DNA from: Bacteroidota bacterium
GTDB lineage: Bacteria; Bacteroidota; Bacteroidia; AKYH767-A; OLB10
Direction of reading: 5' to 3'
DNA: 64,000 nt
Assembly: GCA_016721435.1 (NCBI GenBank)
Contig: JADKIC010000002.1
Location: 193,212-257,211, forward strand
Every line of letters starts with the position of its first letter. Position 1 is the first letter of the stretch. A program made the position numbers and the translations under genes. Below the pieces are notes generated by a model. The model was not told where the DNA came from, did no database searches, and saw only the letters and a list, made by a program, of their open reading frames with translations. Below, piece after piece: positions 1 to 64,000 of this stretch.

Positions 1-81
1 AAATTTTATGCATCATTGGATCTCCGAACCTGCAAGAGTTGTGGATCTGTGATGGAACCACCGGCCGCGGTGTCGTGATCG

Positions 82-190
82 TCGTTGTAGTGACAGGTCG
101 CGACCTGTCACACCTGTCACACCTGTTACCCCACCAATGTCCATATGTAGTGACAGGTCGCGACCTGTCACTACGACTACGACAAACGGA
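82..190. repeat. Two copies, 60 bp apart, of the perfect 20-bp palindrome TGACAGGTCGCGACCTGTCA with related flanks (ATGTAGTGACAGG...). Same element family as the tandem array at 8672-9105.
   Basis: Read directly: palindromes at 101-120 and 161-180. Flanks GTCGTTGTAGTGACAGG / CCTGTCACTACGACTACGAC form a longer imperfect inverted repeat. Confidence 0.6.
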
Positions 191-192
191 CA

Positions 193-1257
193 TTACAATT
201 TCAATTTTTCCATTTTTATATGTCTCCTGATCCATCTCGGTAAAATAATGGCGCCGATGAACAGATAGGGATAATAGCTGAGCATTCTCCAGAGGATACT
301 CAACGTCGGAGCAAGTCCTTTGGAAATAAATTCCCCCAGAAAATCGGTAAACATGTATTCAGCGAGACCACTGCCACCCGGTGTTGGACTCAATAAAATG
401 ATGATACCCATGATGACCTGTTTGCCGTACACCACAAAATCATGAACAGGCATATTGCCATGGAAGGCATGAATGATGCAGTTGACAATAGAATACCTGG
501 CCGTCCAGGATACAAAGGTGGATCCCAGTGACCACATCCAATAATTGAGATTTTTATCTTTTAGTCCATTGGAAGCGATTACCAGTTGATCTCCGGTTTC
601 TATTGCTCCTTCTTTCCATCGTCGTAACAAGGGCGCAGAAAACATGCTGATGAGTAATCGTTTTACAAAATGTGGATTTACAAACAAGGCGTATGCTACA
701 AAGAGTTTATAAGCGAGGATTAAAAAATATACCGTCCAGAAAGTATAAAAAATACTGTTCCCAAAACTTGTATTCATGTGAATGCCGGAGAATAAGGCTT
801 GCTTACTGGCAATAAAGTAAACCAATGGAGCCATAACGGCGAGGAATATACCATCAAGGAAGGAGGAGTAAAGTATGGCAGTTATGCTTCTCCCCATATG
901 AATGCCTTCGCGGTTCAAAATGAAGATAGCAAAGATGAATCCTCCACCCAACATGCCCGGTGCTAATGCAGAACTGAATTCCCACAACATGATAACGATA
1001 AATGCCCTGCTCCAATTGAGTTTATTATCGGTCAATACCCGTATCCGAACCATATACGCCCAGTCCCGAATTACAACAGAGACGATAGCCAGGAAGAACC
1101 AAAAAGTGGAATTCCTTGTCCAATTTACGGCTCGAAAGGCTGCGATATCAAAATCTTTCAGGAAGAGCCAAACCGTTACGCCTAAACCTATCAATACCGG
1201 CCATATAATTCGCTTCGGTGAAAAGTGCTTAAGTAGTTCCCTTGGATCAGTTTGCAT
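193..1257 (-). CDS. Polytopic membrane protein of the lysylphosphatidylglycerol-synthase TM-region / flippase-like (UPF0104) family
   Basis: 354-aa ORF with many hydrophobic segments. It carries the conserved PGGxGxxE-type motif (LSPTPGGSGLAEYMF) typical of LPG_synthase_TM family proteins. Confidence 0.5.
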   Translation of the reverse strand: MQTDPRELLKHFSPKRIIWPVLIGLGVTVWLFLKDFDIAAFRAVNWTRNSTFWFFLAIVSVVIRDWAYMVRIRVLTDNKLNWSRAFIVIMLWEFSSALAPGMLGGGFIFAIFILNREGIHMGRSITAILYSSFLDGIFLAVMAPLVYFIASKQALFSGIHMNTSFGNSIFYTFWTVYFLILAYKLFVAYALFVNPHFVKRLLISMFSAPLLRRWKEGAIETGDQLVIASNGLKDKNLNYWMWSLGSTFVSWTARYSIVNCIIHAFHGNMPVHDFVVYGKQVIMGIIILLSPTPGGSGLAEYMFTDFLGEFISKGLAPTLSILWRMLSYYPYLFIGAIILPRWIRRHIKMEKLKL

Positions 1258-2035
1258 CCTCTTCCGGTGGGGCTTGAGTTTCAGGTGCTGCTTCCGGAGT
1301 ACAGATCACGAAATTATTGAATCCATCTCCCATAAATATAAGTAACACACGATTTTGTAACAATTCCAGCAAGGCAAGAAAAGTAAAAACAGCATGAAGC
1401 TTCGTGCCACATTCTTCAAAGATATCGGTGAAATTAGACTGCGGTTTTTTTACCAGCATACCGCGTATATATTCTTTTTGTGAATCTATTGAAAACGGCA
1501 ACTGAACAATAGTATGCATTACTTTATTCTGATTCACTTCAAAGCGCGACATCACCTTTTCAAAAGTGGCTATGAGGCGATAAAGTGTCAGTTGGTTCAA
1601 TTCCCCTGCATATCCGGCATCACTCGTATTTATCATTTTAGAGAGTTCCTGTTGCAAATTTCCTCTCTGGAAACGCATCAGTCGTTCATCTTCCATAGCC
1701 CGGAGATCTTCCGCAGCAGCTTTGAATTGTTTGTAATCGAGTAATTGGCGGACCAGATCCTGACGGGGATCTATCTCATTTCCTTCTTCGTCCTTCTCAT
1801 AACGTGGTAGCAATAATCTCGCTTTGATGCGCATGAGTGTTGCAGCTACCAAAATAAATTCACTGGCCAGTTCAATATTCATGGACTGCATCTGATGCAT
1901 GTAATCGAAAAACTCATTGGTGATAATTGCAATCGGAATATCATGGATATCCAACTCATCCCTTTCAATAAAGAAGAGCAGCAGGTCAAAAGGACCTTCA
2001 AATTGGGGCAAACGTATCTCGAAACTTTCGCTCAC
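1247..2035 (-). CDS. scpA: Segregation and condensation protein A (ScpA kleisin)
   Basis: 262-aa ORF. The N-terminal LPQFEGPFDLLLFFIERDELDIHDIPIAIITNEF motif is characteristic of ScpA. Confidence 0.85.
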   Translation of the reverse strand: MSESFEIRLPQFEGPFDLLLFFIERDELDIHDIPIAIITNEFFDYMHQMQSMNIELASEFILVAATLMRIKARLLLPRYEKDEEGNEIDPRQDLVRQLLDYKQFKAAAEDLRAMEDERLMRFQRGNLQQELSKMINTSDAGYAGELNQLTLYRLIATFEKVMSRFEVNQNKVMHTIVQLPFSIDSQKEYIRGMLVKKPQSNFTDIFEECGTKLHAVFTFLALLELLQNRVLLIFMGDGFNNFVICTPEAAPETQAPPEEDAN

Positions 2036-2186
2036 AGGGTAGGGATGTCTTACGGAATCAAATTTCCATCTTTTTCATCAGCAAAACAAAAGAAGATGAT
2101 CAAATTCCTGAAGTTGTATTAAAATAGAGTAGAAGGTGGTTGAAAAAAAGAAAATATAGCCGGGCCGGACCGGAATAAAAAAAGGC

Positions 2187-2223
2187 TGTCCCGTATAGAG
2201 ACAGCCTTTTTTTAATTAATTAA
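2187..2223. terminator. Bidirectional intrinsic terminator (A7 - GGCTGTC...GACAGCC hairpin - T7) downstream of the OMP gene
   Basis: aaaaaaaGGCTGTCccgtatagaGACAGCCttttttt read directly at 2187-2223. Confidence 0.6.
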
Positions 2224-2227
2224 ATTC

Positions 2228-2965
2228 TTAGAAGTAGAAGTTCAGGATAATAGAACCGCCTGCATTGTCAGTGTCGATGCTGAAGTTGCTTGATTTACCT
2301 GTTTTAGCAGAATCACTTCCACCTGTTCCGTCAGCGATTGTTTGTTCGCCTTCGCCTTGTGAACCAAGACCAATTCCCCAGCCAAATTCACCGGCAACTG
2401 ACATCTTTGGAGCGAAGAAATATTCAGCACCGATGAAACCACGGATACCGAATTCGAAAGTACCGCCTTTTTTGTCTTCGAGTGTAGATCCTTGAGGAGC
2501 ATCACCTTCGTAAGTCATAGTAGTTTTATCACTTCCGATGCCGAATCCAACTTCACCTCCATAAAAACCACGTAAGCGGCCTTTACCACGATACTTCTGG
2601 ATACCACCCATCAGGTTGATGTCCATTGCAGAGGTTTTAGTTTCAGAAAGTTCACCTTCCTGTGGATCTGCTTCTGTAGTTTTTCCAGAGTTAAATCCGA
2701 TACGAAGACCAATACGGTAAGCCGTATTTTCGTCCTTCATCATTTTACCATGGATTACATTCTGTGAACCGGGCCAGTCAAATGAAGGAGCACTGTTGCT
2801 GCCGTTCATCAGGTTTCCGAAATACTCTAAAGTAGAGTTTGCGCCAATACCGATGCTCCAGTCTCCAGCTTCCGGAAGGATTGGAGTTCCTTTTTTTGAA
2901 GTCATGTCTTGTGCTGAAGCTGCAGCACCGATAAACATTGCTAAGATGAGTAAGCTCTTTTTCAT
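2228..2965 (-). CDS. Outer-membrane beta-barrel protein (small porin-like) with signal peptide
   Basis: Signal peptide MKKSLLILAMFIGAAASAQD. Gly/aromatic-rich alternating beta-strand pattern. C-terminal ...ILNFYF (terminal Phe) is typical of OM beta-barrels. Start placed at the in-frame Met (2965) that begins the signal peptide rather than the ORF-track start at 3013. Confidence 0.6.
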   Translation of the reverse strand: MKKSLLILAMFIGAAASAQDMTSKKGTPILPEAGDWSIGIGANSTLEYFGNLMNGSNSAPSFDWPGSQNVIHGKMMKDENTAYRIGLRIGFNSGKTTEADPQEGELSETKTSAMDINLMGGIQKYRGKGRLRGFYGGEVGFGIGSDKTTMTYEGDAPQGSTLEDKKGGTFEFGIRGFIGAEYFFAPKMSVAGEFGWGIGLGSQGEGEQTIADGTGGSDSAKTGKSSNFSIDTDNAGGSIILNFYF

Positions 2966-3352
2966 TGCTTTTTTTATTAAGGTTGGGTGCAAATTTATTG
3001 TCAATTCCGGCACTATTCCAAAAAATCTGAATTTTAATAAACAATTGCTTGTTTATAAGCAGGTTGCAATTGATTTTTTATTGCGTTTTAACATATTTTC
3101 GCCCTGATTTTGATCATTTTTCACCCAATAAAAGAGCAATAATCGCGTTTTCGGGGTCACATGCCGCTATTTATGATGAATTTTAAATGCATGGAAAATG
3201 CTTGTAGACGAAATAACAGATTTCAGTTTTTTTTCATTTTTCAGCGATTTCAATTCAAAAAGTACAAATTTTGGATGAAAAGTAATCCAAAAGCAGAATA
3301 AAGATTTAATTATAAGTATTACCAAAAGGAAGCGAATAAGATTTTATACCTG

Positions 3353-4129
3353 CTATTCCTCCGTCGCTACCAGATTATTCAATTTTTCTATTTCTTGACG
3401 GAGCACTCGACCAATCTCAGGAAATAATCGTTCTCCAATTTCACGATCACTGCTTGAGTTTGATGGAAAACTAATTGCGATATAGTTTCCTTTGAGTTGT
3501 TTTCCGCTTGTGTTGAATATGGAATAATGTATAATAAGATCCCGCTCATATATTTTGTTTGAAATGTCTATGCAGGTTTTATAATTAGTACGAATTTCAA
3601 ATTGATTGATACTTACGATGAGATGGCTTTGTGAATTAGAGCAAATAGAGTTGAGAAGAGCAGTATCCTTAATTTCAGCCTGCATAAACTTTTGTTCACC
3701 ATCACCGATGATTACTTTTTCTGACGTATGCTGGTCGGGAGTCTCTTCTAAAGATTTACTGATTTTGGAAAATATGTTTTCTTTTTTAGATTTCGTGCCC
3801 ACCGGTTCACTGTAAGAATAACCTGCTTTTTCATAAAATCTTTCAAGCAGCAGTTTACCATGATGAGTGGTATCCTGTAACATGCTATGGCAAACACCCA
3901 ATTCTTCCAGTTCAGCCTGGATTTTTAAGTCCAGTGTTTTTCGAAAGTAGTACCGATATTCATCGGGAGAACGATGGGTTTGTGCCATGATATCTCTTTC
4001 AGCATCGCTGAGATAAAATTCAGGAAGGAAGGGGATAAGTACAATGGAGCTATTCTTTTCCGTTCCTTGTGCAGGAAGAGTAGTTGATAACAATAAAAGC
4101 AGAAAGCTAAATAGGGCGATGCGCATCAT
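3353..4129 (-). CDS. Hypothetical secreted protein (signal peptide)
   Basis: 258-aa ORF with N-terminal signal sequence MMRIALFSFLLLLLSTTLPAQG. No recognisable domain. Confidence 0.4.
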   Translation of the reverse strand: MMRIALFSFLLLLLSTTLPAQGTEKNSSIVLIPFLPEFYLSDAERDIMAQTHRSPDEYRYYFRKTLDLKIQAELEELGVCHSMLQDTTHHGKLLLERFYEKAGYSYSEPVGTKSKKENIFSKISKSLEETPDQHTSEKVIIGDGEQKFMQAEIKDTALLNSICSNSQSHLIVSINQFEIRTNYKTCIDISNKIYERDLIIHYSIFNTSGKQLKGNYIAISFPSNSSSDREIGERLFPEIGRVLRQEIEKLNNLVATEE

Positions 4130-4231
4130 CCTTCAAAAGTAGAAGGTTATACCCCAAATGAAATGTTTGAAAGAAGGAGATATAAACAATTCGGTTTTAA
4201 AAACCTTTGCTTGTAATTCGTCTATACATCT

Positions 4232-5569
4232 TTAATTTAAAATATGCTTCCACACATCATTACCTACAGCGAAAATAAGTAAAGAGAGAAGAATGACCAT
4301 TCCAACTACTTGTGCTCTTTCCATTACTTTGTCGCTGAGCTTTACACGGAATACGCTTTCTATGATGAGGAATACCACGTGTCCGCCATCCAGTGCAGGT
4401 ATCGGGAGCATATTCATAAATGCAAGTACCATTGACAATAGTCCGGTGATGGCCCAGAATCTTGCCCAATCCCAAACTCCGCCATAAATAGTAGCAATGC
4501 CGATCGGTCCCTGAACAGAGTCGGTAGCCTTTTCCTCTCCGGTAAATATTTTTCCTAATCCTTTCGCATTCGATACTAAGGCTTCTATTGCATCACTTGT
4601 ACCAAAAGCCAATGCACTTCCAAAAGTATAAGGCTGCATCGTATAGCCTGAATTTTTTACAGGAGATGCATCGTAGGCAATTCCAATAGTACCTTTATCG
4701 GTAACAGTACTGGTGACCGTGATATTTTGATTGTTTCTAAAAAGCGTCAGAATTACCTCTTTGTTTTTTAATTTACTGACCTTGCTGACCAGATCATCAC
4801 TACCCGCTATTTTTTCTCCGTTTATAGCAACAATTTTATCTCCCGCCAGTATTCCTGCTTTTTCTGCAGGCTCTCCGGGCATTACTTTACCGATCTCAAA
4901 CTGTAAAGGTCCATAACCAATAAAATTCCATCGGCCTGCAGCACTTACTTTTCTGTAAAAATTATCGGGCACTTCCACTTCAAGAGTTTGATTGTTTCTG
5001 GAGACAGAAAGAGAAGCACCAAAGAGCACGCGTGAGGAAAGCACATCTTCAAAGCGCTCAATTGGTTTTCCATCAATCGCCAGAATTTTATCTCCATCCT
5101 GTAAGCCGATTTCCTTACCTAAGGTGTACGCATAAATACCATTTCCCTGAATGAGTTGATCATTGGGAAGATATTCTTTTTTGTAATGGAGTAATGTAAA
5201 ACTGAAAATGATAATTCCCAATATAGCATTCATGGTCACACCGGCTACCATAACAATTAATCGTTGCCATGCCGGCTTCGATCTGAATTCCCAGGGCTGT
5301 GGTGGTGATGCTAACTGATCGGTATCCATACTTTCATCCACCATTCCGGCAATCTTCACATAACCTCCAAATGGAAGCCATCCGATACCATATTCGGTGT
5401 CGCCCTTCTTATAGCTAAAGAGTTTAAATCCCCATGCATCGAAGAAGAGATAAAACTTTTCAACTTTAATACCAAAAGCGCGGGCAGCCAGAAAGTGTCC
5501 GAGTTCGTGGAGCGTAACGAGTATTGAGAGTCCCAGGATGAGCTGGGCAGCCATAATTAAACCTTGCAT
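4232..5569 (-). CDS. rseP: RIP zinc metalloprotease RseP (site-2 protease, M50 family, PDZ domains)
   Basis: HELGHFLAARAFGIKVEKF (HExxH in TM1). Internal PDZ-like segments. C-terminal LDGG motif region. Confidence 0.9.
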   Translation of the reverse strand: MQGLIMAAQLILGLSILVTLHELGHFLAARAFGIKVEKFYLFFDAWGFKLFSYKKGDTEYGIGWLPFGGYVKIAGMVDESMDTDQLASPPQPWEFRSKPAWQRLIVMVAGVTMNAILGIIIFSFTLLHYKKEYLPNDQLIQGNGIYAYTLGKEIGLQDGDKILAIDGKPIERFEDVLSSRVLFGASLSVSRNNQTLEVEVPDNFYRKVSAAGRWNFIGYGPLQFEIGKVMPGEPAEKAGILAGDKIVAINGEKIAGSDDLVSKVSKLKNKEVILTLFRNNQNITVTSTVTDKGTIGIAYDASPVKNSGYTMQPYTFGSALAFGTSDAIEALVSNAKGLGKIFTGEEKATDSVQGPIGIATIYGGVWDWARFWAITGLLSMVLAFMNMLPIPALDGGHVVFLIIESVFRVKLSDKVMERAQVVGMVILLSLLIFAVGNDVWKHILN

Positions 5570-5606
5570 TTAGAGATTTTTGTGAGGGATGCTATAGATA
5601 AGGAGG

Positions 5607-5655
5607 ATACGAATTACGAATGGGCACGAAAATACGAATTACGAAAATACGAAAT
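5607..5655. repeat. Short tandem array of ATACGAA(TT/AA)ACGAA units. This is the reverse-complement of the TTCGTA repeats at 53038-53230.
   Basis: atacgaattacgaatgggcacgaaaatacgaattacgaaaatacgaaata read directly. Confidence 0.55.
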
Positions 5656-5814
5656 ATGACTTAACCGGCTTACCAGCGCTTTGTGATGAATGTGCGAACG
5701 TTTTGTTTGATAAGATGATTTTATGAGTCAGTTGGAGAATTTAATGTTGATGGTATGATCAGTGAATGAGTTTACTGGTTATTGCTTGAACGAAAATAAA
5801 TTTATGTTGTTGCA

Positions 5815-6980
5815 TTAGATTTTTATGGCGGCTTTGCGGATGAGTTCGGCGGAAATGCTACGGGCTTCTGCATCTCCTGATCGGTAATCGTCGAGAGAAG
5901 GTGATTTAATGAAGGAGACACGCTGCATCGTTTCTTCAATTATTTCCGCCATTTGCAAAAATCCGACTTCATCCCTTAGAAATGCAGCAACCGCTACTTC
6001 ATTGGCAGCGTTCATGATGCAGGGGAGATTACCTCCTTTCTCCATGGCCATTCTCGCTAATCCCAAACATCGGAAGGTCTCTTCGTCGGCAGCTTCAAAG
6101 CTGAGTTGCGGAAAATTCATGAAATCAAACCGGGGAAAATCGGAGGGAAGTCGATGTGGATAACCCATTGCATACTGAATGGGGAGTTTCATGTCGGGTA
6201 AACCCATCTGTGCCTTCATGCTACCATCGCGAAATTGTACAATACTATGAATGATGGATTGTGGGTGAACGATCACTTCTATCTCGGACGGTTGCAAATC
6301 AAATAGCCATTTCGCTTCGATCATTTCCAGACCCTTGTTCATGAGCGTGGAGGAGTCGATGGTTATTTTAGCGCCCATGGTCCAGTTGGGATGCTTCAAC
6401 GCTTCTGATTTGGTGATTTTTTCCAATTCCCCTCTTTTTTTCCGCGGAAGGGCCCTCCGGAGGCCGTCAGGATTATCTTTTCAATGGGATTATGCATCTC
6501 CCCTGCCAAACATTGAAAAATCGCAGAGTGCTCAGAATCAACAGGATAAATGCTAACTTTGTTTTCCATTGCCAACTTTGTCACCAGGTCACCCGCTACA
6601 ACGAGGGTTTCTTTATTGGCGAGGGCGATGTTCTTTTTGTTGCGGATGGCTTCAAGGGTGGGCTCAAGTCCGGCGAAACCGACCATTGCTGTTAAGACCA
6701 GGTCGATACTATCCATGCTCATGAGTTGAACAATCGACTCTTGTCCCCCATATACTTTCACATCTTCACCGGCTAATGCATCTTTTAACATTTCCAGCTT
6801 CGCTGTATCGCAAATCGCAATAGCATTTGGTTTAAAAATCCTGGCTTGTTGTATAAGTAAATCCGCATTGCTATACGCCGTTAAAACTTCAACGTGAAAA
6901 TGCTCCGGATTCGCCTGAATAACTTCAAGAGCTTGTGTTCCGATGGATCCTGTGGAGCCGAGAATTGCGATGCGTTTCAT
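5815..6980 (-). CDS. dxr: 1-deoxy-D-xylulose 5-phosphate reductoisomerase, split into two ORFs by an apparent single-base deletion in an A7 run near 6444-6450
   Basis: N-terminal ORF 6396-6980 (MKRIAILGSTGSIGTQALEV...GGPFRGK). C-terminal ORF 5815-6426 ([31 protein letters not shown]). Restoring one A (A7 to A8) gives continuous [26 protein letters not shown]. Confidence 0.85.
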
Positions 6981-7098
6981 TGAGATAAATTACCGGACGA
7001 AGGTAAGAAAGGTTTTGCTGATCAACATGTTGTTTTAATGTGCCGGCATTTATGGTGTTAAGATATAATACTCTTTAATTTTGTTACGTTATTCATCC

Positions 7099-8142
7099 AT
7101 GGCTGTCCGAAACTATTATACCGTGCTTGGAATTTCCTCTCAGGCGAATGCAGCGGAAATTAAGAAAGCCTATCATCGTTTGGCTTTAAAATTTCATCCC
7201 GATAAAAATCCCGGTGACGCCGAAGCTCCTGAGCGTTTTAAAGAGGTACTCGAAGCCTATCAGGTTTTGATTGATCCCGGAAAGAGGTCGGCGTATGATT
7301 TACGTAGTTCCGGATTTTCCTTTTCCGAATCACTCATTCATTATGAATATTTAAAGGCTGAGGTTGATACAAGTAAGGTGAAGTTGAATGAAGAAGTAGA
7401 GTTAACGTTTTCGTTTCCCGGAGAAGGGCGTTTTTTCAGGAAGCCGGTCTTGCAGGGTTGGATAATCACTGCCGGACCTACCGTCGATCACCGTGTTGTG
7501 CATAGAGATGGAAATGCCGTTAAAGAAACGGTTTTGCACTATACCGTTTGTCCGCTGCAAAAAGGCTGGCTTACCATTCCACCGGCAAGTATCAATTTCT
7601 ATCATCATCCGATTGCTTCCAATGCCTTGCAAATTGAAGTGGAATCGAATCAATGTTTTTTTAAAGAAAACGAAGAAGCAGGCCCTGAACCTTGTCAGAT
7701 AATGATGCACCGCACACAGGTAACTAGCACAAGTGTGTACCGCAAGACCATCATACATCAGCGCGTTGTTCTTTTACCGCGCAGCGAGCTTGCGGCTTGG
7801 TATCATAAAGTAGGAAGGACAATGAAAATTGCATTTGCTGTAATAGGCGCTTTCTGGGCGATATTCAATGATTATAATTTCATCACTGGTATTGTTGCAG
7901 GTTCATTGGTTGCCGGAGTGAATGTGCAATTGATGTACCGGATGATGGGTATTAAATCTATTTTCTATTACGCGCATCATCATCCAGTAGTTCTGGAGTA
8001 TGAAGGAATCGGTTATAAACTGGGAGCAGAACCTTATAACGGCATTTTTAGCGCAAAGACCTGGGTATATATAAAATCAATTTTAAGTAAGAACGTAGTA
8101 GCACAGATGAATAAGTGTGAATCGAAAATCGTAAGAAATTAA
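7099..8142 (+). CDS. J-domain (DnaJ-like) protein with C-terminal membrane segments
   Basis: [36 protein letters not shown]-domain with HPD motif. Hydrophobic segments near the C-terminus. TAATTTTG -7 box at 7077-7084 supports the 7099 start. Confidence 0.8.
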
Positions 8143-8201
8143 TATGCAAAAAAAATCATATGTATATTTAGAATCTTAGTGTAGACCAACGCCCATCACC
8201 A

Positions 8202-8627
8202 TCAGTTTATATTGGAGATGTTTCCTGTTTTCGATGCCCCACCGTCGGGAACGATTGATGTCGTGTTTCCAAAATTCTTATAAGCTTCAGCGACCTCAAA
8301 AACTGTGAAAGAGAAATAAAAAAAGAAAAAGCTTAATGCAAACGGTATCACCATCGGTTTATTAATAAATGCAAAAACGATAATGATGGTGAGATAAATA
8401 AATAATTTTAATCCCGTGGATCCCATATAATAGCGAATAAATTTTTTACTATCACCTAATCTCTTTACCAATCCCCAATGCAATATTGCCGTCACGATGG
8501 CAATGAAACAAGGCAACCAAACAAACCCGGGATAATACCATTTGGCAGGAATATAATTTCCCATGAAATAGTATATGCCAGACGTTAGAGCAGTCAGAAG
8601 TATTAATTTAAGCAAGAAGTTCTTCAT
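8202..8627 (-). CDS. Small polytopic membrane protein (141 aa), function unknown
   Basis: Start MKNFLLKLILL at 8627 (cat at 8625-8627). Four hydrophobic segments. The ORF-track extension beyond 8627 is translation of the repeat array. Confidence 0.5.
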   Translation of the reverse strand: MKNFLLKLILLTALTSGIYYFMGNYIPAKWYYPGFVWLPCFIAIVTAILHWGLVKRLGDSKKFIRYYMGSTGLKLFIYLTIIIVFAFINKPMVIPFALSFFFFYFSFTVFEVAEAYKNFGNTTSIVPDGGASKTGNISNIN

Positions 8628-8671
8628 AAGAATACGAAACCTGCCTGCCGGCAGGCAGGTGCGAAAGTACA

Positions 8672-9105
8672 AAAGTAGGGACAGGTCGCGACCTGTCCTG
8701 GGAAAACAATCCACGTATGTAGGGACAAGTCGCGACCTGTCCCGGGAAAACAATCCACGTATGTAGGGACAGGTCGCGACCTGTCCCGGGAAAACAATCC
8801 ACGCATGTAATGACAGGTCGCGACCTGTCCTGGGAAAACAATCCACGTATGTAGGGACAGGTCGCGACCTGTCCCGGGAAAACAATCCACGTATATAGGG
8901 ACAGGTCGCGACCTGTCCTGGGAAAACAATCCACGTATGTAGGGACAGGTCGCGACCTGTCCCGGGAAAACAATCCACGCATGTAATGACAGGTCGCGAC
9001 CTGTCCCGGGAAAACAATCCACGTATGTAGGGACAGGTCCGACCCCGGAACCGTGAACGCATGTAATGACAGGTCGCGACCTGTCATTACATGCGTTCAC
9101 GGGGA
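8672..9105. repeat. Tandem array of about 9 copies of a 44-bp unit. Each unit has the perfect 22-bp palindrome GGGACAGGTCGCGACCTGTCCC (or the ATGACAGG...CCTGTCAT variant) and a constant 22-bp linker GGAAAACAATCCACGTATGTA. The array ends in a perfect 52-bp palindrome at 9051-9102.
   Basis: Unit starts read at 8678, 8722, 8766, 8810, 8854, 8898, 8942, 8986 and 9030, an exact 44-bp period. The last internal unit is degenerate. The terminal hairpin is CCGTGAACGCATGTAATGACAGGTCGCGACCTGTCATTACATGCGTTCACGG. Confidence 0.9.
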
Positions 9106-9107
9106 CA

Positions 9108-9338
9108 TTACATTTTTTTAGAAATCTGTTTTATGAAATAATACATCACACCCGCCACAGAAAAGAGTGCGAGGAAAAGGGTAAAGGCCGGAAATTTTAA
9201 TTGAAGGTATTCGTCGAGTTTTACGCCCGCCCAGGTCATCAGAAAGATGGTGGCACCCATTTGGAGGCCCATCGATGAGTAGCGGATATAATTGTCAAGC
9301 CGTTTTTTCGGCGAGTTTTGGGGCTGATCGCTCGCCAT
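9108..9338 (-). CDS. Small two-TM membrane protein, AtpZ/AtpI-like (ATPase_gene1-type)
   Basis: 76 aa: polar N-terminus, then NYIRYSSMGLQMGATIFLMTWAGVKLDEYL and a second TM. This architecture is typical of the small AtpZ-like proteins of Bacteroidetes. Confidence 0.4.
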   Translation of the reverse strand: MASDQPQNSPKKRLDNYIRYSSMGLQMGATIFLMTWAGVKLDEYLQLKFPAFTLFLALFSVAGVMYYFIKQISKKM

Positions 9339-9729
9339 GTTTGATGTCTTTGATTAACGGACCCATGCTGCAGTTGCCGGTAAAGCTCGCGCCTACTTCT
9401 ACAACGAGTTTCCCGGTAAGAATATCGCCATTGATACGAGCCTGTGATTTTAAAAATAGCATCTCAGCCACCGTGGTATTGCCTTTTACAGCACCTGAAA
9501 TATCAGCATTTTGGCAGATGACATCTCCTTCCACTTGTCCTGTACTACCTATCACCACCTTCGACTTAGAACTAACTGATCCTCTTATGGTTCCGTCAAT
9601 TCTGACATCGCCATTGGACTTAATTTCGCCTTCGATGACGGTACCTGCACCAATGATGTTAATAGCGCCATTTCCGTTCGTATCTGCCGGACGGGTGATT
9701 ACCCCTTTGTTTTTCAGTTGTTGGAACAT
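9295..9729 (-). CDS. Bactofilin (CcmA-like polymer-forming cytoskeletal protein)
   Basis: Repetitive beta-helix pattern IIGAGTVIEGEIKSNGDVRIDGTIRGSV...VVIGSTGQVEGDV typical of the bactofilin domain. Confidence 0.85.
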   Translation of the reverse strand: MFQQLKNKGVITRPADTNGNGAINIIGAGTVIEGEIKSNGDVRIDGTIRGSVSSKSKVVIGSTGQVEGDVICQNADISGAVKGNTTVAEMLFLKSQARINGDILTGKLVVEVGASFTGNCSMGPLIKDIKHGERSAPKLAEKTA

Positions 9730-9945
9730 GGTAATGAGTGGGTTATACTGTTACAATTGAAGAACGGCAAATATAGGAAATAATTGAAAATTATTAACAA
9801 TGGGATGTTGATTTGTGGGTAACGCTCATTTCAGGGGATCGTTCGCTTCGCTCACTGGGGAATCGTTCGCTGCGTCTTATCAAGTTCGCTCAAGAACCTT
9901 TGATCAAAAAAGTTCTGAACCGTAGGGTGACTTTTCCAATTATAG

Positions 9946-9962
9946 TTCGTATATTTGCGAAT
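9946..9962 (+). promoter_or_regulatory. 17-bp element TTCGTATATTTGCGAAT (a TTCG-N8-CGAA dyad containing a TATATTTG -7 box), 19 nt upstream of the arsR-like start. Repeated at 10318-10334.
   Basis: Identical 17-mer read at both sites. TAnnTTTG matches the Bacteroidetes -7 promoter consensus. Confidence 0.6.
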
Positions 9963-9980
9963 AGATAAACGAATAAGGTA

Positions 9981-10280
9981 TGCCGGGAACAAAGGAAAAA
10001 TTCACACAAAATCAGGAATTGATTGCCAGGTTTGCTAATGCATTGGGAAACCCTGTTCGGGTAACTATTTTACAATTATTATAAAAGCAAAGTTGTTGTT
10101 ATCACGGGGACATGGCAGAAGAACTTCCCATCGCGAAAAGCACTTTATCTCAACATTTAAAAGTTTTGTTAGATGCAGGATTAATCCAAGGGGAAATTAT
10201 TCCGCCTAAAACAAAATATTGTATTAATCGGGAGAATTGGAACTTAGCCAAGGGTTTAATGATGGGATTTTTTGACTAAA
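9981..10280 (+). pseudogene. ArsR/SmtB-family HTH regulator interrupted by an in-frame TAA at 10083-10085
   Basis: Translation MPGTKEKFTQNQELIARFANALGNPVRVTILQLL*KQSCCYHGDMAEELPIAKSTLSQHLKVLLDAGLIQGEIIPPKTKYCIN. The LGNPVRVTILQLL...STLSQHLKVL pattern matches the ArsR HTH. The stop falls in the loop preceding the recognition helices. It could be a sequencing error or a true nonsense mutation. Confidence 0.55.
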
Positions 10281-10317
10281 CAAAATGATATACATTGTTC
10301 GTACTATACCGAATTGT

Positions 10318-10334
10318 TCGTATATTTGCGAATG
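10318..10334 (+). promoter_or_regulatory. Second copy of the TTCGTATATTTGCGAAT operator/-7 element, 21 nt upstream of the thioredoxin-like gene
   Basis: Exact repeat of 9946-9962. A partial third copy TTCGTACTATAC lies at 10297-10308. Confidence 0.6.
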
Positions 10335-10354
10335 GAATTATATAAGAAGACCAG

Positions 10355-10590
10355 ATGAAACAAATAAAAGTATTAGGTCCCGGGTGTCCAAAGTGTAAAA
10401 CCACTTACAATAATGTTCTGAAGCCCTCAAACAATCCGGTATTGAGGCGCAGGTCACAAAAGTGGAAGACATAGAGGAAATGATGAAGTACAATGTACTA
10501 TCCACACCGGTATTGATGATTGATGAGGTCATTAAGGTAAAAGGCAGAGTGGCGGATATTAATGAAATCAAACAATTATTAATTGCCTGA
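10355..10590 (+). CDS. Small thioredoxin-fold protein (redox-active disulfide protein 2 / Thioredoxin_3 type, CPKC motif). Apparent 1-nt deletion near 10421-10426.
   Basis: MKQIKVLGPGCPKCKTTYNNVLK then, after a -1 shift, ALKQSGIEAQVTKVEDIEEMMKYNVLSTPVLMIDEVIKVKGRVADINEIKQLLIA. Restoring one G (aagGccctc) gives a contiguous 78-aa protein. Confidence 0.65.
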
Positions 10591-10592
10591 AA

Positions 10593-10973
10593 ATGGAAAA
10601 TCAGACTTTGGTAAAAGAGATTTGTCCAACCACAACCTTGGGTAGACTAAAGGAAGGAGCATTATTAGTGGATGTTCGTGAAAGGGACGAAGTGGCGGCC
10701 TTGGCTTACGATGTGCCAAACATTATTAATATCCCCTTAAGTGAATTTGAAGAACGTTATAATGAAGTTCCAAAAGACAAAGATGTAATAATGGTCTGCA
10801 AAGGAGGGGGTAGAAGTTTGAGAGCCGCAGGTTTTTTAATTAATCATGGTTACACGAACGTAATTAATATGCAGCACGGAATTACACGTTGGGTAGAAAA
10901 GGGATTTCCGACGAAAGGAGACGCCTCTTCTATTAAAGGAGGTAGTTCATGTTGTGATACTTCGGGTTGTTAA
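10593..10973 (+). CDS. Single-domain rhodanese-like sulfurtransferase with C-terminal Cys-rich tail
   Basis: Active-site loop VCKGGGRS in a rhodanese fold (LLVDVRERDE...INIPL). C-terminal SSCCDTSGC. Confidence 0.8.
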   Translation: MENQTLVKEICPTTTLGRLKEGALLVDVRERDEVAALAYDVPNIINIPLSEFEERYNEVPKDKDVIMVCKGGGRSLRAAGFLINHGYTNVINMQHGITRWVEKGFPTKGDASSIKGGSSCCDTSGC

Positions 10974-10982
10974 TAATGGTAT

Positions 10983-11960
10983 ATGTTTAACTGGTTACAA
11001 CACTTCACAGACTGGCTGGTTTATTCAATGCTTGGACTAAAAGTTGGTTCAAAAGTGGGAGATGCAGTTAACTTTTTTGTTTTTGATACTATAAAAATTT
11101 TCATTTTATTGGGAGTGGTTACCGTCATCATGGGTATCATAAACTCCTATTTCCCAATTGAGAAAGTCCGGAGTTTTTTAACTAAACGCAAGTGGTATGG
11201 ACTTGATTATTTTCTGGCATCGTTCTTTGGAACCATAACACCGTTCTGTTCCTGCTCCTCAGTGCCCTTATTTATTGGATTCGTAAAGGGTGGTATTCCT
11301 TTAGGCGTAACGTTGGCTTTTTTGATTTCTTCTCCTCTCGTTGATGCGATTTCGGTAGCCATGTTTCTCGGGATGTTTGGATGGAAGACAACTATCATTT
11401 ATGTAGTGAGTGGTATTGTATTGTCCATGATTGCAGGATTTATCCTCGGCAAAATGAAGTTAGAGCATTTGTTGACGGATTGGGTTCAGCAATTGTTGAA
11501 GAATAAACAACTTTCGGACGATACACAGGAAGACGAGCAGTTGAGTTTATTGCAACGTATACCAATAATTTTTAAAGAAGCACTTGGAATTGTTAAAGGG
11601 GTGTCGCTCTATATATTAATTGGTATTGCTATCGGCGGATTAATGCATGGCTTTATTCCGACCGGATTTTTCGAAGCATACATAAGCAAAGAAAACCCTT
11701 TTGCGGTACCTATAGCGGTATTAGTGGGGATTCCGATGTACAGCAATGCAGCAGGTGTTTTACCCATTATGCAGGTGTTGGTTCAAAAGGGGATTCCCAT
11801 CGGAACTGCCATAGCCTTTATGATGGCAGTCGTAGGGTTGTCAGTTCCTGAAGGTTTATTGCTTAAAAAAGTAATGTCGGTGAAAATGCTGATTATTTTT
11901 TTTGCCGTTGTGGCCATTTGTATAATTATTTCCGGCTACTTGTTTAACCTCATATTATAA
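10983..11960 (+). CDS. ArsP-like permease (PF03773 'predicted permease' family, TPFCSCS motif)
   Basis: Eight or so TM segments. The TPFCSCSSVP motif is characteristic of ArsP-type organoarsenical efflux permeases. Co-oriented with the ArsR, thioredoxin and rhodanese genes. Confidence 0.7.
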   Translation: MFNWLQHFTDWLVYSMLGLKVGSKVGDAVNFFVFDTIKIFILLGVVTVIMGIINSYFPIEKVRSFLTKRKWYGLDYFLASFFGTITPFCSCSSVPLFIGFVKGGIPLGVTLAFLISSPLVDAISVAMFLGMFGWKTTIIYVVSGIVLSMIAGFILGKMKLEHLLTDWVQQLLKNKQLSDDTQEDEQLSLLQRIPIIFKEALGIVKGVSLYILIGIAIGGLMHGFIPTGFFEAYISKENPFAVPIAVLVGIPMYSNAAGVLPIMQVLVQKGIPIGTAIAFMMAVVGLSVPEGLLLKKVMSVKMLIIFFAVVAICIIISGYLFNLIL

Positions 11961-11977
11961 AATAAATCATAGATAAA

Positions 11978-12904
11978 ATGAAATTACTCATCTTCACACT
12001 CACCGCTATTGCAGGCATCTTTATCGTGTCTTGTAATTCAACTTCTTCACAAGCTCATTTTAAAAGCGAGAAGGAAAGTGTTACCGTTTCCGAAGCGTCC
12101 GCTATGCTGACAGAAAACACCTTGCTAATAGATGTTCGCGAACCGGAGGAAATAGCGGAACAGTCTTTTGATGTAAAAAATTGTATCCATATACCACTAG
12201 GTACACTTGAAAGTAAAATCAAGAGTATTCCACAGGACAAACAGGTAATTGTAGCTTGTAGGAGTGGAAAAAGAAGTCAGGAGGCCTTTGACCTGTTGAA
12301 AACAAATGGTTTTACAAATATTGCAAATCTGGAAGGAGGAATGAATGCCTGGAGCGAAGCCGGATTACCCACCGCAACAGGTGAAAGAGTTTCAAAAGCC
12401 TGTTGCGCTGATCCTAATTCAAAAGATTGCAATCCGGATGGTACCTGCAAAACTAAATCAGAAGAAAAACCCTGTTGCAGCGAAGAAGATAAATCTGATT
12501 GCGCTCCTGTTAATAGCACTAAAGCTGCAATAGACAAGAGTAATAATCACCTGGAAATATATGCCTTTCATGGAACAAGACAATGTGAAACCTGTAAACA
12601 CATGAAGGCATTCACAAGGCAAACATTAAACACTTACTTTTCTGCACAATTGAAAAGTGGGAGCATTGTGTTTTCCATAATTGATGTGGATGATGAAGCC
12701 AATGAAAAGCTGGCAGAGAAATTTCAGGCTACCGGAACAGCGTTGATGATTAATAATGTGGTCAACGGGAAAGATAATATCATGGACTGGAGTGATTTTG
12801 CCTTCGAAAAAGCAAATGATGAAAGTAAATACATTCCTGAATTGAAAGCAATGATAAATGAAGCCTTGAAAAAGCAAAATGGAAACCTTACATCAGTTAA
12901 TTGA
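11978..12904 (+). CDS. Lipoprotein with N-terminal rhodanese domain (CRSGKRS), Cys-rich linker and C-terminal thioredoxin-like (CETC) domain
   Basis: Lipobox IVSCNS. Rhodanese loop VACRSGKRSQ. Linker CCADPNSKDCNPDGTCKTKSEEKPCCSEEDKSDC. C-terminal domain with a CxxC motif. Confidence 0.6.
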   Translation: MKLLIFTLTAIAGIFIVSCNSTSSQAHFKSEKESVTVSEASAMLTENTLLIDVREPEEIAEQSFDVKNCIHIPLGTLESKIKSIPQDKQVIVACRSGKRSQEAFDLLKTNGFTNIANLEGGMNAWSEAGLPTATGERVSKACCADPNSKDCNPDGTCKTKSEEKPCCSEEDKSDCAPVNSTKAAIDKSNNHLEIYAFHGTRQCETCKHMKAFTRQTLNTYFSAQLKSGSIVFSIIDVDDEANEKLAEKFQATGTALMINNVVNGKDNIMDWSDFAFEKANDESKYIPELKAMINEALKKQNGNLTSVN

Positions 12905-13580
12905 TAGTACAAACATTCCAATTCTTTCCGCGTTATTATTAGGCATTTTAACGGCGATCAGTCCCTGCCCGTTAGCGACGAACATCACAGCCACTGCTTA
13001 TATAGCCAAAACACTTTCCGGGAGAAAGAAAGTGCTTTTAAGCGGATTGCTTTATACGACAGGGTTGGCGTTGTCTTATACCACCATCGCATTAATTATA
13101 ATTTTAGGAGCAAGTAAATTTCATGTAGCTAAGTTCTTTCAGTCCAATGGTGAAAAATTTGTAGGACCAGTTATGGTGATAATAGGTTTGATAATGCTCA
13201 ATATTATCAAATTGAATTTCATGGGCAAAGCAAATTATACGGAGAGGCTGCAGGATAAATTTAAAGATAAAGGACTGCTTGGCTCATTCTTGCTGGGCGC
13301 TCTTTTTGCCATGGCTTTTTGTCCCTATAGTGGAGCCATGTATTTCGGGATCTTAATTCCCATGAGTATTAAAAGCAGTATCGGTTTTTCTTTACCCTTT
13401 TTTATGCTTTGGGAGCAGGTTCACTGGTTTTATTTTTCACAGTCCTGATTGCATTCAGTATGCAAAAAAGTAGGTAAATACTTTAATGCGGTTCAAAGGA
13501 TCGAGAAAGTGATGCGGGTTGTAGCAGGACTTTTATTTGTACTTACCGGTTTATATTACATTTTAATTTATTTAAAACTT
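12879..13580 (+). CDS. DsbD_2-type (cytochrome c biogenesis-like) thiol-disulfide membrane transporter. C-terminus restored across two compensating homopolymer indels (T6 near 13403, A6 near 13461).
   Basis: Conserved ISPCP and MAFCPYSG cysteine motifs in TM helices. After correcting T6 to T7 and A6 to A5 the reading continues ...SLPFFYALGAGSLVLFFTVLIAFSMQKVGKYFNAVQRIEKVMRVVAGLLFVLTGLYYILIYLKL. Confidence 0.55.
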
Positions 13581-13588
13581 ATGGAATA

Positions 13589-14036
13589 ATGACAACTACA
13601 GAAGCCTACTTGCAAACCTGGACAGAAGCCAGAACTCGATTTACAAATCTTCTTAAAGATTTAATAGAGGAAGATTTGATAAAGAAATTAGAAAACACAA
13701 AGAATAGTGCAGGATTTCTCATTCGACACATTGGAGATGTGGAGTTGCTTTTTGCAAAAAATGTTTTTGGCGGCGCAGCTATTAAAGTGCAGGCAAAAAC
13801 AGTAATTGCTCAACACGACACCGGCGAATGGACAAACCTGCAAGAATTATGGAATATCAGCAATATGCTTTGATCATCTCAAAGCAATAATTGAAAAACA
13901 AAATGTAGATGATTGGCAGCAGTCAATAACAACGAAGGAATTTGGTACAAAGACGAAAGCAGAAGCCATCGGAAGAATTATTTCCCATACTGCTTATCAT
14001 GCCGGGCAATTGTCGCTGACCATTAAATACGGTTAA
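13589..14036 (+). CDS. DinB_2/YfiT-like metal-dependent hydrolase-fold protein, split by an apparent frameshift around 13806-13873
   Basis: ORFs 13589-13873 and 13806-14036 overlap in different frames. The C-terminal HTAYHAGQL motif is typical of the DinB_2 family. Confidence 0.55.
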
Positions 14037-14087
14037 ATAAATAACTCCAAATATTTTTTCTTGCAGAGCTAAATATAACGCCGAAAA

Positions 14088-15080
14088 TTACACTTCCGCG
14101 GAAGCGTACCGTTCCCTTATAAATTCTAATGTTTGAAGAATTTCATCGTAACTATTGCTGGTCACCAGTTTCATGCGATGCTCTTTAAAATGATCAAGGC
14201 CTTTGAAATAGTTGGTATAGTGACGGCGCATTTCTACAATGCCCACATAATCGCCTTTCCAGCGAATGGAAAAATCCAAATGGGAGCGACAGGTATCTAC
14301 TCTTTGTGATATGGTAGGCGGGGAAAGATGAGTTCCCTCATCCATAAAATGTTTGATCTCATTAAAGATCCAGGGATAGCCGATACTTGCTCTGCCGATC
14401 ATGACACCATCCACCCCATATCGGTTTTTCATCTCCATAGCTTTCTCCGGCGTATCTACGTCACCGTTACCAAATATGGGAATAGTAATGCGGGGGTTCT
14501 CCTTGATTTTTCCGATGAGTGTCCAATCGGCAGGTCCTTTATAGAGTTGCGCCCGTGTACGGCCATGAATGGTCAGTGCCGCAATGCCAATGTCCTGCAA
14601 TCGTTCCGCAACATCTTCAATGTTCTTCGTACTCTCATCCCAACCCAATCGCGTTTTTACCGTCACAGGGCGGGTGGCAATTTTGACGATTTCTGAAGTC
14701 ATCTCCACCATCTTCGGAATATCCTGCAGCAATGCCGCTCCTGCTCCTCTGCAAGCCACTGCTTTCACCGGACAACCATAATTGATATCAATTAAATCGG
14801 GTTCTGCCTCATCCGCAATTCTCCCCGCCTCACGCATCGAGTCCACATCGGAACCAAACAGTTGTATGCCAATCGGACGTTCGTACTCAAAAATGTCGAG
14901 CTTCATCTTACTCTTCCTCGCCATCCGAATCAATCCCTCACTCGAAATAAACTCCGTATACATCAAATCAGCACCGTGCTGCTTGCACACATACCGAAAC
15001 GGCGGATCACTTACATCTTCCATAGGAGCCAGAAGTAAGGGAAAGTCAGGGAGCGATATGTTACCGATTTTGAGAGTCAA
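14088..15080 (-). CDS. dus: tRNA-dihydrouridine synthase (Dus family). Annotated start is a TTG at 15078-15080.
   Basis: LKIGNISLPDFPLLLAPMEDVSDPPFR and the FMN-binding TIM-barrel motifs of Dus enzymes. The start codon reads TTG. The heptamer repeat array begins immediately upstream. Confidence 0.85.
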   Translation of the reverse strand: MTLKIGNISLPDFPLLLAPMEDVSDPPFRYVCKQHGADLMYTEFISSEGLIRMARKSKMKLDIFEYERPIGIQLFGSDVDSMREAGRIADEAEPDLIDINYGCPVKAVACRGAGAALLQDIPKMVEMTSEIVKIATRPVTVKTRLGWDESTKNIEDVAERLQDIGIAALTIHGRTRAQLYKGPADWTLIGKIKENPRITIPIFGNGDVDTPEKAMEMKNRYGVDGVMIGRASIGYPWIFNEIKHFMDEGTHLSPPTISQRVDTCRSHLDFSIRWKGDYVGIVEMRRHYTNYFKGLDHFKEHRMKLVTSNSYDEILQTLEFIRERYASAEV

Positions 15081-15287
15081 GGTTTGAGGTTTAAGGTTTA
15101 AAGTTCAGGTTCAAGGTTTAAGGTTTAAAGTTCAAGGTTTAAGGTTTAAGGTTTAAAGTTCAAGGTTTAAAGTTCAAGGTTTAAGGTTTAAAGTTCAAGG
15201 TTTAAAGTTCAAGGTTTAAAGTTTAAGGTTTAAGGTTTAAGGTTTAGTAAGGTTTAAGTTTAAGCAGGTTTAAAGTTCAAGGTTTAT
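15081..15287. repeat. About 30 tandem copies of the heptamer AGGTTTA alternating with AAGTTCA (higher-order 14/21-mer), directly abutting the dus start codon
   Basis: ggtttgaggtttaaggtttaaagttcaggttcaaggtttaaggtttaaagttcaaggttta... read directly through about 15287. Confidence 0.9.
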
Positions 15288-15364
15288 TATTCATTTCAGC
15301 TTCAATGTACGAGGAAATGAGCTAAAAGTGATCAGTGTGCAATTAGCAATCATTTTAGCAAGAA

Positions 15365-15415
15365 GCCAGCAGCGAGCAGCGAGCAGCCAAAAGCCGGTAG
15401 CCGGTAGCCGGTAGC
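15365..15415. repeat. Two adjacent micro-arrays: (AGCGAGC)x3 and (GCCGGTA)x3
   Basis: ccagcagcgagcagcgagcagccaaaagccggtagccggtagccggtagc read directly. Confidence 0.7.
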
Positions 15416-15470
15416 AAGGACAAAGTTAAGTCTTATCCAACAAGGTTCTATCATTCGACAAGCGATCACT

Positions 15471-15478
15471 TATATTTG
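15471..15478 (+). promoter_or_regulatory. TATATTTG -7 box (Bacteroidetes sigma-A type), 17 nt upstream of the CPBP protease start
   Basis: cacTTATATTTGcacg read directly. Matches TAnnTTTG. Confidence 0.45.
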
Positions 15479-15494
15479 CACGAAATAAAAACCG

Positions 15495-16436
15495 ATGCAA
15501 ATCCGTGCTTGTCTGGCAGATCGCCCTCCTTACAATAAATTTTTAATCATTGTTGGATTAACATTGGTGGGTGCTGTTCTTTTTACAGCCATTGGTGCTA
15601 CCCTGAGTCAATTGGTATTTGGGGTAGATATGACCGGCGATCCTTCTTTAATTGATCAATATGCTGATCCTCAGGTAGCTAATGCTTTTCGGATGTTTCA
15701 AGGTCTGGCGGCAATAGGAACATTTATTCTGCCGGCCTGGGTAGCTGCCTATCTTTTCAGTAGAGATGAAAAGTCGTATTTGGGATTAAATTCAATACCG
15801 GAGAATTCCTCTTTTGTGATGGTTTTTCTCCTTTTAATTGCTGCCGTTCCCTTTATTAACTGGATGATGCAGGTGAATAGTGAATTGCATCTCCCTGCCT
15901 CCTTGAAGAGTTTGGAAGACTGGATGATTGCTTCAGAGGAACAAGCCGGCAAGATTACAAAACTCCTATTGGGCAGTACTGCTGTCAGTGATCTGTTAAT
16001 CAATCTATTGGTAATTGCTATTATCCCTGCCATAGGGGAGGAGCTCCTGTTTCGCGGAGTAATTCAAAAGCAATTTATTGCGCTGACCGAAAGTAAAGGT
16101 GCCGCCGTTGTTCTCACTTCTCTGTTGTTCTCCGCGCTGCATATGCAATTTTTTGGATTCCTTCCCCGATTTGCATTAGGTGTCTTATTGGGTTTCCTCT
16201 ACGTGTGGAGTGGATCGCTTTGGTTGCCCATAATGGCTCATTTTTTTAATAATGCTACTGCTGTCATCCTGGTATGGCTTGCTGCCCGACAGGGAATTCC
16301 TTTTAATCCTGATACTTTAGGAACAGAGCCCGGACAGGATTTGCTACTTGGGGGCAGTGTGCTCCTCACCTGGATCGGGGTGTGGATGCTTCAACGAAAG
16401 TTGGCGAAAACAAAGCCGGAAGGATTTAACTATTGA
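15495..16436 (+). CDS. CPBP-family intramembrane glutamic endopeptidase (CAAX protease/Abi-like)
   Basis: EELLFRG (motif 1), FSALHMQFF (motif 2) and HFFNN (motif 3) in a polytopic membrane protein. Confidence 0.8.
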   Translation: MQIRACLADRPPYNKFLIIVGLTLVGAVLFTAIGATLSQLVFGVDMTGDPSLIDQYADPQVANAFRMFQGLAAIGTFILPAWVAAYLFSRDEKSYLGLNSIPENSSFVMVFLLLIAAVPFINWMMQVNSELHLPASLKSLEDWMIASEEQAGKITKLLLGSTAVSDLLINLLVIAIIPAIGEELLFRGVIQKQFIALTESKGAAVVLTSLLFSALHMQFFGFLPRFALGVLLGFLYVWSGSLWLPIMAHFFNNATAVILVWLAARQGIPFNPDTLGTEPGQDLLLGGSVLLTWIGVWMLQRKLAKTKPEGFNY

Positions 16437-16660
16437 AATATAGCGTCTGAATGAATAAACCAGTCAGTGAATTAATGTTCATTCCTAACGAATATAACTG
16501 ACCAACATATTCTGACTTTGCTACTGCTATTATTCGTTGTTAAATAGTATAATTTAAATAGCTATACGAAAATCTTTTTTAATATCAAATAGCAATCAGA
16601 AAAAATGTATATTAAAAAATCCTTCTATATTCCGTATCTTTGCAGGAAATTCTCTAAATC

Positions 16661-17500
16661 GTGAAGAAAGCTATGAGAAAAGCCCGTATTTTATTTATAT
16701 CAAGTGAAATTCATCCTTATCTTGAATTAACAGAACAAAGTAAAATTGCCAGATACCTCCCACAGGGGATACAGGAAAGAGGAAAAGAGATTAGAACGTT
16801 CATGCCTCGTTTTGGAAATATCAATGAGCGACGCAATCAGTTACATGAGGTGATCAGACTTTCCGGAATGAACCTGATCATTGATGATAGTGATCATCCA
16901 TTGATAATAAAAGTTGCCTCTATCCAGGCGGCGCGCATGCAGGTGTATTTTATCGATAACGAAGAATATTTCCAACGTAAAACTACCATTCGTGATACAG
17001 ATGGCAGTTTCTATCCGGATAACGACGACCGTTCTATTTTCTTTGGTCGTGGAGTATTGGAAACCGTGAAAAAGCTGGGATGGTCTCCTGACATCATTCA
17101 TTGCCATGGCTGGATGACGGCTTTAGTTCCGTTATTGATTAAAACCAGCTATAAAGAGGATCCGATGTTCCACAATAGTAAAGTTGTTTATTCTTTGTAC
17201 AATGATTCTTTCGAAGAGCCGTTTAATGCCAACTTCGGGAAGAAAATCCTGATGGATGGATTGACCGCAGCAGATGTAAAGGAACTAAATGATCCCAATT
17301 ATGTCAGCTTAACCAGGTTGGCTATGAATTGGTCGGATGCCGTCGTAAAAAGCGCTCCTACCATTCATGAAAAAGTTGAGGTCGACTTCAGGAACTTAAG
17401 CAAACCCACTCTTGATTATAAATCACCGGAAGAATACGTTGAAGCTTACGATAACTTCTATGATGAAGCCGTATTGGAAGCGTCAATTCTTGCAGAATAA
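16661..17500 (+). CDS. Short glycogen/starch-synthase-like protein (GT5 N-terminal catalytic domain only)
   Basis: ILFISSEIHPYLEL...MPRFGNINER...HCHGWMTALVPLL resembles the N-terminal half of GlgA. A TATCTTTG -7 box lies at about 16638-16645. Confidence 0.65.
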   Translation: MKKAMRKARILFISSEIHPYLELTEQSKIARYLPQGIQERGKEIRTFMPRFGNINERRNQLHEVIRLSGMNLIIDDSDHPLIIKVASIQAARMQVYFIDNEEYFQRKTTIRDTDGSFYPDNDDRSIFFGRGVLETVKKLGWSPDIIHCHGWMTALVPLLIKTSYKEDPMFHNSKVVYSLYNDSFEEPFNANFGKKILMDGLTAADVKELNDPNYVSLTRLAMNWSDAVVKSAPTIHEKVEVDFRNLSKPTLDYKSPEEYVEAYDNFYDEAVLEASILAE

Positions 17501-17563
17501 AGGCGTTAAAAGTTCTTTTTCATGCTATATGCAGGGTAATATTTTTCCTTTACCTTCGTCCCC

Positions 17564-18860
17564 ATGTTGAAACACTTCCGACAAGAAGTACTGTTTGTAC
17601 TGATGTCGTTTCTATTCCTGCTATCTTCCTGTACCGAACCTGATCTGATCGGGCTTGACCTTCAGCCATTGTCGCAACAACCGGGTTTGAAAGTGGATAC
17701 CCTTACCCTCGAAACATTTACAGTGCCCGAAGATTCACTGATCGTCTGGAGTCCGCTGAAAAACCTGATCGAGTTGCCCACCTTGTTCATCGGAAGTTAT
17801 GATGATCCTTATCTCGGAAAAACTCAAGCCGGCTTCGTCTCTCAAATTCGTCTGGGCAATACCATTACCAGCTCCACTTTTGCCGGAGTCACCACGCCCG
17901 ACTCTGTGGTATTGAGTTTTTTATACAAAGGAATAGAAGGCGATTCTACAGTGAATCATCATATCAGTGTATATGAACTGGATGAAGTATTACTTGCGGA
18001 TAGTACGTATTACAGCAGCAGAACGTATAGCCGAACCGGTTTCCTGGGTCATGTTGATTTGATTCCGGAGATCAGGGATAGTGTGTTGGTGGGAGGAACT
18101 AATGCCGCTCCGCAGTTGAGAATTCCGCTGGATACGGCCTTGGGTGGAAGATTCATGCGTGAGTATATTTCCAATCCCGGTATATTTGCAAGTAATACCG
18201 CGTTTATTGATTTCTTTAATGGGGTCTTACTCGTAGATAGTGCAGATGGAGTGGGGAGTATTGTTTCATTACCCTCTACATCAGGTGTGCATCGCCTCAC
18301 ACTCTATTTTTCCGGTACTAAGAGTTATGAATTTCTGATCGATGTGAATGCGGTGCGGTTGAGTTATTTTACCCACCAATATTTGCCTTCTGTTTATGAT
18401 AATATTCCCGATAATCAATTAGTGGTTGCTTCGATGGCCGGTTTGAAAGATAGTCTGGTCATTAAAAAATCTGACTTCTCTTTACGATGATGGACCTGTA
18501 TCCGTCAGCTCAGCCCGATTAATAATCAAATTGCAGGACGGAACTACGACTTCAAATTTTCTTCCGCACAATAACTTACTGATTTTCGGAAGTGATTCAA
18601 CAGGAAAAAATATTACAACAGCCGATGCCACGGAAACTTCCGCCTATTACGGAGGGACATTTGATGATACAAAAGACGAGTATATTTTTAATGTCGCCCG
18701 TTATGTGCAACAAACCCTGAAGAAAGTCGTAGAAAACGGCGGCAAAGATTATGGCCTTTTTCTCGTAGCGGGAGGAAGTACTTCTAATGCTAAAAGAACC
18801 GTCCTGCAAGGTCAGGATGCAATAAAATTAATAGTTACAACTACTAAAATCAACCCCTGA
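17564..18860 (+). CDS. DUF4270-type lipoprotein (conserved upstream of glmS in Bacteroidetes), split by an apparent frameshift near 18490-18531
   Basis: Lipoprotein signal LFLLSSCTEPD. Two consecutive same-strand ORFs (17564-18490, 18531-18860) sit immediately before glmS. Confidence 0.5.
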
Positions 18861-18863
18861 TCC

Positions 18864-20699
18864 ATGTGTGGAATCGTTGCATATATCGGAAAGCAGGAGG
18901 CTTATCCGATCATCATTAAAGGTCTTCAGCGCCTCGAATACAGAGGTTATGATAGTGCCGGAGTTGCGCTGTTGAACGGAACGCTGAATGTATATAAAAA
19001 GGCAGGCAAGGTAAGCGAACTGGCAGAATTTGTTAAAGGAAAAAATACTGCAGGTCATGTAGGAATGGGGCATACCCGTTGGGCAACGCATGGAGAACCG
19101 AATGATCGGAACGCACATCCTCATTTTTCTCAATCGAAGGACTTTGCCATTATCCATAATGGTATCATTGAGAATTACGCATCAATCAAAGCCGAGTTGA
19201 TGAAAGAGGGTCACGTTTTTCAAAGTGATACGGATACTGAAGTGTTGATTCATCTGATAGAAGAGATTTATTCAAAAGCCAATGTACCGCTGGAAGAAGC
19301 CGTGCGACTCGCATTGGGTGAAGTGGTGGGTGCCTATGCTATCGTTGTTTTATCGAAGAATGATCCGCAGAAATTAATTGCAGCAAGAAAAGGATCTCCC
19401 ATTGTTGTTGGAATCGGTAAAGATGAATTTTTTGTCGCCTCCGATGCCACACCGATCGTGGAATATACAAAGAATGTGGCTTACCTGAACGATGGAGAAG
19501 TCGCAGTAATTAATAACGGGGAACTAACGGTAAAGACTATAGGCAATGAAGTGAAAGTGCCCTATGTACAGGAACTCGAGTTAAAGTTAGAGGCATTAGA
19601 GAAGGGCGGCTATGAACACTTCATGCTGAAAGAGATTTATGAGCAACCCCGTTCGATCGCCGATAGTATGCGCGGTCGTTTTGACAGCAGGGCAGGACGA
19701 ATCAAATTAGGTGGATTAAGAGAGTTTGAAGCGAGAATTATTAATGCGAAACGCATCATGATTGTCGCATGTGGAACGTCTTGGCATGCCGGTCTGGTGG
19801 CGGAATACCTCATTGAAGACCTCGCCCGGATTCCGGTGGAAGTGGAGTACGCCTCTGAATTCAGATACCGCAACCCGGTTATTTACGAAGATGATGTGGT
19901 GATTGCAATTTCTCAAAGCGGAGAGACCGCCGACACCCTCGCCGCAGTGGAGCTGGCAAAATCAAAAGGCGCTACCATTTTTGGTGTCTGTAATGTGGTA
20001 GGATCAAGTATTCCACGAGCAACTCACGCCGGATCTTATACGCATGCCGGTCCTGAAATTGGAGTAGCGTCTACAAAAGCTTTTACTGCTCAGGTGACTG
20101 TACTCACCCTGCTCGCCTTACAAATTGCACATAAGAAAGGTACAATATCGGAATCCCGATTTCGTGAAATATTGAATGAGCTGGAAAGTATTCCGCAAAA
20201 AGTGGAGAAAGCACTCAAGTCAAATGATGAAGTGAAACTGATTGCAGAACGCTATAAGAACGCAAGGAATTTTCTCTATCTGGGAAGGGGTTACGGCTTC
20301 CCGGTAGCGTTAGAAGGTGCGTTGAAATTGAAGGAGATCTCCTATATTCATGCGGAAGGTTATCCGGCGGCTGAAATGAAACATGGACCCATAGCCTTGA
20401 TTGATGATGAGATGCCGGTAGTGGTAATTGCTACCAAGCATGGCAGCTATGAGAAAGTGGTAAGTAATATTCAGGAAGTAAAGGCAAGGAAAGGTAAAAT
20501 CATCGCAATTGTGACGGAGGGAGATACGGCTGTGAAGGAAATGGCGGATTATGTAATTGAAATTCCCGAAACGGATGAGATTTTGGTACCATTGGTTAGT
20601 GTAATTCCTCTACAATTGTTGGCCTATCATATTGCAGTAATGCGTGGTTGTAATGTAGATCAGCCTAGGAATTTAGCCAAAAGCGTAACAGTAGAATAA
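18864..20699 (+). CDS. glmS: Glutamine--fructose-6-phosphate aminotransferase (isomerising)
   Basis: N-terminal MCGIVAYIG (Ntn amidotransferase Cys2). Two SIS domains. C-terminal ...NLAKSVTVE. 611 aa. Confidence 0.95.
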   Translation: MCGIVAYIGKQEAYPIIIKGLQRLEYRGYDSAGVALLNGTLNVYKKAGKVSELAEFVKGKNTAGHVGMGHTRWATHGEPNDRNAHPHFSQSKDFAIIHNGIIENYASIKAELMKEGHVFQSDTDTEVLIHLIEEIYSKANVPLEEAVRLALGEVVGAYAIVVLSKNDPQKLIAARKGSPIVVGIGKDEFFVASDATPIVEYTKNVAYLNDGEVAVINNGELTVKTIGNEVKVPYVQELELKLEALEKGGYEHFMLKEIYEQPRSIADSMRGRFDSRAGRIKLGGLREFEARIINAKRIMIVACGTSWHAGLVAEYLIEDLARIPVEVEYASEFRYRNPVIYEDDVVIAISQSGETADTLAAVELAKSKGATIFGVCNVVGSSIPRATHAGSYTHAGPEIGVASTKAFTAQVTVLTLLALQIAHKKGTISESRFREILNELESIPQKVEKALKSNDEVKLIAERYKNARNFLYLGRGYGFPVALEGALKLKEISYIHAEGYPAAEMKHGPIALIDDEMPVVVIATKHGSYEKVVSNIQEVKARKGKIIAIVTEGDTAVKEMADYVIEIPETDEILVPLVSVIPLQLLAYHIAVMRGCNVDQPRNLAKSVTVE

Positions 20700-20733
20700 A
20701 AAGATACCTCATTGGTATTTTACTTCAATAAGT

Positions 20734-21394
20734 ATGAAAAAAAGAATTATTGCCTATTCCTCTGATCACGATTCACTGGGGAATTCTTTTCGAATGAAGC
20801 GGTTTAAGTTTTTGGCGGACAAGCTCGCGAAATTTCCTAAACCTGTAAATATTCTGGATGTAGGAGGAACCCTAAAGTATTGGGAAGCCAGAGGATTTCA
20901 GAATAATAATGATTTTATTATTACCATTATTAATCTTGAATCATCCGATTCGCCTTATACTAATATTAAAATATTAAAAGGAGATGCCACCAACCTCTCC
21001 AATTATAAAGACAAGTCCTTCGATCTGGCTTTCAGTAATTCAGTGATTGAGCATTTGACTGTTTTTGATAAGCAAGTATTGATGGCTAAAGGAAATGATA
21101 CGTACAGGTAAATATTATTTTGTACAAACGCCCAATCGCTACTTCCCGATAGAACCACATTTTCTTTTTCCGTTTTTTCAATTTCTTCCGTACTCTTTAA
21201 AATATTTTATCCTTACTAAAACAAAATTAAGTCGAGGCCGAAAACGCACTCCTCAACGCGCTGAGACTTACATTAAAGAGATTCGTCTCCTTACCACTAA
21301 AGAAATGTTGAAACTGTTTCCTGGATGTAAAGTGTACAATGAAAAAGTGGCCGGATTGATAAAATCAATAACTGTGCATAATTTGCCGGACTAA
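20734..21394 (+). CDS. Class I SAM-dependent methyltransferase (split by an apparent frameshift near 21095-21111)
   Basis: NILDVGGTLKYW (motif I) ... DLAFSNSVIEHL. The second ORF 21095-21394 continues in another frame. Confidence 0.5.
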
Positions 21395-21415
21395 TAACCT
21401 GTGCAAGAGTATAAG

Positions 21416-22587
21416 TTATTTTAGTATTTTAGAAAAGCGTTCTCCAATAATATCCGGGTTAAATCGCTTTTCTACACTCTTCAATGCAGAATGGCTAATG
21501 GTTTCGCAAAGTGCGGGATCATTAAGGAGTACATTGATTTTTTCGGAGAGCTGCTGAATATTACCTGCCTGAAAAAGCATTCCGTTTTCATTGGTAACAA
21601 CCACTTCGGAATTGGGGGAGAGGTCAGAAGCAATGACCGCTTTGGGAAAACTCATCGCCATCAATAATACGCCACTTTGATAAATGCGTGTGTAAGGAAG
21701 TACAATGACCGTACTTATTGAAAAAAGAAAGTCCCGTTCTTCATCAGTAATAAAACGTATCACCGGAATGACTTTATTTTGGATATTTAATTCACTGATG
21801 GTTTTTTCATATTGTGCCCAACTCCCTTCTCTCACTCTTCCGGCTACAATTAGTTTGTAGTTTCCTTCAGTAATGGCAATCGCACGAAGTAAGGTATCTA
21901 AGCCTTTCGCATTTTTTATCTGACCAAAAAACAAGACTATTTTAACGCCTCTTTTTAGATCATCATAAAGTTGTTCATGAATGGCTTGGGCAGAAACCTT
22001 ATTATTTTTAATAGCAGCTAAGGTGGAAGGATTCTCCTGATAATTTTTAAATAAGTGGATAAAATTTACATGTGGAATAACAACTGTATTCGCTGTGGAG
22101 GAAGGTCGAATGCTTTTTGAAAGTTGTTGCAGACTAAATTCATTGTGAACTACACGGATGTTGGGTAAGTTGTCAATGACCATTTTCCTCACAAAGGGAA
22201 CGGATATTGTATCCAGGCTTTCAATATCATGAACAATTGCACATATTTTGAATCCGAGTAATTTTGCCAATGAAAATGTAACTAAATCAAATACCCCTGC
22301 CGGAAAACATGGAGTATCAGCCACTCTGTTTTTTCCTTTCTGCAAGAAACTAAACTGCGTATGAATCCTGAAATAGTTCCCGCAACAGATTGCAACTTCG
22401 AAGTATTATGATTGTGAAATGCTTGGATAACTTTAATGGGTACACCGTTATCTTTGAAATTGGAATACAAACGAACATTTAATCCGTTTTTGGCAATTCC
22501 TTCCAGCAATAATAAATCATAATGATCCATGCCTGCTTTCTTACCAACAGGATCGATGAGGGCAACACGGTTCACTCTTTGTTCCAA
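21416..22587 (-). CDS. GT-B glycosyltransferase, family 4-like (split by an apparent frameshift near 22282-22345)
   Basis: The C-terminal half carries the GT4-type sugar-nucleotide-binding region (IVLFFGQIKNAKGLDTLL...LPYTRIYQSGVLLMAMSFPKAVIASD). The N-terminal ORF 22282-22587 is in another frame. Confidence 0.65.
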
Positions 22588-22672
22588 AATTTACTTTACA
22601 CTAATTTGAATTTCCGAAATCTATTAATTGAGGATTCAGTTTATTTGCTATTAAGCTTAAAATAATTGACCA

Positions 22673-23823
22673 TCATTTTCCATCCTTCAGTTTCCTTTCC
22701 AACGTATTCAATTTTCCAATTTTTGATTCGCCTTTTCTATCCTTTACATCAAAGTAAGGATCCCAAAAATCAGTATCACATTGGTAGCCATACATCGCCC
22801 AGGGCCATTTGTTTTCCTCAAAAGGTCGATAACATCCTTTAGCCAGATATTTGCGCCATCCGCCCATCTCACGCTTTGAAACTCACCTACGAAAATAAGG
22901 TTTCCTGTGGTGGCTTCGAATTTCTTAAGATCCTCAAATTTCTTTCTCATCAGTTCTTTATTCCAAAACACTTTATCTACAAAACCGGGATACTTAAAAC
23001 CTCTGGGTCGCTTTTTAATTCCCTGATGAGAGAAAGGATCCGGCAGATACATATGCGCTCCATAAATTAGTTTATCATCCTTAATGTCATACCCTTCAAA
23101 ATTCTTGTAATTGGTAGGCTTGCCCCATGGGCCGGGTGTGAGAAGAAAATAGCGACGGTTATCATATTTTCTGATCGTAGTTAATGCTCTCTTAAAAAAA
23201 TCTTCAATCTTTTCAGGGCTCTTCATTTTACCACCCGATTCGATGGCCGGCTCCCCAATTACTTCATACGCTGCAAGCTCATCTCCTCTGTTTTGATACC
23301 TTCTGGCAATGATATCCACCATATTGATTGCACTGTCTAAATTCCCTTTGTTATTCCAGAAATCAGGATGTTTATCATCCACAGATGATTTAGGATCCAG
23401 AATCAGGTTGTTAAAGGCAATCATACACGTAATTCCATTGGCTTTAGCAACATCAAGCATACTATCTGCCCAGATGAGTTCCCTGAAAAATGCTTGCGTG
23501 GGATCCATCTTTTCACGCATGGCTCTTTTGTTACCTTTAATGAAAATGCGTACCAGATTTACATTTATAGATTTCAAATACACCAAATCGGCAGGTACTG
23601 TTTTCTTGGATTCAACCGAAACACCTCTCCAGGGCCAGTTGACGGGTAAATTTTTATTTTGAGGATTCGACTCTTTGTCTCTCCCGGGTTGGTTTTGGGC
23701 AAGTACTTCCTCACCGCTTCCGGTGGCTTTCGTATCTTCCCGATTCGTCTTTTTTGCTTCCTGACTGCAGGAATTTTGGAGGTTCAGCAAACAAAGGCTG
23801 AGGATAAGAATTAATTTAATCAT
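22673..23823 (-). CDS. Secreted GH5-like glycoside hydrolase (signal peptide). The C-terminus continues in another frame near 22744-22870.
   Basis: Signal peptide MIKLILILSLCLLNLQNSCSQ. VIGEPA (acid/base NEP-like) and FVGEFQ (GEF nucleophile) motifs of clan GH-A. The downstream ORF 22673-22867 continues the domain. Confidence 0.5.
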
Positions 23824-23966
23824 GGCTGAATGGTTTAAAATAGATTGCCGTACATTCAATAGCAGGCTCCGTAAAGTTAGTAATTTATTTCTTTGAAAAC
23901 GATGAGCCAATAGTAAACGGGGACCAATGACCGGAAATCGCCTTCTAGTATGCTGAAAAATGTACT

Positions 23967-25250
23967 TTATTCGCCAGTTTGTACCAACGTATCATTTCGA
24001 TAGGGGTACACGTAAAATCGGTAATAATACAACACACCCATAAAGAAAGCAGGTGTACCGATAAATTTAATATTGTTAGCGGCACTTTGCATATCAAGGA
24101 AAATGAATAGTAAAGTGTAGATACAGGTCAATACGAACACGTCATTTATTTTTTTCATTTGCAACATCCATAGAAAACAGGCAATGTATGGAATATAGTA
24201 AAATATGGTTCCAATAATTCCAAATACATATAAGTTACCCAGTAGACCAATGTCGGCAGGATAGAAATAGCGATGAAATTGCAAATATCCACCATTCCAC
24301 TGTGAACTTAAGAATCCATTTCCTAGCCATGGATTTTCACTAATACCTTTCAAGGCTACTTCAGCTTCGTAGTAGCGGATATTGGTAGAGTATTCAGTAG
24401 TTTGTTCTCCTGTAAATATGGTAAAAGCGTTACCAAACAATTCCGCATAGTGATCAACAAAGTCAGGAGTGAACAATTGGAGTAAAACAACCACTAATCC
24501 GATAAGAAATACTCCAATAATAGAGTACAATAATATTTTCGTCGCTTTGAGATGAACAAAGTAGAAGAGCATAAGCACGATAAGAACAATGGCAATTTGT
24601 GATCGGTCTTGCCCGTAAACCAGAAAGAAGCCCAGTGAAAGCACTAAGGTGATGAGATGACGGGTCTTGTTATCTTTCAAAAAGGATATGGCACCATAAA
24701 TCAAAAGTCCCGCTGTTGCTCCATTAGGAAACTCATATATCCATCCTTTGTACCCCGTGAGTTTCACGAATTCCGTACCCGAAAATAGGGCAGGGTTTAC
24801 GAAAATGTAAAAAAAGTACATGATGAAGAGAGTTATAAACATGGAGTAAAGGAAATAGTTTTCCATTTTTTCCATACTTAACCATTGCCTCTTAAGAGAA
24901 ACAACAACAAGTACAGCACCTAAAATATAATAATGATAGCGTTGCGAAAGCAAACCATATAGATAAGGTTGATTAAATACAGAATGTGCCTGCGCTGCAT
25001 TTATCAGCGGATAAACCAGTAGTGGTAATAGGATAAGGAATAGGCGGCTTAGCCGTCCGTTTATGAGCTGTTTTGTGGTTTCGTGCAGGAAGACCGCAAC
25101 AAGAAAAAGTAAAAAGAAAAGAGAGAGAATTTCGTTCACTTCTCCCACAGGAATTCTGGAAATAATCCTGAAGCAAACCATAAAATACAGGAAAGAAAAA
25201 AATACAAGTAGTATTTTTTTTGTCAGATGTATTAATTTCCCGGTAACCAT
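23967..25250 (-). CDS. Wzy-like O-antigen/polysaccharide polymerase or O-antigen-ligase-family membrane protein
   Basis: 427 aa with 10 or more TM segments and a large periplasmic loop. Sits in a polysaccharide locus beside Wzx and GT genes. Confidence 0.5.
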   Translation of the reverse strand: MVTGKLIHLTKKILLVFFSFLYFMVCFRIISRIPVGEVNEILSLFFLLFLVAVFLHETTKQLINGRLSRLFLILLPLLVYPLINAAQAHSVFNQPYLYGLLSQRYHYYILGAVLVVVSLKRQWLSMEKMENYFLYSMFITLFIMYFFYIFVNPALFSGTEFVKLTGYKGWIYEFPNGATAGLLIYGAISFLKDNKTRHLITLVLSLGFFLVYGQDRSQIAIVLIVLMLFYFVHLKATKILLYSIIGVFLIGLVVVLLQLFTPDFVDHYAELFGNAFTIFTGEQTTEYSTNIRYYEAEVALKGISENPWLGNGFLSSQWNGGYLQFHRYFYPADIGLLGNLYVFGIIGTIFYYIPYIACFLWMLQMKKINDVFVLTCIYTLLFIFLDMQSAANNIKFIGTPAFFMGVLYYYRFYVYPYRNDTLVQTGE

Positions 25251-25260
25251 TTGCTCGAAA

Positions 25261-26139
25261 TTATTTGCACCAATGTTGTAGGGATTTACCGGTGATCTTT
25301 TCCAGTTCCGGTATTTCAGGCTTGTACAATGCTTTAAGTACTTCTTTTGCTTGCAGCGATAATACCGGCAGGTGCTTTTTGGAAAACAACTTTGATTTTA
25401 TATTTCCTCTCGTTTTTTCATCCAGGAAATAGGCCAGAAATTTTCTGAATTGCTCCTGCTTATACAGCCATCTCACTAATGGTGATTTCGCAGCAGTGGT
25501 CACATTTCTTTGCTCAAGCCCATGACCTGAAACCTCATGTTCTATTTCAAGAAATGCAGAAAGTCTTTTCAACTCTTCCTCCGGACGCGAGACAAGATCA
25601 TCATGGATGAAAATTAAAACCTGATCTTTCGGAAAGACATTTAAGTATCTTTTTATTTGCTCCGTATATTGACTAAGCAGAATATATTGCTGGTAGTACA
25701 GTTTTAAGGAATCGTTTTTTTCTCCTTCTAAAACAATTTTATCAAAAGATTCTTTAACGAGATGCAGACTATAATCCATCAGGTAATGTGAGAATGCCCG
25801 ATGGACCGGGTCGCGAAGTGAAATTATAATTTTTGCTTTCGGATTAAATTGATATATTTTTTCAGCTACTCCCGGATAGAACAAATAGGAAACACTACAC
25901 TCTCCGGATATTTTATTACCTTTTTTTGGTTGGAAAAGCTGAAGATACTCTTCGAGTGTTTTCGGATTTTTCTTTTTATAATATAAGCCTTGAGCTGCAA
26001 TTTGATCACCTGAAAAATAATTGGGCTCTTTATCGCTACTCATACATACCTGGGGATGGCCGGCCAGATAGGCATACAATGCCGTGGTGCCCGCTTTAGG
26101 CGAACCGATAATAAAGAAATCAGGGCTCATTCGCATCAT
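25261..26139 (-). CDS. PAPS-dependent sulfotransferase (paralogue 1 of 4)
   Basis: 5'-PSB motif IIGSPKAGTT. 3'-PB motif ISLRDPVHRAFSHY. Confidence 0.8.
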   Translation of the reverse strand: MMRMSPDFFIIGSPKAGTTALYAYLAGHPQVCMSSDKEPNYFSGDQIAAQGLYYKKKNPKTLEEYLQLFQPKKGNKISGECSVSYLFYPGVAEKIYQFNPKAKIIISLRDPVHRAFSHYLMDYSLHLVKESFDKIVLEGEKNDSLKLYYQQYILLSQYTEQIKRYLNVFPKDQVLIFIHDDLVSRPEEELKRLSAFLEIEHEVSGHGLEQRNVTTAAKSPLVRWLYKQEQFRKFLAYFLDEKTRGNIKSKLFSKKHLPVLSLQAKEVLKALYKPEIPELEKITGKSLQHWCK

Positions 26140-26151
26140 CAGGCAATAAAT

Positions 26152-27120
26152 CTACGCTTTTAACCAATGGGATAGGTCGCGGTTCAATTCCTTACCCAAG
26201 GCTTCGACTTCTGTTTTGAAAAGATCATTAAGCCATTTACGGTCTTCCACACTCATTTTTTCAGGTCCTTCGCTCTTGAAGAAGAGGGACTTTACGGAGT
26301 TCTGCATGGATTTAGGAAGGGCTCTGAAAACTTTTCTTTTTAAACCGGTTTGTGTTAACAGGTGTAAAAATTTAACATTTTTCGGAACCTTTGCTTCATT
26401 GTGTTTTTCTCCAAAGTTGATGTTTATCTCAGGATCCAGGTCAAGAAAATCGAAAACATCTCTGACGACCTTAGGAGTATTTGCTTTAAGGTCATCAAAA
26501 ACCAGAATTTTCAATTGCTCCGGTGAAAAGAGTTCTTTGTATCTTTTAATCTGATTGGAGTACATGCCTAATTCTATGTACAGATGAGATTTACCCCAGC
26601 CCTTTTGCGGTTTTGCCATATCCGCTTCCAGTTCTTTCCGGAAAGGAAGGATCGCTCTTCCGTCACGTATATTGGCTAAATAATGAGAGTAGGCTCTGTC
26701 GGCAGGATTCCGGAGGATGGCGATGAGTTTTACCCCCGGTAATGTTGATTTAATATTTTTTGCAGCGACTTCACTGTAAAGATAAGAGTTGCTGATTTCG
26801 CCAATACGTTTTTTTCCTGCTGCAAATTTGAACAACAGCTTGTAATCTTCCTCTGACTGAACATATGCTCCCCATTGATCCTCCTTCATGTCACCACGGA
26901 CATATTTATAAACATCAAGATTTTTTGCTTTTTCGTGAATTTTATATTCAGGACTGAATTCTTCCGGATGAATATCTTTGGAGAAGTGATTTGGTTCCTT
27001 AATAGGACTCATGTACACATCTCTATGTTGTTTCAGATAATGGTAGATAGAAGTAGTACCACATTTAGCAGCGCCAATCACCAAAAAGTTAGGTAGTATA
27101 TTTGTTTTTATTTCAGCCAT
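26152..27120 (-). CDS. PAPS-dependent sulfotransferase (paralogue 2 of 4)
   Basis: VIGAAKCGTTSIYHY. ILRNPADRAYSHY. Confidence 0.8.
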   Translation of the reverse strand: MAEIKTNILPNFLVIGAAKCGTTSIYHYLKQHRDVYMSPIKEPNHFSKDIHPEEFSPEYKIHEKAKNLDVYKYVRGDMKEDQWGAYVQSEEDYKLLFKFAAGKKRIGEISNSYLYSEVAAKNIKSTLPGVKLIAILRNPADRAYSHYLANIRDGRAILPFRKELEADMAKPQKGWGKSHLYIELGMYSNQIKRYKELFSPEQLKILVFDDLKANTPKVVRDVFDFLDLDPEININFGEKHNEAKVPKNVKFLHLLTQTGLKRKVFRALPKSMQNSVKSLFFKSEGPEKMSVEDRKWLNDLFKTEVEALGKELNRDLSHWLKA

Positions 27121-28061
27121 TCGTCAAGATTTCTGTTTATTAATTTGGACAATCGTAATACATCATCCTTCAATAGATTTTTTATTTCTTTCTTTGTTTC
27201 CTCATCTGATTTATTGCTTTCCGGTTTTTTATAGAGGAGGTGTAATATTAATTTTTTCAGTGGAGAATGTTCAAGAAAATTTCTAGCCTTCACCCGGATG
27301 AAATCCGATTTTAAGAGGTGAGAAATCATTTTGTTTTTCGGAACTGTAGATTCATTTTTAAAATCAGCTTCGTGGGGAATGAAATCATTGCTAACGCCGA
27401 GAAAATCGAATAGTTTTATCAATGTCGCGGATTTATCCTGATACAAATCCTTTTGAAGAAGTACAAGTATATTGTTTGGAGGAAATGTATCGAAGTATCT
27501 TTTGACCTGATTGTAATATTGACCCAGTTCCAAATAGAGAGAACTGGCTCCCCAACCCTTTGGAGTTGTAGTACGATCCTTTTCCAGTGCGACTTTAAAA
27601 CTATCTTGTGTAAAACCTAATTTAAGATCCATCAGGTAATGAGAATAGGCTCTTCCGGAAGGTTCACGAAGTATGATGATTATTTTCGAATTTTCGTTAA
27701 ATTTAAATATTTCCTGAGCAGCAGTTTCAGAATAAAGATAGGAAGGACTGGCTTCACCTTTGACCTGACCGGAACCTGCCTGCGAAAATAGCTGCAGGTA
27801 TTGTTCTTTATTCCTGATATAGGCACGATGAATCACCCTCTTCATTCCATCTTTAAAAAACTGATCGATGTTTTCAGCTTTGATCCTGTTCTTCACACTT
27901 TGACGAAGATTTTCTAAAATGATATCAGTGGAAAAAAAATTCGGCTCCTTGATCGGAGACATATAAATATCCGGATGCTGCCGCAGGTAATGGTAAAGCG
28001 CCGTCGTTCCGGACTTCGCAGCGCCAACAATAAAAAAATCCGGTTTATTTGAAGAGGTCAT
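27108..28061 (-). CDS. PAPS-dependent sulfotransferase (paralogue 3 of 4)
   Basis: IVGAAKSGTTALYHY. ILREPSGRAYSHY. Confidence 0.8.
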   Translation of the reverse strand: MTSSNKPDFFIVGAAKSGTTALYHYLRQHPDIYMSPIKEPNFFSTDIILENLRQSVKNRIKAENIDQFFKDGMKRVIHRAYIRNKEQYLQLFSQAGSGQVKGEASPSYLYSETAAQEIFKFNENSKIIIILREPSGRAYSHYLMDLKLGFTQDSFKVALEKDRTTTPKGWGASSLYLELGQYYNQVKRYFDTFPPNNILVLLQKDLYQDKSATLIKLFDFLGVSNDFIPHEADFKNESTVPKNKMISHLLKSDFIRVKARNFLEHSPLKKLILHLLYKKPESNKSDEETKKEIKNLLKDDVLRLSKLINRNLDEWLK

Positions 28062-28064
28062 GTG

Positions 28065-28970
28065 TTATTTTAACCAAAGCGATAAATCCCGCTGAATAAG
28101 TTGTTGCGTTTTGATAATATCTTCTCTGTAAAAATCCTTAAGTTTTTCTTTCAGTTCCGGATCTATGATTAGTTTGTTTTCACCCTGTACAGAGGGCTTC
28201 CTGAATTTGTGCATTATTTTTCTTCTGGTTTTCTCCTCTGTAAAAATGTTAGCGATTGGCTTCAGTAAAGCTTTCACATTTTTATTTTGGAAAATGTATT
28301 TGAACCATAAGTTGTTTTTCTGAGGATCGGAAATATTGTATTTTACAGAAGTATCAGGCGTAAAGGTGTCATTCACCCCGATAAATCGAAACAACTCCTG
28401 CATCGTAGCAACGGGTTGATCGGTTAGGTCTTCCTGTAGTATGACTTTTACCCTGGTAAAATTATTTTGAAATGCAGCAATTCCATCTGCATATAGCCCG
28501 AGTCCTTTGTATTGCCACATAAAATCCCAGTTCAATTCAGCACGATGCGGTTCTTCTTTCAGAGCGGCTTCAAGAGAAAGGTCTTCCTTTTCCAGCCTTA
28601 TAAAATGTTTATACCCGCTAATAAGCCGGGCTACCGGTTGACGTATCACAATGATGATGGGTACATCTCCCAGTGTTTCTTTTATCTGTGGAATAGCTGT
28701 TTTATAGTAATGAAGGTAGCAGGTAGATACTTCGCCTATTGCTCCTCCATCACATTTATGGTAAAGTTGATCATATTGGTCTTTCGTAAAAATAATACGT
28801 GACGGCTCACGTCTTCCGCGGTTATCGTCAGAAGGCTTCTTGTAAAAATCAGCAATAAAGAAGAAAGTTTCCTTCTTAGGGATGCATACTTCCGGATGTT
28901 GTTCCAGATAATAGAACAAGGAAGTTGTTCCGCATTTTGCTACACCTGCTACAAGGAAATTAGGTTTCAT
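28065..28970 (-). CDS. PAPS-dependent sulfotransferase (paralogue 4 of 4, most divergent)
   Basis: VAGVAKCGTTSLFYY. VIRQPVARLISGY. Confidence 0.75.
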   Translation of the reverse strand: MKPNFLVAGVAKCGTTSLFYYLEQHPEVCIPKKETFFFIADFYKKPSDDNRGRREPSRIIFTKDQYDQLYHKCDGGAIGEVSTCYLHYYKTAIPQIKETLGDVPIIIVIRQPVARLISGYKHFIRLEKEDLSLEAALKEEPHRAELNWDFMWQYKGLGLYADGIAAFQNNFTRVKVILQEDLTDQPVATMQELFRFIGVNDTFTPDTSVKYNISDPQKNNLWFKYIFQNKNVKALLKPIANIFTEEKTRRKIMHKFRKPSVQGENKLIIDPELKEKLKDFYREDIIKTQQLIQRDLSLWLK

Positions 28971-30308
28971 TATTGATTATTTGTGGGTATATCCTTAGGC
29001 CGGGGAATTCCGGGCAGATAGATGGAGAGAATCCGAACTTTTTGTATACGTAATAAGCACCTCCAAAGTTCTGAATTATTTTGGCTGTTGCAGAGGAGAT
29101 GGCCGCTCCGTAATTCCAAATTCAGGTACCAGCAAAATGTTCATAGTAATACTGGTGATGGCAGTGATCAGAATGATGATGTTGTATTGCCGCTGATGTC
29201 CGGTCATTTGGAGTAAAATGCCTACGGAACCGGTGATTGTACTAAAGAAATTACCAATGGTGAGGATGATTAATGCTGTACCGGCAGAGATGAATTCATC
29301 CCCAAAGAGTGATAAAATCAGTTCGGGAAAGACGATAATAAGTAGTGTAAAAGGTAAAGTGGCATAAAAGAGTAATCGGGTAGAAGTGTAGATGGATCGC
29401 CGAAGTTTGGAGAGATCATTTTTACTATGGAATTCGGCAAATGTTGGTCCTTGAATGGCATTCATGGCCATCAGTACGACAGCTGAAATGGCGGCTATTT
29501 TAAAAGCCGTATCATAAATTCCAACTTCAGCCTCGGTTCGGTAGATTCCTATAACCAAATTGTCTATCCAATTCAGAATAAAAAAAATAGAACCGGTAAT
29601 CATCATCGGCAATGATTCGTTTACCATTTCTTTCCATGAACCGCTACTTTCCGGTAAGAGCGTTTCTGTGGGGTCGGCGCTGAATCTTCTCCAAGCTATC
29701 ACATAAAAAAACAAGACAATTAAAGAGGAAAATAAGTAACCCATCGCAGGACTTATCGACAAGGAAGCATACCAACTAATAAGGATAAAGAGAACATTTA
29801 GAAGAGGGATAATTGCCCGAAACAAGGTAAATCCTATCATGTTTTTCATTCCCCGGAATGCAGAAGCATGAATATTGATGATCACAAAAGGGGCCAGGGC
29901 AAAGCACATCATCCTTAAATGTTGAGCCAGCTGTGGTTTTCCAAAGAGTTGAACCGCGATAAGGTCCGATGTAAAGTACAGGAGTGCAGATAAGAGGAGG
30001 GAACTGAAAGTTGTAATTTTTAAAGCGGTCTGGAATGCTTTTTTTATCTCGTCGGGTCGATTTCCGGCTTTAGCGGCTGCTACCTTCCGTGTAAGTAGAT
30101 TGTCAAGACCAAGTAATCCAAGTATAGAAAGTAATTGTAAAACAGTGAAAGACAAGGTAAAACTTCCCAATACTCCCGGGCCAAGTAAGCGTGCAACAGT
30201 AAAAACAAATAGGTATTGCGTGATGATCCCTCCCACCTTTACCGTAAGAGCGATACCGCTTTTTTTAAGGAGAAAGTTCGTGTCTTTTCGCGTATTCGGT
30301 ATTTTCAT
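28958..30308 (-). CDS. wzx: Wzx-type polysaccharide flippase (MOP superfamily). C-terminus restored across an apparent frameshift near 29080-29100. The main ORF is 29076-30308.
   Basis: 12-TM topology with the GGIITQYLFVFTVARLLGPGVLG N-terminal motif. An alternate frame continues ...AAISSATAKIIQNFGGAYYVYKKF to a stop overlapping the sulfotransferase start. Confidence 0.65.
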
Positions 30309-31036
30309 TTTTCAGAGATGCAAATATCATTTTTTTCAGCCTTGCTTTCTCTGTTACTTATTCATTTCGGCAGGAGATATCAACCAGCACAAATGAAAAA
30401 AGGAGCCGGATAATCAGGCCCCTTTTGGAACAAACGAAAAAATACAACTATCTGATATTTATTATGATAGAAAATTAAGGGCTGGTTTAATCTGCTTTAA
30501 TCGAGGTAGTATTAAAGGATTTTATTCTCTTTTGTTTTTATTAAGCGTTGTTGTAAGAGATGAAATTCAGTTGGCAATAGCGCTTTTTACATTCTTGGAT
30601 TAAGAAACTTTTCCGCAGCTTTACAGAGATGTTTAGTAGTTTTTTAAAGTGATTATAAATTGCAACCTCTGCAAAAATCATATAGTATGATGTCCTAATA
30701 ATTACCTTGATATTAAATTGTGGTAAATAGTTCGAATGATTTTACTTATAAAATTTTCGAAAGTATGTGTTGAATCAACGTCCATAAAGTAGATAGAAAC
30801 AATCATAAAGTAGTACAGCGAACTGTTTACAATAGGCTATTATTTTTTTAACCATCTCTTAATATTCAAGACACAATCCGGTTTTAGTCACATTAAGTTA
30901 ATAGAATGATAATGTTTTAAACTGTACTTTCTACTTGTTGCCCCGTAGTTTTGCCGTTGGATTTTTATGATGGCTCATATTTAATTGTCGTCATACAGCA
31001 ATCTGAAATCTAAACCAACAATTAAAAATAATACAC

Positions 31037-33130
31037 ATGAAAAAACTATTACTGTTCCTGGCCTTTGTCATCATGGCGAAGTCAGGTTTTACGCAAAATG
31101 GACTGGAAGGAATAATTGTAGAGAAATACTACATTTCCAATGCGGCTGACGCAGCAGGAAGTGTTGGTGTGTTGCCAAGTGGTTCTACCACTTATCGTAT
31201 TTATGTAGATATGTTACCGGGATATACGTTTCAGGCTGCTTATGGCGTAGCAGGTCATGAATTGCGTTTTCAAACTACTACTTCATTTTTTAACAATGAA
31301 GATTTCGGATCAACCGTTCCAACATACAGTAAGAACAATTCGCTTTTTAACACCGTAATGCTCGATTCATGGTTACCAGGTGGAGCAGCTCACGCATTAA
31401 ATCATGGTATTCTAAAATCAGAAGACAATGTTGCGGCAGGCGGTGCTACTGTTATCAATGCGAATGGAATTCTTGCCAATGCGGATCCCAACGCAGGTAT
31501 TCCTCTTACCACACAGGATGGTCTTTATACCGGAACTCCTGCAAGTGTTACCGTACTCGGTTTCACACCGGCACAGTTAAGCGTGTTTGATAATGTAAGT
31601 AATGCCGGTAACTTAATTTCTACCACTAATGCCTCTTGGGCAGTTTTAGGTGGTGCTTCAGGTCCTACTGCTGCGAATAAAGTACTGATCGCTCAATTCA
31701 CAACTAATGGTACTTTCTCCTTTAAGCTGAATGTGCAATTGGGTACTCCAACCCCGGGCGTTTCTCAGAATTTCGTTGCTGAAAATCCGGTGGGAAGTGA
31801 GATTCTTTTCCCGGGACTTATCTATCCTGCTCCTTCCAATCCAACTGCACTTGTTTCAATAGCAAGTAACACTGCTTTCCCTACATGTGCCGGAACAAGT
31901 GTAACGTTTACCGCTACACCAACTAATGGCGGAGCAACACCAACCTATCAATGGAAAAAGAATAATGCTAATGTTGGAACGAATAGTCCTACTTACACTT
32001 TAACCGGACTGAAAAATAACGATCAGATTAAATGTATCATGACATCAAGTATTGCCGGTGCTCTTAATAATCCTGCTACTTCCAATACTATTACATCGTT
32101 GATAAATCCGGTTCCGGATGTATCAATTACAGCTGCTGGTCCAACTACTTTTTGTAACCAAGCAAATCTATGTACATTAACTGCACAGAATGCAAGCGGA
32201 TTGACTTTGCAATGGACTAAAAACAACAATAATATCTCCGGTGCCACCGGTGCCACATATGTGCCTACAACTAGTGGTACTTATAAGGTGAAAGCGACTA
32301 CAATCAACGGTTGTACTGATTTATCTTCAGGTCAAGCTATTGTTGTAAATGCATTGCCTATAGCTACGAAAACAGTAACCGGTCCTACAACTTTCTGTTC
32401 CGGAACCAATGCCTGTACGATCACGGCTAATGCCGGTGCAGGTTTAACCTACCAATGGACAAAAGGCGCTGCCTTAACACCCATTTCCGGCGCCACAGGA
32501 ATTAGTTTTCAACCTACCACTTCAAATAACTACTATAAAGTTATTGTAACCAACGGCAATGGATGTACTAAAGCATCTCCTGCAACAGCCATTACCGTTA
32601 ATACAACGCCTCCTGCAACGATTACTGCTCAGGGTCCACTCACTTTTTGTGCCGGTGACAGTGTGACATTAGTCGCTAACAGTGGTGCAGGTTTGACGTA
32701 TCAATGGTTACGTGGTGTAAACAATATTGCCGGTGCTACAACCGGTTCTTACAAAGCAAAAATTGCCGGAACATATAAAGTGCAGGTAACAAGTTCTGCT
32801 GGTTGTTCGAAATTGTCTACAGGTAAAAAAGTAGTCATCAATTGTCGCGAAGGTGTTGAATCAGAGGAAAATTATACCCTGAGTGTTTATCCAAATCCTT
32901 CAACCGGTGCATTTACTTTGAATTATCTATCAGAGGACATCATTGATGCCAATGCCACTATTGCCATTGTAGATATGATGGGACGTGTAGTGTATTCAGA
33001 AGCAGTCGAAGTAATAGAAGGACAAATCTTCAAGCAAGTGAATATGGAAAGCCAATTTGCCGGTGGAGTTTACTTTGTAAGACTTCAGGTAGGTGAGAAT
33101 AGCCTGGTATCTAAGTTGATTATTGAATAA
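31037..33130 (+). CDS. T9SS-secreted surface protein, paralogue 1: shared N-terminal domain, five Ig-like (Cys-pair, YQW-motif) repeats and a Por_Secre_tail C-terminal domain
   Basis: Signal peptide. GLEGIIVEKYYIS...GSTTYRIYVDMLPGY...HELRFQTTTSFFN...MLDSWL...NKVLIAQFTTNGTFSFKLNVQL. Repeats C.GTSVTFTA...TYQW.KN..N..GAT. C-terminal domain VYPNPSTGAFTLNY...GVYFVRLQ...KLIIE. Confidence 0.8.
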   Translation: MKKLLLFLAFVIMAKSGFTQNGLEGIIVEKYYISNAADAAGSVGVLPSGSTTYRIYVDMLPGYTFQAAYGVAGHELRFQTTTSFFNNEDFGSTVPTYSKNNSLFNTVMLDSWLPGGAAHALNHGILKSEDNVAAGGATVINANGILANADPNAGIPLTTQDGLYTGTPASVTVLGFTPAQLSVFDNVSNAGNLISTTNASWAVLGGASGPTAANKVLIAQFTTNGTFSFKLNVQLGTPTPGVSQNFVAENPVGSEILFPGLIYPAPSNPTALVSIASNTAFPTCAGTSVTFTATPTNGGATPTYQWKKNNANVGTNSPTYTLTGLKNNDQIKCIMTSSIAGALNNPATSNTITSLINPVPDVSITAAGPTTFCNQANLCTLTAQNASGLTLQWTKNNNNISGATGATYVPTTSGTYKVKATTINGCTDLSSGQAIVVNALPIATKTVTGPTTFCSGTNACTITANAGAGLTYQWTKGAALTPISGATGISFQPTTSNNYYKVIVTNGNGCTKASPATAITVNTTPPATITAQGPLTFCAGDSVTLVANSGAGLTYQWLRGVNNIAGATTGSYKAKIAGTYKVQVTSSAGCSKLSTGKKVVINCREGVESEENYTLSVYPNPSTGAFTLNYLSEDIIDANATIAIVDMMGRVVYSEAVEVIEGQIFKQVNMESQFAGGVYFVRLQVGENSLVSKLIIE

Positions 33131-33167
33131 TTGTAAGTGTAGAATGGTATAGGTAAAGCAACTTGCA

Positions 33168-34286
33168 TTGCCTAAAAAATTTAAATTGATGTTAAAGCAA
33201 TATATATTAATAGCCGGTCTGATCATGACCGGCTATTTTTCTCTCAACGCACAAAGTGGCCTGGAGAAAATTATTGTAGAAAAGTATTATATCTCTACAG
33301 CTAAAGATACAGTAGGAGCAGATTCAACAGGTTATTTACCAATAGGCTCTGTTACCTATCGGATTTTTACAGATTTACAACATGTATACAGGCTTCAGGC
33401 GGTATATGGAGTTCCGGAACATGAATTGAGAATTGAAACGACTACACGCTTTTTTAATTCTGCTATTGGTGATGGAAGGTCGGCCAATGATATTCAACCA
33501 TTGCTGTTAGTTAATGGCGCCCTTCTATTGGATAGTTGGGTTTCGGTTGGCGCAGCAACCGTTGATTATCTTGGAGTATTAAAAGCCGATGATGATTCGG
33601 TAAAAAGTTATGCAGCGAAAAATATTCAGGGTATTTTAAAAAACAGCGATCCTGAAGCAGGCATACCTTTATCAGAGAAGGATGGTATGAAATATTTACG
33701 TTATCAGCCGGCTACACAATATTATAATCTGGAGCATGATCTCAGGATTTTTGAATACCAGTACAAAGATTCAATGAAGGGTTTGTTTTCAACACGTGAT
33801 GGAGCCTGGGCAAGTTATGGTGGTTCTGTTGGTCCGCAACCGGAGAATCGTATACTTATTGCTCAACTTACTACTGATGGTGTATTGAGTTTTGAATTAA
33901 ATATGCAGTTGGCCGTTCCGAATGGTGGAGTTGAAAAGTTCGTTGCCAGGAATCCCGGAGAGGGAGAAGTTGAAATTTCTGAATTGAGGTATTCCAGCTC
34001 ACCTGACAATAAGGCTCCTGTCGTAACTTTGATAGGGCCGGATACGAAGAAGTTGACAAGCTCACAAACTATAGCCTTTACGGCCAATGCCAATGATCCT
34101 GATGGTAAAATTGTGGGGGTTGATTTTTACATCAATGATAAATTAGTGGCCACTGATACGGAATCGCCTTTTGTTTTTGACCATAAGTATGACGGAAAAG
34201 GTGCTAAAGTTTCAGCCACTGCAATAGATGCTTTGGGTGCAAAAACCAGATCAGAAGACATCTTTCTACCGGCGATGAAAATGTAA
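33168..34286 (+). CDS. Secreted protein, paralogue 2: shared N-terminal domain plus one C-terminal Ig-like domain. No T9SS C-terminal domain.
   Basis: GLEKIIVEKYYIS...GSVTYRIF...PEHELRIETTTRFFN...LLDSWVSVGAA...NRILIAQLTTDGVLSFELNMQL. C-terminal APVVTLIGPD...IVGVDFYINDKLV. Confidence 0.7.
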   Translation: MPKKFKLMLKQYILIAGLIMTGYFSLNAQSGLEKIIVEKYYISTAKDTVGADSTGYLPIGSVTYRIFTDLQHVYRLQAVYGVPEHELRIETTTRFFNSAIGDGRSANDIQPLLLVNGALLLDSWVSVGAATVDYLGVLKADDDSVKSYAAKNIQGILKNSDPEAGIPLSEKDGMKYLRYQPATQYYNLEHDLRIFEYQYKDSMKGLFSTRDGAWASYGGSVGPQPENRILIAQLTTDGVLSFELNMQLAVPNGGVEKFVARNPGEGEVEISELRYSSSPDNKAPVVTLIGPDTKKLTSSQTIAFTANANDPDGKIVGVDFYINDKLVATDTESPFVFDHKYDGKGAKVSATAIDALGAKTRSEDIFLPAMKM

Positions 34287-34497
34287 TAGGATTGAAAATT
34301 AGCTTTTCTGCAATGTTAGGAAAATGTTAATTCAGCCTTCAGGTCTTTTCAATAACGAATTGTTAATCCAAACATAACGTATATACAACCTCATTCCCAT
34401 CTCATTTATTCAATTTTGCCCTTCATGATTTTATATCATCAGAAGGAGTCTGTGATGAATATTATCTAATGTATCGTCTTAACTTAAAAATAGAAGT

Positions 34498-35586
34498 AAT
34501 GAGAAATTTAGTTTTAGTATTCGGCTTGCTTATTTGCAGTTGGAATCTGAATGCCCCAAAATGGTCTTGAAAATATTATTGTTGAAAATATTATATTTCA
34601 GACGGCAATGATACAATTGCAAATCTGGACGGTGGAGTTTTGCCGGTGGGTTCCGTTACCTATCGCGAGTATGTAGATATGTTGCCCGGTTATAAATTTC
34701 AGGTATGTTATGGTGTACCTACACATGAATTAAGAATTGAAACCACTACATTATTCTTTAATAATGAAGATCGCGGATCTACTTCTCCTAACTTCTCTTT
34801 TACAAACGCAGCCAAAAACACAGTGATGCTGGATTCCTGGTTGTCAGTAGGTGCTGCTTGTAACGGTTATATGGGAATTCTGAAAACGGATGATGATGGT
34901 GTTGGCAATATTGTTAATAATTATACGCCTCAGGTATTACAAAACGCAGATCCTGCTGCCGGTATTCCATTAACACAGCAGGATGGCTTAATCGCCGGTA
35001 CGCCGGAGGCATTTACTGAATTAGGAATTACAAATGAATTAGCCGTTTTTGATAATCAGAATGATGGAACAAATGGTCCTGTGTTTTCAACATTCAATGG
35101 ATCCTGGGTGGCGTTAAATGGTACTTATGGTCCTGATACAATCGAAAACAAAGTGCTGATTGCTCAAATTACTACAGATGGTACATTTTGTTTTCAAATG
35201 AATATTCAGTTGCGAACGCCTACTCCGGGCATTGTTGAGAATTATGTAGCGCTTAATCCAACAGGTACGGAGATTCTTTTTCCGGGATTGAACTATTGTT
35301 CTACTACCGGTAGTCCTGAATTTAAGTGGAAGAGCCTGCATTTAGCGTCTATCCCAATCCTTCATTTGATTTATTCAGCATGTGGATTTTTGCTTCCAGA
35401 CAAGTCGGTCATTATAGTTACAGAATTTGTTCTTTAGATGGAAAGCAGATGTTCAGTAAAGATTTGGGAATACAACAATTGGACTTAATGGAGAAAATTG
35501 ATTTATCCTCTTTTGCTCCCGGGGTTTATTTGATAGAACTTTCATTGAATGGTCAAAAGACTACTCGTCGGGTAGTAAAAAATTAA
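34498..35586 (+). CDS. T9SS-secreted protein, paralogue 3: shared N-terminal domain plus T9SS C-terminal domain. Three apparent homopolymer frameshifts (about 34552, 34590, 35330).
   Basis: MRNLVLVFGLLICSWNLNA then, after correction, QNGLENIIVEKYYIS...GSVTYREYVDMLPGYKFQ...HELRIETTTLFFNNEDRGST...MLDSWLSVGAA...NKVLIAQITTDGTFCFQMNIQL. C-terminal domain VYPNPSFDLF...GVYLIELSLNGQKTTRRVVKN. Confidence 0.65.
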
Positions 35587-35690
35587 TTGAAAGAAATATA
35601 AAATAGATCATATCGATTGTTAATTTATAAAGGACGACAGCTTATCCAAATAGTCCTTTCATCGAACGCTCCTCTCTATTCACTTAGATT

Positions 35691-38600
35691 ATGCAGAAAT
35701 TTATAGTGCTTGTGGTATTGCTATTATCCCTTGGTGAATCCTTTGGTCAGGGTATTGTTCGTGGAAAAGTGACAGATAAGAATGGTGAATCGCTTATTGG
35801 AGTGACGCTGGTTGTAAAGGGCAATACAGCTATAGGTGCAGCTACTGATCTGGATGGTAATTATAGTATTTCAGTGAAGGACAATGCGCCCTTCGTTTTA
35901 GTGGTATCCTATATTGGATTTAATACGCTTGAAGAATCCATTACACTTACCAACAATGCAGTAGTCATCAAGAATTTCACGATGCAATCATCATCTGTTG
36001 AGGTGAAGGAAGTGGAGATATCTGCTAAAGCAGTAAAAGCGGCCGATTATTATATGGAGAATATGAAGAAGCAATCCTCGACGACCATCGACTATGTTTC
36101 TTCTGAAACGATTCGGAAAACCGGTGATAATAGTGTGACTTCTGCCATTTCACGAGTGACCGGTGTTTCAAATACTTCAGCGGGTTTTATAACGGTAAGG
36201 GGTATAGGTGACCGTTATTTGAAGACATCAGTGAATGGTTCGGTGATTCCAACTTTGGATCCTTTTACAAATAATATTAAACTGGATTTTATTCCGGCGA
36301 ACCTGGTAGATAATATCATCATTACAAAAACAGCTTCCCCTGATTTACCCGGAAGTTGGGCAGGGGCCTATGTTTCTATCGAAACAAAGGACTATCCTGA
36401 ACAACTAACCGTCGCTGCAGAAACACAACTTGGCTACAATACGCAAAGTACCTTTCAAAATGTGTTGAGTGGGGAGAGAAGTAATACAGACTGGCTGGGT
36501 TTTGATGATGGTTTTCGGGATCGGACACATGGTGGATTTATTGATTATGTGGCAAGACCTACACAGTTTCAGGAAATGGTTGCACTTGGGTTGGGTAATT
36601 TTTATTTGGGTTTAGGAATTACTCAAAGTTGGGATCCTACCTCACAAGCCGGTATAGATCTGTTTAAATTGGGTCTGTAGAATTGGGCCTCTTAGCACCC
36701 GCATTGATTAATGATCAGGCAGCATTTAATCAGGCTTTGAGTACTTATCAAACAGGGATTAGCGCTGGATGCATTCAGTACAATTAATACACCTGCTTCA
36801 GAGCAGAATAAGAAATTCTCAAACACCTGGCTTATCGGTAAACGAAAGCACCGTTGAATTTTAGTCAGTCTTTTGGAATTGCGAATCAAATTAAGACCGG
36901 AAAGGAAAGTGCACTAGGATTTTTATTTGGATTGAGATATGGAAGCAATGTTCAATATGACAGTGATGCAAAATTGAACCGCTTTAGGTTAGAAGGAAAT
37001 ACTTTTTATTCTACACAGGAATTTACAAAGGAAACCAATAACTGGAGTGCCTTGATGAAACTTTCTTATAAGATTAATCCGAACCACAGTGTAGGTGTTT
37101 TATTTATGCCAAATGTGGGGGGCTCAAATAATCTAAGAACGATAGTCGGTACAGGTATTTTTGAAGATCAACCGGATGCTATTTATTATTCAAATGATCA
37201 GTTCTATGAAGAACGGCAACAATTGATTTATCAGGTAATGTCTGATCATTATCTGCCCTTTGCCAAGGCAAGAATTCATATGGATGCCTCTTATACCGAT
37301 GGTAGCAGTGATATTCCGGATTTTAGAAGTTTGAGTACCTTCTTGTTGAATGGTCAGTTGCTGAGTGGTCTTGGAAATTTGCCGAATACACGTGATTATC
37401 GTTATCTGGGTGAGAATTTGTTTGATTCCCGTTTGTCAATTGAAATTCCTCTGGCGGAAAAACCGGGTAAAAGCCGAAAGATAAAAGTGGGTGGTGCCTA
37501 CACTTATCTCGATCGTGAATTTAATCAGTTCGAATATATTTTAGGGGGAACGGATAGTAGTGGAAATATACTCACAGGTTCCTATCTGATACCGGATAAT
37601 AATATAGAAGCGTTTTTGAATCCTTCTAATTTCGGGGTGCAGTCATATGATTTTCAAGGATTGCCTAAGCGAAGATCCAATACAATTTATATTGAAAATG
37701 ATATTCCCGGGAACAGGACCATTGGCTATAGTGAAGTGATCGCTTATTATGCAATGATTGATTATAGTCTTTCTTATAAATGGCGCGCTTCCGGAGGCCT
37801 ACGTGTAGAACATGCCGACATCTTTGCGGATATTTATGAATACGATAGATTGGGATATGCGCCGGCGATATTCAGGAAAAGCGGAGGGAGATAATTTTCT
37901 GGCGAATCCCGGTATCATTAAAGTCACAAAATTACTTCCCAGTCTGAACATCGTTTATAAGTATCGTGATGATGAATCAAAGTCTATAAATGTTCGGGCA
38001 AACTATAGCCGTACAACAGCCTACCCAAGTATTCGTGAGATTACCGAGAATAATATTCTTGATTTTGAATTACGATCTACTGTCTTTGGTAATTCAACAT
38101 TGAAACCTGCTGATGTAGATAATTTCGACTTGCGTTGGGAAGGATACTTTAAAAATGCCAGTAGCATATCCGTAAGTGCTTTTTATAAGAAGTTTAAAAA
38201 CCATATTGAATTGTTGAATTTTAATGATGCGAACACCTGGACGAACGTAGATGACTCTTACGTGGTAGGATTGGAAGTAGAAGGGGTAAAGAAGCTTACA
38301 AAAAATTTGGAAATCCGGGCCAATGTTGCAGTTATAGAGTCAGAAACAAATGTGATTCTGAAAAGCCGAAAGGATGTAGATGGAGTCATCGTGCTCACTC
38401 CTTATGATACACTAGTCCGTTCTATGTATGGTCAAGCTCCCTTCATTGTAAATGCTATTATCAATTATAATTTTGAAAAAAGCAGAGTGAATGTCGCCGT
38501 TTCTTATAATATTCAAGGGAAGCGACTGGTGATTGCTGCCACTGAGAATGTGCCCGATGTTTATGAAATGCCAAGAAATGTTATTGATTTTAAAATATCA

Positions 38601-38759
38601 AAGCAGTTGGGAAAACACTTTACTACTTCACTTACTGTTAGAGATATATTAAATCAGCCCGTACAACGCAGGTTTGAAACGGAAACAGATGAGAAATTGG
38701 ATTACGATAGCTATCGCTGGGGAACAAGCATCAATTTAGGTTTAACGTATAAACTGTAA
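35691..38759 (+). CDS. TonB-dependent-receptor-like outer-membrane protein (N-terminal carboxypeptidase-regulatory-like domain, plug, 22-strand-barrel-like C-terminus). Two apparent frameshifts (about 36680-36854 and 37812-37894).
   Basis: IVRGKVTDKNGESLIGVTLVVKGNTAIGAATDLDGNYSI (CarbopepD_reg-like). ITVRGIGDRYLKTSVNGSVIP plug motifs. Three consecutive same-strand ORFs. C-terminus GLTYKL. Confidence 0.6.
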
Positions 38760-38772
38760 AATAAAAACGAAA

Positions 38773-40140
38773 ATGAATAGAAAGAAGCAGAGTGTTGACT
38801 CACTAGTGATAACACTGGTTTTTCTGTTTGTGAGCACCTTTTCGGCAATTGCGCAGATAAAGGGACTTTCAGTGGAAACATATTATATCTCAGATGTAAA
38901 TGATATCACAGATAATACAGGTGGCAGGAGCTTATCATTGGGATCGAAAACATATAGAATTTATGTAGAGTTAGAGGCCGGAAGTAAAGTTCGTAAGATT
39001 TATGGTGATTCATTGCATCCATTATCAATTATGAGTGACTCCGTTTTTTACAATAACAATGATCGTCCATCCAATGAATTTGGATATGAAATACAAGCAT
39101 CCTGGTACGAAGATAATCCTACACTCGCATTGGATAGCTGGTTGACTTTGGGACTTGCTTCTAAAACGCATAAAGGAATTTTGAAGTCTAAGGATAATGA
39201 TGGTGATATTGTTGCAGGTAGCAATAATTTGGGTGGTACAGCTGCTATCCCCGGTGGACTTTTGGTGAATAATGATCCTCTGATGGGATTGCCACTCACC
39301 ACTGCCGATGGACTCGTGCCGAACACCATCGTAAAGGGTACCTGGATAGATGTTGGCTTTAAGGATGGATTTGGAAATGATACCACCATCTTTGGTGCCG
39401 ACAGTATTGGAAATGAATTCAAGTGTTATGGTTGTGCATTGCAGCAAACGTTGGGTGTGGAAGGCCCGAATCAGGATAGCTCAAGAGTTTTAGTAGCTCA
39501 ATTGACAACCACCGGCGAATTGAAATTTGAGTTGAATTTAACTCTTGAACAAACCGATATCAATGGAAATACGGTGCTGGTAGATTATGTAGCCACTGAC
39601 GATACCCTTCGTCCCGGTGAAGTTGTGAGTCCTTTTCTTTCGTATCCTCTGGCATGTGGATGTAATGATCCCATGTATTTGGAGTATAGTGGTTCTTACA
39701 CTTGTCTGGAAGAAGATTCTTGTAAAACGCTGATCGTTTTTGGATGTATGGATACAATGGCCTGTAACTATAATCCGAACGCTAATTTTAATATTAGTAG
39801 CCTTTGTTGCTACCCGGGTTACTGCAATGATCTTGATATTTCGTTAGTATGTCCAACATTAAATCTGGGCCGATTCGCTTCGTCTAACGTTTTGGTCTAT
39901 CCGAATCCAAGCATTGGACCACTTACCGTTGAATTGTATGCGGATAAAAAGCAGCAAGCAACCCTTGAAGTGTATAATGCCATGGGTGAATTAGTTTATG
40001 CAGATCGTATTGCTTTAAGTGATAAAGTGACCCTCTCCGATCATGACATTACCTTTTTGCAAGAAGGTGTGTATCTGGTAAGAGTAACCGGAGATCAATT
40101 GAATGAAAGTATTCGTATTGTAAAGAGAAATAATAATTAA
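38773..40140 (+). CDS. T9SS-secreted protein, paralogue 4: divergent copy of the shared N-terminal domain, Cys-rich middle region and T9SS C-terminal domain
   Basis: GLSVETYYIS...GSKTYRIYVELEAG...LALDSWLTLGLA...GILKSKDNDGD...VNNDPLMGLPLTTADGL...RVLVAQLTTTGELKFELNLTL. C-terminal domain VYPNPSIGPLTVEL...GVYLVRVTG. Confidence 0.7.
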   Translation: MNRKKQSVDSLVITLVFLFVSTFSAIAQIKGLSVETYYISDVNDITDNTGGRSLSLGSKTYRIYVELEAGSKVRKIYGDSLHPLSIMSDSVFYNNNDRPSNEFGYEIQASWYEDNPTLALDSWLTLGLASKTHKGILKSKDNDGDIVAGSNNLGGTAAIPGGLLVNNDPLMGLPLTTADGLVPNTIVKGTWIDVGFKDGFGNDTTIFGADSIGNEFKCYGCALQQTLGVEGPNQDSSRVLVAQLTTTGELKFELNLTLEQTDINGNTVLVDYVATDDTLRPGEVVSPFLSYPLACGCNDPMYLEYSGSYTCLEEDSCKTLIVFGCMDTMACNYNPNANFNISSLCCYPGYCNDLDISLVCPTLNLGRFASSNVLVYPNPSIGPLTVELYADKKQQATLEVYNAMGELVYADRIALSDKVTLSDHDITFLQEGVYLVRVTGDQLNESIRIVKRNNN

Positions 40141-40151
40141 TAGCAGCTATC

Positions 40152-40910
40152 ATGAATAATTCAATTCAATTCTTTCGAAACAATTCATCATTGCGATTTC
40201 TGTTGTTTTTCCTGCTCTACTTTGTTTTAGGATTAAGTGCTTGTAAGGACGATGACGAAACGACGCCAATGCTGGAGACAGGAACCATGATTGATGTAGA
40301 TGGGAATATTTACAAAACAGTGTTGATTGGTGGTAAGTGGTGGATGGCCGAGAATTTGAGAGTAAAACATTATCGTGACGGTCAGGCTGTGAATGAATTA
40401 GTAGAAGATACCACCTGGAGTCAGGGTGCTGCGGCTTATTCTGTTCATCCGGATGCGACCACAGCGATGGGATATCTTTACAATTGGGAAGCCGTTTCCA
40501 ATACAGCCGGTCTGGCTCCTGACGGATGGCATATTGCTACCGATGAGGAATGGAAGCAATTGGAAAGTGCAGTGGGTATGGAATCATCAGAAATTGTAAA
40601 GACAGGATGGAGAGGTTCCATTGAAGGCGATGCTTTAAAAGCAGAAGGAACGGATAACTGGAACAGATTTGATCCCGTATGGGCAACGAACAGCAGTGGC
40701 TTTACTGCATTATCTGGATCGTGTCGTCTATACAATGGGAAATTTGGATATCCCGGCCGCTTATATACCGGATTTTGGTGGACCGCCTCAGAAAATATAG
40801 CTGATAATTCAAAAGCCTGGTACCGCTATCTGGATTATAAGACATCAGAAGTATTCAGACAGTATCTTCAGAAAGAATATGGAATGAGTGTGCGTTGCGT
40901 CAAAGATTAG
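40152..40910 (+). CDS. FISUMP-domain lipoprotein (Fibrobacter succinogenes major paralogous domain, TIGR02145-like)
   Basis: Lipobox LGLSACKDD. GGKWWMAENLR, GYLYNW, GWHIATDEEW, GFWWTASE, SVRCVKD are the hallmark FISUMP motifs. Confidence 0.75.
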   Translation: MNNSIQFFRNNSSLRFLLFFLLYFVLGLSACKDDDETTPMLETGTMIDVDGNIYKTVLIGGKWWMAENLRVKHYRDGQAVNELVEDTTWSQGAAAYSVHPDATTAMGYLYNWEAVSNTAGLAPDGWHIATDEEWKQLESAVGMESSEIVKTGWRGSIEGDALKAEGTDNWNRFDPVWATNSSGFTALSGSCRLYNGKFGYPGRLYTGFWWTASENIADNSKAWYRYLDYKTSEVFRQYLQKEYGMSVRCVKD

Positions 40911-41340
40911 TTCATTTGTTTTTGCAAACTTTACCTATGGAGAGGGTAATGCTGGTTAATGCAGTGGATGAAAGGAGTAAGAGATGTTTTAGTGTGATGT
41001 TTTATTGCTGCCCATTTCAATAACAGATACGTTAAAGAAATTTCTTGGTGAACATTAGTACTAATTTTCCTAAGTAAAACATGATTACAGAGTATATTTC
41101 GAAGATTTGCGTTTGAAATTGCCAATAAATCGCTATATTTTTTCAATGATTTCCGGACTTTTTTAGTTAATTCAATATGTCTTTAATGTTACCTGATTTT
41201 TGGTTTAACATACAGGTGAAATACAAATAATGATTTAGTAAGTTACCGGATATTTCCAGGTTCAATTACCACTCTACATTTGACCCGAGTTAAAGAGTGC
41301 ATGCATCATTTAAAATCAAATAATAAACCAAATTAAAAAA

Positions 41341-42951
41341 ATGAAAAAACTAATTGCAAAATTTGCTGTTGCTGCCGGGATGGTAGTTGCAGCCGGTACT
41401 ACGGGTTCTGCTCAAAACAACTTAGGTGCTGATTGCGGATGTCCACAAGTTTCCAGCCGTCCAACTAAGAACTTCAGTGCTTATGTTGATGTAAACGGAA
41501 ACCTGCTTGCGAATCTCTATCTGTATTGCGACACCACCTACATCCTTAACGACAAAGTTTGGGTAGGTGCCGGTAAGACGATCACTATCGCTCCCGGAAC
41601 TGTTATTAAAGGAACACCAACCGGTATCGGTGTTCAACAAAATTCTCTTGTTATCATGCGCGGTGGTAAAATCAATGCTGCAGGTACTACTACCTGTCCG
41701 ATTGTATTTACTTCAACAAATGATCCTGTAAATGGTACTTATCCAATCGGCAATCGTGCAGAGTGGGGTGGAATTCAGGTATTGGGTAACGCGCAATTGG
41801 CTCGTTTAGGTGGTGTAGCTATTGCCGGTGGTGGAACAACTGCTAACGGTGAGTGGTTAATGGAAGGTTTGAATGCTGATGCCCGTTCAATATTTGGCGG
41901 AGGATCAAATCCAAACAACAATGACGACTCTGGTGTACTTCGTTATGTATCTATTCGTCATGCAGGTGGTGCAACCGCAGCAAACGTAGAGTTGAACGGT
42001 TTATCACTTGGTGCTGTAGGTAGCGGAACTATTATTGAAAACATCGAAGTCCTTTCAAACGACGATGATGCTGTTGAGTGGTGGGGTGGTACTGTAAACT
42101 GTAAGTATCTTAACTTCATGTTCCTGAATGATGACGGTTATGATATTGACATGGATTATGATGGAAAATTACAATTCCTGTTTGGTGTGAAAGCTCCTGC
42201 TGCTGTTGCTCCGGGTGGTGAAAGTGGTTTCGAGTGGGATGGTGATGAAGGTGCTTCTACCTGGTTTGGTGGTTACACTTCTGCTGTTTCTACTATGAAG
42301 TCTCATCCAGTTGTTTACAATGCAACTATCCTTGGTAATGGTTCTAATACCGGTGCGGGTGGTACTGGTACTACTCCTGGAAATCCATTCGGCATTAGCT
42401 TCAAATCAGATGCTGAAGGTGAAATCTACAATTCTATCTTCACCGGTTTCCGTGGTGGTATGAATTTACAAAGTACTTCAGATTCTTCTTACACAAACTG
42501 GGTGAACAACTTAGTAAAAGTTCAATGTAACCATTGGGTAGGATGTACTTTCCCTGCTTCTAACCAAAACGTTCCTTTCGTTGCAGGTGGTGCTGACTCC
42601 ACTAAATTCTTTGGTGATAACAACGTAAACACGAACAGCATTGCAGGTTTTGATTATTTGTTCAACATCAACGGATCAACTAACGTTGTTTCTGACAACA
42701 TCGATGTAGTTCCAAACAGCAATCTTTCAACAACTTGTTCAGCTCCTAATGATGGTTTCTTCACACCTGCTAACTATCGCGGTGCATTTGAAGCAGGTAA
42801 AAAGCCTTGGTTAAACAAGTGGGCTTACACTTCTGTAATCAATGTTATTCCGGGCTTATCTCCATGTCCTACTGACCTGAATTCAGATGGTCAAACCAAC
42901 ACTTCTGACTTCTTGTTGTTCGTTGCTCAATTCAACCTTTCTTGTAACTAA
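41341..42951 (+). CDS. Secreted Gly/Asn-rich protein (beta-helix-like repeats) ending in a single dockerin-like Ca-binding segment
   Basis: Signal peptide. C-terminal DLNSDGQTNTSDFLLFVAQF matches the dockerin loop pattern D.N.DG...N..D...L. A TACATTTG -7 box lies at about 41272-41279. Confidence 0.55.
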   Translation: MKKLIAKFAVAAGMVVAAGTTGSAQNNLGADCGCPQVSSRPTKNFSAYVDVNGNLLANLYLYCDTTYILNDKVWVGAGKTITIAPGTVIKGTPTGIGVQQNSLVIMRGGKINAAGTTTCPIVFTSTNDPVNGTYPIGNRAEWGGIQVLGNAQLARLGGVAIAGGGTTANGEWLMEGLNADARSIFGGGSNPNNNDDSGVLRYVSIRHAGGATAANVELNGLSLGAVGSGTIIENIEVLSNDDDAVEWWGGTVNCKYLNFMFLNDDGYDIDMDYDGKLQFLFGVKAPAAVAPGGESGFEWDGDEGASTWFGGYTSAVSTMKSHPVVYNATILGNGSNTGAGGTGTTPGNPFGISFKSDAEGEIYNSIFTGFRGGMNLQSTSDSSYTNWVNNLVKVQCNHWVGCTFPASNQNVPFVAGGADSTKFFGDNNVNTNSIAGFDYLFNINGSTNVVSDNIDVVPNSNLSTTCSAPNDGFFTPANYRGAFEAGKKPWLNKWAYTSVINVIPGLSPCPTDLNSDGQTNTSDFLLFVAQFNLSCN

Positions 42952-42987
42952 AATTAAAGAAAAAAAACAGCTCACAGCTACAAAATT

Positions 42988-45900
42988 ATGAAACTAAATA
43001 AACTATTAACAGGAGCACTCCTCTTGTTAACGGGAACCTTTGCGCATGCCCAGAACGGTCTGGAGAACATAATCATAGAGAAGTACTACGTATCAAAGGC
43101 TGCTGATGCTGCTAACGCCAACACTGCATTGTCAGGAGCCGGTTATACAACAGGTACATTACCTTCGGGTTCTGTTACCTGGCGTGTGTACGCTGATCTG
43201 CTCCCGGGTTGGGGAGTTCAGTCAGTGTATGGTGTACCAAGTCATCCATTGGTGCTGACTTCTTCAACATCATTCTTTAATCATCCGAATGCGAATACTA
43301 CAGGTGGAAACTTCTCCAGCAACAGTAACAGTATCCTCGGCGACGGAACTACACTTCTAGACTCTTATCTGTCTTGCGGTGCTGTAGCTCCTGCACGTTT
43401 CGGTGTATTGAAAGCCGAAGATAATTCTGCTGCAGTTCCTGCAGGTGGTGGTATTAACCAGGTGATTACTCCCGGTACAGTATTGGCCAACAACGATCCA
43501 AGTGCAGCTCCTGCGCTTACCGTTGCTGATGGTCACTATAACGTTGGTGGATCTCCGGCATTACTTGCTCTTACTCTATTAGGTGATGCAGCTGCTGCTC
43601 CGGTAAATATTTTTACCGATGGTTCAACAGTTGGTAATAACTACAATAGTACAAATACTTCATGGGGAGTATTGGGTGAGCAGGTAGGAGCTTTCCCTAC
43701 AGGTACTAACCGTGTATTGATTGGACAATTTACTTCTGATGGTGTATTCCATTATGAGTTGAATATCCAAATCCGTAACAACACTACCTTTGCTGTGCAA
43801 AACTATGTGAATGCTAACCCAACCGGTGCCGAGATTTTATTAACCGCTCTTGCCGGTACATTGAATCAGCCAAATGCTGCTCCAAGTGTTAACATTACAG
43901 CTCCTGCAAATGGTGCCAGTTTCTTTGTGGGTGATAACGTGAACATCACTGCTACTGCTTCTGACGTTGCTCCAGGTACTGTTACGCAGGTGGAATTCTT
44001 CGTAAACGGAGTTTCTGTAGGTGTGGACAATACAGATCCTTATGCAGCTACCTATGTGGCTACTTCAGGAACGAAGAACATCACTGCTGTAGCTACTGAT
44101 AACGGAGGTGCTACTACTACTTCTTCTATCGTTACCATTACTGTGGGTACAAACACTGCACCTTTAGTAAATATCACGGCTCCTGCTAATGGAACATTGT
44201 TCATTGGTGGAGCTGCTGTTCAGATTGATGCGAATGCATCTGATCCGGGTGGTGCTGTGGCTCAGGTGGAATTCTTTGTAAACGGAGTTTCTGTAGGTGT
44301 AGATAATACATCGCCTTACTCTGTTTCCTGGACAAGTGGTGCTCCTTTCGGAACACGTTTATTGACTGCTGTGGCTACAGATAACTTCGGTTCATCAACT
44401 ACTTCTGCTACAGTTTCTATCACTGTTCAAAATCCTTCAGCTCTTCCTTACACTATCGGAAATCTTACAGAAAAATGTGTAAACAGCAATTTCTGTCTTC
44501 CTATCACTGCTGTTGATACCGTTGCGGATATCATCGGTTATGATATCGTTCTCGACTATGATGTAACTAAAGTTGCTCCAACAGGAGCAATTGTACGTAG
44601 CAATGATTTACTGCTTCCTTCTTTCAACTACAACATGGTGAGCACTGCTTACTCTAATGATGCTACAAATGGTAAATTGCGTATCGCAGTTTATTTCAAC
44701 GGTAGCGCTCCTTCATCTGCTCGTTTTGCCGGATCAGGAGATATCATTTGTGTTGAATTTGCTAAGACAGGTCTTGGTAACACAGATACAGCTTTATTCG
44801 TAGCAGATACTTTAATGGAAAGCCGCATTACCGGAGTTCAATTGAAGGCTACTGATGCTGGAAGCTATGCAACGTATAAAGACAGTCTCTTCAGCAGCAA
44901 TTTGAAATTCTGGGAAGATTTCAGTCCTATCCGTTACAATGCAGCTGCACCTGCTGATTATTTGATCACTAATATTTATGGAAACAATACCAGCTGTAAC
45001 AACCGTTCAGTTGCTGCTGTTCAACCAGATCTAAATGGTGAGTTTACATACAATGTGAACAATGGTGCTAAGATTGAAATCATCAAGGATATCGCTCCGG
45101 CAACGGATATGCAACCTGTAGTGAATGGATTTGACGCCTTCCTTACACGTCGTGTGTTGATCAATGATGCAAGTTTCGTTCCTTCTGTTTATCAGATGAT
45201 CGCTATGGATGTGAATACAGATGGTGTTGTTTCTGCAGGTGACTTGTCACAGATTAACCAACGTGCTGTATTATTCATTCCTGAATTCCAACAGGATTGG
45301 AACTACAATGCTCAGGGTGTATCTAATGGTCAGCCTTCAAGAGACTGGTTGTTCATTGATGTAAATACTGTAAGTGCTAGCCCTTCTTATTACATATCTA
45401 CTAACTATCCTTCTAATGATGGAATTGGTTATAGCAAGAATAAAGTTCCACAAGTTGATTTCTGTAGCCCAATCCCTGTTAGTTTTATTAATGGTGATTG
45501 TCCTGTAATCGGAACTGAATCTTATATCGGTGTATTGTTAGGTGATGCTAACGGAAATTACTCTTCTAACAATGGTGCTCCAAGTCCATTTAAAGTGGGA
45601 AGCTCTGAGAAAGTAATTTTTGATGCTACAAAAGCAGTAGTTGCTGATGGTTTCGTTACGATTCCTGTTGCTGTTAAATCATTCAATACTGTAAATGCAA
45701 TCGATTTCGCTTTCCAGTTCAATGCAGGCAACCTTACTTTCGATAACGTGACAGACCTTACCGGTAAAATGATGGTTCTTTCTCATTTCAATACTGCGGA
45801 TCAAACTGTTCGTTTCACTTCGAATAGCTTGGAAAGCATTGAAAAGAATGTAACTGTTTTAAATGTGCGTTTCGCTATCAATAGCACTAATTTCAACCCT

Positions 45901-46218
45901 GCTGACTTGAATTCACTTTCAGGTTATATCAACGGTGAAAGCGCTGAAGTTGAAGTAAGAACGGAGCGTATCGCTGCAACGGATGTGAACGTAAGTGTTT
46001 ATCCAAATCCGGTAAACAATATGTTGAATGTGTTTGTATCTGAGAATGCTCAAATCGAACTTTCTGATTTAAGTGGCCGTGTGATCATGACTGTAAACAA
46101 TGTACTTGCTGATCAAAAGCAGGAACTTAATGTTGCGGGTATTGCAGACGGTGTTTATATGCTGAAAGTTTGGAACGGTGAGTTTGTTTCAACAAGCAAA
46201 GTGGTAGTAAAGCATTAA
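42988..46218 (+). CDS. Large (1076 aa) T9SS-secreted scaffold-like protein, paralogue 5: shared N-terminal domain, two Big-like Ig domains, two cohesin-like domains, a dockerin-like segment and a T9SS C-terminal domain
   Basis: GLENIIIEKYYVS...GSVTWRVYADLLPGW...VLIGQFTSDGVFHYELNIQI. Ig repeats APSVNITAPANG...VEFFVNGVSVGVDNT (x2). Cohesin-like CLPITAVDTVADIIGYDIVLDYDVTKV...NGKLRIAVYFNGS...GDIICVEFAKTG, and a second copy at KVIFDATKAVVADGFVTIPVAVKSFNTVNAIDFAFQFNAGNLTFDNV. DVNTDGVVSAGDLSQINQ dockerin-like loop. C-terminal domain VYPNPVNNMLNVFV...GVYMLKVWNGEFVSTSKVVVKH. Confidence 0.75.
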   Translation: MKLNKLLTGALLLLTGTFAHAQNGLENIIIEKYYVSKAADAANANTALSGAGYTTGTLPSGSVTWRVYADLLPGWGVQSVYGVPSHPLVLTSSTSFFNHPNANTTGGNFSSNSNSILGDGTTLLDSYLSCGAVAPARFGVLKAEDNSAAVPAGGGINQVITPGTVLANNDPSAAPALTVADGHYNVGGSPALLALTLLGDAAAAPVNIFTDGSTVGNNYNSTNTSWGVLGEQVGAFPTGTNRVLIGQFTSDGVFHYELNIQIRNNTTFAVQNYVNANPTGAEILLTALAGTLNQPNAAPSVNITAPANGASFFVGDNVNITATASDVAPGTVTQVEFFVNGVSVGVDNTDPYAATYVATSGTKNITAVATDNGGATTTSSIVTITVGTNTAPLVNITAPANGTLFIGGAAVQIDANASDPGGAVAQVEFFVNGVSVGVDNTSPYSVSWTSGAPFGTRLLTAVATDNFGSSTTSATVSITVQNPSALPYTIGNLTEKCVNSNFCLPITAVDTVADIIGYDIVLDYDVTKVAPTGAIVRSNDLLLPSFNYNMVSTAYSNDATNGKLRIAVYFNGSAPSSARFAGSGDIICVEFAKTGLGNTDTALFVADTLMESRITGVQLKATDAGSYATYKDSLFSSNLKFWEDFSPIRYNAAAPADYLITNIYGNNTSCNNRSVAAVQPDLNGEFTYNVNNGAKIEIIKDIAPATDMQPVVNGFDAFLTRRVLINDASFVPSVYQMIAMDVNTDGVVSAGDLSQINQRAVLFIPEFQQDWNYNAQGVSNGQPSRDWLFIDVNTVSASPSYYISTNYPSNDGIGYSKNKVPQVDFCSPIPVSFINGDCPVIGTESYIGVLLGDANGNYSSNNGAPSPFKVGSSEKVIFDATKAVVADGFVTIPVAVKSFNTVNAIDFAFQFNAGNLTFDNVTDLTGKMMVLSHFNTADQTVRFTSNSLESIEKNVTVLNVRFAINSTNFNPADLNSLSGYINGESAEVEVRTERIAATDVNVSVYPNPVNNMLNVFVSENAQIELSDLSGRVIMTVNNVLADQKQELNVAGIADGVYMLKVWNGEFVSTSKVVVKH

Positions 46219-46242
46219 TATTTGATTAGTATTATTTTGAAA

Positions 46243-46275
46243 GGGCTCCGGGGTTATTCGGAGCCCTTTTTTATT
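46243..46275 (+). terminator. Rho-independent terminator after the 1076-aa gene
   Basis: GGGCTCCGgggttattCGGAGCCC followed by TTTTTTATTTT, read directly. Confidence 0.7.
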
Positions 46276-46400
46276 TTCTAGAACTTTCTGGATTTATATT
46301 TTAACCATTTTTCGTATTGTTAATATTAGTTTAACATGACTATTTGATCAGAGCCTTACATTTGTTTCACACAATTGCCGCAATTGAAGATTTTACAAAA

Positions 46401-47009
46401 ATGATGAAGTGCCTGTTTACTTTTTTCGCAATTTGCTTACTGTCGGCCGGAGATGGATGGGCTAATGAAAAACTTACTTTTTCCAACCAAAGGGAAACAG
46501 TTTACGATGAGCTTTTCATGGAGGAAACGACGCGTGTAGGTTTGAATGTTGGTGGAGATTCAACGGATATAATATTATCGGGTGGTTTCGCAAATTTTGC
46601 CTATATAATTACGGAAGGTTCACTTTTTATTTGCCCCGGAGATACCATTACCCTCAGCGCCGGAGGAGGAACGGCCGGATCTACTTATCTATGGACAACA
46701 GGCGCAACAACATCTTCTATTCAGGTTTCAGCTACCGGAGTCTATGGCTTGAAAATTACGACCTGTAAAGGAAAAGGGAAGGGTGGAAAATGTACATCTG
46801 TTGCTGTGCCGGTTGCAATAACCGTCAGTAGCCTCATTTCCGATTTGAATAATGATGGTAATGTGGATGTTTTGGATTACATCATCTTCCTCGGAGTGTT
46901 TAATAGCCCTTGCCCTGCATGTGCGGAAGACTTTATTGCAGATGGATTAATAGATACCAGGGATTATTTGCGATGGGTATCGGATATTTTTAAGACTTGT
47001 AATAATTGA
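46401..47009 (+). CDS. Small secreted protein with Ig-like middle region and a C-terminal double dockerin-like module
   Basis: Signal peptide MMKCLFTFFAICLLSAG. C-terminus DLNNDGNVDVLDYIIFLGVF - 9-aa linker - DFIADGLIDTRDYLRWVSDIF gives two Ca-binding loop plus helix segments in the dockerin arrangement. Confidence 0.6.
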   Translation: MMKCLFTFFAICLLSAGDGWANEKLTFSNQRETVYDELFMEETTRVGLNVGGDSTDIILSGGFANFAYIITEGSLFICPGDTITLSAGGGTAGSTYLWTTGATTSSIQVSATGVYGLKITTCKGKGKGGKCTSVAVPVAITVSSLISDLNNDGNVDVLDYIIFLGVFNSPCPACAEDFIADGLIDTRDYLRWVSDIFKTCNN

Positions 47010-47140
47010 TTTTTGCAGAAAATTTAATTTTCAGAGGTTAATGACTTATCCTTAACAATTTTCTCATTTAGAAGTAATTTCAGCATAATATTATTGCCAG
47101 ACTGAAGCTATATATTTGCTAACTAATCCCCTCCCCAATC

Positions 47141-47890
47141 ATGTCTAAAATTATACTATCAAATCTATTCTTGTTTTTTGCTGCAATGATTCATTGTCAA
47201 GCGAAACAAAGCAACATATTCCCCACTCCTGATGTAGTTACCATCGATGCCGGTGATTCAGTCATTTTTGATATGTTTAACGCCACATATTCCGGATCAC
47301 AGGTTACTATTCCGGTATATATCAATTCAGATGACCCTATCTATGCGGTTGACTTTTCCTTTAAGTTTAATAACCTGGATATGGTGTATGATACGATTAC
47401 TTTATCCCCGGCTGGATCTACATTGCTCGCCGTTTCCTATTTGAATCCTAATGATTCCGTGGTACGTTTTACCTCCAGTTCGCTGGTGAGTATTGCTAAT
47501 CAAACGGTATTGGTATATATTCATTTTAATTTGGCATCCGGCCAAACATTAGATGCAGCAGATATGTTTACTTTGAAAGGATATTTAAATGGCGATCCTT
47601 GTAGTGAGGCCATAATTCCTCCGTCTACGGTTGGATTAAGTGATTTTGCATCAAATTGGAATTTGTCCATCTTCCCAAATCCCGCTACCGATTTCCTTTT
47701 TGTGGAAATGAATCAGAATGCCGTTCTTGAAGTGATGGATGTACAGGGTAAGGATGTGTTGCTAAAACAATCTTTAAATGCAGGAATCAAAAATCAGGTG
47801 AACATTGAGTTTCTTCCTATCGGTTTCTATCTGTTACGCATTTATAACGAAGAAGGTGTCAGCGTAAAGAAGGTGTTTGTTGCGAAGTAA
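47141..47890 (+). CDS. Cohesin-like domain protein with T9SS C-terminal sorting domain
   Basis: VVTIDAGDSVIFDMFNATYSGSQVTIPVYINSDDPIYAVDFSFKFNNLDMVYDTITL resembles the second cohesin-like domain of the 1076-aa protein. C-terminal domain IFPNPATDFLFVEM...GFYLLRIYNEEGVSVKKVFVAK. Confidence 0.65.
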   Translation: MSKIILSNLFLFFAAMIHCQAKQSNIFPTPDVVTIDAGDSVIFDMFNATYSGSQVTIPVYINSDDPIYAVDFSFKFNNLDMVYDTITLSPAGSTLLAVSYLNPNDSVVRFTSSSLVSIANQTVLVYIHFNLASGQTLDAADMFTLKGYLNGDPCSEAIIPPSTVGLSDFASNWNLSIFPNPATDFLFVEMNQNAVLEVMDVQGKDVLLKQSLNAGIKNQVNIEFLPIGFYLLRIYNEEGVSVKKVFVAK

Positions 47891-48143
47891 ATTTCGTTAT
47901 GAATATAGTTTTGGGAAAGAAGATAGTTTATCATAATTGTTTTCATAACATGGACAATGACCGCCGATGGGTTGTGCATGAGATTTTATTTTCTATAAGA
48001 ATCCGGAGGTCTTGTGCTTCAAGTGCTTTCATGAATCATTTACTTAAAGGGATATTTAAGGAAAGCGGGAAGTCAAAAAATGTCATGATTCTTATCATTG
48101 CTAAGCCATGTGGTGTGCTTAACTTTGCATAACTCTTGTCTAA

Positions 48144-49262
48144 TTGTCAAGGAAAGTCATGTTGAAAATTTTGTTCGTCTTTTTACTGGTTGTTCATGGT
48201 TTGATTCATGGAATGGGCTTTGTAAAAGCCTTCGATTGGTTTCCTATTACCACCCTTCACCGTAATATTGGAAAATTTGAGGGAGTTGTTTGGATGTTAA
48301 CTGCGCTTTTGTTTATAGCAGCCGGTATAGTGTACTTCATCGACATCAAATACTGGCTGATTATCGGAGTGATTGCTCTTATTTTATCACAACTATTGAT
48401 TGTTATAAATTGGAATGAGGCTAAATTCGGAACGATCCTGAATGTATTGGTGTTGGTCATGTTGGTGCTTCAGTATAGTGCCGCGAGTTTCAAGTCCGGG
48501 TTTATTGAAGATGTAAAGAGAGAACTTGCTGCCGGCGCGAATGAAGTTGTAAAGAAAAATTCTATCCATGATCTTCAGCATTTACCATATCCCGTTCAAC
48601 AATATATGATCCAATCCGGTTTTTTAGAACAGGAGGAGATTCGTAATTTTAGAGTGGAGTTTAAAGGGAGAATCAGGGCTTCAGCAACGTCGGAGTGGAT
48701 GGAATTTACAACCGTTCAGTATAGTTTTACAGAGCATCCTGCCCGCTACTTTTTTATGGAGGCGAAGATGTACGGACTCCCGGTAGCAGGGTACCATGCT
48801 TATCATAACGGTAAAGCCATGATGGATATTCGATTGCTTTCGTTGCTGAAGGTACAATATCAGGATGGTGAATTGATGGATGTTTCAGAAACAGTGACTT
48901 TTTTTAATGATGTATGTTTGATGGCCCCGGCTGCTTTAGTCGACGGTCGCATAAAATGGAAAAGTACCTCAAACAATGAAGTGGATGCAGAGTTTACGAA
49001 TGGAAAAAGTAGTATTTCAGCCAGACTTATATTTGCAGAGGATTTTAAATTGATAAATTTTATTACCAACGACAGGTATTTTCTTTCAGACAAAGAACTG
49101 AAGAAGGTACAATGGGAAACACCTGTTAGAACTTACAATAAAGCGAAACGATTTTTACAAATGGAAAGGGGTGATGCTGTATGGAAATTGCAAGAGGGAG
49201 ATTTTTGTTATGGTGAATTTACAGTAATGGATATCAAATATAATGTGAGTAGTATGGAATAA
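48144..49262 (+). CDS. Hypothetical protein: N-terminal 4-TM region plus soluble C-terminal domain of unknown function
   Basis: 372-aa ORF. Hydrophobic helices in the first roughly 110 aa. No recognisable motif. Confidence 0.4.
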   Translation: MSRKVMLKILFVFLLVVHGLIHGMGFVKAFDWFPITTLHRNIGKFEGVVWMLTALLFIAAGIVYFIDIKYWLIIGVIALILSQLLIVINWNEAKFGTILNVLVLVMLVLQYSAASFKSGFIEDVKRELAAGANEVVKKNSIHDLQHLPYPVQQYMIQSGFLEQEEIRNFRVEFKGRIRASATSEWMEFTTVQYSFTEHPARYFFMEAKMYGLPVAGYHAYHNGKAMMDIRLLSLLKVQYQDGELMDVSETVTFFNDVCLMAPAALVDGRIKWKSTSNNEVDAEFTNGKSSISARLIFAEDFKLINFITNDRYFLSDKELKKVQWETPVRTYNKAKRFLQMERGDAVWKLQEGDFCYGEFTVMDIKYNVSSME

Positions 49263-49266
49263 ATGA

Positions 49267-50619
49267 TTAATACTTTTCTTCAATAACTTTTGCCGATGGA
49301 TTCATCTGCTGTATCATTTGACTGAACCATTTACCTGAGTTCTTTACAATGCGTTGCTGCTTTTCATAGTCGATATAGACCAGGCCAAATCTGGGAAAAT
49401 ATCCTTCCGCCCACTCAAAATTATCGGTAAAGGACCATAGGAAATACCCTTTCACTTTCACCCCTTCATTTTTAGCTTTAAGTACTTGTTCAATGTAAGA
49501 TTTCAAGTACGTGATGCGAGGTAAGTCATCTACTTCTCCATTGATCACCTTGTCGGGAAAGGCTGCACCATTCTCTGTTACAATGATAGCATTTACTTCC
49601 TTATATTGATTGAACTGTTTCAAAATATGGTAAATGCCTTCCGGATAAATTTCCCAGTTCATCATAGTGTGGTTCACACGTCTCGATCGCGGATCAATGG
49701 GTTTCGCTTTCAGATAAGGTGTCATCCATGAATGTTTGATAACCTCTCTGGTGTAGTTCTGAATTCCAATGAAGTCGGGAGAGGCAACGAGTAATGCCTC
49801 ATCATCTTTTTTCAAATACTTTTCAATCCTGTTTAGAAAGGGAAGTTCTTTTACAGGATAACCATATCCCAACAAAGGTTCAATGAACAGACGATTGAGC
49901 AAGGCATCTGCTCTTTCAGCAGCAGCTTTATCTTTTAAACGATCTGAATACGGACTCGTCGGGGAACAGGAAAAGGTGGTACCGGCTTGCAGTTGTGGAT
50001 TGAATTGTTTAATTATTTTGATTCCTGCTGCTTGTGCTAAAGCTGCATGATGTGTTGCCGCTAAGAAATTATCCATACCTCTTCGACCCGGTGCATGAAC
50101 TCCTAGAAAATATCCTGCTCCTGTAAATACGAGTGGTTCATTTAATACCATCCAATGTTGAATTCGATCTCCGAGTTTCGAAAGCATCAAGTGAATATAA
50201 TCACTGAACCATTGCACAATATCTCTGTTCGTCCAGCCACCTTTATCTTCCAGCGCTTGTGGAAGATCCCAGTGATATAATGTAGCCCATGGGGTGATGT
50301 TGTTTTCTAAACATTGGTCGGTAAGACGATCATAGAAATCCAGGCCTTTAGGATTTACAGTCCCCTTTCCCTCCGGAAGAACTCTCGGCCAGGCAATGGA
50401 GAATCGGAAATTCGGAATGTGTAAACTTTTCATCAACCTGAGGTCTTCTGCATACCGGTGATAAAAATCGTTGCTGACTTGTGGTGTATGCCGTCCTGCT
50501 ATTTTATTTCTTCCGGCACTAAACGTATCCCAAATGGAAGCTCCTTTTCCATCTAAAAATGCGGCTCCTTCACTTTGTGGAGCGGAAGTGGCAACACCCC
50601 AGTAGAAGTCTTCTTTCAA
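49267..50619 (-). CDS. GH1 beta-glucosidase
   Basis: FYWGVATSAPQSEG N-terminus. LNEP acid/base motif. ITENG nucleophile motif (VTENGAAF). 450 aa. Confidence 0.9.
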   Translation of the reverse strand: MKEDFYWGVATSAPQSEGAAFLDGKGASIWDTFSAGRNKIAGRHTPQVSNDFYHRYAEDLRLMKSLHIPNFRFSIAWPRVLPEGKGTVNPKGLDFYDRLTDQCLENNITPWATLYHWDLPQALEDKGGWTNRDIVQWFSDYIHLMLSKLGDRIQHWMVLNEPLVFTGAGYFLGVHAPGRRGMDNFLAATHHAALAQAAGIKIIKQFNPQLQAGTTFSCSPTSPYSDRLKDKAAAERADALLNRLFIEPLLGYGYPVKELPFLNRIEKYLKKDDEALLVASPDFIGIQNYTREVIKHSWMTPYLKAKPIDPRSRRVNHTMMNWEIYPEGIYHILKQFNQYKEVNAIIVTENGAAFPDKVINGEVDDLPRITYLKSYIEQVLKAKNEGVKVKGYFLWSFTDNFEWAEGYFPRFGLVYIDYEKQQRIVKNSGKWFSQMIQQMNPSAKVIEEKY

Positions 50620-50638
50620 AACGATGGATAGATGATTT

Positions 50639-51706
50639 TTAGGCTGCGATTTCGTTGGTACGAATCAACTTTCTTAAAAATTTTAGTTGTGATTCGAAGT
50701 CTTCATTGGAAGGTTGTTGTCCGGCATGACGATGAATGATTTTATCAAGAAGTTCTCCTGTCTCATCCGGATAATCAACAGGTACAATGGTTTTTTTATT
50801 GAACCAATCTTCCAGTTTATCCATATGTTTTTCCTTTAAACTTTTCATGACAGTTACACCCATCGATTCCAATGTTGACGCATTACAATGTTGCTCAAAC
50901 TGTGTTTTCATAGGGATCACCAAAAGACGTTTGCCAAGATATAAGGCTTCGGAAGTTGTCCCAAATCCGGCATTGGTGATGACTCCCTCTGATTCAGCCA
51001 TACTTTTTATGAAGCTGTCATTGTGAAGGGGTAGTACCCATGTGTTTTTTACGCGATACGCACTTTTGGCTTTCTTACTAAAAAGTTGAAAGGAAAGCCC
51101 TTTATAATTCATCAGGTTTTTTAATACCCGCTGATCTTCATAAGATGGTAAATAGACCGTAAAGTGTTCTTTGTTTTTTATATCCGCCCGGCGTACTGCA
51201 TTACGTATGATGGGAGTATAGATATCCTGATCATATCGCTTAAAGTGGAATCCATAACTGGCCGTACTGGGTGCATAATGTTCAAGGACCATTTTTCCCA
51301 GCCTGTCTTTTGTTTCCGGCATCGGAGCCAGCGGATGTAATGTTGCCACTTGATTGCTCAACCCGATGCACGTTTTTCTTTTTAACTGACAAGCCCAGGA
51401 AGAGACCGGCTCAAAATCACTAATCACGAGGTCATAGTCTTCAACAGGTAATCTTTTTATTTCGTTGAAGAGTTTCAATGTATCCAGTTTCAGGTAAGTC
51501 CTCAATATATCTACTCCTCCTTTTTTACCAAATACAAATCCCAATCCATGGTAACGGTACTTTACTTCGAATGGTAGAGTCAGTTCCCATTGTGAGGCAC
51601 TGACCAGCACATCCACTTCAGCGCGCTTCTTTAATAAGGGAAGTATCTCCAGCGCCCTGCTGATATGGCCATTGCCTGTTCCCTGAATGGCGTAAAGTAC
51701 TTTCAT
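50639..51706 (-). CDS. GT-B fold glycosyltransferase (MurG/GT28-like, MJ1255-type)
   Basis: N-terminal GTGNGHISRA glycine-rich motif and C-terminal ITNAGFGTTSEALYLGKRLLVIP donor-binding region. Confidence 0.55.
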   Translation of the reverse strand: MKVLYAIQGTGNGHISRALEILPLLKKRAEVDVLVSASQWELTLPFEVKYRYHGLGFVFGKKGGVDILRTYLKLDTLKLFNEIKRLPVEDYDLVISDFEPVSSWACQLKRKTCIGLSNQVATLHPLAPMPETKDRLGKMVLEHYAPSTASYGFHFKRYDQDIYTPIIRNAVRRADIKNKEHFTVYLPSYEDQRVLKNLMNYKGLSFQLFSKKAKSAYRVKNTWVLPLHNDSFIKSMAESEGVITNAGFGTTSEALYLGKRLLVIPMKTQFEQHCNASTLESMGVTVMKSLKEKHMDKLEDWFNKKTIVPVDYPDETGELLDKIIHRHAGQQPSNEDFESQLKFLRKLIRTNEIAA

Positions 51707-52659
51707 CGTTTTGTGGTAATGGTTATGGCTTTCTCTGAGTAAATTTCTTCTAAGAGGATATTGAAAAGTTGCTTGTTGTTAAGGAGTACAAAATCGGTGG
51801 TGGATGATTCTTCGACTGTCGATTCGTGATTTTTATTTAACGGATGATGGTATAAATTCCATGTTCCTTCGTTGTATTCTAAGGAAGTTAAATTTTCTAT
51901 CCAATCTCCGGAATTCAGGTACTGCACGGTTCCTTCTGCATTGCTGATTTCCTTTATTTCCGGTTGATGGATATGTCCACAGATAACATAATCGTACTTG
52001 TTCCGGATGGCAATTTCAGCACATACTTTTTCAAAGTTGTTGATGTATTTCACTGCACTCTTTACACCGTTCTTGATTTTTTTGGAAAGTGAGATTTTTC
52101 CTTTTCCCATTTTTTCCATGAAGTAATTTACTGTGGCATTAATTAAAATAAGCAGATCATATCCTATCGCTCCAAGTTTGGTCAGCCATTTTGCATTCTG
52201 CATGGTGATATCAAAAACATCTCCATGAAATATCCAGGCTTGTTTACCATCCAGTTCCAATAGCATCTTATTGCTTATTCTCAGGTTGCCTAAATGAAAT
52301 CCCGAAAATTTGCGCAGTAATTCATCATGGTTTCCCGTGATATAATGTACAGGAACGCCTTTGGAAGCAAGACTGATGATTTCCTTCACGACCTGCATAT
52401 GTGATTTCGGAAAATAGTTTTTACTGAACTGCCACATGTCTACGATGTCTCCGTTCAAAATGAGCATACCGGGATTTATGGATCGCAAATAGGAGGAAAG
52501 TTCTGCGGCATGGCAACCATAGGTGCCTAAATGAATATCCGATATAACTACAACTTCTACGGGTCTGCGCGATTCAGCTATCTGGCCGTTGATCTTCAAA
52601 AATAGGAGGGGTTTTGAAGGTGGCTGTTGGCCATGTACAGATGATTCATTCTTAACCAA
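51703..52659 (-). CDS. Calcineurin-like metallophosphoesterase (LpxH-like)
   Basis: VVISDIHLG ... LNGDIVD ... ITGNHDE ... GHIHQP metallophosphatase motifs. Confidence 0.7.
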   Translation of the reverse strand: MVKNESSVHGQQPPSKPLLFLKINGQIAESRRPVEVVVISDIHLGTYGCHAAELSSYLRSINPGMLILNGDIVDMWQFSKNYFPKSHMQVVKEIISLASKGVPVHYITGNHDELLRKFSGFHLGNLRISNKMLLELDGKQAWIFHGDVFDITMQNAKWLTKLGAIGYDLLILINATVNYFMEKMGKGKISLSKKIKNGVKSAVKYINNFEKVCAEIAIRNKYDYVICGHIHQPEIKEISNAEGTVQYLNSGDWIENLTSLEYNEGTWNLYHHPLNKNHESTVEESSTTDFVLLNNKQLFNILLEEIYSEKAITITTKR

Positions 52660-52846
52660 AGCAATCGAAACCGATAAATGGCGAGTTGTTCGATCAACGC
52701 TTGAATCAAAGGTTTTACTCGTACAGGGTGGACCTTGTTTTTCACGTTACAATTTTACATCCGTAACGTTAGTTTAATATTGCGGGAATATTACCATTTC
52801 TTTAAGAAGCTCATCACATAGTCATTTCCGACTAAACTACCCTGTA

Positions 52847-52905
52847 TAACGGTAATGGGATACCTAATTAACGGTAATGGCATACCTAATTAACGGTAAT
52901 GAATA
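52847..52905. repeat. 2.7 copies of the 22-bp tandem unit TAACGGTAATGG(G/C)ATACCTAAT
   Basis: Read directly. Confidence 0.8.
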
Positions 52906-53037
52906 TCCGTGGAAGCCTATTCAAATACAAATTGAAAGAGGATCCGGATCTGCACAAGATGATAGTGATGGCCATTAAAATTCGTTTAAGAAATAAAACT
53001 ATGCCCGTTTAATGAAAACAACCTGGTGAAAATATGA

Positions 53038-53230
53038 GTACCCTTCACCCATTCGTACCCTTCGTACCCTTCACCCATTCGTACCCCTCGTACCCTTCAC
53101 ACATTCGTACCCTTCGTAAATTCGTACCCTTCGTACATTCGTACATTCGCCTATTTCGCGAATTCGTCCATATGTAATTCGTATATTCGTATTCTCGCCC
53201 GGCGGGCGAGATCTATTCGTAAATTCGTAA
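53038..53230. repeat. Degenerate tandem array of TTCGTAC / CCCTTCGTA units (about 20 copies). Includes the 19-bp perfect palindrome TCTCGCCCGGCGGGCGAGA at 53194-53212.
   Basis: gtacccttcacccattcgtacccttcgtacccttcacccattcgtacccctcgtaccc...attcgtaaattcgtaacc read directly. Reverse-complement relation to 5607-5655. Confidence 0.8.
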
Positions 53231-53241
53231 CCGCTGCTCTT

Positions 53242-54060
53242 TTACTGAACGATAAACCAGGGATTCAACAATTCACTTTTATTATATACCACGGCAGATT
53301 GATCGTTAGCATTGATGACTGAATAACCTGCACTGAGTGCGATCGCCTGTCCTGCCGCCGTATCCCATTCCATAGTAGGTGCAAAGCGGGGATAGACATC
53401 TGCAGCCCCTTCTGCTACAAGGCAAAGTTTAAGGGAACTTCCTTTTGATATCATTTCAAGGTTGGTGTGCTTTTTCCGGAGTTCGTTTATAAAAGCCGCT
53501 GTTTCATCGCTCATATGTGAACGACTGGCTACTACTGTAAAGGGGCGGTCTGTATTTTTTATCGGCAAACGATGACCCGCTGAAATCAGACGATCAGCAA
53601 TATGCTCCGACTGTATAATATGACTCAGGTATTCATAATCGGCTTCCGCTTTGTAGCTGCCACTTCCCTCGCAACCAAAATAGATGGTATCAATCACAGG
53701 AGCATAAATTACTCCCAAAAGTGGTACTCCATTCACAATAAGCGCAATGTTTACGGTGAACTCGCCATTTCTTTTGATAAATTCCTTAGTACCATCCAAC
53801 GGATCGATCAGCCAGAAAATTTTCCATTTATGGCGTTCCTCAAAGGGAATACTTTTTCCCTCCTCACTCAATAAGGGCAATCCGGACTCCGTCAATAATT
53901 CTACAATCTTATTATGCGATCGCTTATCCGCTTCAGTTAACGGACTTTTATCATCCTTTAATTCTACTTCAAATTCGCGTTTATAAACGTCCTTGATTTC
54001 CTTTCCGGCAAGTACAGCTGCTTTTAATGCAAGCGATAAAAGTTGATTATAATTTTCCAT
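53242..54060 (-). CDS. cysQ: 3'(2'),5'-bisphosphate nucleotidase (PAP phosphatase, inositol-monophosphatase fold)
   Basis: WLIDPLDGTKEF and the VVYNKSEL C-terminal region typical of CysQ. Adjacent to cysN/cysD/cysC. Confidence 0.8.
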   Translation of the reverse strand: MENYNQLLSLALKAAVLAGKEIKDVYKREFEVELKDDKSPLTEADKRSHNKIVELLTESGLPLLSEEGKSIPFEERHKWKIFWLIDPLDGTKEFIKRNGEFTVNIALIVNGVPLLGVIYAPVIDTIYFGCEGSGSYKAEADYEYLSHIIQSEHIADRLISAGHRLPIKNTDRPFTVVASRSHMSDETAAFINELRKKHTNLEMISKGSSLKLCLVAEGAADVYPRFAPTMEWDTAAGQAIALSAGYSVINANDQSAVVYNKSELLNPWFIVQ

Positions 54061-54102
54061 AACAATAGTTGTTTTGAAGCAAAAGCCTCGAATAGTCAGG
54101 TA

Positions 54103-55377
54103 TTATACGATCATACCCGCGCCAACGGTTTCATTTGTGGCTTCATCAATGAAAATAATACTGCCTGTATGTCTGTTTTTCCGATAGGAATCAAAGAATA
54201 TCGGAGCCGTCGTTTTTATCTGAATTCTTGCAATGTCATTCATTACAATTTCCTTGTCTTCTTCATCACGATGCAAGGTGTTGATATCAATTTTATAACG
54301 AATGTCTTTAATGATACAACGGGTGTCTTTAGAAGTATGGCGAATGCCGTATTTACCGCCCACCTGTATTTTATCAGGATGTAACCAGCAGACCATCACA
54401 TCAAACTCTTGAGCAATATTTGGAACGTTGTTTTCACGGACAATCATATCACCTCTGCTGATATCTACTTCTTTGTCCAGTGTCATGGTTACGGACATAG
54501 GTGCATAAGCTTCTTCATATTTATCCCCAAAAAGTTCAATGGTTTTGATAACAGCCGACTCCCCTTTAGGTAGAATTTTTACTTTATCACCGGGCTTAAA
54601 GATGCCACTCATGATCCTTCCGGCATAACCTCTGAAGTCATGGTGTTCGGTTTGCTGTGGTCTTACAACATATTGTACCGGAAAACGGCAATCAATATGG
54701 TTCTCATCGCTGCTGATGTGTAAATTTTCGAGCAGATACATCAATGTCGGACCCTGGTACCAGGACATGTTCGATGATTTATCCACCACGTTATCGCCTT
54801 TCAATGCACTAATGGGAAGGAAGTGGACATCTTTAATATCAAGTTTAGAGGAGAGATGTCGAAACTGATCGACGACTTTATCAAAACTCTTTTCGTTAAA
54901 TTCTACCAGATCCATTTTATTTACACAAATAATCAAGTGAGGAATCTGCAGTAAAGAAGCGATAAAGGAATGCCGTATAGTTTGCTCTAAGACACCTTTT
55001 CGGGCATCTACAAGAATGAGTGCAGCGTTGGCGGTAGAAGCACCGGTAACCATATTACGTGTATATTGAATATGTCCGGGTGTATCTGCAATAATAAATT
55101 TTCGCTTGGGAGTTGCAAAGTAGCGGTAGGCCACATCGATAGTAATGCCCTGCTCGCGTTCCGCTTTCAGACCATCCACCAGCAAACTTAGATCTACGTG
55201 CTCAAACCCTCGCTGCTGACTGCGTTGTTCAATGGCTTCCAGCTGATCTTCAAAAATTTGCTTGGAGTCAAAAAGTAACCGGCCAATTAATGTACTTTTT
55301 CCATCATCTACACTTCCTGCTGTCGTAAACCGAAGCAGTTCCATGTTCATATATCCTTCTGTGCTAAAATCACTCAT
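54103..55377 (-). CDS. cysN: Sulfate adenylyltransferase subunit 1 (GTPase)
   Basis: GSVDDGKSTLIGRLL G1 motif. DTPGH. NKMD. Domain order of CysN. Confidence 0.9.
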   Translation of the reverse strand: MSDFSTEGYMNMELLRFTTAGSVDDGKSTLIGRLLFDSKQIFEDQLEAIEQRSQQRGFEHVDLSLLVDGLKAEREQGITIDVAYRYFATPKRKFIIADTPGHIQYTRNMVTGASTANAALILVDARKGVLEQTIRHSFIASLLQIPHLIICVNKMDLVEFNEKSFDKVVDQFRHLSSKLDIKDVHFLPISALKGDNVVDKSSNMSWYQGPTLMYLLENLHISSDENHIDCRFPVQYVVRPQQTEHHDFRGYAGRIMSGIFKPGDKVKILPKGESAVIKTIELFGDKYEEAYAPMSVTMTLDKEVDISRGDMIVRENNVPNIAQEFDVMVCWLHPDKIQVGGKYGIRHTSKDTRCIIKDIRYKIDINTLHRDEEDKEIVMNDIARIQIKTTAPIFFDSYRKNRHTGSIIFIDEATNETVGAGMIV

Positions 55378-55434
55378 GTTCTGTTTTTCTGTCTAAATTC
55401 GTGTATACTATTATTTTCTTTAATTGGCTAACTG

Positions 55435-56335
55435 TTAAAAATAACCGGCTTTTTTACGATCTTCCATTGCCGTTTCACTCCGTTTATCGTCAGCTCTTGT
55501 TCCTCTTTCAGTGGTTTTGCTGGCGGCGACCTCGTCAATGATTTCGGAGAGACTTGATGCAGGTGATAATACGGCTCCTGTGCAGGTCATGTCTCCTATG
55601 GTTCTGAAGCGAACGGTCATTTCTTCAATCGTTTCGTTATCGCGTACCGTTATAAAGTCAGACATAGCGAGTAGCATACCTCCTCTGTCAACAACATTTC
55701 TTCTATGCGAAAAATAGAGATTAGGAATGGCAATATCTTCCAGAGCGATGTACATCCATACGTCCATTTCGGTCCAGTTACTCAGCGGGAAAATGCGAAA
55801 GTGTTCGCCCATTTGTTTTTTACCATTGAGCAGCATCCAAAGTTCAGGACGTTGATTTTTCGGATCCCACTGACCAAATTCATCCCGATGAGAAAAGAAA
55901 CGTTCCTTCGCTCTTGCTTTTTCCTCATCTCTTCGTGCTCCGCCCATGGCTGCATCCACTTTTAATTCTTCCAGTGCATCCAGTAAGGTGACAGTCTGTA
56001 GCATATTCCGGCTGGCATTGGGTCCTTTTCTTTAGCACGTCCTCGTTGATCGAGTCCTGTACATTTCGAACGATGAGTGTTGCGCCAATTTTCGCAACAA
56101 GTTCATCCCGGAAACTAATGGTTTCAGGAAAATTATGTCCGGTATCAATGTGAAGCAATGGAAACGGAATACGGGCAGGGTAAAAGGCTTTGCGGGCCAG
56201 ATGAGTCATGACAATAGAGTCCTTCCCTCCGGAAAATAACATCGCCGGGCGCTCAAATTGTGATGCGGCTTCCCGTATGATATAGATGGCTTCTGCTTCC
56301 AGTTCACGCAGATGGTTTAAATGATAGAGAATCAT
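55435..56335 (-). CDS. cysD: Sulfate adenylyltransferase subunit 2 (PAPS-reductase-fold). Apparent frameshift near 55925-56004.
   Basis: [21 protein letters not shown]-loop in ORF 55925-56335. The C-terminal half lies in ORF 55435-56004. Confidence 0.85.
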
Positions 56336-56338
56336 TTT

Positions 56339-56937
56339 TTATATTGATTTAATTCTGTTTAACGTAAAGTTGAGTATTTGGTTCGTGCAGGTTTCCAGGT
56401 CATCCTTATCGGTATGTACTGTTATTTCTGCATGTTCCGGGGCTTCGAAGGGAGAGGAGATGCCGGTGAAGTCCGGAATTTCTCCGCGGCGTGCTTTGCA
56501 TAGAGACCTTTCACATCTCTTTGTTCACATACTTCCAAAGGACAATCCACAAAAATTTCCGTAAACTCTCCTTCAGGAAGCAGTTGTCGTACCCTGTCGC
56601 GATCCTCCTTAAAAGGGGAAATAAAGGCCGTCAAAACAATGATACCGGCGTCAATGAATAATCGGGCTACTTCGCCGATGCGACGGATGTTTTCTTTCCG
56701 TCCTTCTTCACTGAAATCGATATTGCTGTTCAATCCATGACGAATATTATCTCCGTCCAATAAATAAGTTTTGTAACCTTTTACGTGCAATTCCTGTTCA
56801 ACACGGTCGGCCAATGTAGATTTTCCGGAACCACTAAGTCCGGTGAACCACAATAGCAAGGGCTTTTGTTGTAACAACGTTTGCCTGTCATCACGTGTGA
56901 TTTTATACTGCTGACGAACGATATGACTGCTTTTCAT
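56339..56937 (-). CDS. cysC: Adenylyl-sulfate (APS) kinase. C-terminus restored across an A3-to-A4 homopolymer deletion near 56470.
   Basis: LLWFTGLSGSGKSTLA P-loop. Corrected tail ...[56 protein letters not shown]. Confidence 0.85.
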
Positions 56938-56947
56938 GATATTTTAT

Positions 56948-58727
56948 TCATATAAGGTTATACCATGAAGCGATCCCGAAGATGGTACAGGCCATGTAAA
57001 TGAAGGTAGGTATTATTCCAAATTTAATATAGTCAATAAATTTATAACCGCCGGGTCCAAATACCATCAAATTGGTTTGATAACCGAATGGAGTAATAAA
57101 ATCGGCTGAACTGGCAAACGCAATCGTCAGAAGAAAGGGATTGAAATCCTGAATCCCTAATTGCTGACCGGTGGCAAGTGCAATCGGAAAGGTGATCGCA
57201 ACTGCTGCAGCGTTGGTAACAAACATGGTCAGAATATTTGTAATCAGATAGAGTCCAAGTAAGATGCCCATTGTCGGATGCAATGTTGCCGTTAAGTTGA
57301 TTACTTTATTGGCAAAAAGCTGATCAGCGCCCGAGTTAGAAATGGCTTTGCCAACTCCAATGGCCAGGGCAAGCATGACCATCAATTCAAGGTCAAGTGA
57401 TTTTTTTACATCCTCAACAGTAAGCGAGCCGATGATAGCTAAACCGCCGGTGATAAGGAAGAGTGACATAAACAAACTCACCATGTTGGTTGCTTCAAGA
57501 ATAAAAGCACCTAGAATAGCCAGCAACAACCATTTGATGATACTCTTGTGAGCATGATTGATTTCCTTCTTTTGAGACCAGGATAAGATCCCGATTTTGC
57601 TCTGATCGTCTTCTGAATTGCTTACCCGCTACTACCAATAAGAGGTCGCCGTTCCTTAATTCAATTTCACCAACTTTTCCACTGATCTTTTCTCCATCAC
57701 GGTTTACAGCAATAATACCGGCGTCAAAAGTTTCACGAAAATTGGTTTTGTTGATGGGTTTATTAATCAAGGATGAATTGGGTGCTACGATGACTTCAAT
57801 AATCTCCACTTTGCCATCCATCGGATATTCTGAATAATCGGCATGGATTAATTCCGTTTGATTATTCAACAAATCAATGACAGTATCCGTTTCACCTGCA
57901 AAAATTAAAACATCATCGGTTTGAATGATCTCCTTGGGGGAGACCGGTGCTATGGTTTTCTGACCCCTGATGATTTCTACAACATAGAGTCCACGCAGTT
58001 GACGAAGTTTATTGTCATCGAGCGATTTTCCCACATAGGTAGAGGTAGAGGGAACTTTGGTTTCAATCAAATATTCTCTAACGTGTTCTTTGAATTCTGT
58101 GAGGGCATCAGTGCGGTTGGTTAGAAATTTATTACTGAAAAATGTAATGTACAACACCAGAATGATCATTATGGGCAATCCAATTGGTGTGAATGAAAAC
58201 ATATTTAATGGTTGTAGCCCTGCATCCGTAGCGAGTCCACTTACAACTAAATTAGTGGAGGTGCCAATCAAAGTCACCGTCCCTCCAATGATCGCCGCCA
58301 TGGAAAGGGGCATGAGCACTTTAGAAGGACTGATTTTTTTTCGCTTTGCCCATTCATACACATAAGGGATCATCAATGCGACAAGCGGTATGTTGTTAAC
58401 AAAGGCGGATAGACTGGCTACTGAAGTGCTCATTCTGAAAAGAAAGGCCCGATAGGATAAACCGGGTTTGAATAAGCGGTAGATAGAATAATCCAATGCG
58501 GCAGATCGTTTAATGACATCGCTGATAATCAATAAAAGAAAAATGACAGCAATCTGTTCATTCGCGAAACCACTCAATGCCTCCTTTGGGTTTATGATAT
58601 GAGTGGCCATTAAAACCGTAATTGCAAGAACAAATACCATCACCGGTTTCACAACTTCCTTATAAAGTGCTACTACCATGCCCAGAATGACCAGGCTGAC
58701 AATTAGTATTTGCGCATTTTCAAACAT
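56948..58727 (-). CDS. SLC13/DASS-family anion (sulfate) symporter with central TrkA_C (RCK_C) domains. Apparent frameshift near 57495-57530.
   Basis: Two ORFs (57495-58727 and 56948-57529). Membrane repeats flank two cytoplasmic domains (...VEIIRGQKTIAPVSP..., ...VEIIEVIVAPNSSLINKPI...). First gene of the cys operon. Confidence 0.7.
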
Positions 58728-59261
58728 GAGTAGAACAGTTGGAAAAATAAGTGAACAATTTGAAACGAAGCAATCGGCTTGTCGTATTTTGCTTTAACAG
58801 AGAGGCTTTCAAAACGGTCATTAGACCGGTTAGGTGTGGATAGTTTCTGAAAAGTTGAATTTTATACGGACGCAGTGGCCATGCAAAACATACGGCTCTT
58901 GAACGATCTGTTTTTACATCACCCTCATTTCTAGTATAAAAGGAAGTGCTAAAATAAAAACGGTTGCATTCACGCCTGGAAGTGAAATTATCATCACGTG
59001 AAAGAGAACCGGCTGAATTTAATCCACCGACAACCAGGTATAGTAAACAGGAATTCATATTGAATAAATATGCCTTTAATACGCACCCTGCTTTGTTTTG
59101 GTTTGGAAAAGAAGAGCGTGTATGGCGATGCGAAGTTAATGATGTATTACCTGTTTAAAGTAAAATAACATAGTCTTTCCTTTCGTTTAAAGTGTAATTT
59201 GACCTGTTCAGAGGTAAAAATGAACAGTATTAATGCTGTTTTTACCGGAAGGATCTAATAT

Positions 59262-59921
59262 TTGAATAATTTAGACAAGATAATGGACGAGGAGTGTATT
59301 TCAGTTTCAGAAATGATTAAATCAAAAATCCTTAATTCGCTGGATGGCTGTAAACGCCTGGTTTTGTTTTATAATATATTTGTAATCAGTATTTTAATGT
59401 CGTTTCAGGCCTATTCACAACCGGTTACTCAGTATTTTATCCAGAATTCTACCATTCGCTTCGTGTCGAATGCCAGTTTGGAACGAATTGAAGCGGTATC
59501 TACTGACCTGAGAGGGATTATTGATATTTCTTCTAATTCATTCGCTTTCAGTGTCAATAATACTTCATTTAGAGGCTTTAACAGTCAGCTGCAGGAAGAG
59601 CATTTTAATGAAAATTACCTGGAGTCCGGAAAATATCCGAAATGTACATTTAGCGGGAAAATCATAGATAATATAGATTTTAGCAAGGATGGGACCTATA
59701 TAATCAGGGCTAAGGGAATTTTGAATATCAAAGGGATCGGCCAGGAACGGATAATCAAAAGTTCCATTGCCATAAAAGGAAAAGAAGTCTTTATATCCTG
59801 TGAATTTTTAATTCTATTGGCTGATCATGAAATCCGTATACCACGTATAGTGCAGCAAAAAATTGCTCCTGAAATCGAAGTCAGCATTCAGGCGAAATTG
59901 TTTGGAGGGGAAAAGCAATGA
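59262..59921 (+). CDS. Secreted YceI-like domain protein (tentative)
   Basis: Signal-like segment. Beta-rich domain with FVSNASLERIEAVSTDLRGIIDISSNSFAFSV resembling YceI-family proteins. Weak. Confidence 0.35.
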   Translation: MNNLDKIMDEECISVSEMIKSKILNSLDGCKRLVLFYNIFVISILMSFQAYSQPVTQYFIQNSTIRFVSNASLERIEAVSTDLRGIIDISSNSFAFSVNNTSFRGFNSQLQEEHFNENYLESGKYPKCTFSGKIIDNIDFSKDGTYIIRAKGILNIKGIGQERIIKSSIAIKGKEVFISCEFLILLADHEIRIPRIVQQKIAPEIEVSIQAKLFGGEKQ

Positions 59922-62816
59922 AATATATAGCATTCATTTGCTTTTTTCTTTTGATGAGGTTATCATCCTATAGTCAGCATCCTTTTTTTAGAGAAATTAC
60001 TATTGAACAGGGTAATGATGATTTAAAGGCGACGACGCTTTTTCAGAGTGATGAAGGATTGATTTATATTGGAACAAATCAGGGATTGTATAGATATGAT
60101 GGATTTGAATTTGAAAAAATCGTATTGCCGGATTCATTGCAAAATAGTAAAGTCAGTATTATTACAAGTTCTCTAAACAAGGATTTAATTATTGGACTTG
60201 AAAATGGAGTGATTTTTAAACTCAAGAACGATGTAGTAGAGAAGTTAAAATCTCCAATAAACAGTCCGGTCAAGTCTATATTGGAATTGGAGAACGGTAC
60301 TCTTTGGATCGCTTCATATGGAGAAGGTGTTTTTTATAGAACCGGATCCGATTGGCATCGGTTGGCCGGACTCTCTGACCCTTTCGTTTATCAACTTCTT
60401 CTTCATAACACCGGTAAAATTCTTGCCGCAACCGATGGTGGTCTTGTGATTATTGACCCGCAAACTAAACCGGTTAGTTTCCGGGTTTTTGATAGAAAAA
60501 CGGGTTGCCCGACAATATTGTGAAGGTGATGGGAGTGCTGCCTGACAATACTATTCTACTGGGTTTTCATCAAATGGGCATTGCTGTTTTTGACATGAAT
60601 TCTTATCAGTTCAAATCCATTGATAAAGCGAAAGATTGGACATTTGGTGTTGTCAATTGTATTACCAAATTGCAGAATGAATTTTGGCTGGGTACAGATG
60701 GTAATGGAATTGTGGATTATGAATTTAGCGGAGATAAACGTATTCGCAATTTTTTTGATAAAGCCGGCTTCCCGTTTAAAAAAAGTAAATGCTTTGTTGA
60801 AGGATATGGAAGGGAATGTTTGGGTTGCTGCTGATCATAAATTGATTATTTCAATTGGTGAGCAAGTCGAACTTGTAGATGAAGTGGGGAGCTGAATTTT
60901 GATAGCCTGCAAGCCATTATTGCAGGGAGAGATGGATATTTATCGTTTAGTACTCCGAAAGGATTGTTTCGATACAACTATATGGCTTCCGGAAATGAGA
61001 AAATGAAGAGATTTAATTTCTCAAAGAACGTAGATTTACATATCGTATCCCTTTACGAAGATGAAGCCGGGTATATTTGGATCGGAACCTTCGACAACGG
61101 ATTGTTTCGATTTAATCCTGAAAATGGAAAAGTAGTGCGTTTTGGCGAGAAGGAAGGGTTGACAAATGCAAATGTTATTTCAATTGATGGAAAAGATAGT
61201 GTGGTTTGGATTGCTACATCGGGAGGGATAGTCCAGTGCAGAATGAAAGACCCTCTTCAGTTTGGAAAAGATGCCGGCTATTCATTTGAGAAACTAATGT
61301 TTGATGATAAACGATTTGATGGTTTCGTTTATGCTGTTTTTATTGATAGAAATGGGAGAGCCTGGTTTGGTACAGATGGAAATGGAATTATGATGTATGA
61401 TGGCAGTAAACTCCACTCCTTTCCGGAATTAAACTCTTTTAAAGTGGTGTACTCCATTACTGAAGATGCTTATAGCAATATTTGGTTTAGTACTCAGTTT
61501 CAGGGTTTGTATAGATATGATGGCAAACATTTTCGCAATTTTAATCTTTCCAATGGCTTATCCTCACTGGAAATTATCGGGATTAGTATAGACAATATCG
61601 GAAATGTTATTGTTGTCAATAAACGCGGTATTGATGTTATTAATCCGAAAAATTTCGATGTTAAAAAAATTGGGGAAGAATCTGGTATTGGAAAGTTAGA
61701 TGCTGATTTGAATGCAGTAACCCGTGACAGTAAAGGGGGCATCTGGATTGGTTCACGGAATGGTTTGGTGCGTTTCTATAATTATAATAAAGGGGTGACG
61801 GATCGTCCTAAACTTATCCTCAAAAAAGTGTATACTTTTATGAAGCAGATGGTAGATCTCCGTGATACAGTTTTTGACTATAATCAAAATAATATTTCTA
61901 TTGAGTATACCGGAATTTGGTATACTCAACCGGATATTATTTCTTATCGTTATCGTTTAAAGGGATATAGCAATGACTGGATTCCCACTCGAGATAGAAT
62001 CGTTACATTTCCTAACTTACCTCCCGGTCGTTACACTTTTGAAGTGGTGGCAAGCCTGGGTGTTCAATCTGTAAGTAGTAATGTTGTAGCATATAGCTTT
62101 ATAATCAAGAAGCCGCTGTGGAAAGAGAATTGGATTATATTGTCAGGAATTTTGTTGTTAAGTTCAGGGGTGTTTTTATTTATTCGCGACCGGGATATTA
62201 AAGTCCGGCGATTGGAAAGTTTAAAGAAAGAGAAGGTGGAGTATCAATTTGCTACCTTGAAAAGCCAGGTGAATCCACATTTTTATTCAATAGTTTTAAT
62301 ACATTGATTGCGATTGTATAAGAGGATAAAGAGAAAGCAATCAGTTATGTAGAAAAGTTATCGGATTATTTCCGGAACATGGTTCAACATCGGGATAAGG
62401 ATCTGATTTCACTCGAAGAAGAACTGGTTATGGTGGAAACTTATTATTTTTTGCAGCAAAAGCGTTTTGGAGAGTATTTATTACTGGAAATAGATATTCC
62501 TGTTTCCTGGAAAAAGTCATTTGGGCTTCCTCCATTGTCACTGCAACTGTTGATTGAGAATGCCGTGAAGCACAATGCCGTTTCGCATGAAACGCCCTTG
62601 CGCATTCTGGTGAAAGCTTCAGGCTCCTCTTCCCTCCTCATTGAAAATAACCTGAACCCAAAAATGTCTGCTGAGCCATCTACCGGTATCGGATTGGAGA
62701 ATATTATAAACAGGTTTAATATATTGGCTGGTCATAAGGTGAAAGTACTTCAAACCGCCGAAAAATTCACCGTTGAAGTGCCGCTGATAGAACTCGTTTC
62801 ATCGCAACGCATTTGA
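59918..62816 (+). CDS. Hybrid-type sensor histidine kinase of the LytS/YehU class: periplasmic two-component-regulator-propeller/Y_Y_Y repeats, TM, His_kinase (PF06580) and HATPase. Fragmented into 5 ORFs by apparent frameshifts.
   Basis: Repeated GLxRYDG / IWIGT / WFGT propeller motifs (59918-62307). TM region ILSGILLLSSGVFLF. C-terminal LLIENAVKHNA ... ATP-binding region (62379-62816). Partner LytTR regulator is immediately downstream. Confidence 0.6.
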
Positions 62817-62866
62817 TGCATATATCAGGAAATGTAATTAAGTGTATTCTAAAAAAATAAAGCAAA

Positions 62867-63625
62867 ATGAAAATATTAATCATTGAAGATGAAAAGCCCG
62901 CAGCTGATCGTTTAATCAAAATGATACACGATTTGGTTCCGGAAGCCGTAATCCTTGCAACACTCGTAAGTATTAAGTCTTCGGTGGAGTGGTTGATGAA
63001 AAATGATGCACCGGATGTGGTAATGATGGATATCCATTTAGCTGACGGGCAAAGTTTTGAGATATTTACATTGGTGAAAGTGACCGCCCCGGTTATTTTT
63101 ACCACGGCATATGATGAACATGCTCTGGATGCATTTAAGGTAAATAGTATCGATTATCTCCTTAAGCCGATTAAGCTGGAAGATTTAAAGCGTGCCATCG
63201 ATAAGCTGAAAAATCTTAAAAATTATAACGCACAGCAGGTGGAAAAGATGATCAGTCAGTTTGGCGCTCGTCAAAAGGAATTTCAGAAAAGAATGGTCAT
63301 TCGTTTTGGAGATACCATTAAGATGGTGGACATCCCGGATGTGGCCTACTTCTATACGGAAGATAAAATCAATTATCTCTGCACCTCCGGTAACCTTCGT
63401 TATCCTATTGACCATAATCTGGATGAATTGGAACTTCTGCTAGATCCGGCTGTGTTTTTCAGAATTAATCGACAATTTATTATAAATATTCATGCCATTG
63501 ATAAAATGCTGGCCTGGTCTAAATCGCGTGTAAAAGTGCTCCTTAAACCCCCTACAACAGAAGACACTATTGTAAGTACAGAGCGATCTCCTTATTTTAA
63601 GGATTGGCTTATCGGGTTGAAATGA
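62867..63625 (+). CDS. LytTR-family response regulator (REC + LytTR DNA-binding domain)
   Basis: MKILIIEDEKPAADRL...DVVMMDIHLADG receiver. C-terminal LytTR domain (IRFGDTIKMVDIPDVAYFYTEDKINYLCTSG). Confidence 0.9.
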   Translation: MKILIIEDEKPAADRLIKMIHDLVPEAVILATLVSIKSSVEWLMKNDAPDVVMMDIHLADGQSFEIFTLVKVTAPVIFTTAYDEHALDAFKVNSIDYLLKPIKLEDLKRAIDKLKNLKNYNAQQVEKMISQFGARQKEFQKRMVIRFGDTIKMVDIPDVAYFYTEDKINYLCTSGNLRYPIDHNLDELELLLDPAVFFRINRQFIINIHAIDKMLAWSKSRVKVLLKPPTTEDTIVSTERSPYFKDWLIGLK

Positions 63626-63626
63626 G

Positions 63627-64000
63627 ATGAATTATAATGGGTTTTCTCATAGTTATTTAAATCGAATCTGCCAATCACGGATTTTAATGGCAAGGAGTGT
63701 TCCATTTACCCAATTCAAAGTAAATCCTCACCTTAGTGTTGATATTAAGAGGAAGTGTTTCAACGGCTTAGGGGTACTAGAAGGTATTGAAGGACTATTA
63801 CGATTCGGATTTAATGGCAAGGAGAACGATAATGAAGTAAAAGGAACAGGCAATCAACAGGATTATGGTTTTAGAGTTTATGATCCACGCCTTGGTAAAT
63901 TTTTAAGTGTTGACCCGTTAACAAAGGCTTATCCCATGTTGACACCTTATCAATTTGCATCAAATAGACCAATAGATGGAATTGATATAGATGGTTTAGA
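63627..64000 (+). CDS. Partial ORF (runs off the window) encoding the tail of an RHS/YD-repeat-associated core domain. Likely an orphan polymorphic-toxin C-terminal cassette.
   Basis: RFGFNGKENDNEVKGTGNQQDYGFRVYDPRLGKFLSVDPLTKAYPMLTPYQFASNRPIDGIDIDGL is the canonical RHS-core terminal motif (FNGKE...YDP.LGRF...DP...YPY...NP.DP.GL). A second degenerate GFNGKE-encoding stretch lies at 63679-63697. Confidence 0.6.
   Translation, partial: MNYNGFSHSYLNRICQSRILMARSVPFTQFKVNPHLSVDIKRKCFNGLGVLEGIEGLLRFGFNGKENDNEVKGTGNQQDYGFRVYDPRLGKFLSVDPLTKAYPMLTPYQFASNRPIDGIDIDGL

Follow-up and report, generated by a model that had tools for sequence, protein, structure and literature searches.

The five genes at positions 53242-58727 raise the question of whether their presumed product, PAPS, serves the sulfation of a polysaccharide or the assimilation of sulfate. 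They lie on the minus strand of the window, by which we mean the whole stretch of 64,000 nucleotides that was analysed, and form a single co-directional cluster in the order SLC13/TrkA_C permease, cysC, cysD, cysN, and cysQ. This operon begins with the ATG of the permease gene at 58727 and ends with the final base of the cysQ stop codon at 53242; its spacers, as read from the sequence, measure 10, 3, 57, and 42 nt in gene order. The sequence and the Pfam and NCBIfam identities agree with the first-pass annotation in gene set, order, strand, and outer coordinates, and the spacers match the small intergenic gaps it had described. The overlap of cysC and cysD that it had proposed is not there: the TAA stop codon of cysC occupies 56341-56339 and the cysD ATG starts at 56335, which leaves the spacer of 3 nt. 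Moreover, this stop codon, for which positions 56339-56341 had been given, is reached only once a base missing near 56497 is restored. All five genes are present, but it had been overlooked that the permease gene, cysC, and cysD are frameshifted in the given sequence.

Composition of the operon

Gene families were assigned by means of the curated cutoffs of Pfam and NCBIfam, and the broken genes were rescored after repair of the reading frame. The first gene (56948-58727) encodes an SLC13/CitMHS-type anion permease, a putative sulfate importer, whose repaired product comprises 593 aa and contains two central TrkA_C domains. It passes the Pfam cutoffs of CitMHS, Na_sulph_symp, and TrkA_C, and is over its full length 99% identical to an intact protein of 593 aa (P0001). 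At NCBI, the permease carries the name SLC13 family permease and is represented by the two fragments MBL0095399.1 and MBL0095398.1.

For the APS kinase gene cysC (56339-56937), the NCBIfam models NF003013 and TIGR00455 were used. The repaired protein of 199 aa, which contains the P-loop GLSGSGKST, scored 289.6 bits with NF003013 (cutoff 163), the match spanning positions 4-193 of the 202 in the model; on the APS kinase model, the truncated open reading frame alone reached 235.4 bits. The small subunit of sulfate adenylyltransferase is encoded by cysD (55435-56335; 301 aa after repair, PP-loop SGGKDS). Its score was 431.8 bits with TIGR02039 (cutoff 396.6), and the other models of the set TIGR02039, NF003587, and NF009214 gave 453.1 bits (cutoff 195) and 424.3 bits (cutoff 413).

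The two remaining genes are intact. The GTPase subunit of sulfate adenylyltransferase, encoded by cysN (54103-55377; 424 aa), scored 569.6 bits with TIGR02034 (cutoff 336.1) and 596.3 bits with NF003478 (cutoff 590); it possesses the GTPase motifs G1, G3, and G4 (GSVDDGKST, DTPGH, and NKMD) and no fused kinase domain. The product of cysQ (53242-54060; 272 aa) is a 3'(2'),5'-bisphosphate nucleotidase, i.e. a PAP phosphatase, with 273.9 bits for TIGR01331 (equivalog cutoff 228.8) and the metal and substrate motifs of the inositol-monophosphatase type, DPLDGT and WDTAAG. In a 97% identical strain the CysQ protein is the same, all differences in the gene being synonymous.

On this basis, the following pathway is proposed. 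The permease would import sulfate; CysD and CysN, judged by their families, would convert ATP and sulfate to APS with GTP hydrolysis as the drive, and CysC would phosphorylate APS to PAPS. PAPS would then be consumed by sulfotransferases, the prime candidates being four that are encoded in a Wzx/Wzy locus at 24-30 kb of the window, where the repeat unit of a polysaccharide would be sulfated in the cytoplasm and subsequently flipped. Finally, CysQ would convert the inhibitory by-product PAP to AMP.

Destination of the PAPS

The polysaccharide locus is likewise located on the minus strand. The sulfotransferase block is headed by the gene of a Wzx-type flippase (Polysacc_synt/MatE; 29076-30308), which is followed by the sulfotransferase genes ST4 (28065-28970), ST3 (27108-28061), ST2 (26152-27120), and ST1 (25261-26139) and, downstream of these, by a gene for a Wzy-like polymerase (Wzy_C; 23967-25250). 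Four sulfotransferases had been noted near 25.2-29.0 kb; they are found at 25261-28970, and all four match the Pfam domains Sulfotransfer_1/3 and carry both PAPS-binding motifs, namely 5'-PSB (K-x-G-T-T) and 3'-PB (R-x-P-x-x-R-x-x-S-x-Y). In ST4, a presumed PAPS consumer, these motifs read GVAKCGTT and RQPVARLISGY. The sulfotransferase nearest to the operon in the window is 24 kb off and not adjacent to it.

For comparison, 80 related loci were inspected and neighbours were counted within 10 kb. The closest other species (L001), whose CysN is 93% identical, possesses orthologues of all four sulfotransferases, that of ST4 being 75% identical. Here, cysQ, wzx, ST4, ST3, ST2, and ST1 are contiguous on the same strand, the order of the sulfotransferases is that of the window, and about 0.5 kb separates cysQ from the start of the downstream block, whose first gene, directly after cysQ, is that of the flippase. 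In two further loci (L002 and L003) a sulfotransferase gene is located directly upstream of the permease gene. A sulfotransferase gene is present within 10 kb at 11 of the loci, and each of these contains cysC; a separate cysH adjoins cysDN in 5 of the 80 loci, and cysC is absent from all five. The complete set of five operon genes occurs together in 15 loci, and the permease co-occurs with cysDN in 20. The contiguity in L001, L002, and L003, the presence of cysC in all sulfotransferase loci, the occurrence of cysH only where cysC is lacking, and the published clusters of the same architecture (see below) therefore support the earlier interpretation that the PAPS is made for sulfation. As far as can be judged from sequence comparison, the operon most likely supplies PAPS to the nearby polysaccharide sulfotransferases.

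The gene content of the operon had been regarded as the signature of such a pathway, for which it is insufficient on its own: E. coli shares the families of CysD, CysN, CysC, and CysQ as well as the chemistry as far as PAPS, it has cysDNC apart from cysJIH, and it needs cysQ for sulfate assimilation. By analogy, the operon might mainly or also constitute the first half of an assimilatory sulfate reduction, in which the PAPS reductase would be encoded at another site and the sulfotransferases would draw on the same pool; that permease and cysQ are found alongside cysH in two related loci (L041 and L053) would be in agreement with such a role. However, E. coli reduces PAPS by CysH and CysIJ, and such genes are absent both from the window and from the surroundings of related cysC loci. 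In agreement with the first-pass annotation, which had listed neither cysH nor a sulfite reductase, a tblastn search of the 64 kb gave no homologue of CysH, CysI, or CysJ, and a Pfam scan of the main open reading frames (most frames of 120 aa or more, fragments of split genes included) gave no PAPS_reduct domain other than that of CysD and no NIR_SIR domain. The 66 related loci having cysC are all devoid, within 10 kb, of cysH, cysI, and cysJ as separate genes, and CysI or CysJ occurs in none of the 80; the cysH-bearing loci without cysC represent the APS-reductase route. Furthermore, the non-coding leader and promoter region of the operon (58728-59261, minus strand), which separates the permease gene from a divergent yceI-like gene, matches no Rfam family and contains neither a SAM nor any other riboswitch. 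Given also that sulfotransferase genes directly adjoin the operon in L001, L002, and L003, we consider a role in assimilation unlikely as far as the window and the related loci show, although PAPS or APS may enter that route as well.

Loci L041 and L053, in which permease and cysQ accompany cysH and both cysC and a sulfotransferase are absent, demonstrate that these two genes also occur outside clusters of the PAPS type.

Substrate of the permease

Gene context points to sulfate as the substrate of the permease. Its gene order with sulfate-activating enzymes is kept in Bacteroidota, and in Desulfurobacterium indicum (Aquificota) the gene of a 46% identical homologue precedes cysC and the gene of a non-homologous sulfurylase of the Sat type. 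The names and scores of the family leave room for another anion, e.g. a di- or tricarboxylate, or for the export of a sulfated product: relatives are called 'di/tricarboxylate transporter' in the sources, the top Pfam match is CitMHS, the repaired protein of 593 aa scores 94.5 bits with the DASS symporter model TIGR00785 and stays below the cutoff of 198.6, and we found no experiment on this permease family in the literature. Nevertheless, both alternatives appear rather improbable in view of the conserved neighbourhood, which in L041 and L053 consists of cysH-cysDN clusters without any sulfotransferase, and of the Bacteroides counterpart, for which import of sulfate has been proposed (PMC9417993). 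The association of this family with sulfate-activating genes extends from Bacteroidota to Aquificota, and the family would be a simple target for transport assays; if sulfate is indeed imported, the permease would represent a so far uncharacterised type of sulfate transporter in bacteria.

Frameshifts in the window

Three of the five operon genes are not open reading frames in the given sequence. The permease gene lacks two bases, one near 57569 (A5 shortened to A4) and one near 57566 (G3 shortened to G2), and is thereby split into 57495-58727 (410 aa) and 56948-57529 (193 aa). In cysC, one A is missing near 56497 (A4 shortened to A3), such that the open reading frame as given ends at 56422. 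The cysD gene is split into 55925-56335 and 55435-56004; here, a G is missing near 56042 and four bases are missing in AAAGAGGAAAAGGG at 56025-56028. Further split genes of the window are a GT4 gene, a TonB receptor gene, a histidine kinase gene, and the essential dxr (5815-6980), which is broken in an A7/G4 run.

In a 97.2% identical strain (L083) the operon genes are intact, encoding 593, 197, 301, 424, and 272 aa, and the histidine kinase is unbroken. Compared with this strain, the breaks of the window are one-base length changes in or beside short runs of A or G, some of them clustered a few nt apart; near 60495, an A is lost beside a T5 run. For the five operon genes, dN/dS values of 0.10, 0.036, 0.00 (32 synonymous and 0 non-synonymous changes), 0.013, and 0.025 were obtained against L083, and nonsense changes were absent. 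Three conspecific MAG assemblies encode intact proteins; a fourth has a permease that is interrupted at another residue (340 + 230 aa). Because of the intact genes in L083, the homopolymer sites, the low dN/dS values, the broken dxr, and the conspecific MAGs that are intact or broken elsewhere, the frameshifts in the permease gene, cysC, and cysD are almost certainly errors of sequencing or assembly. Length errors in short homopolymers are a known error type of Nanopore data (PMC9262707), and long-read sequencing with long-read MAG assembly is the most likely source. It is very improbable that the permease gene, cysC, cysD, and the histidine kinase gene in their neighbourhood are recent pseudogenes, leaving the PAPS pathway dead and the sulfotransferases without a local donor supply: the breaks are present in the given sequence and are denser at 55.4-62.3 kb than in the rest of the window, with cysN, cysQ, and the region 49-53 kb free of coding indels relative to L083, but against this stand the features just listed and the fact that the fragments can be repaired to end-to-end model matches.

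The contig is, consequently, to be read as a MAG contig rich in homopolymer frameshifts, whose apparent pseudogenes, dxr included, should not be taken as biology. We regard it as probable that in the organism itself the five sulfate-activating genes are intact and feed the sulfotransferases, the frameshifts of the window being homopolymer errors of the assembly.

Relation to known systems

Dedicated sulfate activation for a sulfotransferase is known from rhizobial NodP/NodQ with NodH, mycobacterial CysDNC with Stf, and Xanthomonas RaxPQ with RaxST. There, the kinase forms a fusion with CysN/NodQ, and the acceptors are Nod factor, glycolipids, and a peptide, respectively; a permease and cysQ are not known to belong to these modules. 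In contrast, cysC of the window is a separate gene and CysN lacks a kinase domain.

A cluster of the same kind has been described in the same phylum: BT_0411-BT_0415 of Bacteroides thetaiotaomicron encode putative PAPS biosynthetic enzymes, one of the products being proposed to import sulfate, and the adjoining BT_0416 encodes a PAPS-dependent sulfotransferase with cholesterol and other steroids as acceptors (PMC9417993). The likeness follows from the description given there; the arrangement is mirrored in L002 and L003, where the sulfotransferase gene is immediately upstream of the permease gene. Whereas the Bacteroides cluster contains a single sulfotransferase, the window has four, which belong to a Wzx/Wzy polysaccharide locus at a distance of 24 kb. 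Genes for PAPS synthesis and sulfotransferases in or beside a polysaccharide cluster are also found in Vibrio sp. KMM 8419, whose sulfated capsule cluster is reported to contain its own copies of cysN, cysD, and cysC together with sulfotransferases (PMC11641403). To these three genes, the operon of the window adds a dedicated permease and cysQ. Moreover, clusters of that type, for sulfated capsules or exopolysaccharides, belong to Gammaproteobacteria of marine origin and rely on an ABC transporter (Kps) for export, whereas the locus studied here is of the Wzx/Wzy type.

The operon is of an already described type, as the same gene set lies beside a sulfotransferase in Bacteroides and in sulfated-capsule clusters, and the current understanding of sulfur metabolism is unchanged. 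What the conserved synteny adds is a tie between the PAPS operon and a Wzx/Wzy locus with four sulfotransferases, an indication that an uncultured lineage of Bacteroidota makes an extracellular polysaccharide that is sulfated. A further-reaching reading, which we hold as possible rather than probable, is that both loci cooperate in the synthesis of a polysaccharide with up to four sulfated positions, here in a member of the Bacteroidota and thus outside cyanobacteria, and in a non-marine one, and that the PAPS for this polymer is provided via a dedicated SLC13/TrkA_C sulfate importer. Sulfated polysaccharides are comparatively uncommon in bacteria and are of interest for biotechnology (PMC11641403); if this reading is true, the polymer would be an unusual, heavily sulfated bacterial glycan. 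In the leader, a weak match of only 20 aa at 58999-59058 may be a remnant of the N-terminus of a fifth sulfotransferase.

Gene content and layout of the operon

According to the ORF listing and the family scans, five co-directional genes occupy the minus strand from 58727 to 53242. These are a permease (CitMHS/Na_sulph_symp with two TrkA_C domains), cysC (APS kinase), cysD (assigned by family scan), cysN (424 aa, without a fused kinase domain), and cysQ (272 aa; TIGR01331 273.9 bits versus a cutoff of 228.8). The genes, their order and their strand had been stated correctly in the first-pass annotation, but the proposed overlap of cysC and cysD is contradicted by its own coordinates, which place the cysC stop codon TAA at 56341-56339 and the cysD start codon ATG at 56335; moreover, frameshifts in the operon had been overlooked. 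The spacers measure 10 nt (permease-cysC), 3 nt (cysC-cysD, after frame repair), 57 nt (cysD-cysN), and 42 nt (cysN-cysQ). Scanned against Rfam at gathering thresholds, the whole window gave no matches and thus no riboswitch in the operon leader; a search of 52.6-59.4 kb for sigma-70 promoters and terminators, which did not cover Bacteroidota promoters, gave no excess of sites over shuffled sequence.

Upstream of the operon, a YceI-like protein, a Y_Y_Y/Reg_prop histidine kinase, and a LytTR response regulator are encoded divergently (59262-63625, plus strand). This set is kept at the same position in L001-L003 and L083, all of them close relatives, and it is possible that its genes regulate the operon. 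Just downstream of cysQ lie tandem repeats (53038-53149 and 52847-52901) with units of 8, 17, and 26 nt, TACGAAGGG-like on the minus strand; their copy number differs between the window, L081, and L083. A GC-rich hairpin, TCTCGCCCGCCGGGCGAGA, is located between cysQ and these repeats.

Frameshifts and integrity of the operon

In the window sequence as it stands, the reading frame is interrupted in three of the five operon genes: the permease gene falls into two ORFs (57495-58727 and 56948-57529), the cysC ORF ends prematurely at 56422, and cysD is likewise divided (55925-56335 and 55435-56004). In comparison with the related species L001-L003, whose CysN proteins are 93%, 89%, and 86% identical to that of the window, two bases are absent from the permease gene, one from cysC, and five from cysD. 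Restoring them yielded uninterrupted proteins of 593, 199, and 301 residues, respectively, and the repaired CysC and CysD matched their curated models along the whole length, with scores above the cutoffs. When the repaired permease was used as a protein query, the matches included an unbroken protein of 593 aa and 99% identity (P0001) as well as the window's own 410-aa fragment, which stems from the NCBI annotation of a 266,904-nt MAG contig. Exact-protein look-ups yielded loci with CysQ and P0001 only; the window's CysN, the truncated CysC, and the 410-aa fragment led to no contig.

P0001 is encoded on a 13-kb contig, L083, which shares 97.2% identity with window positions 62428-49352; in it all five operon genes and the histidine kinase gene are unbroken. 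All coding indels between the two are one-base length changes in or beside short homopolymers: A5→A4 and G3→G2, three bases apart, in the permease gene, A4→A3 in cysC, and G3→G2 plus the loss of four bases from AAAGAGGAAAAGGG in cysD. The dN/dS values are 0.10 (permease), 0.036 (cysC), 0.00 (cysD; 32 synonymous and no non-synonymous changes), 0.013 (cysN), and 0.025 (cysQ), and none of the five genes contains a nonsense change relative to L083. This indicates that the seemingly broken genes have been under strong purifying selection for nearly the whole divergence of the two strains. Among conspecific assemblies, three possess an intact permease gene (MBK7886362.1, MBK9402779.1, and a JGI copy); in one it is broken at another residue (340 + 230 aa).

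Similar breaks occur elsewhere in the window. The clearest sign of homopolymer assembly errors in this contig is dxr (5815-6980, minus strand), an essential gene of the MEP pathway, which is split into two ORFs of 194 and 203 aa at about 6396-6426 by a one-base shift within the GGAAAAAAAGAGGGG run (A7/G4). The GT4 glycosyltransferase gene of the polysaccharide locus (21416-22587, minus strand) is in two pieces, a TonB-dependent receptor gene (35691-38759, plus strand) in three, and the Y_Y_Y sensor histidine kinase gene (59918-62816, plus strand) in at least four. For the latter, gaps were determined against L083, as the nucleotide comparison with L001-L003 (67-69% identity) was too noisy; each of the breaks at 62284, 60889, 60784, and 60495 is an indel of a single base, with three of the four in homopolymer runs, and the changes comprise A6→A5, C5→C4, T6→T7, and one further change.

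Slipped-strand phase variation was rejected as a cause on three grounds: the runs, at 3-6 nt, are short; the breaks affect many unrelated genes, dxr among them; and several indels are clustered within a few bases. Nanopore assemblies that have not been polished adequately characteristically contain indels in homopolymers (PMC9262707). Judging by its accession series, the MAG may stem from an activated-sludge project based on long reads. It is concluded that the frameshifts are very probably artefacts and that the operon of the organism itself is very probably intact.

The divergence between the window and L083 over 49352-62428 is a mosaic, with about 0.3% at 57750-60750 and 5-12% at 60750-61500 and 53000-53500, which suggests recombination tracts within the population. 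The 535-nt leader is 100% identical in both; however, it sits inside the 3-kb tract of low divergence and was therefore not regarded as a conserved element.

Sulfation versus sulfate reduction

The first-pass annotation had taken the gene content for the signature of a pathway producing PAPS for sulfation. Within the 64-kb window, the underlying observation holds: tblastn with E. coli CysH, CysI, and CysJ detected no homologues, and the Pfam annotation of the main ORFs (the majority of those with 120 aa or more) showed a PAPS_reduct domain in CysD only and no sulfite reductase domain. Taken alone, this signature is weak, because in E. coli cysDNC is likewise located apart from cysJIH.

The comparative loci are stronger evidence for the purpose of the operon. 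Among 80 related loci, cysC adjoins cysDN in 66. Sulfotransferases like those of the window occur within 10 kb in 11 loci, all of which contain cysC; a separate cysH adjoins cysDN in five, all of which lack cysC. This mutual exclusion indicates that, in the related group, cysC marks the PAPS-producing cluster and cysH the APS-reducing version. CysI or CysJ was found nearby in none of the 80. "CysH" tblastn matches in L001, L007, L009, L010, L015, and L026 were discarded as separate genes; they are CysD itself, since E. coli CysH and CysD share the PAPS_reduct superfamily. In L041 and L053 the order is cysH-cysD-cysN-permease-cysQ without cysC, and a permease of the window's type and cysQ thus accompany what is apparently an APS-reductase-type cluster there.

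In the closest other species (L001), the same strand continues beyond cysQ with wzx and then with orthologues of all four window sulfotransferases in the window's order (ST4-ST3-ST2-ST1; 73-78% identity), and L002 and L003 carry a different sulfotransferase directly upstream of the permease. In the window, ST1-ST4 (25261-28970, minus strand) all retain both PAPS-binding motifs and lie between a Wzx flippase (29076-30308) and a Wzy-like polymerase (23967-25250), which would fit sulfation of a lipid-linked repeat unit in the cytoplasm. A 23-kb block (30400-53200) separates this locus from the operon; it encodes several T9SS-sorted proteins (Por_Secre_tail), a TonB receptor, a Fib_succ_major protein, DUF6544, GH1, a glycosyltransferase, and a metallophosphoesterase. 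L001 lacks the block, and operon and sulfotransferase locus are contiguous there, whereas L002 and L083 retain the window's arrangement downstream of cysQ.

Both this synteny and published precedent support the sulfation reading. In Bacteroides thetaiotaomicron, BT_0411-0415 has been described as a cluster for putative PAPS biosynthesis, in which BT_0412 is the proposed sulfate importer; it adjoins the cholesterol sulfotransferase BT_0416 (PMC9417993). A second cysNDC copy accompanied by sulfotransferases within a capsule locus has been described as a hallmark of sulfated-polysaccharide synthesis (PMC11641403). The operon is therefore a further case of a known cluster type. It differs from the published clusters in uniting a separate cysC, a dedicated permease, and cysQ within one operon, and in the four-sulfotransferase Wzx/Wzy locus it would serve.

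A 112-aa ORF upstream of the permease begins with MNSCLLYLVVGGLNSAGSLS (58999-59058, minus strand), which is similar to the N-terminus and the PAPS-binding loop of the sulfotransferase at the same position in L002/L003 (MNSGLPNLIIGGVHKAGTTS). This weak 20-aa match (E 0.15 against the window) may represent a relic of a fifth sulfotransferase.

Substrate of the permease

The repaired permease scored 94.5 bits, which is below the curated DASS cutoff of 198.6, and some sources name its relatives di/tricarboxylate transporters. Gene context argues for sulfate instead. In 20 of the 80 related loci (two of these 20 are of the cysH type, without a sulfotransferase), the permease and cysDN are no more than 10 kb apart, and another homologue lies between cysC-cysD-cysN and cysQ. 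In Desulfurobacterium indicum (L084, MOEN01000001.1), cysC and a non-homologous ATP sulfurylase of the Sat type (PF01747) follow the gene of an SLC13/TrkA_C permease with 46% identity; the linkage of permease and sulfate activation thus spans phyla and sulfurylase types. Sulfate import would be the simplest common denominator of these contexts.

Elsewhere in the window, a rhodanese, an ArsP-type permease, a second rhodanese-domain protein, and a DsbD_2 membrane protein are encoded at 10593-13448 (plus strand), a cluster that may be related to sulfur or thiol handling.
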